A stretch of DNA of 64,000 nucleotides from Octopus sinensis (GCF_006345805.1 NC_043004.1:46996001-47060000); one strand, 5' to 3'; positions 1 to 64,000 are shown, counted from the first letter of the stretch. The notes: generated by a model from the sequence alone, not told the origin. Numbers and translations are program-made.

Positions 1-400
1 TATTGATTTAATGCAGATGGACGTAATATCACAATATAACATTTTTACCAAATATATATACTTAAATGTTTCTTATACTTAAAACTTTAGATAAATATAG
101 TGTTCTATTATTACTTTACAACTCCAATATTCATACTTTACTCCCATTTCTATACTATATTTTATACGATGTTGTTTCTGCATAAATCTCACCAATTAAC
201 GGTTTGCAACCGTTTACACAACATGCACTAATGGAACACCTACACTGTGTATCTTAAACTACCTCTGAAATCATTTGACTTTCAAAGAATATTTAATTTC
301 ATTAATTAATTTTCGGAAGGTCTGGAATTGAAACATATGTAAGGGATGTTTGTCAATTTTTGAATTAATAAATAAGTACATCTCTATTTTCTTATCGTAT

Positions 401-454
<54 letters not shown>

Positions 455-460
<6 letters not shown>

Positions 461-1527
461 GAATAGTTCAGCTGGTACAGTATTTCTTGAACTACTTTGC
501 TTGGGGTGGAGTCTGAAAGTCTGGAATACAAAGTTATAGTCCTTTGTTTTAGAAAGAGTAATGAGCTTTTAGGGGACCTCTGTCCTTGTGCAGGTCAGGG
601 AAAGTTCGTTGTAGACACTCCTTAAAAGGGAGGAAGCTTGAGCTGTAAGAGCAGTCGGCATTTGGGATTCAGGGCAAGCAGTTGGCAGTTTGGATTTAGC
701 AGTGGCTGTTCTGCTGGTGACAGTGTACTGAGAGATGACAGGAAGACAGTCATGAGATAGTGAACAGTTGGGATTGTACAGCGAGTTAGTAATGGCTTGT
801 TCTGCTGTGACAGAGAGAGATATACAGAGGATTAGGCAGCTAATAGAGATGGACTACAATGTGAAGCATTGGCTGATTTAACGGTATGTGTTAATTGTAT
901 GTTTTGATATGTGAAGAAAAAGAAGGAAAAAGAATCGATGTATTGAAATGTAAAAGAAATGAACATTGTGTTACAGAACTGTTAAAGAAAGAGAGAGACT
1001 CTGTTGTAGTATTTAATGAACATTGAACGTATATGTGTTAATTGTCCTCTGAACTTTAATGTTAATGTGATTTGAAACAGAACTGTTGTCTCCGGACTGT
1101 ATATTGCATCAATCTGAACCGTTATTGAACTCGAATTCTGTGATCTGTTGTATACCTGTATTGATTTGTTGTTTTCTTTAAATGCTGTTGTTATATTGCT
1201 TTGATGTGTTGTTTCCTGAATGTATTTCCTCTTTGATGTACCTGATATGTATCTAAATGTATTTGATGTTGTAACAATTATAAAGTGTTATAAACTAGTA
1301 GGTTAAACGTAAGCCAATTGCCTTCCACTGTATTTCTTTGTCTCTCTGTGTCTCTTCCTGCTGCTGTAGTTGTTGTTGTTATCTCTCTCCTCTCCGAGTT
1401 CCGTGGCGAACTTTCGCGATCGATCGGGCCTGGGCAATCGTCGTCGCTCCACTTGTTGGGATCCCGGGTTCGAATTTCGAGCGACGGCAGGTGGGATTCC
1501 GTAGCAACTTTCTGAGGTCCCGTAACA
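455..1527 (-). mobile_element. Probable solo LTR (TGTT...AACA) inserted in a (TA)n tract
   Basis: The 1,073-bp unique segment starts TGTTGTG (455) and ends CGTAACA (1527). ATAT flanks both sides (451-454, 1528-1531), compatible with a 4-bp TSD, although this is weak inside a microsatellite. No coding internal region. Confidence 0.5.
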
Positions 1528-1540
1528 ATATATATATATA

Positions 1541-1761
1541 TATTTCTTTACTACCCACAAGGGGCTAAACACAGAGAGGACAAACAAGGACAGACAAACG
1601 GATTAAGTCGATTACATCGACCCCAGTGCGTAACTGGTACTTAATTTATCGACCCCGAAAGGATGAAAGGCAAAGTCGACCTCGACGGAATTTGAACTCA
1701 GAACGTAATGGCAGACAAAATACGGCTACGCATTTCGCCCGGCGTCCTAACGTTTCTGCCA
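1541..1761 (-). mobile_element. tRNA-derived SINE, family A (Deu/Nin-like core)
   Basis: The minus strand has a B-box-like GAGTTCAAATTCC, the core GCCTTTCATCCTTTCGGGGTCGATAAATTAAGTACCAG and a (TA)n tail. Closely similar to the copy at 16,240-16,467. Confidence 0.85.
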
Positions 1762-2648
1762 TACATATATGAGTTCAGCCAAAATTTTGATTCAGATGAA
1801 TATGGTACTATTCATACAATTTCAAACTAAGGTAATTAGAATCAAAATAACCAACAAGAATAGCCGAAGGTAATGCTGTACGATGGTTTTACACAACTCC
1901 ATTTAATTGAACAATGCCAACATTACATCAATTTAAATGCAGTGCAATCCTCAGCTGCACAAAGACATAGAATTTGATCAAATTAAAACAGATGGACACA
2001 TTAGTAGAATTTTACCTAAAATCTCCACGAATTTAAGGAGATAGACAAAGAACATGTTGCCTTTGACTTCCACTTAGAAGCTACTAAGGTATCATGAAGA
2101 AAAACATGTTGCAGATTTTGTTTATAATTATTTAAGGGGTCAGTTTTAATTTATAGACTAGTTTTATCAAAGTCTTGTACATCTAAGAATGTACCCTTGT
2201 ATATCTGAGGCCGTGATAACAGGGGCAGTGTCTGTTAGGGGTAGGGCTGAGGGAGTCGACAGAAATCCCAGTGGGTATAGTCATAAAAATCAAGATTTAT
2301 TTGAAGCAATATCATGAGTTTTGGTAAAGAAAAACTTAAATCAAGATGGTAGCTGACAATTAAGGAGGTTGGCCACTAGCAGACCATTGATAATGAAACG
2401 GTGAATCTTATCATGTAGTATTACAGTTAATATTTTAAGCAATATTGGTATATTGTATAAAGTTAAAGTTTATAGTTTTTCAAAGGATTATTAAGGAGAA
2501 TAATTATAACAAAAGCATAAAATGTTTTAAGAATACTTTTGAGTATATACCAAACTTTACCATAATAGAGGGAGGAAAAGAAATTATTAAGAAATAGTTT
2601 AATATGTATACATATTATAAACTGTAATACTAACTTTATCATATGGTA

Positions 2649-3916
2649 CGAGTGGCGTTCAATAAGTAATGCCCCTGACCCACTTCCCATAGCAGTAGAG
2701 CAACGAAACGTGGCACAGTTATTAGTCTTTGTGTACATAGAAACCACCCAGAGTTACGCATCTCTCCCATTGTTTGATGCAGCTCTGGAGACCGTTTTTT
2801 AGAAGACCCCAGCTTGGTCCTCCAAGCACGACGTGGCTTCAGAAATCAAGGCTGCATCATCTGGGAAACGCTTTCTTTTCAAAAATAACTTCATGGCTGG
2901 GAAGAGGTGAAAATCAGAGGGTGCAAGGCCGGGAGGGTAGGGGGATGGGGAGGAGGTTCATAACCGCACACCTGTGCTGTGGACCGGAGCGTTGTCCTGC
3001 AGGAGGAGGATGCCTTTGCTGATCTTGCCCCCACCTCTTGATTTTGATAGCTTCTCTTAATTTCGTCAAAAGTGAAGCATAATAGGCTCGTGTAATTGTG
3101 GTACCCTTTGCCAGGAAATCTGTCATCACTACTCCGTCCTGGTCCCAGAAGACTGTGAGCATGACCTTGCCACCGGAGGGCTACACCCTTGCCTTCTTTG
3201 GAGGAGGTGAGTCACGGTGCTTCCACTGCATTGACTGGGCTTTGGTCTCTGAATCATAGTGATGGACCCAGGTTTCATCCTGTGTAATCAGTCTATTGAA
3301 AAATTTTGACTCATCTTCTTGGCACATCTCCAAATTCATCCTCGAGCACTCGACGCGTTCTTGCTTCTGGAAAGGCGTGAGCAAACTGATAATCCCTCTG
3401 GCAGATACCTTTTGCATATGCAAGTGGTCATGAATGATATTTTCCACAGACCCGGTATTAATCGTGACCCCATGGGCTATTTGGCGAATAGTTATGCGTC
3501 GATCTTCCAAAATGGCAGCTTTAACTTGACGGACAGATGCCTCATCAATGGCAGAAGGGGGGCGACCAGATTTGGGAACTGTTTCCACAGAGACCGACTA
3601 TGTTTGAATTCACGATACCAGCGTTTTCCAAGGTCATATGATGGGGCATCATCACCATAAGTTACTTTTATTAATTCAAATGTCTCCCGTGGTGTACGTC
3701 CTTTCAAATACAAAAACCGGATCACTGCTCGTCACTCAACATGCTCTATTTCGCACTTGACTCAGTTCAAACACCTGTAAATCATAAATCACAATGTGTT
3801 CAGAACTGTAATTTGCCTCTTAATCTATAGAGATATAAATAATTGCACATGCAACATTTTAGCTAGATCAAACAACTGCAAGTTGGTCAGAGGCATTACT
3901 TATTGAACGTCCCTCG
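2649..3916 (-). mobile_element. Full-length mariner (DD34D-type) transposon relic
   Basis: 32-bp TIRs (2649-2680 and 3885-3916, 29/32 identical) with TA on both flanks (2647-2648, 3917-3918); length 1,268 bp. Confidence 0.95.
2722..3725 (-). pseudogene. Frameshifted mariner transposase
   Basis: Split ORFs 3492-3725, 3181-3588 and 2914-3162 carry an HTH region (IRQIAHGVTINTGSVENII), ITQDETWVHHYD, and an out-of-frame GLAPSDFHLF (YSPDLAPSD-type) motif. The C-terminus ends ...WERCVTLGGFYVHKD*. Confidence 0.9.
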
Positions 3917-4011
3917 TATCAGTGAATAATGATGAATTGGTATATATTAGTATTTAATATAGTAGTTCTGAGGTAAAACAACACACTAACTATATATTAA
4001 TTTAATTATAA

Positions 4012-4204
4012 TCTAAGCCGTTTATAAACGTAGTTTTTATGTGAGTGTGCGTGTTGTCTATATATATACATACATACATACATACATAAACCAATTTCAA
4101 TGGATTTCGCACAAATTTGACGTCGTAGTTTGGTTTCAAATAAAGAACTTGATTAGGTCAATAACCCTAAATTAATCCCGGGTAAAGCCGGGTTATACTG
4201 CTAG
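4012..4204 (+). mobile_element. Short non-autonomous Helitron-like element
   Basis: Starts a^TC at 4012. Has the 3' hairpin CCCGG-gtaaag-CCGGG (4177-4192) and ends ATACTGCTAG^t, the same terminus as the copy at 34,462. Confidence 0.6.
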
Positions 4205-4206
4205 TT

Positions 4207-4244
<38 letters not shown>

Positions 4245-5879
4245 ACACACATACCCACATATATGCCCACACACAAATATTTATATAAATGCGTGCGTAT
4301 GTATATGTGTGTGTCTGCATGTACAGACACACATGGATATCAGCCGAAACTTGATCGTTTGTGCTACTGTGGCCGTAGAAATGACGCTGTAACAAATGGT
4401 TTGGATTTCTCGTTCTAAATTTGGTAGAACCTTTCACTTACCTTGTTAGAGTGTTATTACCACAATAATGTGAAACAGTAAAAATGTGTGTAAGGGAGGG
4501 AAACTGACTAAATTCATTCCAGGGCCTGTCTTAGACTTTATTTACGGATCTCGAGTAGAAAATTTTATGGCATATTATTCTATGCTGTAAGGAATCTTTC
4601 AATCGACCACTTTATGAGTTTATGTCCCTGCAAGAAAATATCTACCTATATATGTGTGCGCTTGCATTTATTTGTATATTTGAGTATACTTAAACACAAT
4701 TGTGTGCCTGTTTCCGTCTTACGGTCAATTATTATCAGGTATCGTGTATAAATTGGGACCGATAATGCAAAATATCAATATTTTGACAATATCGACGAAA
4801 GCAATTATATACTGGAAAAATAGTTTATTTTAAAATTCGCATTGAACAAATCACTTAATCATACACATTTTCTATTTCTTCAATGGCAATATACAATTTG
4901 AATTATTATGAATAATGCTTATAGAATCTGTTAAACAAATGTGGTTTTTTTGTGAATATAAACTGTCTTAGAATTATTAATACAATAAATATGTTAGTTG
5001 TAATATCTTTCATATAAATGAGAATTTCTTGAGGTTATTTCGGTTTAATCAACGTATTTTCATATAAGTGCTGTGATATACAATGTGCAGCTGATATTCC
5101 AGCTTTAAAATATATAAAAATTACGTAATTCAAATACTGTATATATGCAAACATGTATGGATTTGTCCTTGTGGACATAGTCTGCGCACGCATGTGTGTG
5201 CGTGCGTGTGCGTGTATATTTGTGTGTGCGCGTGTGTGTGTGTGTTTGCGTGTGCGTGTGTGAGTGAAAATGTTTAAGTAAATATATAGTTGATTCCCTT
5301 GTATTATATATGACGGACTGCAATATCGAATAGGGTCTGCTCCTTTATATTTATTAAATTGGGTAATAAATTTCGTGTAGGTATTTATAATTCAGTTCTT
5401 CTTAATACGTAGAAGGTAATATAAAGTGAAATGGCTATCTTCGTTTCCATCTCAGTAAACTTTATTCATTTCTATTACACTGTCTGCCATGCGTATGGGT
5501 ATCTGCTCGTATATTCCTACAGTACGTTAAACGGAAAATGCTACACGTAAAGATAATGAACAAAATAAAATAGGAATAGATATTCTTTATTTTGTAATTT
5601 GCTTACAGAGTTAAGTTTAATTCGTTTATAACTGGATCTTTTCACAATTTCCCGCTGACTCACTATGATTGTCTTGATATTACACAATGAACCCTCCAAC
5701 TAAAGGTTTTCCGAAGAGCAGCATTTAATATCTTTCTCCCCAATCTACACAGCGTACAGTATGTCGATGACTTGAGAAGTACCTGTGTGGTGACTGACCC
5801 GTGGTAGACTTGAGACCAAAGGTGGATAATACTGAACTGGAAATTATAATGAACGCGGACACATCTCAAACGCGTGAGC

Positions 5880-6715
5880 TAGCATTAAGGTTTGATTTTC
5901 GATTCCAACAGTATTGGACCATCTGAAACACATCGGCAAGATAAAGAAACTGGACAAGTGGGTATCACACAATCTGAACGCACATCAAGCCCAACGTCGT
6001 CTTGAAACTTGCTGTTCTTTGCTGTCACGGCATAAAATCTAAACAGTTTTGTATCGTATTGTTACGTGTGATCAAAGATGGGTTTTCTTCAACAATAGCA
6101 AGTGTCCTGTACTTTCGGTGGATAGAAACGAATTGCCAAACCACAATCCAAAAAAGAATATTTACCAAAAGAAGAAAGGTAATGGTGTATGTTTGATGCT
6201 CTAGCGCTGGGGTCATCAACTATAGCTTCATGAGACCTCACAGGTCAATTACAGCGAATGTATACGTTAACCAAATGGATGAAATGATGAGTGAACTTGC
6301 AATTAAACAACCGGGATTCGTCAACAGAGACAGGCCAATTCTCTTGCAAAACAATACTCGACCACATGTACAGAAAACGTTACTCAAGTTACAGGTACTG
6401 AACTTGGAAGTACCTTGTTGTCCACCATATTCAGGAGACCATGCGCCAACTTTTATCACGTTTTCCAGGCATTAGACAACGTTTTGCAAAGAAAAACACT
6501 TCAAATCTGAGGAAGATGCAAAAACAGATTTTCTTGTTTTCACCACCTCTTGCTCTCTAGAATTCTTCGCTGCCAGTATAAATAAGCTACTGATAAAAAG
6601 GCAAAATAGTGTTAAAGGATTTCGGTGCATACTTTGAATAAATGCACTGCTCTTTGTTGAGATAGAATAAAACATACTTTCCGTTCAAAATCGGATATTT
6701 AATGAATTTTAATGA
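5880..6715 (+). mobile_element. Degraded mariner transposase fragment
   Basis: WVSHNL (a WVPHEL-type motif) near 5960, LLQNNTRPHV, and PPYSGDHAPT (YSPDLAP-type); multiple stops and frameshifts. Confidence 0.85.
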
Positions 6716-6758
6716 ATTGATATGTATATATATATATACATATATATATGCGCTTAAG

Positions 6759-6966
<208 letters not shown>

Positions 6967-8194
6967 GGATATTACACAAATGTCTTCATATATTTTACAG
7001 ACAAATAATCACGCACAAATTCATTCGCAACTATGCACAACTACAGACAGAAAGAAAAATAAACAGCTCGAACTAAACAAGAGTAATTGCCAGAAAAATC
7101 TTTGTTGTCATTTCATTATCGAAGAAAGAAGAATGAACATCAATAGCAAAAATAACTGTTATTAAAAGGATTTCATTTTTTCCTCCCTTTGTTAGATAGT
7201 GAAAGCTATATTTCAAAATGTCTATCTTATCATAATGCGTTTTGACAATTGATAGACTTATAACTTGAACCCAGGTTGAAAAGGTTGATAGGTAATATCA
7301 AAGAAAATTTAATGATGTGCAGTGAATATAAATGACCGGAAGAATATATTTTGAGGAAAATTTTGTATATGTTATTTTGTCTATTAATCACTGAATGTGG
7401 AATCTGACATAGTTGATAGTGTACCATATTAATGGTTTGGAACTCAGTGTTTCTAATTCTTTCATGGTAGAAAGTCTTTATATGACTACCATTCAGATAT
7501 AGGCAATTTCTAAATGTGTTGCTCTTGACTGTTTTCGTTGCCATTTGTTTGCTTTGTTTTGCTTTTGCATCGCTACAGATTAGGTTACAGTTTGCAAACC
7601 TATGATGAAAAAAACCTTTCAGTTTGGAGTCATGACTATAACTTGTATTGTTTAAGGAAACGCGTTACCGTAGCAACTTTTCCAGCATCTATGGTGTGAA
7701 ATTAAACAATAGCGGATCGTTTTTCTTATTTGTTCTAGAAAGAAAAGCAACAACGCACGAGTTTATTTCCATTAGTAAAGTTTGATGCACAATTCAATTT
7801 AGTAACAATATTACAAGCTGGTATTATATCAAAGAAATGCTTCAAATCGAAGCACTATTTCTCAAATCTGGGAGATTACGCCTCTGGCAAATCTGCATAT
7901 TGTCAGATTGCCTCAGAAAAGAATCATAGCTCAGATGTTTTAGAGGCAAGTCTAGCCAATAGGAAACGCAGGAGTGCACCACAAGTGAAACAGTTGACCG
8001 AAATCACCAGTCTCGATTGACCTCAATCGCTGGTGCGATCAGATATAAGCCTAACTGTTGCTTTCTATAACATACTCTACAAAACGTGACGTTGATTCAA
8101 CTCTTGCGTTTTCCATGTAAGTCATGTTTTTTCACAAGAGAGCGTAAAAGTATTTCGTGAAAAATCCTGATTTTGCCACAAAGGCGGCGATTTT

Positions 8195-8310
8195 CAGGTG
8201 AGGTGGCATTTCCATCCCGTTGACACCAATAATTTAATCAATACTTTATTTTATCTATTGATGAGGAATGAATGGTAAAGAAAATCTCAGCAGAATTAGA
8301 GCTAACTATT
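8195..8310 (-). mobile_element. Degenerate SINE family A fragment
   Basis: TACTTTATTTTATCTATTGATGAGGAATGAATGGTAAAGAAAATCTCAGCAGAATTAGAGCT resembles the reverse core of family A. Confidence 0.5.
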
Positions 8311-10209
8311 TCAAGAGCCGGGACTAATAAGGTAAAGAGCTTCCGCTGACACTCTAGCAATTGAGGCATTCAGGCATCTCACCGACAAGTCCTTCTTCAA
8401 AATTTACAGAGCACCAAAGTAGTCCTAGAATTGAAGTAACACAGATTAAGATGAACTATTCTTGCCAATGAGGGAAGTGAAAGAAAAATATTTTTAAATG
8501 ATACGTATTTTTAAACAATTTCATAAACGAAAACCTGTCCTCCATTCTGAAAACTAGTTCAAGGAAGAACCAGATCAGTATTTGAAACTGTTTATATCCT
8601 GTACTGAAATCTTTTAGCGGAAATTTGTTTTTTGTCCTTTAAAATCCAGTACTGGTGTAAAGGGGAAAGATCTTTGTAATGAAGCATCAAAGTAAAACCA
8701 TAGAAACAATGCTGATGATTCGAAATTCAATGTCTGTGATCAAATTATCGATTTTTTATCGTAATATATATCTTAGCTGTAATATTTCTGTTTTTAAATT
8801 ATTGATCTTCGTTTCTGACATGAACAACTTTGTTCACTATTTACCAGATCTAGTACGTATGATCACTTTATAAAAGATGAAAGTAAAAGGAAAGTGTCCC
8901 ATTCCAGCCGTGATCAACAGCTATGAGGAACATTGAGCGATATAGAATTTATTGATTACTAGTGTTTAACGTGCAGAAAGATATCAATAAATTACCAGTA
9001 TATATTAATCTGTCCCATGAGTGTGGAAGGTTCATCAATCACAGTGGGATATAAAATAAAAAAAATTATTATTGAAGTATATATTAATATGATTAATGAA
9101 CCAAACTCTTCATTCCATTTGCCGAATACTAAAAGGTGTTGAAGAGATATATATAAATAATACAGGGATAATTACTGTATCCATGCCAAGAAACATTACG
9201 AGAAAGGACATTCGCCACAATGATATTTGACAGATATCTGAGGTTGACTGCTTCTAGTATATTTAATAGCTATTAGATATTTTCAAGAAAACATTTTAAT
9301 CTACGGAGAGCTATCATAAACTCACGAAACATTTTGTCGAAATTAATAACATCTATCAAACGATAAACATATTCTTGGCGTTTCACTTTTAAGAACATAT
9401 ACTTACAAATCAAAACCATAGAAAAGCTTTTAAAAGTCAAGGAATGACATCAAATTTCTTTCGCTTATTTCATGATTTTACTCAGAAAAGGAGGGATCGT
9501 GTACAATACATTATACAGCATCCTGAAGGGACATAGAGGACGGCTTACGTGTCATGCTCTGTTTTTGATGAAAACACCCACTGGAATTCATGCTGAATAT
9601 CATCAGACCAAAGATTCGTTCTGAATTTCTACTAGAAACACCAGATTGTTGTATAAGATAATTCGCTGGATCTGGTTTACCGTCTGTCATATACAACCGT
9701 TCTGTTCTGAACGCGATCCTATGTGTAACAAAGGTCATCTATTTCACCGCAACTTTCGTTGCAGTGACATTGATATATATATCACTATAACTCTGAAGTG
9801 AGCTACTTTGAGACATTGTAATACCTCTCTAATCTACTACAACAGAATATTAATAACTATATTTCACTACTTTCAATCAATGTCTAGAGATGCAGTGCTT
9901 TTATTAAAGAATATATTCAAATTATATTATCTCATGATATGATTATAGACAAATAATTAAGTTATTCCTTATATTCCTAATATTGAATACATAGATATTA
10001 CTTTCAAGTTTTAATATATCATATAACCTATAGAAGCAACGTTATTTTATTTAGCTATTTAACACTGTGTAACGTTATCGTATGTTATCTCTGACACATT
10101 GGATCAGTGATAACAGTTTCTTGTCGTGACAAACCAGATGCAACACCTTCTCCAACGAATCCAACGAATTCCAAAGTAGGGTTTTATTTAGCTGATATCG
10201 AGATACTAA

Positions 10210-10516
10210 TGAAATATGCTCAATATACAAACTAGAGGACCACAGCTCTTTAACATCCTCCCTAAATGCCTGAGAGACGTGCATGGTGTGGATGTGTGGT
10301 TCTATAAAAATAAACTGGATCTCTTCTTGTTGGGGGTCCCAGATAAACCTACCTCACGACAGGAGACACTGATGCGAGCAGCAGCATCAAACTCCCTTGT
10401 TGACCAAGTGCCACGTATCAGATGTGGATTCACATGTTAGTGTAGCTCATTCAGCGGTGGTGCCCTAACATGGCTGCAGCCTTTGGGCCGAAACAATTTT
10501 AAGGATTTAAGGATTT
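10210..10516 (+). mobile_element. 5'-truncated LINE 3' end (CR1-group-like) with (AAGGATTT)n tail
   Basis: The ORF end RGPQLFNILPKCLRDVHGVDVWFYKNKLDLFL...RAAASNSLVDQ resembles CR1-group ORF2 C-termini. It is followed by a short 3' UTR and two AAGGATTT units. Confidence 0.7.
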
Positions 10517-12435
10517 AGAAATTAAGTATAAATGAGTCCAAGTTGCGATTTCATGTGTACTAATTCAGTATCATCATAAAGCTAACCCAGAATACTGAAT
10601 CGCTTGATGCCGCTTAACCACATTGGGACTAATTCAATTCAGAAAACGAATTTCTAAAATTTGTCATAATCAGCCTTATTCAGAGAAAGACAAGATCCCT
10701 TCAAATAGTAGATGCATTGTATCCAATGTAACATATCGTATGTTCTAATTTCTACTGAATTCAAAAATTGCTGTGGTCAAAATAATTATTCTTAGAATTG
10801 AATGTCCTATATCTTCGTATCATAAATAAAATGCCACAATTATTCTATCAAACTTAATGTAAGCAAAGTAATGCCGTAAAACTTTATAGAATGATTAATG
10901 AAACTGTTGTTTTTGAGCATACAGAAAATTATTTGGTAAGATGATATACAGTTAAAGATATATTCCATTAGAATAATTTATATGAGCTTATTTCTAAGAG
11001 TAGATATTTCAGTATGGTAACGTAGTAAAAATCTTTGCATATACTCATTATTTAGAAATTCTACTTCTAAAAGATCCTCAACGCCTCTTCATGAAGGAAA
11101 TTTCAGCTGACACAGTGAAATTGACCTCATTTCCACTTCAATATTAAATAGATTTCCACATCTAAATTTTGTTTGATCAATGAAATATCATTCAGCTCAA
11201 CGTCATCTCTAAACGATATATTCTCACGGAGAGAGTAATAAACATATGTACATACATGTATGTGATCATTCTAATGTCACTTCAAATACGTAATATGTTA
11301 GTTGGAATTTGTCTGAAGTGGTTGAGCCTCGCAAGTGAATCATTTCTGACAGTGAGTATAGATATATCTGAAATAAGGTTTACACATAAGAAAACTTAGA
11401 GTTATTCAGCTATCACATTTGTGAAGCAAACCTAGCGTAGCAAATTTAAGCGCATGGTTTCGTCAAATGCGTCATAATTTGTCAATTTCTTGACATCTCT
11501 TTAATATAGTTTCTGGAAATACGATCCACGGAAATGTAATTCAAATCTTTATTTCCTTAAATTGTCTTCCTTCCTTTTACAATACTGTCTTACTCTACGT
11601 CTAAAGACATTGTTGTTCCTCCTTCACGAATATATAATTTTTATCACTACAAAATATAAAATTCTTCTCTAATTCTTATTATTATCATTATTGTTGTTGC
11701 ATTTTATGTTATTGTTGTACTGGAAGCACGTGTGGCTTCTCGCTCGTAAGTTCAATTCTTTAATTTGTGTATTCAAAAGTTGTTAACTGTTTATTTAGTT
11801 AGGAAAACGTTTGTTATATACACCACAATTTCATAGTTTTGGTTTTCTGCTTGTATGTGCTTCTTTGGGATCATGAATTCGATTAGATAATGGTCATTTT
11901 GTTTACGGAAATATAACTTTATAAATAGAGATGGCGACGCCAGCTTTGGTATAAGAAATGAAAGAAGCAGTAAAAGGTAGGTTTGAAAGTGAAATGCAAG
12001 ACACCTCAGAGTCTTCCACATTCTACCCTCAAATGGAATAGGGAAGTAAGCTCTCATGAAGATCAAAATAAAGTGCGCCTCACCCCAGGATGAACATAAA
12101 GAACAGCAGCAACATCAACATCAACATCAACAACAACAGCAACAACAACAACAAACACACATACACACACAGCAAGGAAATTTTATAAATGTGACAATAC
12201 CAAAAACATCAACTCTTAGCGACAAAAATATCGACCAGAACTATAACAATAATAATGCATTCACAACTGCGGAAAAGTCACAGGGTTTTATATATATGTG
12301 TGTGTATGTGTGTGTGTGTGTGTGTGTTGTGTGTGTGTGTGTGTGCGTGCGTGTGTGTGTGTGTGTGTGTGTTTGTGTGGATAACCTACATGACGGCCAA
12401 AGAGTAAGGCCGAAATAAACACGGGTAGACATTAC

Positions 12436-12707
12436 CATATATCCCTTCCTAGGCATAAGTAGAAGGTGCACTGAAAGAGAACTCCCAGGCTTCCAGCACA
12501 TTTCTAGAGTCAAGCACTTTGTGGGCATTTCAATGCTTTCCGAGACTGTAGCGCTGGCCGCCAAGCAATCCGATCCTCCCTTCTGGAGCGTAAAAAATGT
12601 TCTCCATCCATCACGTTTAGAAAGAAGGCTGAGGTTAATTTGTGGTGGATTTTTGTTTATATCGTCTTGGAAGACAGTAATAGCCAACTGGAGGTGAGGA
12701 AGACCTC
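12436..12707. CDS. Candidate coding exon, strand unresolved, product unknown
   Basis: GC-richer unique island. Minus reading: acceptor attttcacAG at 12709-12708, donor GTAATG at 12435, 272 nt open (GLPHLQLAITVF...PRKGYM). Plus reading: acceptor tcccttcctAG at 12452, donor GTGAGG at 12693, also open. No recognisable domain. Confidence 0.35.
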
Positions 12708-13184
12708 CTGTGAAAATTAATCCACATTGAACTACACACAATCCATAATTTTGATTATATACACTAATTTTGTGGTGAGCCCCACTTCTTGCATGTGTTA
12801 TACTGTCTTTCTCTGTTTTCTGCCCGGCTCTTGTGGCCAATAAAGTGAACATTATTATGATTATTATTGTTATTATTATTACTATTATTATCAGACCATT
12901 CCAGTTCCATATATGATTTACCGTCCTACTCTTCAATTCATTGCCTCAATAGCATTTTTCGAATTCGACTGTGTAATATTTTCTCACACTCCTTGTATAC
13001 CCATTATACATAAATTAGTTGCAGTCTTCAATAATTACAGAAGCAAGATCAACCGAGAATAAAGTTAATGCATAGTCCCAACCTAGGCCATCAAAGTCAC
13101 TAATTGGTATATGTAGCATTTCTGTCGCAGTGACGTGAAGTGTCGATGACTTGGAAGACCAACCTAACGACCGGTGAAAAGATG

Positions 13185-13592
13185 GGATCCTTTCAGTTTG
13201 AACGGCAGTTTTTTAAAATAATTCCCACGTAACTAAACACTTTGAAATTCGTATACTGGTAGAATAAATTTATAAAACATCCTTTTCTCTTGGCTTTATT
13301 GAGAAAATTCTATAGTTTGTAAGATATTTGTTGTTTTTTTTTCTTCAATTTCTGCAATTTCAACCAATCAATGACGTTCTATTGAGGTGAAAACATTCTG
13401 TGCCGTATGAATATGTCCCTCGTTTAAGAAACATTTTTACATTTGTGAAGAAAAAAAGATACCCTTCCCCCACCCCAAACCCTAACCCTAAAACAGATTG
13501 AAATGCAATAGATCGATACTAGGGTCATAATTATGGGTGACAATTTCATATGACACCGCTAGAAAAAACTGCCATTCAAACCGAAAAGATCC
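13185..13592. mobile_element. MITE with GG-starting TIRs of about 29 bp and 8-bp TSD (Merlin- or hAT-like)
   Basis: TIR GGATC(C/T)TTTC(A/G)GTTTGAA(C/T)GGCAGTTTTT; perfect TSD AAAAGATG (13177-13184, 13593-13600); internal CCCTAA x2. Confidence 0.9.
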
Positions 13593-15964
13593 AAAAGATG
13601 TCCACAGAGCATGTGGAGACGAAATTTTCCGTTACACAAAGCCTTACCGCTATTTTCAGTCACTTACAACACAATACTCGTTGGTCAAAGATCCGTTGTA
13701 ATTGTTCGTTTCTTTAGAGAACTATTAACGAGAAAAGATGTTGTTTGGAGATGCTCGTAGAATATCATACACAATGTGCCGTAAGAAGGACATATGCGAA
13801 ATGAGCATTACACAACAAAAGTTTCTTTATGCATTCTAGCAGTGTCCAAATTGCCGACTACTGAATTTATCTGGACAGTTACTGAGACACTTGCTATTTG
13901 AGCTTATAAATATTATCCTACCACTATTTTGTTTTAGCATGAATAACATTCAGTTTTCCTTTGTGCTATATCTACGGCAAGCATTTTCGTTTGAGGGATG
14001 CAGAAGAGTGTGAGCTGAATTGAGAGACACCCTCCCGCTTGTTCCCGCAGTCATCAATTTTCTCCGAGTTTGAACTTGTAGAGGAAGATGATAGTGGAGT
14101 ATTAGTTTCTATCTTCTTGGATATGCGTTGAAAGATACATGATGGTAGGACAATTGGGCAGAGAAAACTAGCCTCCTCGAACAACAAATTGTATTTCTTT
14201 GAAGAAAGCAATGATATTTACAGAACTATGATGGTATATAGGCTCACTGAAATGTGCACCACAAGCATTTGTACTTTACATAAGGAAAGTCACAGATTAA
14301 TACAAGCTGCTTGATGTATGTTGCATTCATGTGAAGTAAATATTGATATCACTGAATACACGTGTGAAATAAAGAGTTGAATGTTGACCGGATTGGATAC
14401 ATGTGATTTTGCTAAATATTTTAGTTCAAACAATCACAGCGCTTGGAAATTGAGGCCAACGACCAAAAATTTATTGCTATGTAAAGCCATAACTTCCAAG
14501 AAACTTTAAAATGAAAGTGACACAATAGTAAAATAGCTAACAGAGTATGCTGTCCATTTGACGCAAGACAAGGTCGACTTATGAACCTTTTATGCTTAGC
14601 TAAAAGGATTTACATTTTCTCAGTCAGATGAACTAGAAAATAATGTGTCTAGCTACTCTTTTCATAACGTTCAATAATATTTTAAACTTTTAGTCATTTT
14701 CTAGCCATTTCTTATCACGCAGTTTCACACACATTTGCTATGGTAACATTGTTATAAAAGATATTGTTCCAGTTGACGTGTGGCTTCAGGTATGTCGTTC
14801 AATAGATATAGATTAAATAAAAATTATTCTCCTAACAGTAAGCGAATCAGACTGTCGATTTAAACTGCATTATATTCTACTCTAGAATAAATAAAACTGA
14901 CAGTATTTGGCAAATAAGAAAATTGAAACAGGATATTAAAACTTGTCCAAATAAAACATCTACGTCTCAAAAACATAATGTAAAGATTAACGATGTAATA
15001 ATTCGTACATAAAATATAAAAAAAGAAAAGAAATTGGGGCTCGTGTTATGTATACAATATGTTATTTTTAAAACATTTTTTAAAATGTACATATGAGACA
15101 AGTAATTGAGTTTCAGGAAACTGAGAAGTTAAGCAAGTCTAGAAAAAGGAATTAAATTAACGTTAGAAAATGTTTGAATAATCATATATAACTTGCCCAG
15201 AGCATTCTAACGTGAATGTGAATTCTTGGGAAAACAGTCAAATTACTAAACGCGTGTGATTCAACACCGAGAGATGTTGTTGAATTGAATAAAAATTATA
15301 TATTGTATATATCAAAGATTGCGAGAATCGGTAAGTTGTTTAACTGAATACAATACCGAACAGAAGAGAGAGTATTTCTTTGGAAATTTTAACAATAATA
15401 TCTCAATACGGTTGCGTGAGTGTAAAGCAATGATAAAAAGAATCATTTAAGAAATTAAAAAAAATTACCTACTGGAATTCTAGATGTACAGAAATTTCTA
15501 TACAAACATTCTTGACAAAAAAAATGGCAGCGAAGCGGAGTAAATGGTTTTATTATTGAATCTAGTTTATTTAAGCTTTGCGTTGACCTATACCTATAGT
15601 GCAGTTTACTTTTGATAACATATCCTTACATAGACGCAGGCCAGAAATTTGTGGGTAGGGTAAGTTGAATATTCAGATCTTCATTCTTGACTGTTACTAA
15701 ATTTTGTCGACTTTGAAAAGATGAAAGGTAAATTGGAAGTCAGAACACAGTAAGAACACTATTCTATTTTCTTTCTATGTTGAACGAGATTGTGTAAGAA
15801 AAGGTGGTATGTTTCAATCATTTTGGTTGCGCGTTCGAAGTTATTGCGAAAACTTATCCGAGTGAGTGCGTTTGAGTTTATTTCTGTGATGATGTTCGTG
15901 ATTAATATTGGTTTCAAATTTTGGTACAAGGCCAACAATTTCGTGGAAATGTGTTCGTCGTCCC

Positions 15965-16235
15965 CCTGTGATCAACTGGTACTTATGTTTTCATCCCCGA
16001 AAGGATGAAAGGCAAAGTCGGCCACGCCAAAATTTGAACTCATGCAATAAAACAAACGAAGTGGCACAAAGCTTTTTACCCGACTTTCTAATGATTCTGA
16101 CATCTCGCTGCCCGGCCCTGCGCGTAATATTACCCGTGTAAAAAAACGGTGAGTTTGTAGATTCGTTACAGCGCCTGACAAAATACTTAGCGGCATGTTT
16201 CCGACTTGACGTTCTGAGTCCAAATTCAGTCCAAG
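15965..16235. mobile_element. Two partial SINE family A copies in opposite orientation
   Basis: A minus-strand core at about 15,968-16,040 (ACTGGTACTTATG...GGATGAAAGGCAAAGTCG) and a plus-strand head at about 16,160-16,235 (AAATACTTAGCGGCATG...GTTCTGAGTCCAAATTC). Confidence 0.75.
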
Positions 16236-16239
16236 TATA

Positions 16240-16467
16240 TATTTCTTTACTACCCACAAGGGGCTAAACACAGAGGGGACAAACACGGACAGATAAACGG
16301 ATTAAGTCGATTATATTGACTCCAGTGCGTAACTGGTACTTAATTTATCGAGCCCGAAAGGATGAAAGGCAAAGTCGACCTCGGCGGAATTTGAACTCAG
16401 AACGTAACGGCAGACGAAATACGGCTACGCATTTCGGCCACTGTGCTAACGTTTCTGCCAGCTCGCC
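16240..16467 (-). mobile_element. Full-length SINE family A
   Basis: Collinear with 1541-1761 (roughly 93% identical by eye); the 5' end reads GGCGAGCTGGCAGAAACGTTAGC on the minus strand. Confidence 0.9.
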
Positions 16468-16682
16468 GCCTTGTCCAAGTATACACTGCCTTTCATTCCT
16501 TCAGTGTCGAGAAAATAGGTATCATTTGAGCACTGGCGTATATGTTATCGAATTGCTGGCCTTGTGACTTAATTCAAACCAATATTACCAGTGTAAATAG
16601 AGTGTTATATTGTCACCCATTATGTGAAATACATATCCATTTTCCTGACTACAGATCTATAAATATGTACCACACAAATAGG

Positions 16683-16818
16683 TGCTGCTGTGTGGTAAGA
16701 TGCTTGCTTCCCAACCACATGGTCCCGGCTTCAGTCCCACTGCGTGGCATCTCGATCAAGTGTCCGACCATAGCCTTTTGAGTGGATGTGGTAGACGAAA
16801 ACTGAAAGAAGACCGTCG

Positions 16819-16820
<2 letters not shown>
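16683..16820 (+). mobile_element. tRNA-derived SINE family B, 5' half, running into (AT)n
   Basis: GTGTGGTAAGATGCTTGCTTCCCAACCACATGGTCCCGGCTTCAGTCCCACTGCGTGGCA...GTAGACGAAAACTGAAAGAAGACCGTCG-(AT)n. A related copy lies at 63,600-63,730. Confidence 0.75.
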
Positions 16821-16879
<59 letters not shown>

Positions 16880-17309
16880 CAAGGAAAAATTATAAAAAGG
16901 CAGAATGCTAAATTGAAGTTAAATTTTAATGAAAATGGGTGTATGGAAAGTTTTCAATAAATATATATATATATATATTTATGGAAAATTTTTTAAATAA
17001 ATATATATATATATATTAATTCAAACTGGTTTTCGTCGTAATGCGACTTTTCAAGAATTGTATGATGAAAATAATTTTTTTTTTATAATTGAGGAGGGGG
17101 AGAAAGAAAATTACATTGTTTTTTGCAAAAAAATAATAAACATATACAAAAATTACAAAATAGGTACACCGATACATTGTAAAGTCTTTGTGTATCTCGA
17201 GTTCAATAATAGTTCTTGAAAAAATTACCTTGGAGGATTGCGATCCATGTGATTAAATCCATGTGGGACCGTTGAATTACGAGGACGTAAACACATATAT
17301 ACATACCTA

Positions 17310-17411
17310 AGTATGTGTGTGTATATATATATATACATATGTATATACATACATACATATATATATGTATGTATATTTCTACATATATATATATGTATAT
17401 ATATACATATG

Positions 17412-17453
<42 letters not shown>

Positions 17454-17526
17454 GATACATATATATGCATGTATACTTATACATATACATATGTATATAC
17501 ATACATATATATATATATATACATAC

Positions 17527-17557
<31 letters not shown>

Positions 17558-17606
17558 CATATATATATACTTATACATATATATATATATATGTATGTAT
17601 ATATAC

Positions 17607-17650
<44 letters not shown>
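17310..17650. repeat. Compound (AT)n/(ATAC)n/(ATGT)n microsatellite
   Basis: About 340 bp of interrupted dinucleotide repeats; source of the spurious YIYI ORFs. Confidence 0.95.
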
Positions 17651-17654
<4 letters not shown>

Positions 17655-17707
17655 GTGACCCTAGTATCGATAAGTATGTGTATATATATATATATACACA
17701 CATACTT

Positions 17708-17788
17708 ATCGATACTAGGGTCACAATTATGGGTGACAACTTAATACGACACCGCTAGAAAAAACTGCCGTTCAAACCGAAAGGATAC
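17708..17788. mobile_element. Terminal fragment of the GG-TIR MITE family
   Basis: Matches 13,510-13,592 (ATCGATACTAGGGTCA...AAAAACTGCCGTTCAAACCGAAAGGAT). Confidence 0.85.
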
Positions 17789-18093
17789 TAATCTCATGAA
17801 ATTAACATCAGATTTTTGTTTTTTTAATTTTGTTGGTAGCTGTTTAGCCATTATAGACAGGCTTAACCCAGGTTCAGTTAATTTTTGTTTGGCTACTCAC
17901 CGTTCAACGTACTCAAAAACTAGCACTGTAGTGAAAACACGTGATATCTTATACGGACGTCTTTGGCTTAGTTATATTACAAATGATAGTAGATAATCAT
18001 ACAATACTTTTTCATTAGACAAGAGATATTCAATAATAATTCTCAAGATTTATGTATTTTTGCTAAAAATGATATTTATGTATTAAGGATTTG

Positions 18094-18541
18094 AGATTTT
18101 TCGGATTGAACGGCAATTTTTTCTAGCGGTGTCATATGAAATTGTCACCCATAATTATGACCCTAGTATCGATCTATTGCATTTCAATCTGTTTCAGGGT
18201 TAGGGTTAGTTATGGTTAGGGTTAGAGTTAGTGTTAGGGGTGGGGAGAAGGGTATCTTTTTTTTCTTCACAAATGTAAATTAACCCAATCTGTTTCTTAA
18301 ACGAGGAGCATATTCATACGACACAAAATGTTTTTTTTATTCAATGGACGTCTTCGAGTGGTTGAAATTGCAGAAATTGAAAAAAAGAAAAACAGCAAAT
18401 ATCTTACAAACTATAGAATTTTCTCAATAAAGCCAAGAGAAAAAGATGTTTTATAAACACATTCTACCAGTATACGAAGTATAACATTTTTTAGTTATCT
18501 AGAAATTATGTTAAAAACTGCCGTTCAAACCGAAAAGATCC
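18094..18541. mobile_element. GG-TIR MITE copy, inverted relative to 13,185
   Basis: Both TIRs present (the left is degenerate); internal TTAGGG-like array at about 18,196-18,240; TSD not recognisable. Confidence 0.9.
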
Positions 18542-19508
18542 AATGTTTGTTCCAAATTTCAGTCATTGTTTTCTTGTGTCCTCGTCTAATCAAGTTAATT
18601 CACTCAGAAAACCGTAAATATTACTTTAACAGTTGAATATCGGTATTCAACTGCTGCCTGCCATCTTGAAGGACTTGAAATCTTGCGTCAAGTAAAGATG
18701 ATGATTGGCAGTTCGACATACTGAGTGACGTTGAGCAGAGATACGGGAAGACTATATATTTTATTCCTCAAGATATTTGGTCTACGATTACCTGGGATAG
18801 CTTCCAGAAATTTTCAACTTGGCAACGCTACAGAGAAAGCATACGATATTAATTCTACAGTGTGGTCTGATTGATCTGCGTGGAATGTATCCAAAATGCC
18901 AAAACTCTGCAGCAGGCATGCATTCGGTATTGGAGCGTTTCTGACTTGTGCAGGTATGTTGAACAGCTAATTGTGAGTGTGGACGTACTTAACTATCGGC
19001 AATATCCATTGTATCATAGCACGTCTCTTCTTTAACCGCACAGAGATATATGTTTTCCTCCAAAACCTTAACCCTAAATCGAACACCTTTATCTTCGTTG
19101 AAGCCCTTACCAATTGTTTTTCTTTAAGTTACATATGAAGAGATATTGAGTGTAATGAGAAAATTGCTCTTTTTGTAATGAAAAGATTGCGAACCGTAAT
19201 ACAAAATGCTGGAATGACTAGAAGTCCTTGAAGTATGTACAAGGGAGTGCAGTAGATTGAAGAAGATATTCGCAGCATATATTCAGAGTGAATTTGGATT
19301 TGTGTCGTTCTCGATAGAGTTAAGCTGGTGATTCGATTCGAGATCTATACCCTTCTCTTTCAAGATTTATGTATTTGTATAACATGTGTAGTTTATAATT
19401 CATTCGTGTTCTCCTCATTTGTTAATTTGTTATTCGGCCCATGTATTATATTTTGATAATACATGATATTAACCCTGAAGCTCCGATAATCAATGACACA
19501 GTTGTTTA

Positions 19509-19770
<262 letters not shown>

Positions 19771-19789
19771 GATTATCGATATCATTAGT

Positions 19790-19960
19790 CGCAGCAATGC
19801 GGCGAACCGGGGAAAATTGCTTAGCGGTATTTGGTTCCACTTTACGTTCTCAGTTCATTTTCGGTGTGATTGACTTTATTCCATCCCTCCAAGGTCGATA
19901 AAATAAATACCATTCAAGCACTGGGGTCGATGTCGTCGACCTGCCGCCTCCCACAACCAA
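19790..19960 (+). mobile_element. Diverged SINE family A
   Basis: AAATTGCTTAGCGGTATT...TTACGTTCTCAGTTCATT...CATCCCTCCAAGGTCGATAAAATAAATACC...CACTGGGGTCGATG. Confidence 0.75.
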
Positions 19961-22079
19961 AATGTTTGGTCAATTTCTTATAAAGTGTTAGTAGTATCTA
20001 TGGTGCTGATGGTGGCGATAGCAGTATAGTGGTGCCATCAGCTGTATAAGTAATAGTAGGAGGATGAGGAGGAGAGGGAAATGCAGCAGTGTAGTTTTTC
20101 CCTTTAAATAGGAAGGCTGCACATTACTGTTTGTACAAGGAAGACTCTAATTTTGCTGCTTCTTTTAGCAAAATTCATTAAGTTCAAATATTCTAAAACG
20201 AAATCAAATATACAATACGCATTGGAAAGTAATGGAAAAGCTTAAAATTCACAGAGGAACCTTTTTGCGAAATAGTTTACCATACTTGATGTTTGTCCAT
20301 TATATATTTGATTGACAGTTTGTGTTTTGGAGAACATCATTGAACAAGCTAAAGAAATATCGAATATAAACGAAAGTAAAGAAATAAAGCATCATTAAAG
20401 TTATCACGGATTTAATCCCTGCACACCGATGTCATATATTTGAAACAACAAAATATTTAACTCTGTTGTTACGGATGTAACTGCTGAACCGTTTGTTCAT
20501 TGGTGGTCTGATTTGGTTGCATATAAATGAAATTCCTTTAAAACCACTTGATCGATATCATACAATTCGCCCATTCATCAAGGTGAAAAACTATCGTTGA
20601 TGGCTATAAAAATATTATAGTTCCTCCGGTTCACTAAACATGAATGAGTGTATATAAATATATATATATATACATATACATACATATATATACGTAATAC
20701 ATATGTAAGGGTGTATATTTATATATGTATGTATGTATACACAGTAACACGCAAAGCCACACGCCTGCACAAACTCACGTATCACAAATGCGAGAGTTAC
20801 TGATTTATGGTCGAAGATATTCATTATTGCTTAATATCAGAGGACACAATTTCAAATAACTAAAAGCAGCCGTTTGAATTTACTAATGCATAGAGCTGAA
20901 ATGCACTAATAAACAAACTGCAATATGGATCAGAAATGATGTGGAACAATTAGCCAAGCAACGAATTTAAAATGTCCTTTTCCAGCAATGCGTTACATGG
21001 TTTCGAATGTTAAATTTGCTTCAATGAATTTCTATTATCGGCGAACGTTTATGATCCATGCGGAAATATGGTTAGGAGATATTACACAGAATTAATAAAA
21101 GAAATGGGCATATAAAATCCAAATATGGGAAGTAAACAATGTCTTTTTGGTAAGATACTTTTAGCCTGTACATCAATCATATTAATACAAATATTATATA
21201 TCAACTTCATAAAATATCTTTGGCAGAAACACATAAAAAGTAACCCATAAGCAGATACAGGTGCTTATAGGTATACATACTGATACATAGAAAAGTTACT
21301 AAATGATAACTTATTTCAAATATTCATTATGTAAAAAATATGTTACCCGACTGAAATTTGTAATGATATTATTTGAATAAATTAGCGTCGAAACAATGAA
21401 GTTACTTATTCTTTTGGTGGTGATTTCAGAAGTAATTGTTTCAAAATAGTTAGAGCATTCTACCTCTTCTATTATCTTTATACTACTTACTATACAAAGA
21501 AATAATGGTATTGCACACATTTCATACGAGTTAAATTTTGTTGTGTTTCACCTTACATTTACACATGGAATTCTCTCATAAATTTCTATGTACTTAAGAA
21601 TAAGCAAGAACACACGGTTACAAAATTAAGTATACATACAGATAAATGCACATAAATACTTAAATATATGTGTATATCTGTCCTTTGTGTCTTGTTCTGT
21701 GAATGTGAAAACACATGATCTAGTTGAAAATGTATTAATCTGACAGTCGTTTTGTGGTGAGTTCGAATCGGAGACTAGTCAGGTAGCGTTATCCTTCGAC
21801 ACAGTGAATTCAAACACAAAAGATCCTTCAGCCTTCCTGAACCAAAGTAGAGACATTGCCTATAAACTTTCTTAAACATAGGCCCAGCATTGTTTACTGG
21901 ACTGATAACAGTCCAATTTCCAAAATTATGGAAACCAAATAAACGTTTATAGGACTGTTTATAGTTTTCACCGAGAACACGATCGTAGGAGTACTTGAAA
22001 TGATCAGTAAAGAAAATAATCGCTGGATTACCATTCATGTAAGAAGGAAAAAAAGATTGCATTAACTGGTACGTCACAT

Positions 22080-23300
22080 TGAAAGGAGGAGAGAGTTATA
22101 AGTATGTAGGTGTACTAGAATCAGACAGAATACTAAATATAGAAATGAAAATTAAAATTGAGGAGTACATCAGAAGGTTGAGGAAGCTAATGAAGTGAAA
22201 GCTAACTGGTCCGAATCTAGTGAAGGCTGTAAATACTTGGGCAGTATCATTACTTAGATACACATCAGTATTTCTAGATTAGACAAAAACTCAATTAACA
22301 AAGCTAGGCAGAAGAACTAGGAAGGAATGCAATATGTATAGAAGACACGACCGAAGCACAGGAATACCAAGATTATACCTACCCAGAAAAGACGTTAGAA
22401 GTGGGTTTATATCAGTGGAAGACTGCATGTAGATAATAGTGAAGAAAGTTTATTAAAAGCTGCTAGAGCCACAGCAAGACACAGGGAAACCAAAATAGCA
22501 AAACGAATTTAAAAACCAGTTAAAAAATATCTGAATGGTAGGAGAAGGCGTTGCATGGAAGATGTCCAAAGACTGTTTCAGCAAATAGGAATAGTAAAAC
22601 ATGGTTAAGGCTGCAGAAGAGAAAGCTGAAGAGGGAAACACAAAGTTTGTTAGTAGCTGCACCTGGTTAAACAGTAAGGACTAATTAAATAGTTCTTAAT
22701 AGCCAATATAGACAAAAACCAAATAGATTCCCAATGTATATTATGCAAATCAAAAAAGAATGGGTTACCCATAGAGTAAGAGAATGTAGCATGCTAGCAC
22801 AGAAAGTATAGAAGAAGAGACATGATAATCTAGGGAGAGCAATCCACTGGGCGCTTTGTAGAGAGCTAGGATTTGTCCATACTGATAAATCGCATGAACA
22901 TGAACCTAGTAAACTACAAGAACGTAAGAAGTACAAGATGTGGGAGTTTAAAATTCAAACTGACTGAGTAAAGAAGCTAGAAAGCCTGATTAGATAGTAG
23001 TAGATAAAGAGAATAGAATGTACCAGATAATTGACTTTACAGTCCCAACTGGTGAAAGATTTTAAATGAAGAGTAGAGACAAATAGTACCAGGACCTAGA
23101 GATTGAATTACAGAGACTATGGAAAATGCAGACAAGATGTGTCCCAGTAGTTATAGGTGCATTGTGTAAATACCTACACAAATGGATAGAGGAAACAGGC
23201 ACAAAATCCAGTTTAGGACAGCTGCAGAAAACCGTGTTATTAGGAACAGCTAGGATACTTAGGAGGGTTCTTGGCATCTAAGGTTATTTGCTGTAACCCA
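22080..23300 (+). mobile_element. Degraded R4/Dong-clade (REL-endonuclease) LINE 3' portion
   Basis: Plus-strand translation gives YKYVGVLESD, AVNTWAVSLLRY, PRLYLPRK, RHDNLGRAIHW, VPVVIGAL and LQKTVLLGTARILRRVL; many stops. Confidence 0.8.
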
Positions 23301-23389
23301 ATACGAGGGTTCTTCGCATGTAATTGTTGTAGCCTGATTCTTTTTTTCCCAACAGTGTAATCTGTTGAGTGTGTATAAAAAATAATAAT

Positions 23390-25220
23390 CTTTTTACCAA
23401 AGGCATAAGGCCTGTAATTTTGGGAAGTGTGTTAGTTGATTACATCGGATCCAATACTCAACTGGCGCTTATTCTATTGTATCCAAAAGAATGGACTGCA
23501 AAGTTCACTTCGGTGTCATTTGAGCTTATAGCGGGAATAAGTATTTTGTCCAGCACGGTAACCATTTTACGAACACGACATCTTTCATAATATTTCTTTC
23601 TAATTCTGGTACAGTACCAGTGAATGTAAAGTGAGGAAGTCGGTTTCATCGACCCACTACAAAACTGTTAATTATTTTATGAATCTTTAGACGATGAAAG
23701 GTAAAATCGACCACAGCATAATTCAAACTGATGATTTATAGATCCGAAAGAAATGTCACTCAGCATTTTAACCAGCTTGTTAACTATTTGTCACCGTGTC
23801 AGTTTCTATTTTTTCTAATATAATCACTAACAATGAAATACTAAGTGAGAGTACTAGTCGATTATATTCCAGTGCTGAACTGTGACTTATTGCATCTACC
23901 TGTAAAGAATGAGAGTGAAAGTTTAACTCGGCGGCATTTGAATTAAAAACGTAGAGAAAGGGAAAATGTCGCAAAGTATTTTCTCTGAGGCTTTAATGAT
24001 TCTACCAACGATAACTCTTAAAAAAGATCCTTAGTATATTCACTCTTCAAATTTCTTGAACTTAGTACCTATTGTGCCTTTGCTTACATATTTCGAATTT
24101 ACAAGGAACAATTCTCAATTTTCCTATCTTCAACACTATCATTATGACTAAAACGCTATTACCATTATTAATACTAATTTCCTTTTTATTTTTTTACCTT
24201 CAAGGCTATCTTTAATTTTCCAAATTAAGACTATTATCCTTAATCACCTTCGTTCGTATCCATGCCTACTTAGTTACACTTGCGCAACTTTTTTTTGGAA
24301 ACGTCCTTATAAAGAATTGCTTTGAAATTATTGTAAAATGAAGTTTTAAAATAAAATATTTTTTCAAACAATTTTATAAAAACCCTGAAAGAAATTAAAA
24401 ACATGTTTTTGGAGTGCTTCACAAAAATTCATGTTAAGATATTCACATTTAATATCATAATTAATATTATCATTTTCCTGTCATTAGACTATAATTTTGT
24501 TCGTATTTTCAATTATAATTTTATGTTTATTTCAACATACATGTATTTATAATTTCTAGCCAAACATAATTATACTCACATAATCCCATTTTTTCTTTTG
24601 TCATATTACTGATAATATATTCCATCGTGCACTATAATTATATTTATCATTAACATAGATATGATGGTAGTGAGAGGGATAGGTCAGTGTGGTGCAGGAA
24701 ACCTTAGAACAATTTGTTTCGGGTCTCTTATTTTGAGTTCAAATCATATTATGGTCTTCTATTCTTTGCCTTTTCGGATTGATAAAAAGGAAGCACCAGC
24801 CACTCTTTGTGGAAAACCATGTAAACTAAATCCTTTCTCTTCAAAATCGTCGTCTTTACATTAAATTAGAAATCATTATCTTTTTTCAACTTTTGACAGC
24901 AGTTTAGTACGAATGAAGTACTCGACTCGTAAAGTATTTTATTAACCTTGAAATGATAAAAGCCAAAGTCTACCACGGCTATATATTTCTTAATAATTTT
25001 TTTTTTTTTAGACGCTTTCAAAGCAGTGCGTTTCTTATATTGTTACCGCCCTGGGCAAAATGCCTAGTGGTATTTCTTTCGTCTTTATGTTTTGAATTAA
25101 AATTGTGCCGTGGTCGACTTTGTCTTTCATCGTTTCGACATCGATAAAATAATTATCAGTTGAATACTATTGTCGTTGTAAACAACTGACGCCCTCCACC
25201 GAAATTGCTGGCCTTTACAC
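23390..25220. mobile_element. Cluster of about six degenerate SINE family A copies
   Basis: Recognisable cores at about 23,395-23,570, 23,620-23,780 and 23,850-24,010 (minus), 24,670-24,790 (plus), 24,900-24,980 (minus) and 25,020-25,220 (plus). Confidence 0.65.
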
Positions 25221-25249
25221 AAGATGAGTAACGCCTATTATACTATCGC

Positions 25250-25780
25250 ATATATTATTCCCATTTACTCTATCCCTTCGCCTGAATCCACCAATCAGTA
25301 TTCTTGTAAACGCCAACGAGTGATAGTAATTCAATTTCAAATACGTAACAACGTGAGATTCCATCCAACTCCCTACATGATCATGAATCTTCCTCTTTTA
25401 TCACCACCCTATTAAAACGTAAATTTTTTTTTAATGTCATTCACATCTACGTTTTTTTTTAACGTCATTCACATCTACGTTTTTTTTTTAAATGTCATTC
25501 ACATCTCCTGTTTATTAAAAAGCAATATATCCATACATCACCCAACATCCATACAACACCTATCTTCAGAAGCATACATGCAGAAACTCACACTCATACA
25601 TGATCATTCAGAACATCCGAACTCATATACGTACAGCTTCTTTTCCACCCTATAATTTTTTAACATCCATGAAATTCACACTCCAACTATCAGTACATGA
25701 ATATCCTGTACACCTCCCCTTTTACGCAACAAATTTTTGCCGATAACACCCTAGGTTACCCACAAGTCTATAAATTAATA
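25250..25780 (-). mobile_element. Possible degraded RTE-type LINE fragment
   Basis: The minus-strand translation includes LLRKGEVYRIFM, which resembles the RTE post-RT LRVKGxVY motif; heavily decayed. Confidence 0.4.
25418..25506. repeat. About 3 copies of a 27-29-bp minisatellite (TnAAYGTCATTCACATCTACG)
   Basis: Directly visible tandem units with variable poly-T. Confidence 0.85.
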
Positions 25781-26184
25781 TGTTCAGCTGTGAAATCTGT
25801 ATTTTCCAGTCAATTTGTTTTCAGCAGGACCAAAACAATTTTAGCATCACTAAACAAATAAATTCAACCAGCTTGTAATCACTCATTTGATGAATGAGTT
25901 TGTGAATTTCCAGCAGTGACTCGCAAAAAATTATTGCCTTGAATTAAATGTTTAACTTTCATTTCTCTCTCTCTCTCGTTCTCCACCCACGCTCAACTCT
26001 CTCTGCAACGCTTCCGCTTTCTCACAATCGGTAGCTATTGTGCCTGAATGCTTGCATGTTGCTGCAAATAGTCTTAAATATAAATATTTGTGTGTACGAA
26101 TGTGTGTGTGTGTGTGTGTGTGTGTGAGGACATCGGGAAAGACGGAGTGATGTAATGTTATAGATATCCACATGACAACAATTT

Positions 26185-26340
26185 CGGGAGAGGTCAGTAA
26201 GCCGATTACATTGATCTCAGTGTTAAACTGGTACTTATTATCTCGACCCAGAAGGGATGAAAGAGAAAGTCATCTTGGGCGTAATTTGAACTGAGAACCT
26301 AATGGCGGACAAAATGCCTCCGAGGATTCAAACCTCTGTC
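26185..26340 (-). mobile_element. Degenerate SINE family A
   Basis: CGATTACATTGATCTCAGTGTTAAACTGGTACTTATTATCTCGACCCAGAAGGGATGAAAG...AATTTGAACTGAGAAC. Confidence 0.75.
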
Positions 26341-26418
26341 CTATGACATGTATTATATGCATTTATTTATCTCTCCTTTATTTCAATAAATTGAAAATTA
26401 TATATCATCTTCATCACG

Positions 26419-26475
<57 letters not shown>

Positions 26476-26687
26476 CCATCATCACCATCATCGTCATGAT
26501 CATCGGCGAATTTATAGTCTTTTCAATTACTTCTATGTAGAAACATTTGCTGATTCATTATAACAGAAAACCATTATCTATTCAGAGAAAAGTTGCTTTT
26601 GCAAGCGGAATACATACACACATGTATAAGAATATATATGACATATACTTACATAACATCTGTTCGTTTATATACAATACATATATA

Positions 26688-26926
26688 TATAACAATAATT
26701 AAGGGCTTAGCAACAAGTTTCTTCACCGCATACAGAAAATTTAGAAATAGCAGCCACATGACCGCTATTTCTTTTTCCTACAAAATATATCTCCACAGAC
26801 AACAACATTGTTATCTGTGGAGACATATTTCATGAGAAAAAGAAATAGCAGTCTTTTGGCTGCTATTTCTAAAATTTTCGGTATGTGGTGAAGCAACCTG
26901 TTGCTAAACCCTTATTTATTGTTATA
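26688..26926. mobile_element. Fold-back (whole-length palindromic) MITE flanked by TA
   Basis: The left half ATAACAATAATTAAGGGCTTAGCAACAAGTTTCTTCACCGCATACAGAAAATTTAGAAATAGCAGCCA pairs with the right half; central stem ATATCTCCACAGA/TCTGTGGAGACATAT. Confidence 0.85.
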
Positions 26927-27057
26927 CTTATATATAAAAAGCTTTTTGAATAAGTTTTTACCGAATTTGGTTCTTTTCCATACCGAAACTACGTGGTAAA
27001 GTTAATTAATTTATTAAATTACTAATTCTTTAGCCTATATCTATATACATATATGTA

Positions 27058-27148
<91 letters not shown>

Positions 27149-27299
27149 CATTTTCTTTTATCTGTCCACTCGTATATGTTTGTGTGTGTGTATGGTTGTG
27201 TTTGAGTCCCTGTAGAACTTGTAGATTCCGAAGTATGTGAATCAAACAATTTTGTTTCTCATTCCGACATATACTTTTGACAGACTTTGTACTTTGCGT

Positions 27300-27760
27300 A
27301 AATGTTCTTTAGCGTTTCTACATCAATTGGAGAATTTCTTCTATTTTTAACCACTGATATCTATTTTACTTTTTCCTTGGTAGTATCCTTTCCCAATGTT
27401 TCAAGCTTTTTACATAATATTTTCATTTGGTGTTTCCCTCTGATATAATTCTAAGCAATCCTTCTTAAGAATTTCGCAGGGATTTATCTCTTTGATTGAA
27501 TATTACTATTTACAGCACTTAGTCAATATCATACCCTTCCCTTTCTTAATTCTTTTGCCCGATCTAATCCTTAGATTACGGGGGCATTTCTCTGTGTAAT
27601 TATTCTTGCCAAAACATCACATCACACATGTTAGTAATAAACACTTTGTGATATTCTCACACTTTTAACAAGAGGGACATAAACGATTTTCGTGTTAGTG
27701 TAACACTTAAGAAGTGGAAATGCCAGTTCAATGCCAGTGTCATTACCATTCGATAGCTTG
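27300..27760 (-). mobile_element. Highly decayed Penelope-like GIY-YIG relic
   Basis: Minus-strand GKNNYTEKCPRNLRIR at about 27,560-27,610 resembles the YIGETxRNLRxR half of GIY-YIG; the surrounding frames are broken. Confidence 0.4.
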
Positions 27761-27966
27761 TCCACATTCTGAAAGAAAAATACTGGATTATGGATATAGA
27801 AATAAGACGACCAGTGCGCGTGTGTTAATTAAACACAGAATAAAGAAAACACTGATAGGGAAATGAGGCAAGGCATTTGGGAATGGATAGAAAAACCAGT
27901 GTGAATGTTACTCCAGTAGAGAGTAAAAAATAACGAAAGAACGTGCGTACGTATGTATGTATGCAT

Positions 27967-28005
<39 letters not shown>

Positions 28006-28679
28006 ATTAAATTTATTTGACAACATAACGTTGCAGTCCTAGTTAAGACGAATATTACTTCTGTTCCTATCTGTGTCCCTATATGTTTGAACAAGGGAGT
28101 TTAGCATCTCCACTCAGCTAAAGCAATATCTGTGTAACGCTATTCCTGGATTATTTCCCTTCATCAGCAAAGTATAACTTTTCGGCTAAAAGTGGCGCTG
28201 CCAAATTCTTGTTCGAAATATATAGTTTTTAAAGTCATACACTGTCACTCATCTAATAAAATTGAAAAGTACTATTTGTAAATTTCTCAACGAAAGAATT
28301 CATTAACAGTATTCTAGAGTAAAGATAATTTGTCAAGCAGGGCTGTCACGTTATGTTGGCAAATATTATTTAGTCTAGAGTGCTGTTACTGAATGTCTCT
28401 AGTTGAGAGATTTAGAAATAGTAATGTAATATATATATAGAAATAGTAATAGTAATATAAATGTATATATATGCATGTATATATATATATATATATAGAG
28501 AGAGATAAGAAAGTTTGTTTGGTAAAGCACGTGGGTGAATATATAAGAAAATAGTAAAGTGTGAAAAAACGACAGAAGGCTTAAATGTTAAAAAATATAT
28601 ATATTTGTGTCAAAATGTCTGGAGAATATTGGAAAAATTTTTTTCCTTTCCTTAAAATGACATAATTTTAAAATTTTTA

Positions 28680-28719
28680 AAGAAATTACCGGTTTCGCGT
28701 GTATCTTTTCAAATTTCTT
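28680..28719 (-). ncRNA. Minimal type-I hammerhead ribozyme fold (left-arm copy, 1-bp stem II)
   Basis: Mirror of 32,029-32,068, with C replaced by A in stem II (28,704). Confidence 0.55.
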
Positions 28720-28869
28720 GTGACGTTATGTTTATATTGCATGGAATTATCGTTGTTTTTATTTCCAGGAGATTTCTAAATAAGGGGAGGTAGTGAGTGA
28801 TTTTTTCCGGTGTAGGGGAGATAATCGCTTAAAAATTTTTTTTTTTTTTTTTTTTTTCCCATTTCCTTG

Positions 28870-30273
28870 TTAATTTCTCTGTGTCAGTATGTTCGGATGG
28901 TTGAGTCTGGGTTTGTACTTTTCAATGAAGAATGTTTCCTTGTTCAGTCTCATTTGTGTTGATGATCCGAAAGCACATTGGTAAAATGGGAAGATTAAAA
29001 ATTGTGGCATTAGTTGCTTTGCGCATTTCTCAATGTGCTCACTAAAAGGTATCATTCTATATTCTGGGAATGCAATCTGTTGTCGATGCAGTGTGCATCT
29101 GCGCCTGAGTGATAGTCCCGTGGAACCCACGTAGTCTTGGTGGCAGCCCGAGCATTTAATAACATAAATTATGTTTTCAGAGGCACAAGTAAAGTTAGAT
29201 TTGATCTTAAATTTCTGTCCCTCTTTAAAGAAGAATTCTGATCCTTCCAATAGGTTAGGACATGTTGCACAGTTCGATCTACCACATTTTTTTACTTTTG
29301 CATCCGTAATTTTAGAAGACAATTTTGCCTTTGTGAGAATCTTTTTAAGTGATTTAGGCTGTTTGTAGCTTTTAATGATTTGGTGTATGTTTAGAATTTC
29401 CTTTAATTTTGGGTTTTTATGAAGTATTGGTAAATTCTGGGTGATGATGGTGAAGGCTTCTTTGTTTCTGGGGTTGTATGTAGATATGTAAGGTAGTATT
29501 TTCGGGGAAGGTGTGTTGTTGTGTTGAACTTTTCTTAAAGTTTCTATGTTGATTTCTGTTGCACGTCTGATCCCATCCTCTATGAGTTGAGCTGGGTAAT
29601 GTCTGTCAATTAGGGTGTTTTTGAGTTCTTGCAGTCTAAAGTTCCTGGTATTTTGTTCTGACACTATTGTGCATATCCTTCTTGCAAGGTTGAAGGGGAT
29701 GTTTGTTTTAGTGTGTCTTGGGTGGCATGAATTAAAAAGAAGGTATTGTTTGGCGTCTGTGGCTTTGTAAAAAATGTCTGTTTCTATTTTAAGGTTAATT
29801 TTTTTAATTAGTATATCCAAGAACGGGAGCTCCTTTTGGTTGTATTCCATTGTGAACTGTATATTTGGGTTTATGCTATTCAATAGGTTTTTAAATTTTA
29901 GGAGTTTATCTATGTTTTCATTCCAGAGAATGAAACAATCGTCTAGGAATCGTTTCCAATTCTCTTTTATGTATTGAGAGAGGGAGTTTCCAAAGATTGA
30001 TAGAGATTCCTGGTAAATGATTATTTCCATGTATCCCATTGTTAAGTTCGCAATGACTGGTGCTGCCCTTGTACCCATAGCAATTCCGGATTTTTGACGG
30101 TAAAATGTATTGTCAAACATGAAGTGGTTATTGTGTAGGATGAATTCAATTGATTTAGTAATGAATTCCTTACTGATCCTTTTTGGTATTTCTTCCGGAA
30201 ATTGGTCTAACCAGAATTGTATTGCCTCCAGTCCATAATTATGAGGTATACTGGTATACAAGTTGACTACATC
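28870..30273 (-). CDS. Penelope-like RT + GIY-YIG endonuclease, N-terminally truncated but uninterrupted
   Basis: RT motifs DVVNLYTSIP, GIAMGTRAAPVIANL, RFLDD and LPFLDIL; thumb YLLFNSCHP; zinc-knuckle CGRSNCATC; GIY-YIG NIIYVIKCSGCHQDYVGST. The C-x4-C-x2-C knuckle suggests the Neptune group (inference). Confidence 0.9.
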   Translation of the reverse strand, partial: DVVNLYTSIPHNYGLEAIQFWLDQFPEEIPKRISKEFITKSIEFILHNNHFMFDNTFYRQKSGIAMGTRAAPVIANLTMGYMEIIIYQESLSIFGNSLSQYIKENWKRFLDDCFILWNENIDKLLKFKNLLNSINPNIQFTMEYNQKELPFLDILIKKINLKIETDIFYKATDAKQYLLFNSCHPRHTKTNIPFNLARRICTIVSEQNTRNFRLQELKNTLIDRHYPAQLIEDGIRRATEINIETLRKVQHNNTPSPKILPYISTYNPRNKEAFTIITQNLPILHKNPKLKEILNIHQIIKSYKQPKSLKKILTKAKLSSKITDAKVKKCGRSNCATCPNLLEGSEFFFKEGQKFKIKSNFTCASENIIYVIKCSGCHQDYVGSTGLSLRRRCTLHRQQIAFPEYRMIPFSEHIEKCAKQLMPQFLIFPFYQCAFGSSTQMRLNKETFFIEKYKPRLNHPNILTQRN

Positions 30274-30300
30274 CCATTGTAGCTGGCCCAACCTGGCCCA

Positions 30301-32203
30301 ACTACGACCCATTGTAGCTGGCCCAACCTGTGAAACACACAGACTAAGTCTACTTATGGACATCCTCTTGAAACCCTTCCTTAAACATATCGATAGCCAT
30401 ATCAGAGATGACTTAGATATGTTAAACCACCTTCCAAAAAAAACCAAGGAAGAAACAATCCTGGTTTCATTTGATGTAGTCAACTTGTATACCAGTATAC
30501 CTCATAATTATGGACTGGAGGCAATACAATTCTGGTTAGACCAATTTCCGGAAGAAATACCAAAAAGGATCAGTAAGGAATTCATTACTAAATCAATTGA
30601 ATTCATCCTACACAATAACCACTTCATGTTTGACAATACATTTTACCGTCAAAAATCCGGAATTGCTATGGGTACAAGGGCAGCACCAGTCATTGCAAAC
30701 TTAACAATGGGATACATGGAAATAATCATTTACCAGGAATCTCTATCAATCTTTGGAAACTCCCTCTCTCAATACATAAAAGAGAATTGGAAACGATTCC
30801 TAGACGATTGTTTCATTCTCTGGAATGAAAACATAGATAAACTCCTAAAATTTAAAAACCTATTGAATAGCATAAACCCAAATATACAGTTCACAATGGA
30901 ATACAACCAAAAGGAGCTCCCGTTCTTGGATATACTAATTAAAAAAATTAACCTTAAAATAGAAACAGACATTTTTTACAAAGCCACAGACGCCAAACAA
31001 TACCTTCTTTTTAATTCATGCCACCCAAGACACACTAAAACAAACATCCCCTTCAACCTTGCAAGAAGGATATGCACAATAGTGTCAGAACAAAATACCA
31101 GGAACTTTAGACTGCAAGAACTCAAAAACACCCTAATTGACAGACATTACCCAGCTCAACTCATAGAGGATGGGATCAGACGTGTGCAACAGAAATCAAC
31201 ATAGAAACTTTAAGAAAAGTTCAACACAACAACACACCTTCCCCGAAAATACTACCTTACATATCTACATACAACCCCAGAAACAAAGAAGCCTTCACCA
31301 TCATCACCCAGAATTTACCAATACTTCATAAAAACCCAAAATTAAAGGAAATTCTAAACATACACCAAATCATTAAAAGCTACAAACAGCCTAAATCACT
31401 TAAAAAGATTCTCACAAAGGCAAAATTGTCTTCTAAAATTACGGATGCAAAAGTAAAAAAATGTGGTAGATCGAACTGTGCAACATGTCCTAACCTATTG
31501 GAAGGATCAGAATTCTTCTTTAAAGAGGGACAGAAATTTAAGATCAAATCTAACTTTACTTGTGCCTCTGAAAACATAATTTATGTTATTAAATGCTCGG
31601 GCTGCCACCAAGACTACGTGGGTTCCACGGGACTATCACTCAGGCGCAGATGCACACTGCATCGACAACAGATTGCATTCCCAGAATATAGAATGATACC
31701 TTTTAGTGAGCACATTGAGAAATGCGCAAAGCAACTAATGCCACAATTTTTAATCTTCCCATTTTACCAATGTGCTTTCGGATCATCAACACAAATGAGA
31801 CTGAACAAGGAAACATTCTTCATTGAAAAGTACAAACCCAGACTCAACCATCCGAACATACTGACACAGAGAAATTAACAAGGAAATGGGAAAAAAAAAA
31901 AAAAAAAAAAAATTTTTAAGCGATTATCTCCCCTACACCGGAAAAAATCACTCACTACCTCCCCTTATTTAGAAATCTCCTGGAAATAAAAACAACGATA
32001 ATTCCATGCAATATAAACATAACGTCACAAGAAATTTGAAAAGCTACACGCGAAACCGGTAATTTCTTTAAAAATTTTAAAATTATGTCATTTTAAGGAA
32101 AGGAAAAAAATTTTTCCAATATTCTCCAGACATTTTGACACAAATATATATATTTTTTAACATTTAAGCCTTCTGTCGTTTTTTCACACTTTACTATTTT
32201 CTT

Positions 32204-32209
<6 letters not shown>
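30301..32209 (+). mobile_element. Penelope-like element, right arm (longer 5' end, frameshifted)
   Basis: Begins at the RT motif LRPIVAG (about 30,301). A GT duplication at 31,182-31,185 splits the ORF into 30263-31204 and 31426-31878. The 3' end runs into (AT)n at 32,209. Confidence 0.95.
32029..32068 (+). ncRNA. Minimal type-I hammerhead ribozyme with U3-A8 covariant core
   Basis: Stem I AAGAAAT/ATTTCTT (7 bp perfect), core TTGAAAA, stem II GC-tacac-GC, GAA, palindromic stem III ACCGGT, cleavage triplet GUA (32,059-32,061). Lies about 150 nt after the ORF stop. Confidence 0.7.
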
Positions 32210-32241
<32 letters not shown>

Positions 32242-32278
32242 ACTCATGGGTTAGCCATATTCAAATGGCAAATATGTG

Positions 32279-32319
<41 letters not shown>

Positions 32320-32552
32320 TATATATATTATATATATATATATATAAATAAAAGGAATTCCAACCTTGTCTGATTTTCCCGTTTTATTTACAATCTTATA
32401 ATGATATATTATAAGATAATATAATATTATAGAATACAATAAAATAGTAGAATGTTAAATGTTCATTCTGATTGAACTAGTACTTTCATGCATTAAATTC
32501 TGCAATCTTCAGGTTCATGTAGTAGTGGTGTCAGTCATGCTTCACAATTTGA

Positions 32553-32602
<50 letters not shown>

Positions 32603-32867
32603 GTTTTAATCTTTTGTGCCCAATATTTTAAGGAACTTGTTAAACTTTCTTATGTTCTTAACATGTTCTTGTTATCAAATACTGTATATATGTAATGTAG
32701 CATTTTGTAACAACCAAACTTTTACATATTACTTTTGACAATCTTTTTCCAAAGAGTGAAACCGTTAATGTAAATAAATATCTTTTAAAATTGCATTTTC
32801 AAAGCTTCTTTCATATATAATTCCACTCGTGCGGTAGCCTACGACTCCACTTTGTTATATATATATA

Positions 32868-32910
<43 letters not shown>

Positions 32911-34330
32911 GATAAGGAGAGATACTTATAGATATATTAATAGATGAGATATATCATAAACGCTAAGAAGACTGCCACTGAAAGGAACCCCGCTAAATTT
33001 GCCATGCTTTGTGCGATATTTGTACTAAGTACTGCTATGTAAGGAATGATACCAATATAACGAGAATGCAATTACGAAGTTTAAATCATGTCTTCCTACC
33101 AAAAACATAGAATTTCAGCAGTATGATGCCTTTTTAAAAGTATTTCCTACGGTATACATATATTTAGAAGAAGTGGGTGTATAGTTTGATAATACTATTA
33201 TGTACGTAGATTTTTGAGTGTATGAAGTAATTTTAAAGTAGGTAATTTGAATGCATATTGTATTATAAGATTAATGTTAACTCCTTATCTAATTCTCACA
33301 CCTGCCAACATTACATGTCTATACACTAAAACATATATTTTTGTATATATATATGATTAAGTGAATGTGTATGTGTGTGAGGGGAATGGTTATACATGTG
33401 TGGCTGTGTGCGTGCTATTACGCCTATGTGAATGTGAATATATACATTTGTATGTCTTTAAATATCTATAAAAGTTACTCTTCTAATGCTATTATAATTA
33501 CTAATTCCCTCTTCAAAAGATAAAGCTATGCACATATTTCACATACCATTTTTATTTGTTTGTATCAGTAAGCGCGCATATTACTTTTTTTCGTTTTCTC
33601 TTCATTGTTGTTTTTTATCACCTTGTTTCCACTATAACATAATTTCTTGGGACTTTCAATGAAGTTTGTTTCTTACGTACAGCTTTACAGATGCATGACA
33701 AGAACGATACATCTATAAGGTTTCGGGATTTAGTTGACGATATTTTTTCATTTCTGTATGAAGGTATGGATACAAAGAATATATCAGTTACTTGTTAGGA
33801 TGCCAGATATCAGGCAAGGAAATAAGTAAATACAAGAATAATTCTTTCGAGCGTGGATATTTTCAGGCATTGTATAATTTATTTACACATACAAAATTTA
33901 AATCAACTGAGGTGTATGGAGACATATTGAACTAGCTTCCTCTTCAAAGTAATATACTTTCGCATTTCTAAACTTGAAATGTCTTAAAATAAGTCGAAAA
34001 TCATATGTTTAAAGAGATGGTTCGGAAAGGCTTACAATTGATAGTGTTTCATAATTTATGATGGTTAATATCGACAGAAAACCTCATACTTTAGTTGACG
34101 TCTATATTAGATTGTATCAACAACATAGCTAAATTATTGACTCATTAAAATAAGCGAGTATTCCAGCATTTAGTATCTGATACTGGTAACTGAATTATAT
34201 AATAATTCACCGAAAGAAACAATGCCGCTATCTGCTTTCTACAAACGTATATGACATTATGAGCCTACGATATTTCTTTTTTTATTTTCAGAATAACCAT
34301 GTGTGCATAATTTATGAACATTATATATAT

Positions 34331-34382
<52 letters not shown>

Positions 34383-34386
34383 TATA

Positions 34387-34461
<75 letters not shown>

Positions 34462-34974
34462 CTAGCAGTATCGCCCGGCGTTGCTCGGGTTTGTAAGGGA
34501 AATAACTATATAAGCATTTTTAGAGAGTTACTTCCCTTATAGATGCCAATTCGGGCTTTCTTAGCCATTTCTGTTTTGGTGTCTTCAAGCCATGAAGTCG
34601 TTGTTCTAAAAGAACGCTGGTCTCCTTGACAACGCAACACGACGTTGATTTCTTTACACTCCCTTCCCCACAGCTTCATGAGGGAGGGAAGAAGGGGGAG
34701 AAGCAAACAGGTGCAGGGGTGACCATGGACGCCAACTCCGCCGCCATCGACACACGAAAAATTATGAATTAAAATGGAATAAAAAATGATGTTAAATTAT
34801 TTTTAAAATCGTAGACTCATCGTTGACGCGCGCTAATAGCCAGACGGGCTCGATATGAATCACGACTATAAGATACCCGAATTTGGTTAAACTGCACCGC
34901 AAAATGTGGGAGGAGTTAGGAATCTAAATCGAAAGGGACAGACACTCACACAACTAGTGTTTTATATATTTAGA
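34462..34974 (-). mobile_element. Non-autonomous Helitron-like element (513 bp)
   Basis: The minus strand starts a^TCTAAATATATAAAA and ends with the hairpin CCCGAGCAACGCCGGG plus ATACTGCTAG^t; A^T insertion without TSD. Confidence 0.85.
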
Positions 34975-36794
34975 TATATGGCTAACAAATGTGTATAGCT
35001 GTTACTCATTTTTATTTTATTTATCTGAACAACCAAGAGCAAATCTCTTCACTAAGTTGGATCGTGTTATTGTGATATCTGCATCCACTGCAAGAATCTT
35101 TCCCCTAGATTATCCTTATCTCCAATAATTGTGCTAAAACATGGAATTGTTCTGAGTTATTCTGAAGAATCCCGGCATCGTCTCATATCTGATGGAGGGA
35201 AAAAGTATGGTTGATCCGAGGTGTGTCTTGCTTCTTTTCCGTTTCCCTTCACTTCAGTTGTTTACTGCACCGTGGGCTCTCTCCTTTGCCCATACATACA
35301 CATGCACATACTCTCTCAGACACAGGCTCACGTATATGTATGAACTAATTTTGCACAGTATGTTTATATGAGTCTATTTATATGCATACATCATAGATAT
35401 ACGTATATTTTCATATCTACTTACACACATAGAACCAACTAATAATTGTGTGCGGGGTGTAGATAATAGGCTTAACCTCAAGTGTTACATTGCGCATCTC
35501 CACACTAACAATACAAATATTATGACTAACAGATATTTTCCTTGATCATGACCTATTATTAATTTGCTTTGGTTAATGTTCCTCCAAGTCCCGAAGAATT
35601 CTAGCATTAGGGACATAAATCCCGTTACAAATACAGAATTTGAAATGATTAACATAATAAAATTGTTCCATTTCTTTAATTTCTGCTTTATTTTATAAGG
35701 TCCATGTGATGATTATCTTCAAAATAAAAGAATGAATTTCATATGTCTCACTATATACCAACATTTGTATTGTTTTACAAGCTTCCTGCGAAAATATGAT
35801 TTTATATATTACTGTTAGGTAGCATTTAAGTCAGTCTTGATATATCAACTTCTCTTTAAGAATGTCACTTCTCCAAATATACTTAGAGAATGATATAATG
35901 TTAGGAATTATTTTATATTTCATATAAACTCTATGCCCGGCTTAACTCACACAGCTACGTTAGTAATCGCTGTCTTTAATTACATCATAATTAATTGGAT
36001 AGCTGCTCTAAAGTTTTGCCGAAGAAATATTACTAAAGTCTACACATCATTAACATGTTTTGAATATATGCCCTACATTTCAGAAAAGACAACAGGCGAA
36101 ATACGTTTCTAAATAAATGTTAGTGTAATTTTTATATAACTTTGCGAATGTTATAAAAAAGTTAATTTCTACAACATACCCATTTTCCTGTCTTCACAAT
36201 TCCTTTGGCGATTTCGTCATTAAAATCTGCATATCCGTTTAATCTTCTGCGAAGTAAATTCAAAGTGTATACATTAGAAATTTATGCCATACATCAGTAT
36301 TTTAACACACTTCCAAAGATCTCGAACAATTAATTTCTTCTTACAATATGCTAGCAGCCGATGCTGTAGTATGAATGACTGAAGGTTTTTTTTTCCTCTA
36401 CTATTTTGCTCTCTCTCTCTCTCTCTTGTATCTTTTCTATTTTCCGAAGAAAATATTTCTCCCAGCGTTCACTATTTTGATCACGTTCTCGTCTAACAAA
36501 CCTCTATGTTTGTTTTCGTTCGGTTTCCTTGTATATATCCACTGTCCTGTTTTTGTTCCCAATTTTATTTTAGAATTTATAGGAGCAACTGTCTTTGAAG
36601 ACTCATATTTCCGTTGAATGCTCGAATGACGAGTAGATAGACAGCCGACAGCTGATGAAGGGTCCTTTCTCTATGCTTACCCGTCCTCTTTTCAATTTTT
36701 TCTCTCTCGTTCTTTACGTATTTAACTCGTTTGTTTACGCATTTCATGTTGTTTGTACCGGTCATTATGTCCTGTACCAATATATGCATATTTA

Positions 36795-36797
<3 letters not shown>

Positions 36798-36889
<92 letters not shown>
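36798..36889. repeat. (TAA)n tract at the 3' end of the Dong-like LINE
   Basis: About 30 perfect TTA units abutting the element's 3' UTR. Confidence 0.97.
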
Positions 36890-38287
36890 GTCATTTACTT
36901 TTAATCTGCATGTTTGATGCAATCACCTGCCGGGGCACACCCAGCGCCCTAGGGCAAGTGAAGGTTAAGAGTTGTTGAAATATAGCTGAAAGCTTGGGGA
37001 GGGGAAGTAGAGAAATATCTCCATGTAATACAAACACAAACATTTACATTGATAGGGTTTTTCTAAGGATGTGGGCAGTACTTGTTAGCACAATCTTTTG
37101 GATTTCCTTGAGACATGGTTTTCCACGGATATTGTCTAGGTGTTTCTGACATCCCTTTTTTATCATACCTAGGGCACCTACAATAACAGGAACAATTTTT
37201 GTTTTAAGATTCCACATCCTCTGTATTTCGATTTCCAGGTCCTTATATTTACTAAGTTTGTCAAATTCCTTGACAGATACATTTTTATCAGTGGGGACGC
37301 TTACTTCTATTAGTCTGCAGGTATTTTCTTCACTGTCTTTAACAATTATGTCTGGTCGATTAGCCTTGATCGTTCTGTCAGTGTTGACTGGAAAATCCCA
37401 GAGGATGGTGACATCTTTACCTTCAACAACTGGCTGAGGATGGTGTTCATACCAGTTAGCAGGAGTGTCGGATTTGTAGTGTTTACATATCTTCCAATGT
37501 ATATACTGTCCTACCCTATCGTGGCGATTTTTGTATTCGTTTGGTGTCAGCACAGGACATCCCGAAACGAGATGGTCTATTGTTTCGTCAAATGTGTCAC
37601 AGAATCTGCATTTAGGGCCAGTACCGTTTCGGAGAACGTTAGCCTGGTAATTTCTGGTAAACAAGCTTTGATCTTGTGCTGCCATTATGAAGCCTTCAGT
37701 CTCTGCTTTCAATCCAGAACTCTTCAGCCATTGATGGGTTGTTGCTTGGTCTACATCAGCATTTTGGCTTCGGAGAATGTATTGTCCATGCAGGGGCTTC
37801 TGGCTCCACCGCCTCTCAATTTGATTCTGCCCACTTTTTTTTTGCAGTCTGCCTGATTCGCTTTGCTTGCTTGGTAGCAGTGGTTTCTGGCTCTTCACCT
37901 GATTCAAGGTTAATGCCTAGTTCCCTTTCGAACTTATAAGCTTCCTTGACAATAGAATGCAGCTTTTTGTTGCTTTCGTGTTCACACACAAGTCGCAGCA
38001 TCCAGTCTTTTGTACTAGCTAGGTACCTGTTCATTCCTATAGTAGAGGTCTTATAGCACAGCTCCAATTGCATCATTCCTCTCCCCCCGCTGCTTCTAGG
38101 GTGGTGCATGCTCCTGGATGTCAGTAACTTTCTTGTCTTCCTGTCCAAGCGTTGGAGTTCCGTAAGGTTCCAGTTAATGATGTTAAAACTGTACTGGACT
38201 ACTGGAAGTGCCAGGGTGTTAATGGCCTCAATGCAATTTTTGGAGTTGAGTTCAGTCTTCAGTACAAGCCTTATTCTCCTATAGTAC
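36890..38287 (-). mobile_element. 5'-truncated R4/Dong-clade LINE (RT C-terminus, CCHC finger, REL endonuclease)
   Basis: ORFs 37816-38346 (YYRRIRLVLKTELNSKN...AINTLALPVVQY) and 37044-37907 (CRFCDTFDETIDHLVSGC, RHDRV, RPDIIV...LIEVSVP...KYKDL, VPVIVGALG). (TAA)n lies on both sides. Confidence 0.93.
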
Positions 38288-38309
38288 TTATTATTATTAT
38301 TATTATTAA

Positions 38310-38341
<32 letters not shown>

Positions 38342-38342
<1 letters not shown>

Positions 38343-38520
38343 CCACAGCTCATTTTGCTGGGTATGATGGAAAGTATCAGCTGTCCGCAGCGAGGAAACT
38401 AAGGTGACACTTGTTTACTGGTCATGCTTCAAGAAACCTGCGAAGAATTCTTGCGGGTCCAAACAATGCTGATTTTTGTAGGTGTTCTACCTTCACACTT
38501 GCACTGATCTTTTTCAGCCA
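38342..38520 (-). mobile_element. Very short 3' end of a second R4/Dong-like family
   Basis: The minus strand reads ...VEHLQKSALFGPARILRRFLEA* plus a different 3' UTR, between two (TAA)n tracts. Confidence 0.75.
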
Positions 38521-38615
<95 letters not shown>

Positions 38616-39210
38616 GTATGTACGTATGTATATATGTATATATTAGGATGTATAATATAATGAAAAAAGAATTGTCCGTTTATTATCTTTTCTTAATAGG
38701 TTGTCGACATAAAATAGGGAAACAAATCCGCTGAGATTTGAAGTCATAGGCTGCACAGGAAAAATATAGACTCACAGATAAAGAATTAATCTACTCCTGA
38801 TGCTTTATTATCGGATGTGCAGCGTATGAAAATATATATGTATTTATTCAAACTCATGCTTGTAAATTCGTTGCAGTAAATTCTCAGAATTTGCGGAATT
38901 ATGAATATTTAACTTCCAATGAATCAATAAATTTTGTTCGTTTTAAATACATGTGCCTGTGTTTGTCTGAGTGTATGTACACGCTCGCACACGAAATCGT
39001 ACGCCTTCACACACACAACACACACACACATACACACACACACGCACGGAAAGTGATGCATATAAGCGCAGATATGGTTGTGTGATTAGAAGCTTGCCTT
39101 GCACGAACGTGACTTCGGGTTCGGTGCCATTGCGCCGTACCTCTGGCTGTTTTCTTCTATTATACCCACCATGCAACCAATATTTTGTCAGTGAAAGTGG
39201 TAGACTACAT

Positions 39211-39510
39211 GTGTTCCTTCACGAGCCATGCCTGGCTCATAAGGGCCGGTTTCCCGGTTTCCTTGGCATATAGGTTCCCCACCTGGACGAGACGCCGGTC
39301 CGTCGCAGGTGAGCTGCAAGATGCAGGAGGAAAGAGTGAGAGAAAGTTGTGGCGAAAGAGACAGTAGAAGTTCGCCATTTCCTTCTGCCGAAGCCGCGTG
39401 AAGCTTAGGTGTTTCGCTCATAAACACACACATCGGCCGGTCTGAGATTCGAACCCGCGATCCCTCGACCGCGAGTCCGCTGCTCTAACCACTAGGCCAT
39501 GTGCTTCCAC
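39211..39510 (-). mobile_element. tRNA-derived SINE family C (V/Meta-SINE-like core)
   Basis: A-box TGGCCTAGTGGTTAG, B-box GGTTCGAATC, body CCTGCGACGGACCGGCGTCTCGTCCAGG...GAAACCGG...ATGAGCC...GGCTCG. Core assignment is from recollection of consensus motifs. Confidence 0.75.
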
Positions 39511-39559
39511 TGATGACATGTGTGTGTGCAGCCTGTCGTAAATATATATGTGAGGGTTG

Positions 39560-40600
39560 GAATGTGACCAAATTAGTTATGTTTTTCAATATAGCACCTC
39601 TTGCGGTCCACTCTTTTCTTCTAGTGCTTGGATCCCATTAATGAAGAAACTTTCATCCTCTTGTTCAAAATCGCCAGCAACAGCTGATATGACATCATTA
39701 TCATTGCGATACTGGTTTATAGGTAAGGGTTTATTTATGTTGGGGAACTTATGGTAGTCTGATAGGCCCAAATCAAAGAAAACTAGGTTCGTGTGATTGA
39801 CCTGTTCAAAGCCACATGTGTGTACTGGAAGATTTTCGTGATGAAAAAATAAATTATTCGTCATTTTTGTAACTGTCTTAGTTAGTCGGCATAGTATTCT
39901 ATTAATGGTGTGCATCTTCTGAAGATAGTCAATAAATAAAATGTCTTTTTCATTCCACAACAGTGAATCCATCAACTTATCTGCAGATGAAACGACCTCG
40001 GCCTCGTTTGGAACAGGTGAGGACGGGTGTTTACAATGCATGGATAGTCGATTTGGTTCTGGTTCAAAGTGCTGAACCTATCACTCATCATAGCTTTGGA
40101 ACCATTCAAGGAAACAGGCTCGATCTGCTTCAAACAACGTCAAATTTTCCTCTGATCTGATCAGCCTGGTATGCATTTGAGCAGGTCTCACAAGACGCGA
40201 CAGCCCCGGAGGAGTAACCTTTGGCATTCCAAATGTGTTGATCACAGTATTTCCATGTCTCCCACAGTATATGATAACAACATTAGCTATTTGATGTATA
40301 GTGAATCGCCTCTCATGCATCAATACGTGATGAACACAATATTTTCATCAGTAGTGAAACTACACAACTTGGGTCATCCTCATCATTCTCTCTTCTCGTT
40401 CCCAATTCAGCTGCGCACTTTTGCTTTGTTGATAAAACTGGGGTGTCATCCTTTAATGTAGCAACCAATGAAAAGTGAATGTCCTGGGGGTCTAAACTGT
40501 TTTTCTGGTAACTAATTACGCCACGATTCCAAATATTGTCCACTTTCAAAAGAAAATGATACTCTTTAATTTTGAATTCTTTCAAGAGTCAGATATTTAT
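39560..40600 (-). mobile_element. Degraded mariner
   Basis: Fragments 40313-40585, 40081-40323 (RRFTIHQIAN) and 39586-40041 (ILFIDYLQK...FFHHEN...FEQEDESFFINGIQAL). Confidence 0.85.
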
Positions 40601-41199
40601 GCATGCGAGATTTCACTGTTCTAGGATCATTCCATTATAGTTAGCCTATGAACATTTCATCCTACTCTCGTATATATCTGTGTGAGTGCGCGCGTGTTTG
40701 TGCGTGTGTCTTTTTGTCTATACTTTTCCTATTCAAGCTTAGCAATTGCTGTTCATTTGTTTGCATCACTGTAACCTAGTAGTTCAGCAACAGATTTCCA
40801 TGTAATAGGGAGCAGACTAAAAATATATATACTAACGTCGATTTCTTCGACTAAAACCCTTCTAAGTGATACCCAGTATGGGCGATTGCCAACGACGAAG
40901 AGAAGTAAGTGTGAAAGGTGCACTTAAAGAAAAACACGTTGAGTTGTCAATGGTATCGAACTATACAACAGTAACGGATGAGAGTAGACTTAATGATATA
41001 TATGATAAATTCTTAATTCATCTGAAAGTAATAAGCAGATATAAAGAATTTTGCCATTACGAACGTTATCTCAAGCAAAGGCCATGCTTATTAAACTTAA
41101 TCATTTTTTCATTTGAATTCAGCTCTTAAAAGTGAAATGGATTTTCTCAGCCATTAACCTCCAATAGTAGCGATATTTGTGTATTTCCTATTCGCGCTT

Positions 41200-41860
41200 T
41201 GTCTGTAATTACATCGACCCACTTTTCAAATTTTACTCATTTGATCAACGCTGAAAGGACGTGTTCTGTGAAATTCTGTTTTCTGCTAGGGAAAACTCGG
41301 GCCAAAAAAATTGTTATGCTTCAAACATGCTTGCAAGGACGCAACCATGAGCACAAGTTTACAAGTTGTTTTCACACTATATGTAGGGCCAATTACCACT
41401 TGAGGAACAACCTCATTCAGAAGGACATTCGATCTCCCGAACGAATAAAAGCATCACGAAAATTCCTGAACTGATATTGGAGGACCGTCGCCCAAAAACT
41501 GACGATCTTGTTGATATGACTGATGTATCCTTGAGCTCCTGCCAACGAATTTTGAGTGATGAATTATGAAAAGTTTCAGCCAGACCAGTGCCTCACTTGC
41601 TCACCGAAGATCAAATGCAGTCACGACTGAATGCATGTCGTGAATTTATACAACAGTTGGAAGTTGATCCGAATCTTTTTTCGAATCTCATCGCTGGTTA
41701 GGAAAGCTGCCTCTACGGTTGCGACCCGGAAACGAAGCAGGAATCAAGTCAATGGAAGCGCTCAATGACACTACGCCCACATAAATGCGTCACGTGACGA
41801 TCAATGTGAAGACAATGCTGATTTGTTTCATCGATGCGAAAGGTATTGTCCACACATATG
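41200..41860 (+). mobile_element. Degraded mariner (5' two-thirds)
   Basis: VKFCFLLGKT N-terminus, VPHLLTEDQ, LIAG*ES...YGCDPETKQES, NVKTMLICFID. Confidence 0.8.
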
Positions 41861-43904
41861 ATTTCGGAACCGGTATACATGAATTTAAAGGCATGATACA
41901 CAACGTGAGTATTACCTCAATATAATTGCTGTTATATTGGTTTCTTCATACGAACACCAAAGATCAGAAGTTCAGTTTCAGTGAGACTGGGATTGTGACT
42001 ATAAAAATTTTATAATCAACACAACAATATTTTTCCCTTCGTCAAATCAAAATTTATATTTCCTTATAAGAAACATGAAAAATTGCTATTTCTAAGAAGG
42101 AAAATTTGATGACATTATTTTAATGGGTTACTGAAATTACCATGTACATTTAGTATGCCTCGTATTTTATATATTATACGATAAATGGAACCCTAATATA
42201 ATTTGCGACAGTACATTTTAAATTGTATGCGTAATACATACCATTTTATTGATTAGTTGTTTGACAGCACTGATGTAATGTTCATTTAACTCTGTTATAT
42301 AAATCAACGTTTACGAATAACCTAAAATACGATTCTGTACTACTGTGTGTTGCAACCTGTAACGTATTGATATTTTACACAACATAATTATAGTATATTA
42401 CGCATCAACGAAGTACTTCTTTACATCAAATATTCTAGATCATTTGCACATGCCTATAATCTATATATGTCTATCCGTGTATGGTAATCAAAATTTATAT
42501 CGAAATGATATAAATTTCTTGAAATACTTGACATTTCGTTCATACGTTCCGCATCTTATCTTTACCAAACTTAGATTGCGCGGGTCAGTGCGAATGAGAA
42601 AAACTTGTATAAGCCTTTTCAATTGCTTAACTATCCGATAATTGATCTTAATGTTGCGACATCTATTTGCAGCGGCATTTGCCTAATTGCGTTGACCTTA
42701 GTTAAATCTAATCATTTTGGAAGGCATGTTATGTAACTTAGCGCACGAATGGAGCAATTTGCCGCCAAAGATGGAAACCAATATATTCCAACAAATAAAT
42801 TACCCTAGGATTACACAGCTGCCGGGATGCCGTTAATGCTAAGATTTCCTATATAAGACTTGCATCAAATCGATCATCAGATCTGAAACTTAAAGTTTGG
42901 AGTTAAAGTGGATCACCTTAATCGCCACCTAAGTTTTTCATCCAAACAGGTTTCGATCTTCGCAGGATGAAAATTGATTTATCTTACATCAACATGCCAA
43001 TCTGAAATGTATAGGTGATACTTAATCCTATTTTCTGACCATATCAGACGATATTGAGTTTATATCTCAGCTTACCTTCTTAAAAACAAATGAATGAAAT
43101 TCTTGATCGGGTTACAGGATTTTCCTTCTTTTTATTTCAGTTGATATACCTTCCGGAATTCACACATATTCTCAAATAAAATCTTATCTCAAAATACTTG
43201 TTTAATGAGAGTTTTAGTCTAAACTTTTATAAATTTTCATCAAAACTAGCATATCTTTTATTTCTTCTCAAAAGTATAGAAGATAAGATGAAAAATCAAT
43301 GAATAATTTCTTACCTATACATACAATTATTTCATTGCTATGCATAAACGACAATGTTTGAAGATTATATACACCTCAAAAAAACACCATAGATCGATGT
43401 GTACTAAAACGTCTGTTGGAATAAAATTCATATTACGAATTATAATTGAACCAAAGAGGTAATCTCTTGCCTCCAATATCACATCCTACGTTTTCAAAGA
43501 AGGAAAGATTCAATGAATTAATTTTTTGTAGACGATATCTGTAAATCGCATGATTGTGATGGTTAGTGTGTTTTCTATTATATGCTCACAAGATGTGACT
43601 TAACCATGAGATGATCAAAAAATTATTAATTATTTACAAGATACACAAAATGTCAACATCTTCTCAATATCTACAACAGTCATTATTTTCTATAATTCAT
43701 AAATTTCTTGGTCAAATCTAGCACAATGCTTCTGAATTGATCAGATGTTGCGTAATGGAACGTATTTGCCAATGTTTCAAAGAAAAGCAATTTCGATTAA
43801 TAGATAAATGGTGCCTTAATACCACCGGATCCTGGGTTACAAAAGTTTACAACGGACAGTTCACAGCGTACAGTAATTGTGTTGTATTATCATTTAATAA
43901 TCAT

Positions 43905-44108
43905 TGGTTTGAATTATAGCACAGGGCCAGCAGTTTATTTTGTTTAAGGGCGAGGTAGAAAGTCGATTACATCGGGCCCAGTATTTGACTATACTTATTT
44001 TGTCGGCCGTGAAACGGTAAAAAAAAAGATAAGACATTGAGGTAAATACGGACGAGATATCGTTATAAAATTATTCTGACGTGCTAACAATTCTTCTAGC
44101 TCATCGCC
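43905..44108 (-). mobile_element. Degenerate SINE family A
   Basis: AAAGTCGATTACATCGGGCCCAGTATTTGACTATACTTATTTTGTCGGCC...GTGCTAACAATTCTTCTAGCTCATCGCC. Confidence 0.6.
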
Positions 44109-47100
44109 TTCACTTATGCTATAATTAACGCAGTAAACATAAGAAAAATTCAGATATTCTTATTTTACATATAATTGTAAACAATTAGCACCGTATTACA
44201 ATATAATTGCATGATATTTTTCTAAAACATTAAGCTAGTAAACTTCCCTTACGTTAATCTGTACTCATGTAAAAAATATATTCGTACTTTCGTCGTTGTC
44301 AGACTTTCCAATTTTGGTTAATTTGTATAATGTGTCAAAATATGGACAATAAGTATCTGAAAGTAAGGATGTAGTACTTACCTTTTTACAACAGTTATGT
44401 TTAAGAACACAGTTATACCAACGTATATCAAAGAGAACGGTAGAAATATACAGTGAAATTTTTACTAACCCCAGATTGTGTTAAAACATCTATCCAAATT
44501 AGCTTGCTAGGTATATGCTGTTGAAAACGCCTCTAATCTTTGGTCAGTTGCGTAACAAGTGTTTATATCCCCACAGTTTATCTACGTCGCCTTTCATACG
44601 CACGACCTGATTTTGGACACTTGGAGGGTTACTCTGCATGCATGAATAATATTATTAAATTGTTGTACCAAATTCAACAGTTACTCTATCACCGGATTTT
44701 GCAGATGCACAGAACTTGCTTCTTCTGGGTCAGAGATAAGTACTTATTATTGTGGGAAAATATCATAGCGCATTCGAGGTTTCAGTCTAACGTGGAATTT
44801 TGTTAGACAATCATAGCTGCAACTGTAAAACACGATGACATCCGTTATGCATAATTATTAATGTCTTTAAATGTGGCCAAATGTATTCTTCAAGATATAG
44901 CTAGGAATAAGTTTATGCAGGTAATTTGAGTTTTCCTCTTGTAAATTTTGTCAAGCTAGTTTTGTAGTTCAAATTTTCTTGACTTGATATGATAAATGAT
45001 AACGAATGTGCATTGACTTGTAAAAAAAGCTCTTTATGACCCTCAACGATATTATTATAAAATTTGAATTCTTTGAATATTTGTTGGGTATTTTCCTGTA
45101 TACAGTTTCCAATATTTACACGCTCGCTGCGCACACTCTGTATTATATTGACATTGTTTATTTTATGTTTTACTTTGTTTTATCCTCTCGACACAGAAAT
45201 CAGTGTCGTTTTGCGACAAAAATCTTTCTATGAATAATCGTTCACAACGTCCATACTCCCATAGTGACCACGCCAAACGGGAATTCCATATACAAGTGGG
45301 TGCTGAAATGTTCCTGGATTTTGATAACAGAAAATACATGCGGATGTGTTTATTAGGATTTTATTCAGCACATTCGCCTCTCAGATTCATAAACTTATTG
45401 CAGCAGTCTTTCTGTTATTCTAAGCCCTGTGCAAAAACTCGGATTTGGGCCCCCGAATATGCTACTATATATTATCAAAATAGCCATTTTCGTTTCAGAT
45501 AAACCTAGATATGTTAGAATTCAAAGGTACAAAGAATAAAGATTTCATTGAAATCTCCCTCATACTTGAAACTTAACGGCATCACTGATCTATCTGCCAA
45601 CAGAATCTGCACTTTGATAACATTTCCAATTAAAAATATTTAACTAATTAAATATGCCTTTTAAGCTTTTTCTGTCATAACTTATGCAAGGGAGTGATAT
45701 TTGTTAATTCACTGAAAACTCGCACCTGAAAGATTTTGTGCTACTTGCATTTTTAATACATCCTTTTAAAACATTGTTTTACTGATATTGAATCGAAAAC
45801 ATGACTTATTTTTGGCGTTAGAAAGACAAACGGCTACGTTTTTTAAAAATTCATCAAGGCACGACTATTAGTGCGTTGGAATATAAAGCACTGCCTTTCA
45901 AGGTATTTTAAACATACTTCCATCTAGGTAACTATTTAAACTATAAGCCCATTATTTTTATTTGTTCATTGAGACGTCTAAACTGAGCATATGTCTAAAA
46001 CTTTGTTGCCATGCATGCTATAGTATTATTTGAATTAAATATATGAATGGTCCTACTTTAAACTTTAACTTGCTCAAATACATTGTCCCAGCAATACCTC
46101 GATTACATATAGATTGTTGCCACCCGGTCCAAATTGTTTATGTTCAGGAACCGCTTCATGAACTTCTATAGTTTAATCATGGGAATTTAGGGGTATAAAT
46201 TGCATATATAAATTGAACAACTCTCTTGCGTATATTTAATTTATGACATGAGAATGCGGAATAAATTCACTGACTCAGAAATTACTGCGTTCGAACATTA
46301 ATGGATTAATACAATTACTATGGGGATGCCAATATAGGACGATACTTAGCAGAACAACTGAAAGTATAATACAAATTATATTCTAAAATCTATAAGATTG
46401 CATGAGGATATCAAAAGAAAAACTTACTGTTTGTCGTATGATGATTGCTCTTCAACTCCTTAATGGTCTCTAAGCTCTTTGCATCTTTCTGAGTTATAAA
46501 CTGGCCTAAATGATTTTTAGTCTTCGAGAGAACCGAAAATCTTCTCATTAAGACACGCTAATAGCCATCAAAATAAACAGTAATCCGAAGTCCAGGTGGG
46601 TACATGCGTGTGGCAGGACGTCCAAACCAAACTGTACCAATTTCTACCTGCGCTGTATGTAAGTATGAAATCCAACATTGTCCTGAAGAAAATCATCACT
46701 CTTTCGATTAGCCAGTTCTAGCTGTATTTCATCGGTTGCCCCCTAGAATCGGTATAATCGTCTGAATTCAACTTCTGATGCCACAGAATACAAAATAAAA
46801 CTTCAAATGCCAGTGAGTGCAGTGCATGATATTCTTCGAAATCAAATCGTCTTTTGGAATGATAACAGTTGCCGAATTTCGTTTTTTTACTAGAACAACT
46901 TTTTTCCATTTGCATTGCCTGTGGTTAATCTCTTCAAAATGGGACATTTTATTTGCGCCTGAACATCGAAGCGCAGATGGAGACTCGGATCGTTAAATTG
47001 TTTTCAATTAATTTATAAGGCATCCATGCATCATAAAAATTCAGGTTTCCAAGTATTATTAAATGCCTGGTAACTGTCATATGAAATACATGAATTATTG

Positions 47101-47516
47101 CTGTGGTAGCTTTTCGTTTGTATTTGGTCATCATCAACGAGATCTGGCCTGTCAGAAAGTTCAAGGATTTTGGATGCAATGTTTCATAAGAATTTGCAGC
47201 ACCATTTTCATAAACAATGTGTTTTTTTTTTTTTGTCAGTGAACGTCCTGCACCCATATATGCATGTATATATATACCGCATACCGGTTTCGTCTATTAA
47301 TAAACCAGTACGATCGTTCCAAAAGAAATATAATTTGTAAAACTAACCACCAGTTTTCTGTATAAAAACAGACACGTGCTTATTTCCACTGATTACATTG
47401 GGGTTAATTTCAAATGACTGAGTTCTGGCACGCTAAATTCGGGAAACAAAATCTGCAGCAAATAATTTACTGCAGTTAATGCTGCCTATTAGAGAACATA
47501 TTTATTTTAACATTTT

Positions 47517-47581
<65 letters not shown>

Positions 47582-47634
47582 TATATGTGTGTGTGTATGT
47601 GTGTGTGTGTGCGTGCGTGTGTGTGTATGTGTGC

Positions 47635-47830
47635 CTGTGTTCGTCCCCCAATATCGCTTGGCAACCGATGCTAGTGCGTTTACGTCCCCTTAACTTAGTG
47701 GTACGGCAAAAGATACCAATACAATAAGTACTAGGCTTACAAATAATAAGTCTAGCGGTCAATCTGCTCGACCAAAGGCGGTGGTCCTGCATGTCCGCAG
47801 TCAAATGACTGAAATAAATAAAAGAATAAA
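47635..47830 (+). mobile_element. SINE family B, 3' half
   Basis: CGCTTGGCAACCGATGCTAGTGCGTTTACGTCCCCTTAACTTAG...GGCGGTGGTCCTGCATGTCCGCAGTCAAATGACTGAAA after (AT)n(GT)n; a weaker relic lies at about 40,690-40,865. Confidence 0.65.
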
Positions 47831-47994
47831 AGCACATATATATATATATATATATGCGTGGGTATGTGTGTGTGTGTGTGTATGTGTGTGTGTGTGTGTG
47901 TGCGTGGCAACATGACCATCCGCAAATACAGCAATATATACGTGTGTGTGTGTCTGTGTGTGCTTGTATGTATGTGTATCTGTGTATCTGTGTG

Positions 47995-48122
47995 TTCCTT
48001 TCTGTGGAAGAACATAGGCTCGAAACGTTAAAAACTTGTTCACTTCCCGAGGTTTATACTAATACATCTGTTTGTTTCTATACAACCTGTCTTCGTATTT
48101 TGGGTTTTCTTTTGTGAATTCT

Positions 48123-48127
<5 letters not shown>
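47995..48127 (+). mobile_element. Isolated 3' terminus of an older Penelope-like family, ending CTCCC-(TA)n
   Basis: Collinear with 54,819-54,942, which follows a GIY-YIG relic. Confidence 0.65.
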
Positions 48128-48190
<63 letters not shown>

Positions 48191-48419
48191 ACATACATAC
48201 ATTGAGTCATCACATAAACAATACGGTTTTTTATAACTCTTTTATGTGTCAAATTTACGACTGACACAGTTTGTTTTTAATCTAAAATATACTTTCCTTC
48301 ATTTTCAATAGTGCTCTTCTATCGATCTAGTAGGCTTGCAAGGGCCCTATTCCAAAATTCACTTGTGTATCTACTGTTCTGTCCTCGCCTATATAATTCA
48401 TACTGATTCCGTCGAAATG

Positions 48420-48950
48420 ATTTTCAAGTGTGCAAAATAAAGGATAAGCACATGGCGCAATATCCGCTGAATATGGTGCATGGGGCATCGTTTCCTATTG
48501 AAACTGCTCCAGCCTTTGGAGTGTCATCCTCGCTGTATGTGATCGAACATTATTCTGATGGAAGAACACCTTTCGTGTTGAAATTAAACATGACTTCAGC
48601 CACAGCAAGCAGCTGGTAGTAGATCGTCTTTGTTATCGTTTAGTTTGAGTTTAAAAGTTCAAAATGGACTAAACGTTTCATATTCCACCTAACAGACAAC
48701 AACAGCTTACGTGGTAAAAGACCATCTTTAGCCTGGGGTGCCGGTGTTTCTCCGTTCTCTACCCACTGTCAAAAGTCGCTTTTCGATCCCCAAAAAGTTC
48801 ATTCGTGAGACGTGACAGCAAAGAAGAGTAACCCATTGATTCAATTTGCTGGCTTTTCTGATGACATGAAACGTGTTGATAACTGGATGAATGACCAAAT
48901 TCACACTTCCCTACAAGTTTCTCAACAGCTACGATCGGAAACAGTACACA
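48420..48950 (-). mobile_element. Degraded mariner fragment
   Basis: Minus strand: LLLSVRWNMKRLVHFELLNSN*TITKTIYYQL and MPHAPYSADIAP. Confidence 0.8.
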
Positions 48951-48982
48951 AATAATGCAAAAGCACGCGCATATTTCGTTCC

Positions 48983-49408
48983 ATTCAATTCAATTTTTAT
49001 TGGCTCAAAAAGCAAAAGCAAGGCCATGTAGGGGGACAGGGAGTCATGTATAGGGAGGGTGATCATACAAAGTGTTCAGGCCAATCCTGGTCAAGAGAGA
49101 CTTTGAACCGAGCGGTCGTCGCCATCTCCAATATCTCGCCCGGCAGCTTATTCCACGGATCCGCAACCCGGACGGAGAAAGCCCCTCTTCTTCGACTGAG
49201 ATGAAATCATCGTAGATAGAGCTTTTCGGAGTGACCCCGCAGCCCACGCTCTCGAGCAGGAGTGAAGAACAGCTCTTTCGAGAGGTTACACTTTCCGCTT
49301 TGATGTGAGCGAGAATGAGATCACCACGGCGTCGTCGTTTTTCAAGTGAATAAAGGTCGAGCGGCTTCAGCCTTTTCTCATAAGACAAATGCTTAAGACC
49401 AAAATGCG
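48983..49408 (-). mobile_element. CR1-type LINE 3' fragment with (ATTGA)n tail
   Basis: GLKHLSYEKRLKPLDLYSLEKRRRRGDLI; same family as 49,891-50,424 in the opposite orientation. Confidence 0.9.
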
Positions 49409-49727
49409 ATATATTTTCATTACAGTACATCACATTATATTTTAGTATTGGTTGCGTTTGCATTTGACTTCCGACTATAGTTAATTGGTTATCCCAAATA
49501 TAGATACGATGTACTTACTTCTGGAATGTGCACTCTTTGACAATTTACATTAAATACCTCTATATATCTCCTCATCTGTTGCTGGAATCATTTCAACAAT
49601 AATGACTATAATCAATATGTGTGGCACATCTACATCGCCTGAGTGTTAGTTGCTACAGGAACTAACTAGAGCAATGACTCATATGAAATGGTTCCGAAGA
49701 GATCATTGTATTGAGAGAAGAAAATTC

Positions 49728-50689
49728 GGATCTTTTCGGTTTGAACGGCAGTTTCTCTAGAGGTGTCATATGAAATTGTCACCTATAATTATGACTCTAG
49801 AATCGATCTGTTGCATTTCAATCTCTTTTAGGATTAGGGTTAGGGTTAGGGTTAGGGTTGGGCTAGGGTTAGAAGTGGGTGAAGGGTATCGAGACCCATA
49901 TTGGAGTATGGGATTCAAGCCTCTTCTCCTTATCTCCTCAAAGACATACAGCACCTCGAAAGAGTCCAGAGGCTGGCTACCCGCATGGTTCATGGTCTCA
50001 AAAATTTGTCCTACGAAGAAAGGCTGAGGACGCTCAACCTTTGTTCTCTTGAAAAACGCCGTCGCCGTGGTGATCTCATTCTCTCCCACAACATCATAAG
50101 CGGGAAGTGTAACCTCTCGAAAGAGCTGTTCTTCACTCCTGCTCCGGAGCGTCGGCTGCGGGGTCATTCCGAAAAGCTCTACCTGCGACGATTTCATCTC
50201 AATCGAAGGAGAGGAGCTTTCTCCGTCCGGGTTGCGGATCCGTGGAACAAGCTGCCAGACGAGATGGTGAAGATGCCGACGACCGCTTTGTTCAAAGCCT
50301 CCCTGGACCTCAAGTGGCCTGAACTCTTTACATGAACACCACCCTGTACTTAACTCCATGTCCCCCTACATGGCCTTGCTATTTGCTTTTGAGCCAAATT
50401 AACTAACTAACTAACTAACTAACTAAATGTAAATAAACCTAAACTGTTTCTTAAACGAGGGACATATTCATACGGCACAGAATGTTTTTTAACTCAATAG
50501 ACGTCACTAATTGGTTGAAATTGCAGAAATTGAAGAAAAAAACAAATATCTTACAAACTATAGAATTTTCTCAATAAAGCCAAGAGAAAAAGATGTTTTA
50601 TAAACACATTCTACCAGTATACGAAGTTAAAATTTTTTTTAATTACCTAGAAATTATGTTAAAAACTGTCGTTCAAACCGAAGAGATCC
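49728..50689. mobile_element. GG-TIR MITE interrupted by a LINE
   Basis: Both TIRs present; perfect 8-bp TSD GAAAATTC (49720-49727, 50690-50697); (TTAGGG)4 at 49,834-49,857. Confidence 0.92.
49891..50424 (+). mobile_element. 5'-truncated CR1-type LINE with (AACT)6 tail, nested in the MITE
   Basis: RPILEYGIQASSPYL...LERVQRLATRMV...SYEERLRTLNL.SLEKRRRRGDLI...FSVRVADPWNKLP; frame intact to the stop at 50,335. Confidence 0.93.
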
Positions 50690-51485
50690 GAAAATTCTAC
50701 TTGCAACATTTCCTTATATAAATTATCAATCGTATAGGTTTTCCCTTACTACCAGCACTCAAGACAAAAATGGCAACGTGCTAAATTATTAAAAAAAAAT
50801 ATTTGATGTTATCCATGTATTTAAACTAAAACTGATTTTATTGATTGCAAAGATGTGAAACGTAAAGTATACTACTGTTATTTGAACAACTATCCAAGGT
50901 TTGAAATCGAAATCAGGAAAATAAAAATTCCGTTATATCTCGTTCGCGAGAAATATCATTCCTTACGATGGGAAATGATCCTATGGTTAATGACTCTCTC
51001 GAAGGAATTATTTTTTATACATAGAGTCATATAAACGCATATATACAGATATACTTACATACACAAAGAGACAGACACGCGCACGCGCACTCACAAGCGC
51101 TGACAAACACACATACACACGCATATTATAAAAATCAGCAAACAGGAAAATACAATTTTATCCTGTCCCTTCCTTGTGTTGGAAATGTAGAGGAATTACA
51201 GCAATTTCCATAATACGTGTAATTTTCTTCTTTTCGTCTGGAACTACCAGGCAGAATTTTAATATTCCAAAATTACGTGCTACACATTTCTGTTTACTTT
51301 TCATTTTCATTTCGTTCTTGTCTTTTCTTTGTGTTTTTCTGGAATAGCTTGAGTAGAAATAATTTTGAAATAATTTTCGTCCACTGTAATGAAAGAAAAA
51401 TTTCGACACGATTTTTTCATAACAAATTATGTGTAGTGAGAAATGCATATATACACACAGATTTATGTCTATATATGTGTGTGTG

Positions 51486-51571
<86 letters not shown>

Positions 51572-51652
51572 CATACATACATACATACATACACACACAT
51601 ATATACATATATAATTATATATATATGTATATACATATATATATATATATAT

Positions 51653-51684
<32 letters not shown>

Positions 51685-52560
51685 CATACATAAGTGTGTG
51701 TTGGTATGTGTACATACCAATTATGGAAATATTCAGTAATACAAAAGTAGGACCCCTCCTACCTCACCAAACATTCAAAATTAATCACACGTTGGTATGT
51801 TAGCCCAATGTTAAATTGAGTATTATTTCTTATGCATTGTAGCATTGGGAAAGAAAACTTGAAATTATGGTTTAATTTGTAGTTTTATGACTTGTTATAT
51901 TCATTAATATTTCGTCCAGAAATGTTTATGTTTAATGCAGAAAGACACGAATTGCTTTGGTATATTTGGTTTTTATTTGTGTATTTTATTTATTTATCTA
52001 TTGATGTTAATTTTCGAGTAAAATATGGAGAAAAAATGTCCGCAACAGGTATTCATTAAAAAATAAAAGTTATTTGGAAATAACTCTCCGGGTGAGAAGC
52101 CAATGTTAATAACGTTCGTAAGTAAACTTTTGGTGTTATTACATGTCTAGAATACGTGACTACATACGCATAAGTTTATAATTGCGTATAGTTCAACGAT
52201 GAAAGACATGTTATATTGTTGCAGGGTAAATAATTCATACGTTTAGTAAGCACATGGCTATATATTTAACTCAGCATACTTTCGTAGTTTCACCATTCTT
52301 ACTAGAGCATTTTGTAGGAGATATTCTATACCTGTTAATTTCTAAAGTAATATTAGTATGATATACATACAATAATATAAACACTGCTTGTACACTGTTA
52401 GAGGTGATGTAGGATAGCATAGATAAATAATAGTGAAGTTGCAATAATATACCCTAAACAGATTAATTTTACCTGCCGGCGGTGCTTCACAGTATACATG
52501 CAGGGATCTGGGTTTAATTGTACGTATCGCCCCTTACTGTTGGCAAAGAAGGCTTGTCGA

Positions 52561-52880
52561 CCAGATTGACATAAACATTGGTTGGGGGTTTCACGTACCG
52601 AGTGAGATTCAGAGCATCAGTCAAGTGCGTTAATGGTTGTTCGAAAATTAATTAGTTCATGAGATCTTGCTTAATTGAAGCGTGCGGTAAATGTAGCAAT
52701 TCCTGTCATTTGTGCGACTACCAGTTTGACTTAAACATTGGTTGGGAGTTTCACGTACCGAGTGAGATTCAGAGCATCAGTCAAATGCGTTAATGGTTGT
52801 TCGAAAATGAACTAGTTCATGAGATCTTGCTTAATTGAAGCGTGGGGTAAATGTAGCAATTCCTGTCATTTGTGCGACTA
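52561..52880. repeat. Two-copy 160-bp direct tandem duplication
   Basis: 52,561-52,720 versus 52,721-52,880; 7 mismatches in 160 counted by eye. Confidence 0.97.
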
Positions 52881-53084
52881 CATGACTACAACGAATGTCA
52901 AGAGATGCTGCATAATTATATCAAATCATTCGCGATAGTGAGATGGAAAGAGAGAGAGAAAGAGAAAGAGGAGAGAGAGATGTATGTGCGTGTGGGCGTA
53001 CGGACGTCTACAAAATAAAATGCACACTAGCGCCAAATTACAACCTAAAATGCAACACAAACGTCCTAATTGTACACTCTGCAT

Positions 53085-53220
53085 CAAACGCGGCTTATGA
53101 AAATAACTCTGGACGATCATTTACCAATAAATTAATTTCATTGGTGCGCTCTATACATTTAAATGATGCTCTGAACTGCAAAGGATGTAGTAAATACTAC
53201 ATAGGCAAACAAGTTTAAAT
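53085..53220 (+). mobile_element. Penelope-like GIY-YIG relic
   Basis: LNCKGCSKYYIGKQ resembles the ITCxxCxxxYIGxT motif. Confidence 0.5.
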
Positions 53221-53432
53221 CTGATGCAGAGGAAGACGTTGCAATACTAAGAAACAACACGATTTGAAAAATAACCCTGAGTAAACATTTAGATTTTTCC
53301 TCAGATTCAAAAACAAAAATATTTCATATTTTTATCAATTCATCAGGAACAATTCAGCACTTCAGACCGCTCCCGATTGAATGAAGGATATATATGTATT
53401 AAAGTATATAATTAATTTATAACAAATATATT

Positions 53433-53680
53433 AATTAATGTAGACTCACCTTGTATTCAATATCTCGGGGCTATGACCCCATTTTCAAGAAAGTAAACGA
53501 ATGTTGCCGATGGTGTTGCTATAGAAATCAGCTAGCTTCCTGTAACTCTCTTCTGTTCTTGATCTAAGGTTTCTTTTGTTGTATGAGGATGGCCTCAGAG
53601 ATTCTAAGATTACTCCTGTTCCGCTGTGCTCATTTGATGTGCATTGAGAATTCCCGGGTCTTAATGCGTATATGCAGTTT
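53433..53680 (-). mobile_element. Penelope-like endonuclease C-terminus plus start of the 3' repeat
   Basis: Minus-strand SNLRISEAILIQQKKP, followed by a 54-bp segment also present inverted at 55,091-55,144. Confidence 0.55.
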
Positions 53681-53702
53681 TCATATTGTACTTCCTATGT
53701 AT

Positions 53703-53783
<81 letters not shown>

Positions 53784-53784
53784 C

Positions 53785-54942
53785 TATTGCATCTCTTGCT
53801 CTCTCTGCCATTCTCTGTACAACGGACAAACAGGACATCGCTTGGCTGACCGGTTCGCGGAAAACCTCCAAGACATCCGTCTTGGCAATGACACCCCGGT
53901 CTCACGACATTTCCGTTCAACCGGTCACTCTTTGCAACACCTGTCCGTGTTCGGATTGTCCTTGCACAGAGGTCATCCTAACTCCCGTTTACGCCGTGAA
54001 CAGGTATTAATCTTCCCTCTTCGCTCCTTTACTCCATTTGAGCTCAATTCTCCTCCCATCTTAATCCTACCTCCTCCCCTTGCCTCTCCCCTCCATCCTA
54101 CTTCCTCCCAACCAACTCTCCTCCCTTGCCCAGACTCCTACTTCTCTTCACTCCTACTTCTCTTCACCCCTACTTCCTTTTCCTATTCTCTCTTACTCTC
54201 TTTCTTTCTACTCTCTAACTCTCTTTCTCTATTCTCTCAACCCAATTACTCTCTATCCTCACATACCCACCTTCCTCTTCCCCCTTTATTGTCAACCCTC
54301 TCCACCCCACCTCTAATCATAGCCTACCCCACCCCTATACATTCCTCCTCCACCTTCCCTATCATTCCCATCCCCATCACATGCCCCCATCCTGCCCCTA
54401 CACCTTCTCTCACATACCCCACCTCTAACCCCACCGTCTGCTTACCCACAAACCCCACCTCTACCTTCACTCTCGCCTCTACCACATCCCAACAATATCA
54501 CACCACAGCACACTACACCATACAACATTACACATCACATCACAACACACCACCACACACCAACACTGAACAATTCCCATCCCCACATTTCACACGCACA
54601 CATACATACACGCATACGTCCAGACCACCAGCCCTCTCTCACACGCACATACCTACACGCTTACACACACCCGCACCTTCGCTTGGGAGTCACCTTTACT
54701 TTGTTATCTCCCCTACTTTTTCGCTCTCCTATGTGACACTTCTGACGCCATGATAGATCGTTAGCCCCACTACACACATTTTTTTCTTTCGTTGTTTCTC
54801 TCCTTATTTTCTGTATCCCTTTCTGTAGAAGAGTGTAGGCTCGAAACGTAAAAGACTTTTTCTATTCCTGAACGTTATACTAATCTGTTTATTTTGTACA
54901 CCACCTATCTTGGTCTTTTGTATTTTTCGTAAAATCTCCCTA
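53785..54942 (+). mobile_element. Older Penelope-like element 3' part: GIY-YIG, C-rich UTR and terminal repeat
   Basis: CSLCHSLYNGQTGHRLADRFAENLQDIR...PVSRHF...GHSLQHLSV...REQVLIF..LN, then a pyrimidine/CA-rich UTR and the CTCCCTA terminus. Confidence 0.8.
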
Positions 54943-54964
54943 TGCACAATTATATGAAAATATT

Positions 54965-55001
<37 letters not shown>

Positions 55002-57826
55002 AGAGTTTACGATAAAAACAAAAGACGAAGAAAGGCGGTGTTGAAAACAAATTTTCAAAAAATTAACGATAATTCCGAATCGGTCGAACTGAAAATGGGG
55101 TCATAACCCCGAAATATTGAATACAAGGTAAGTCTACATTAATTCACATATTTCTTTTATTGTGATTCACCTTGCATTTATTTCGCATCGTTTTGGCCTT
55201 ACCCATGATTTTTATACAATATATATGTATACATATATAAATCCTTTATTTGTGAGGAAAAGAAAACGGAGAATCTGAGCTATAAACATCAATTTATAAT
55301 GTAATTCTGAACAATAAGAAACTGGGTCTATTCTATAATAAAAAATACTACGATAATTATAACTAGTACATCCAATAATCCTATAATTCTCAACTACTAT
55401 AATGATAATAACCATAACTCCATTACCTACCCCACTCAAATGTAAACATAACACCATAGTACCACCCACTAATTTTAATTGAAATTGTACAGACCCATAT
55501 ACCTGTGAAGTAGATAAACATTCCAAAATGAAAGAAGTTATATACCAAGCAACTATTATTACTCAGGCCTCCTCTAGATACATATATACTTAAATCGAGA
55601 ATTTATAATCATATATATTTTTTAGATGCCCTAGAAAAGAAAATAGCACAGGTGTATCTAAATTTTGCACCTCAAAAGAAACAATATTGATTTCTTAGTC
55701 TCTTAGAAAATCCTTCAAACCTCTCTTCAACCCTCTCTTACAGAAATAATAATAACATTTCTAGGTTGTGTTTGGAAGAAAGCTATAACAATGAGGATGA
55801 ATGGAAATTGGGTTAATACTAGGGATGAAAATGTTTCCTCATGTAAACGCATGGCCAACTTCCTATTTATCAATCTTTTAAATAATTCTTTACTCCCCCT
55901 TGCTTAGATTTGTTTTGGTGCTTTTTTAAAATTATATATTTATACATGATCTTTTTTTAGGGAATACAGTTACTCATCACATCCAGTTTATATCTCTATA
56001 TCTTACACTATCTTGGTATTTTTGTATTTAACATTTCGTTCTAACAAATGCATGACCCACCATATAACGGGCTAACACTTTATCTATCTCTCCATACATC
56101 TCCTTTTGTCTCAATATGTCTGTTTTTTTAATTATATCTTGGCTTAATATATAAACACCTACAATTTTTTGCATTTTATTTTATTTGCATAATGTGTCCA
56201 TTTAACCCCCACAGCATACCCATTCTAAGTATTACCGGTTTATATTACTTGCCACTATACCTGATAATTACATATATTTTACTGCTGGTATATGCAAACA
56301 TGTATGGAAATATAATACTTCCACGTGTCCTACATGTCGATAACCATGTCTACCTAGCTAGGTATGGATCTTATATGTCATCCATGTGTATATGTATCAT
56401 TTTGTGTTTATTTACTATATGTCGCTACTAACATTTATTTTAATAGAACGTGGGTATATACACTTATACGTACGTTTCGTATATATATATATATACTATT
56501 TGTATATGTGTGTGTATTTATATCTATAGGTGTGTGCATTTTCTCTCTTTGCACCGGTGTGTCTATATATATTGTTGTACGGTGTTTCTTCTTTTATGTA
56601 TACCCTAATCAGAATAGAATTCCAATATCTATGTATACTAATATGGAAATATACCTCTACTCGCATATGAGTAGACATACAAACACTTTTTAACTTATAA
56701 GACTATTTTTCTCCGACATTATGTATAAATTGTGTTGTATACTTATGTGCACCCCCATACTCGTACCTTTACTTCTATTCATAATTCACAATGCGCTTCC
56801 ATTACTTGAATATTAATACTACTATCATATCTCTCTCACATAATACCAAGCTAGTTCGTTATCTCATAATAACTTTTTTATTTATAGTAAAATACAATTA
56901 CTTTATAACCTTACATATGAATACATATAAAATAAAACTTTTTATTTACTATTTTCATTCCCAGTTCATTTACCTCCCCTACATTGATTCATTTTCCGAT
57001 ATTCCTACATGTATTATCTATTTCAACTTCACTTTTTTTCATCTTTATAGCCACAACAAGTATGTACTATCTAAATTGTGATATTAACAACTATTTTTTC
57101 TGTTTTTACTTATTTTTCTGCCTTATACTTAATACATTATAACGAATATTATTTCGTATGTAAACATAAGTCCATCATAAGCATATTATTCTCTCTTTAA
57201 CCCTTTTTACCTTTCTAATACTTGTTTACGTTAACTATCTAGTATAAAATTATTATATACTATATCCTCTCAATGAACTTCATTTTCTTGTGTCAACTTT
57301 TTTTTAAATATACACCTCACTAGGTAATGTTTTTACCTGTTAGGTCATATTTCAAATATAACCATGCTTTTCCATTGGGCATCTCTATACAATTTTTACC
57401 TTATGCGACTTATTTGGAGTTAAAATTGCTAATCTCCTTACTCACATAAAGGGGAAACGTATCTGATACCTCTTTACTTATATTTTAAGATAATCGTTGT
57501 AGCCTTTAGTTATACTTAATACCTAACTGGATTCCCATCTCTTTCTCATAAGAATGAATTTCCTAGATTTTATTCTCCTCATATTTCCTTCCTCAAGTTC
57601 ACTGTAAAAAATTGTCCATACTTCCTGCGCTAAAAATACATTGGTATATAATTAATTAATTAATCAATTAATTTAGTTCAATTCAATTCAATAATAAATC
57701 AGCATTACTTTTATATCACTGTACGAAACGATCGTCTGTATGAATTAATTGTTTTTTTGTTTTTTTTAACAACTTGTTGAGTTTTATGGGATTTCTTTCC
57801 ATAAATTCACCACAAATCATATACAA

Positions 57827-57881
<55 letters not shown>

Positions 57882-57953
57882 TAAATTAGAGATAAAACCA
57901 CTATTAGGCAAATCAAACAGTGAAAATCATAAGCCAATACATAGAAATATATA

Positions 57954-58017
<64 letters not shown>

Positions 58018-58568
58018 ATATATATGTATGTATGAATGTATATATGTATATAGAGAGAGATAGAGAGACAGAGAGACAAACAAACAGACAGAGAAGTGTG
58101 GAGACTAAGAATCAACAAGTGATATCAATATAAACTCCAATTATAATGCTTATTGTAGTGCTAAATAATTTGAACTGATGCGCGGGCCATACAGTGGCTA
58201 TAAGAGAAATGCATGTTAGCTGATATGAGCACTTGCAAATAATCACGCATGGGTTCATTAGAGAAGTCGATATATTTTATCTGCCTAAGTAGATCATTCA
58301 CTGTGTTAACCAATGCAAGATCAGTGTGGATTTTGTGATTCTTTTGGGGTTATAAGCGACCTTGTCCAAACAGGGATTAAAGATTCTGTAATTAATGACA
58401 GGACAGGGTGCCCTACATCACATTTGAGCAATAAAATATTTTCTCCTCTGGAGTTAGAGCTCCATGCAGAATTGTAGAATTGGGATATTCGTTCCAGGTA
58501 TACCGCACATTCTTTCACCAATTTGCTCCACAATTGCTCGATATAAAAAAAACTCTCATATATATATA

Positions 58569-58653
<85 letters not shown>

Positions 58654-58654
58654 G

Positions 58655-58828
58655 ACAATTAATAAGAGGAGGGACCACTAAAGTGGATTCCTATACGCTA
58701 GAAAAGACATCAAATCGCCTTACCACAAAGAGCGTGTTCTCAGGAAAAAAACAGCAAACGCCTAAATTTTGACGTCTACCTCTAGCGTATAGGAAACTAC
58801 TTTACTGGCCATTCCTCTTATTAATTGT
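58655..58828. mobile_element. Fold-back MITE (174 bp)
   Basis: ACAATTAATAAGAGGA / TCCTCTTATTAATTGT termini; inner TTCCTATACGCTAGA / TCTAGCGTATAGGAA. Confidence 0.85.
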
Positions 58829-58959
58829 AATATAATTCTTAAATCTTCGGATTTGTTTTTGATATGCTAGAACACTATTTTAAATTGATGTTGATTGATG
58901 TCAAGTTCTATCCTCATTATATGTATATTTGTTTGAGCGTGTATATATATATATTTGTT

Positions 58960-59010
<51 letters not shown>

Positions 59011-60187
59011 TATGTATAATATAATATATATATTTGATTGTACATATACGTAGGAATTTTTTTCCTTATAACTCTCATTTCAGGAAAGTAATAAATATTG
59101 GCATTGCCAGCAATTATATAATACCTATTCATACGTATATTTGTTTCAAGCAAATATAAGGCATTTTCTAAATTGGGGTCAAATATATTTCATTTATACG
59201 ACCCACTTATAATGAGTTACAAGTGGCACTGCTAAAATACAGCCTAATAACATTTCTAGTGTATATGTTACTTGGATTATGAGAGTAAGTTTCTTACTGA
59301 ACCATTTCTTGTATCAATTTAATTTTGTCTAATGTTATGCCACTTCCCTTCCCGATCGTATCAATAGTCTACTTCAGAGGTTTTCAACTCGAGCAGTACC
59401 GACCCGAAGTGCACACTGGGCATGTCGAAGGCGGTGGTGTTTGCAGCGAACTAACACTAAAATAAGTTTTAGTGATAAGGCTTAAATAATTTTTTGAACT
59501 TAACGTACCTGACTCAGTCATAAATCCATTTCCTTCTGATTCTCTTCTGCTGAACCAAGCTTACACGAAGAAAATATCGTCTGCAAGAAGGGAAAAAGAA
59601 AGGAATTCGAGTCTCAGGCATATTTTCAATAGGGTAATTATGAAATATCCTGGCCCAAAATGCAAATCAAGCATTCTCAGCTTTGGCTAGAAATTAAATT
59701 ATTTTTCATTACTTTTCCTTCATCATATTTAGAAAACGAACGATTCAGTGTAGTGACGCTATTGCTGAGTTAGTAGTGAAATAAACATTCAATTACTGAA
59801 AAAGATCGCTTACGACTCCTTTTGACAATCACTGAAGCTTATAACGAAAATTTTCCTAGAGCTCCTGACAATTTAAGACGTTACCTGCCATAGGAAATCG
59901 ATATGATCTGCTTCTATTTGCCAAAAGGGTTTTATCACATTTCTCAAATCAGAATGCTGAAATATTTTGTGTGGTGGCATATAGGTACATAATACATGTA
60001 ACTAAACTACAATGACGTGATACGAGTAATCTCATATTAATGCAAAATGCTCAGATTTGTTTGCTATGAAGGCTTTGAGGATATGTTATTCATTATTCGA
60101 CTATGTCTCTTCATTGTATAATGTTTTCTTCATTTTTTCAGATTTATAAAAAAAAACTATTATAAATTTTGATTTTTAATATATAAG

Positions 60188-60481
60188 ATGCCAAAAAGCT
60201 TTTCCAGTGAAAAAATTGTTGGAATGCTTCAGGAACTCGCGGAAAATGAACTACCGGAAGATGATATCTTAGAGTCAGATACTCGGATGATTTGGATAAA
60301 ATACTCAGATGCTTTGGATAAAAAATATGTAGCAACTATCAGTGGAAGTAATACCAGTGACGCCAGTTCTACTTACGAAAATGAACAGTCAGTTGCTCGA
60401 GGCCGTAAGACAAAACGCAGTACTCCTGCATCAACTGCACCAAGTTCTCCGGGACCAACAGCATCGACATCTAATACTTAG
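60188..60481 (+). pseudogene. Possible DNA-transposase N-terminal fragment (piggyBac-like acidic start)
   Basis: MPKSFSSEKIVGMLQELAENELPEDDILESD resembles the acidic N-termini of piggyBac transposases; no catalytic core or TTAA-TIR seen. Confidence 0.3.
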
Positions 60482-61269
60482 ACCTGATATATATAGATAC
60501 TTTACCAAATATATTTCCTGGCAGGTGCATTGATATGAGCTAACTCGTAGCACTGGGCAAATAAAGGGTGTATTTATTGTTTCCACAACACACTCACAGG
60601 GTTCCAGACACCGGTTCATTTTAAGCGTGTTACAACAAAATAGACCTCTACGAGTCTGCTCGTACCTGGCTAAATTGTATAGATCGCAAACTACGAGATA
60701 ACTTGTAGTTGGCGGTCAACGTGTTAATGCCTACAACAATTGTAATGCCTACAGCAAATTTACAACTTTGTTAATATTTTTATCATATCAGTGTTAAAGA
60801 TTTCTTCAATCCATCTTTTTTAGTTCACGTAGCTGGACACTATGCATAGCAACTACTTAGAACGAGCGCTACAGAGACAAAAGATTAAGAAACACTGATC
60901 TAATTCCTGAGTATGTATATAATCCTGGGATGAATTTCAACACGAAACACAAAACATTTATTATTACATTAATGAAAATAACTGCCTCAGCTTGGAAATT
61001 CAGCAATGATAGAATTGATAATTTTGGTAGAATTAGTTTCAAAATAAATATTACTAGTTTAATCCTGCGTATGACTATAAACTACATCTGGTAGTGGGCT
61101 CCTGAGGCCATGGTTTCGGGGGTTGAGAAGTGTGGAACCTCCTCTTAGACAATTTATTTTTCGTTCTGGGTATGACTATAAATTACATCCATTAATGGGC
61201 CTCTGGGGCCCTGGTTTCCGGGTTTGAAGAGTGTGGAACCGCCTCTTAGACACTATTGTTTCCAGGTCT

Positions 61270-62240
61270 ACTCTGGCCCGGAGTGGTAGTAGCTGTAATC
61301 GTCCCAGCTATGGTTAACAAGCAAAACCACTGCGACTAGAGGCGTCGATAGACTGCAATCCCGTATTCGCTGCTTGGCCTCAAAGGTGACTAAAAGGGGC
61401 AGGAGCGAGGGGACTGGTAATCCTCCCCTAGTAAATTCATATTCCTAAAAAGATGGCTAGAAAAGAGAAGGGGGACAGAAGGTCAACACCAAATTTCACC
61501 CGAGTACAGGGGTCATGGAATGTACGTGGGTGTAGTACAGGTGAGGTACAGAGGAGAGAGATAGGGGATGTGACTGCGGAAGGAGGTTGACTGAGGAGGT
61601 GGGACATAGAGTGAGGGAGGTGCGCAAGAAACTTGGATTCTAAGAGATAAAAGGTTAAGTATGAAAGCGAAAAGAGGTGTGCATGAGGGCGTGATTGTGC
61701 CGACAGTATGATATGATGCAGAGAGAGGCGGAAAAGAGGCGACTAGATGCGTTTAAGATAAGATGACTGAAAGCTATGGTTGCTATGACATGGCTGGACA
61801 GGATGAGGAATGGGGAATTGCGAAGATGAGCAAAAATGAGAGAAAAGAGTAACAACAACATTGGATAGACGAATGCTGAGGTATTTTAGCCACATGAGAA
61901 TGGATGAGGAGCAGATGGTAAGAATGGTGATGAAGGCTGAAGTGGTAGGCAGCAGAATCAGATGCAGACCTCGGTTTCTGAGGATAGATGGAGTCAGGAA
62001 ATCTTTGGTGGTAGAGGTGTTGGAGTGAGAGAAACAAGAGAGTTTATAAATGATAGGAAAGCTTGGACAGTGTTTGTGGACGGATTACTGAATCTTGAAT
62101 GTTACCCAAAGTTACCGCGGGAGTAAGCCAGAATATGCTGTCGGGCCCCGCTACTGATATTGGAGTTGCATTATATGCCTTGAGCCGTGCAGAGAAGGGA
62201 GCTCGCCTCTTGGAGCTAAGCAATGAATGGAATGCATGAT
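61270..62240 (+). mobile_element. Internally deleted, degraded RTE-clade LINE
   Basis: EGVIVPTV, KRRLDAF, DRMRNGELRR, RRMLRYFSHM.MDEEQMVRMVMKAEV.GSR.RCRPR..IDGVRK; GC-rich UTR-like segments on both sides; ends in (AT)n. Confidence 0.75.
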
Positions 62241-62266
62241 ATATATATATATATATAATATATATA

Positions 62267-62300
<34 letters not shown>

Positions 62301-62885
62301 TAATTCAGGTGAACACAGACACACAGAGGAGAGCGCTCATGTAAATACGCACACTTAACTTACACACATTCAAATCTAATAATGGCGCTGTTATACATAT
62401 AAATTACTGTATATCTGGCAATGTAAGTGATTCAGATCCTACTTATAAATATGTATACGCAAAAGCATACGTAAATACACGATTACATAATACTAGCAGA
62501 CTTTCTTTCATAGTCAAACACGTAACCAGGATATACGCACATAAACCCGCGCCTACGCACATATATATTTTCTTCTTCCGTTCTATCTGATGTTACGTTT
62601 GTTTAAGAATGATTTACACTTGTTTATATTCCATTATATTCGCCAAATACTTTACTTGTCAATAATAGTTTTCCTTCCTAGTTTGTTCTTTATCGTTTTC
62701 CTTTCAATTATATATATTTTATTGTAATATGTATCACATATTTCTGCATTCATTCTTTCCATTATAATAATGCTTTCCGTTTTAGTGTTTAGATTTAGTT
62801 ATTTGATATAACTTTTTCCATTTTCTCTATACAGGTTTTTCAATATTTACATTCCTATATATATATATATATATAATATATATAT

Positions 62886-62936
<51 letters not shown>

Positions 62937-63057
62937 TAGATATAGAGGAATGTAAATATCGAAAAAACCTGTATACAAAAAATGGAAAATATATATACAC
63001 GCGCACACACACACGCACACACACACAACACACACACACACACAGACACACACACAC

Positions 63058-63102
<45 letters not shown>

Positions 63103-63599
63103 GTGTGTGTGTGTGTGTGTGTGTGTGTTGTGTGTGTGTGTGTGTGTGTATGTATATTATTCAATCATTTGAAATAGTTTACAGTAAACTGTGAATCAAA
63201 TACTATTACTGTAGAGAAATTTATTATAGAAATATTTCGTTCTACCACTCTAGATATCTAATGCCTGAAAGGGAGCGCGTTACTTCAAGCTTTCGGAATA
63301 TAATCTTCTATCAGTTTAATTTAAAATATACTTTGAAAAAAAACAAAGCAATGTTCCTTCAAACATATACACTTTGACACATCAGATGCAATAAGAATAT
63401 AAAATCGCGCTTGCATGAATTCGCAAGAATTATAGTTATCTAGTATACCGCGTTTTGGAAAGCTGAGAGTGAGAAATATCCTGAAAACAATAGCGAGTTT
63501 TGTTCAGAACGTCCAATTTCTTCCTTATGTGGGCTGCGTTTTTGCCTTCGTCGATATTCTTTATGGCAAAAATATTCATACATATGTTGTAATCTACTG

Positions 63600-63727
63600 C
63601 GAGAGCTGGCTTCCCAACAATATGCTTCCAGAACGAATCCCACAGCGTGGTACATTTGCATGGCGTCGGGTCGACCAAAACCTTGTGAGCGGGCTTCGTA
63701 GACGGAAACTGAACGAGATCCTTCGTG

Positions 63728-63730
<3 letters not shown>
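63600..63730 (+). mobile_element. SINE family B, 5' half
   Basis: GCTGGCTTCCCAACAATATG...GGGTCGACCAAAACCTTGTGAGCGGGCTTCGTAGACGGAAACTGAA-(AT)n. Confidence 0.7.
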
Positions 63731-63790
<60 letters not shown>

Positions 63791-63917
63791 CATACATATA
63801 TATATATATATACATAGATACATATACGTATATATATGTATATATACATATATATATAAATATATATATATATACATGTATATATGTATATATACACACA
63901 CACACACACACATACAT

Positions 63918-63957
<40 letters not shown>

Positions 63958-64000
63958 CATATATATATATATGTATATATATTTATATATATATATATAA

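What the first reader, a model, noticed from the sequence alone, without database searches (positions are those of the whole stretch)
28539..32209. Very young Penelope-like retroelement forming a 3.7-kb head-to-head palindrome
Seen: the left arm 28,539-30,273 (1,735 bp) is the reverse complement of the right arm 30,473-32,209 (1,737 bp) around a 199-bp spacer. By eye there are only three differences (30,049/30,697 silent; GT indel at 31,182-31,185; 28,704/32,044), and even the A22 run is equal. Both outer junctions are element 3' ends near (TA)n, with no TSD. Established: Penelope-like elements often carry inverted or tandem partial repeats, usually of the terminal repeat; here most of RT, the endonuclease and the 3' region are mirrored. 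Inference: either both ends of a break were primed on element RNA and the two truncated cDNAs were joined, or one cDNA folded back. A read-through transcript would form about 1.7 kb of dsRNA, a potential endo-siRNA/ADAR substrate and self-silencing locus.
Basis: partly seen in the sequence, partly recalled or inferred. Interest (0 to 1): 0.82.

Follow-up and report, generated by a model that had tools for sequence, protein, structure and literature searches.

The report
Head-to-head Penelope-like retrotransposon insertion
The 3.7-kb palindrome is real and consists of two 5'-truncated copies of a Neptune-type Penelope-like retrotransposon joined head-to-head inside a (TA)n microsatellite, which is the textbook insertion signature of this transposon class rather than something new.

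Summary
Arms 28539-30273 and 30473-32209 are reverse complements, with 2 substitutions and one 2-bp (GT) insertion between them.

The element is a canonical endonuclease-bearing Penelope-like element (PLE) of Neptune type. It has an RT, a CX4CxxC linker, a GIY-YIG/CCHH endonuclease and a minimal U3-A8 hammerhead motif in the 3' UTR. Its closest relatives come from bivalves.

- The 199-bp "spacer" is not a spacer. 30300-30472 is extra 5' RT coding sequence of the right copy. 30274-30299 is a 26-nt filler re-copied from 30309-30330 and joined at short microhomologies.
- The left copy continues 41 nt beyond the palindrome (28498-28538). This stretch is AC-rich and is collinear with the 3' end of a related element. 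It matches the one-sided 30-40-bp "tail" typical of PLEs.

Each arm therefore carries element sequence that the other lacks. This favours two separate reverse-transcription products primed on both strands of one (TA)n target, over a fold-back copy or a DNA-level duplication.

Head-to-head inverted 5'-truncated copies, one-sided tails, (TA)n targets and siRNA-producing long inverted Penelope repeats are all published. The verdict is a well-preserved, young, ordinary instance of a known kind, of low-to-moderate interest. An assembly artefact is unlikely but cannot be tested without reads.

The parts
28429..28497 (.). Left remnant of the (TA)n/AT-rich microsatellite target
   Evidence: Tandem repeat finder, period 2; sequence read directly.
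28498..28538 (-). 41-nt element-derived 'tail' of the left copy. In element sense it reads TCACCCACGTGCTTTACCAAACAAACTTTCTTATCTCTCTC. It is absent from the right copy.
   Evidence: It is collinear with the 3'-terminal stretch of related element L002 (about 3175-3211), which also directly precedes a (TA)n tract. For the tail alone, 31 of 2000 shuffles reach the observed alignment score. Its length and one-sidedness match the published PLE tail (PMC8557442; PMC3846280; PMC11167929).
28539..30273 (-). Left copy (palindrome arm), 5'-truncated inside the RT. The 3' UTR is 28539-28869. The stop codon is 28870-28872. The intact RT-linker-endonuclease frame of 467 codons runs up to 30273 (begins DVVNLYTSIPH).
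   Evidence: The frame is intact and collinear with P0001 (76% identity) and other relatives.
28680..28719 (-). Minimal hammerhead-like motif of the left copy. It carries the derived C>A change at 28704, which breaks one of the two helix II pairs.
30274..30299 (.). 26-nt junction filler CCATTGTAGCTGGCCCAACCTGGCCC. It is a 22-nt re-copy of 30309-30330 plus GCCC, and creates a CTGGCCCAAC x2 tandem. Together with the last 8 nt of the left arm it forms a 30-nt direct repeat: 30266-30295 versus 30301-30330, 93% identical.
   Evidence: Direct-repeat family D3; sequence. Homology to L002 and the conserved DLKLRPIV codons start at 30300.
30300..32209 (+). Right copy, 5'-truncated 173 nt further upstream than the left copy. 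The RT frame starts at (K)LRPIVAGPTCETHRL. A GT insertion within 31182-31186 shifts the frame. The stop codon is 31876-31878 and the 3' UTR is 31879-32209. It ends in TTATATAT directly against (TA)n, with no tail.
32029..32068 (+). Minimal type-I hammerhead-like motif (U3-A8 core variant): AAGAAAU-UUGAAAA-GCUACACGC-GAAA-CCGG-U-A|AUUUCUU.
   Evidence: Manual parse and comparison with eight related sites. The U3-A8 variant is published for PLEs (PMC4209133). Rfam models do not detect it.
32210..32241 (.). Right remnant of the (TA)n target
   Evidence: array 32203-32241, which overlaps the element's terminal TATATAT; sequence.

Best explanation
One retrotransposition event of a recently active Neptune-type Penelope-like element into a (TA)n microsatellite.

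Proposed sequence of events (inferred):
- The element's RT-endonuclease nicked both strands of the target.
- Each 3'-OH primed reverse transcription of element RNA from its 3' region.
- One cDNA, now the left copy, started at the distal RT start site and so carries the 41-nt tail. It stopped at the position equivalent to 30473.
- The other cDNA, now the right copy, started at the proximal start site in TTATATAT and so has no tail. It ran 173 nt further, to 30300.
- Both cDNAs are antisense and cannot simply anneal. Their 3' ends were joined by polymerase template switching at microhomologies: ACTACATC versus ACTACGAC (6 of 8), then CTG and AAC. This left a 26-nt templated filler.
- Each cDNA then served as the second-strand template for the other.

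The product is a 3.7-kb head-to-head palindrome with no recognisable target-site duplication.

What is shown: the anatomy, the PLE identity, the unique sequence in each arm, the templated junction and the (TA)n target. What is inferred: dual-strand priming, the order of template switches and the polymerase responsible. A transcript crossing the locus would form about 1.73 kb of dsRNA. Whether one is made is unknown.
For: Identity:
- RVT_1 scores 31.8 bits, above its cut-off. GIY-YIG is hit at E=0.0028.
- 831 homologues were found; the named ones are bivalve proteins or host contamination in symbiont bins.
- The invariant CX4CxxC, GIY...YIG, CCHH, R, H, E and N residues are present.
- A minimal hammerhead motif lies in the 3' UTR.

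Single event and shared template:
- Relative to the independent copy L001, the arms share 4 substitutions and the A22 expansion. They differ from each other at only 3 sites.
- No target DNA lies between the two 5' ends, only element-derived filler.

Two separate RT products:
- The right copy has 173 nt of native RT coding sequence that the left copy lacks.
- The left copy has a 41-nt tail that the right copy lacks. The tail is homologous to and collinear with the 3' end of L002.
- So neither arm can be a plain copy of the other.

Biochemical precedent:
- A purified Poseidon PLE protein cleaves and extends both strands of an AT-rich target.
- It uses two RT start sites whose spacing equals the tail (PMC11167929).

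Structural precedent:
- An adjacent inverted 5'-truncated copy, a tail at one end only and (TA)n targets are described for PLEs (PMC8557442).
- Head-to-head is reported as the most frequent inverted arrangement (PMC3846280).
Against: - The tail homology rests on one related element, at modest significance (31 of 2000 shuffles).
- The tail is flanked by TATATAT on one side and (TA)n on the other. Its absence from the right copy could therefore be a later slippage deletion. That would remove the main argument against a fold-back origin.
- No full-length copy of this family was found. The native sequence upstream of 30300, and hence the exact filler boundary, is inferred from a relative with 75% DNA identity.
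- The order and strand of the template switches cannot be determined from the product.
- The in-vitro precedent comes from a different PLE clade (Poseidon, a lizard element).
- No reads were available to exclude misassembly.
- In the few related loci examined, the copies were in tandem arrays and not inverted.
Confidence: 0.6

Rival explanations
1. A single cDNA folded back or self-primed. One target-primed cDNA (the right copy) switched template onto itself about 199 nt behind its 3' end and copied itself back to its own 5' end. The tail was later lost from the right end, or the 41 nt on the left is not element sequence.
For: Arkhipova et al. infer self-priming in PLEs from palindromes at inverted junctions (PMC3846280). 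A 5-bp palindrome CTACA/TGTAG lies at the junction. The tail is bracketed by TA repeats that could mediate its deletion.
Against: The 3' end of the right cDNA (...CTACAATGG) has no complementarity to the site where copying would have to start, next to GTTGACTACATC (sequence). A self-copy cannot contain a tail that its template lacks, so an extra deletion must be assumed. The 6-of-8 microhomology at the junction fits annealing of a second cDNA end, which a snap-back would not give.
Confidence: 0.15
2. Two independent insertions of the same family, in opposite orientation, into the same (TA)n tract.
For: PLE endonucleases prefer AT-rich DNA and their own neighbourhood (PMC11167929). The window holds many (TA)n tracts. 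The family appears recently active, because an independent near-identical copy, L001, exists.
Against: No (TA)n or other target DNA remains between the two 5' ends. The junction is made only of element-derived templated filler. The arms are each other's closest relatives: they share 4 substitutions and A22 relative to L001. The second 5' end would have had to land exactly on the first.
Confidence: 0.07
3. A DNA-level inverted duplication of a single pre-existing truncated copy, after insertion. Possible routes are replication template switching (FoSTeS/MMBIR) or hairpin-capped break repair.
For: Microhomology and short templated insertions at the junction are also hallmarks of replicative or polymerase-theta-type repair (general knowledge, not tested here). 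TATATAT at the arm end could serve as microhomology with the flanking (TA)n.
Against: Each arm has element sequence that the other lacks: 173 nt at the 5' end of the right copy and 41 nt at the 3' end of the left copy. The duplication is confined to the element and no unique flank is mirrored. Break-induced fold-back would normally copy outward past the element.
Confidence: 0.06
4. An assembly or library artefact, such as a fold-back chimeric read, an amplification chimera or a mis-join.
For: The arms are near-perfect, including an identical 22-nt homopolymer. PLE tandem/inverted structures are known to trouble assemblies (PMC8557442). No read data were available.
Against: The palindrome is internal, with more than 28 kb of unrelated sequence on each side. 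It is bounded by element ends and (TA)n, not by read or contig ends. It is asymmetric, through the tail, the extra 5' sequence and the filler. The arms differ by a non-homopolymer 2-bp indel and two substitutions, one of them at a CpG. Its geometry is exactly the one documented for real PLE insertions.
Confidence: 0.06

Closest known systems
Canonical endonuclease-containing Penelope-like elements of the Neptune type (RT + CX2-5CxxC linker + GIY-YIG/CCHH endonuclease), with their typical complex insertions
   Same: The domain order and motifs match. Full-length relatives carry the GxKF and DKG N-terminal motifs. There is a minimal hammerhead motif in the 3' region. The target is (TA)n with no discernible target-site duplication. 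The copies are 5'-truncated. An inverted 5'-truncated copy abuts the 5' end head-to-head. A tail of about 40 nt is present at one end only. Relatives form tandem arrays (PMC8557442, PMC3846280).
   Different: Both copies here are truncated inside the RT. There is therefore no full-length unit, no pseudo-LTR and no tandem partner. The inverted arms are 1.7 kb of RT, endonuclease and UTR, not a pseudo-LTR of a few hundred bp. Clade placement rests on motifs, not on a phylogeny.
Poseidon PLE of Anolis carolinensis (PAc), in-vitro target-primed reverse transcription (Frangieh et al. 2024, PMC11167929)
   Same: It shows an AT-rich cleavage preference. Both DNA strands are cleaved and extended. There are two internal RT start sites whose spacing equals the genomic tail, in an AC-rich region. 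The window's tail is likewise AC-rich and about 40 nt long.
   Different: It belongs to a different clade (Penelope/Poseidon lacks the CX2-5CxxC linker) and a different host. The in-vitro system did not reconstitute the joining of two cDNAs. No stable stem-loop is predicted in the window's 3' terminus.
LINE-1 twin priming inversions
   Same: The second strand of the target also primes reverse transcription. The two cDNAs are resolved through microhomology, which gives an inverted segment inside one insertion.
   Different: In twin priming the inverted and direct segments come from adjacent, essentially non-overlapping parts of one RNA, and the second primer anneals internally. Here both arms cover the same 3' 1.7 kb and both start at the element's 3' region. 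There is also no poly(A) end and no target-site duplication.
Rearranged Penelope copies with long inverted repeats that yield siRNAs in transformed Drosophila melanogaster (PMC3681739). Also inverted Pen3 halves with polarity-switching small RNAs in Adineta vaga (PMC3846280).
   Same: These are long inverted repeats within the Penelope body, formed during transposition and able to give dsRNA.
   Different: Small RNAs were measured there. Nothing about transcription or small RNAs can be tested for this window.

Membership tests
Penelope-like elements, canonical C-terminal EN+ (Neptune type) | Reverse transcriptase domain related to those of other PLEs | tested here: met
   RVT_1 scores 31.8 bits, above the 29.6 cut-off. 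There are 831 homologues at E<=1e-5, sharing RPIVAGP, FDVxxLY(T/S)xIP, AMGT and (F/Y)LDDCF. Placement of the RT within the PLE clade by phylogeny was not done.
Penelope-like elements, canonical C-terminal EN+ (Neptune type) | C-terminal GIY-YIG endonuclease with an internal CCHH motif | tested here: met
   PF01541 is hit at E=0.0028 (18.3 bits, below the 22.6 cut-off) in the window protein. Relative P0007 scores 26 bits, above the cut-off. Invariant Y426, C430, C433, Y437, G439, R448, H452, H469, C473, E502 and N514 are seen across 10 relatives.
Penelope-like elements, canonical C-terminal EN+ (Neptune type) | CX2-5CxxC zinc-finger-like linker between RT and endonuclease (present in Neptune/Nematis, absent in Penelope/Poseidon) | tested here: met
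   The motif KKCGRSNCATCP is present, and C386, C391 and C394 are invariant. The criterion comes from PMC8557442.
Penelope-like elements, canonical C-terminal EN+ (Neptune type) | N-terminal GxKF/Y and DKG motifs | tested here: inconclusive
   Both window copies are 5'-truncated downstream of these motifs. Full-length relatives (P0003, P0004, P0007, P0012, P0070) carry KG(L/F)KFTP and EADKG.
Penelope-like elements, canonical C-terminal EN+ (Neptune type) | Pseudo-LTRs arising from partial tandem insertion | tested here: inconclusive
   There is no direct repeat of element sequence at this locus, which is expected when both copies are truncated within the RT. Related families sit in head-to-tail arrays: L003 has three units of about 3.87 kb and L004 has two units.
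Penelope-like elements, canonical C-terminal EN+ (Neptune type) | Hammerhead ribozyme motif in the terminal (pseudo-LTR / 3') region | tested here: met
   A minimal type-I motif lies at 32029-32068 and 28680-28719. It has a 7-bp helix I, a UUGAAAA core (U3-A8), a 2-bp helix II, GAAA, palindromic CCGG, then U and H17=A. The GAAACCGGUH half is conserved in seven related families. Helix I and positions 3/8 covary across them. The U3-A8 PLE variant is published. Rfam models find nothing. Catalysis was not tested.
Penelope-like elements, canonical C-terminal EN+ (Neptune type) | [quoted passage not shown] | tested here: met
   A 41-nt tail sits on the left copy only (28498-28538). It is collinear with the L002 3' terminus. 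A shuffle test gives 31 of 2000. Support comes from a single relative.
Penelope-like elements, canonical C-terminal EN+ (Neptune type) | Adjacent inverted 5'-truncated copy (head-to-head) and an AT-rich/(TA)n target without a clear target-site duplication | tested here: met
.
LINE-1-type twin-priming inversion | Inverted and direct segments derive from adjacent, non-overlapping parts of one RNA, with a poly(A) 3' end and a target-site duplication | tested here: not met
   The arms cover the same 1735 nt of the element. There is no terminal poly(A), only an internal A22, and no target-site duplication. The criteria are from general knowledge.
Hairpin-RNA / endogenous siRNA locus | Transcription through both arms and 21-23-nt small RNAs mapping to them | not testable with these tools
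   Only the potential is shown. The predicted fold has 1733 arm-to-arm pairs and an MFE of -3158 kcal/mol.
Fold-back assembly or amplification artefact | The mirror symmetry continues into unique flanking sequence or ends at read/contig ends, and the arms and junction lack biological landmarks | tested here: not met
   The symmetry stops at the element ends and the flanks are unrelated apart from (TA)n. The tail, the extra 5' sequence and the filler are all asymmetric.

The most novel reading that the evidence does not exclude
The locus is an unusually clean single-event record of PLE integration in vivo. One target was primed on both strands. The two strands used the two alternative RT start sites, so only one arm carries the tail. 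The two antisense cDNAs were stitched together by serial microhomology template switches, which left a templated filler. If a genome-wide census of this young family showed the same rules, it would carry the in-vitro dual-strand cleavage and extension model into animals. It would also explain mechanistically the 'complex inverted' PLE insertions. As a bonus, the locus could be an active hairpin-RNA source against its own family.
Probability: 0.45. Interest if true: 0.4.

Novelty: new member of a known kind. Interest (0 to 1): 0.25.

Why it matters
The main value is for annotation and method.
- Near-perfect kilobase palindromes in invertebrate assemblies can be genuine PLE insertion products. 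They should not automatically be treated as artefacts or as novel structures.
- This young, well-preserved copy keeps all the junction details that usually decay: the tail on one arm, different 5' truncation points and a templated filler.
- Its family would therefore be a good substrate for a genome-wide test of the dual-strand priming model proposed from in-vitro work.
- If transcribed, the locus would be a 1.7-kb hairpin-RNA source against a recently active element. That effect has precedent for Penelope in Drosophila.

Tried and rejected
- Rfam scans for hammerheads found nothing in the window at gathering threshold, in 27.5-33 kb at E<=5, or in six related loci at E<=1. The motif was found only by manual parsing.
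- A strict CTGANGA...CGAAA pattern gave one chance-level hit elsewhere, at 23728.
- Searches for further copies of this family failed. A protein-guided scan and an exact 3'-end pattern in metagenome contigs found nothing, and neither did the same pattern in prokaryotic genome contigs. The only near-identical sequence is a 1.2-kb Logan contig, L001, which stops short of both the 3' end and the junction. The native sequence upstream of 30300 and the tail therefore rest on L002, a relative with 75% DNA identity.
- The sample accession of L001 appears in no paper, so the host species was not identified beyond 'probably a bivalve or other mollusc'.
- Folding the 3'-terminal 103 nt gave no stable stem-loop at the presumed RT start region. 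Folding the junction DNA was not significant either (z = -1.2).
- The few related loci inspected showed tandem arrangements, not inverted ones. The frequency of the inverted geometry in this clade was therefore not measured.
- Snap-back priming of the right cDNA at the observed junction was rejected, because the required complementarity is absent.
- L1-like twin priming was rejected because the arms overlap completely.
- A foldback DNA transposon was rejected because the arms encode RT and endonuclease and there is no transposase.


Full report
OBSERVATION

The repeat finder and a gapped alignment both recover the palindrome exactly as described. Arm 28539-30273 (1735 nt) is the reverse complement of arm 30473-32209 (1737 nt), with 199 nt between them. 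There are only three differences:
- 28704/32044.
- 30049/30697, which is GCG versus GCA, both Ala.
- A GT insertion within GTGTG at 31182-31186 of the right arm.

Both arms carry an identical 22-nt A-run. Self-comparison of the whole window finds no other copy of the element. Apart from (TA)n tracts, it finds no mirrored sequence outside the arms. (TA)n arrays lie directly outside both ends.

WHAT THE SEQUENCE IS

The minus strand of the left arm carries an uninterrupted frame of 467 codons ending at stop 28870-28872. The right arm carries the same frame, broken by the 2-bp insertion.

Domain evidence:
- The N-terminal two thirds hit RVT_1 above Pfam's cut-off.
- The C-terminal 150 residues hit GIY-YIG at E=0.0028.

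A database search gave 831 homologues. The closest are P0001 (76% identity) and P0002 (99% over the C-terminal 326 aa, from a Logan assembly). Every named hit is either a bivalve protein (Pinctada, Crassostrea, Saccostrea) or a 'GIY-YIG nuclease' in gill-symbiont bins, which is host contamination.

An alignment with nine relatives shows the following features:
- Invariant RT motifs.
- A CX4CxxC linker.
- GIY...YIG with internal CCHH, plus the catalytic R, H, E and N.
- In the full-length relatives, the N-terminal GxKF and DKG motifs.

By the published criteria (PMC8557442) this is a canonical C-terminal EN+ Penelope-like element of Neptune type. The assignment rests on motifs, not on a phylogeny. 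Related families sit in head-to-tail tandem arrays (L003, L004), which is another PLE hallmark.

HAMMERHEAD MOTIF

Rfam detects no hammerhead. The 3' UTR nevertheless contains GAAA-CCGG-U-A at 32052. This half-motif is conserved in all seven related families examined, and the residue after the U is A, U or C, never G.

Parsing around it gives a minimal type-I hammerhead at 32029-32068:
- Helix I, AAGAAAU/AUUUCUU, 7 bp.
- Core UUGAAAA.
- A 2-bp helix II.
- GAAA, then a palindromic CCGG in place of helix III.

Across families, helix I differs in sequence but stays complementary. A control gives P(>=6 contiguous pairs) of about 0.009. Core positions 3 and 8 covary:
- C-G in L002, L004 and L005.
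- A-U in L003, L009 and L011.
- U-A in the window.

The U3-A8 variant of PLE minimal hammerheads is already published (PMC4209133; PMC3088659). The arm difference at 28704/32044 lies in helix II, and the left-arm allele is the derived one.

CORRECTED ANATOMY: THE CENTRE

The 199-bp 'spacer' is not a spacer. From 30300 rightwards it is the RT frame, (K)LRPIVAGPTCETHRLS...FDVVNLY, continuous with the right arm. It is collinear with P0001 and L002, both as protein (DLKLRPIVAGP) and as DNA, with blastn homology starting at 30300.

The right copy is therefore 30300-32209. It is truncated 173 nt further upstream than the left copy.

The remaining 26 nt (30274-30299, CCATTGTAGCTGGCCCAACCTGGCCC) is a re-copy of 30309-30330 plus GCCC. 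Together with the last 8 nt of the left arm it forms a 30-nt direct repeat with 30301-30330, at 93% identity (family D3). The end of the left arm (ACTACATC) resembles the native ACTACGAC at 30301-30308 in 6 of 8 positions. The further joints share CTG and AAC.

The junction thus consists only of element sequence, re-copied from a 31-nt stretch and joined at microhomologies of 1-8 nt.

CORRECTED ANATOMY: THE LEFT END

Between the left (TA)n and the arm lie 41 nt (28498-28538). In element sense they read TCACCCACGTGCTTTACCAAACAAACTTTCTTATCTCTCTC.

This stretch continues the alignment of the 3' UTR with related element L002. There, the homologous AC-rich stretch (…ACCACGTGTGTACTCAAACCACAACTTTCCTCCCC) also runs directly into a (TA)n tract.

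Taken alone, the 41 nt reach their alignment score in 31 of 2000 shuffles. The collinearity adds weight, but support comes from one relative only.

The right copy lacks this stretch. It ends in the element's TTATATAT directly against (TA)n. [quoted passage not shown]

MECHANISM

Each arm holds element sequence that the other lacks: 173 nt at the 5' end of the right copy and 41 nt at the 3' end of the left copy. Neither arm can therefore be a plain DNA copy of the other.

The arms are nevertheless each other's closest relatives. Against the independent copy L001 they share four substitutions and the A8-to-A22 expansion. No target DNA separates their 5' ends.

The most economical reading is one event in which both strands of a (TA)n target primed reverse transcription of the same RNA population:
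- One priming started at the distal start site, giving the tail.
- The other started at the proximal start site, giving no tail.
- The two antisense cDNAs were then joined by template switching at microhomologies.

This matches the only biochemical study of a PLE. The purified Anolis Poseidon protein cleaves and extends both strands of an AT-rich target. It initiates at two internal sites whose spacing corresponds to the genomic tail (PMC11167929).

What is inferred, not shown: the dual priming itself, the order of switches, and whether the element's RT or a host repair polymerase made the filler. I give this explanation a confidence of 0.6.

RIVALS

- Fold-back of a single cDNA (0.15). This is favoured in part of the literature for palindromic junctions. 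Here the required complementarity at the restart site is absent. A later TA-mediated loss of the tail from the right end would also have to be assumed. That loss is possible, because the tail is bracketed by TA repeats.
- Two independent insertions (0.07). These would need the second 5' end to land exactly on the first, with no target DNA left between them.
- Post-insertional inverted duplication (0.06). This does not explain the arm-specific sequences or the confinement of the palindrome to the element.
- Assembly artefact (0.06). The palindrome is internal, asymmetric, bounded by element landmarks and not perfectly identical. This rival cannot be excluded without reads.

AGE AND dsRNA POTENTIAL

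Two substitutions in 1735 bp (0.12%), plus one indel and an identical A22, indicate a very recent origin. Alternatively they could reflect arm-to-arm gene conversion or consensus polishing. No calibrated date is possible.

An RNA spanning 28498-32209 is predicted to form 1733 arm-to-arm base pairs, with an MFE of -3158 kcal/mol. Transcription, small RNAs and editing cannot be assessed here.

For Penelope itself, long inverted repeats generated during transposition have been reported. [quoted passage not shown] Small-RNA polarity switches between inverted halves were also seen in a rotifer.

COMPARISON WITH WHAT IS KNOWN, AND VERDICT

Every feature of the locus is a documented property of EN+ PLE insertions:
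- A head-to-head inverted 5'-truncated copy.
- A one-sided tail.
- A (TA)n target without a target-site duplication.
- A minimal hammerhead.
- Microhomology at the 5' junction.

The particulars of this case are that both copies are truncated within the RT, so there is no pseudo-LTR and the arms are long. All junction details are also still legible because the insertion is young.

It is a new member of a known kind. It is useful as a clean example and as an entry point for a family-wide test of dual-strand priming, but it would not surprise a specialist. Interest: 0.25.

Noticed in passing
window 32029-32068 (+) and 28680-28719 (-); L002 ~3010-3050; L003 ~2615-2660; L004 ~10635-10680; L005 ~1500-1545; L009 ~2665-2710; L010 ~3605-3650; L011 ~2860-2900: A minimal hammerhead motif is shared by this mollusc PLE clade and is invisible to Rfam. 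Core positions 3/8 covary between families: C-G, A-U and U-A, plus one A/G case in L010. Helix I also covaries. U3-A8 is published for PLEs. I did not find the A3-U8 form (AUGAAUA, in L003/L009/L011) mentioned in the passages I read.
   Followed up: partly
window 27137-27150 (+) and 32277-32290 (-): TATATATAGTGACA occurs exactly twice in the window, in inverted orientation. It is part of a 52-nt, 98% complementary pair (27099-27150 / 32277-32328) that brackets the whole region including the palindrome. Only 7 nt are non-(TA)n, and 4 of 100 shuffles give two or more hits. It may be chance, or the ends of an older element inserted in (TA)n.
   Followed up: partly
L003 1-10479; L004 7969-15180: Related PLE families occur as head-to-tail tandem arrays: three units of about 3.87 kb at 98-99% identity in L003, and two units 4447 bp apart in L004. 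An upstream ORF (298-457 aa, no Pfam hit) slightly overlaps the start of the RT ORF. L004 also has 253-bp tandem repeats in its 3' region.
   Followed up: partly
database hits P0035, P0044, P0070, P0089, P0103, P0104: PLE RT-endonuclease proteins of clearly animal type are deposited as bacterial 'GIY-YIG nuclease family protein' of Solemya and lucinid gill symbionts (Candidatus Thiodiazotropha). This is most likely host-DNA contamination of symbiont bins.
   Followed up: no
window 37044-38346 (-) and 39586-40041 (-): Fragments of other mobile elements. One ORF has a weak zf-RVT hit, suggesting a non-LTR retrotransposon remnant. Another ORF has a partial mariner-type Transposase_1 hit.
   Followed up: no
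window 13178-13595, 17708-18548, 49724-50689; also 49000-49401 vs 49993-50397 (inverted, 85%): An interspersed repeat family of about 0.3-0.45 kb is present in at least three places in both orientations, at 82-92% identity. One pair forms a fold-back structure of about 1.4 kb near 49-50.4 kb.
   Followed up: no
window 6760-6971, 19508-19704, 52560-52881, 61065-61252, 54001-58000: Long microsatellites: (AGAT)53 and (ATC)66. A 160-bp unit is repeated twice at 95% identity, and a 101-bp unit occurs 1.9 times. A region of strongly negative GC skew (-0.49 and -0.30) lies at 54-58 kb.
   Followed up: no
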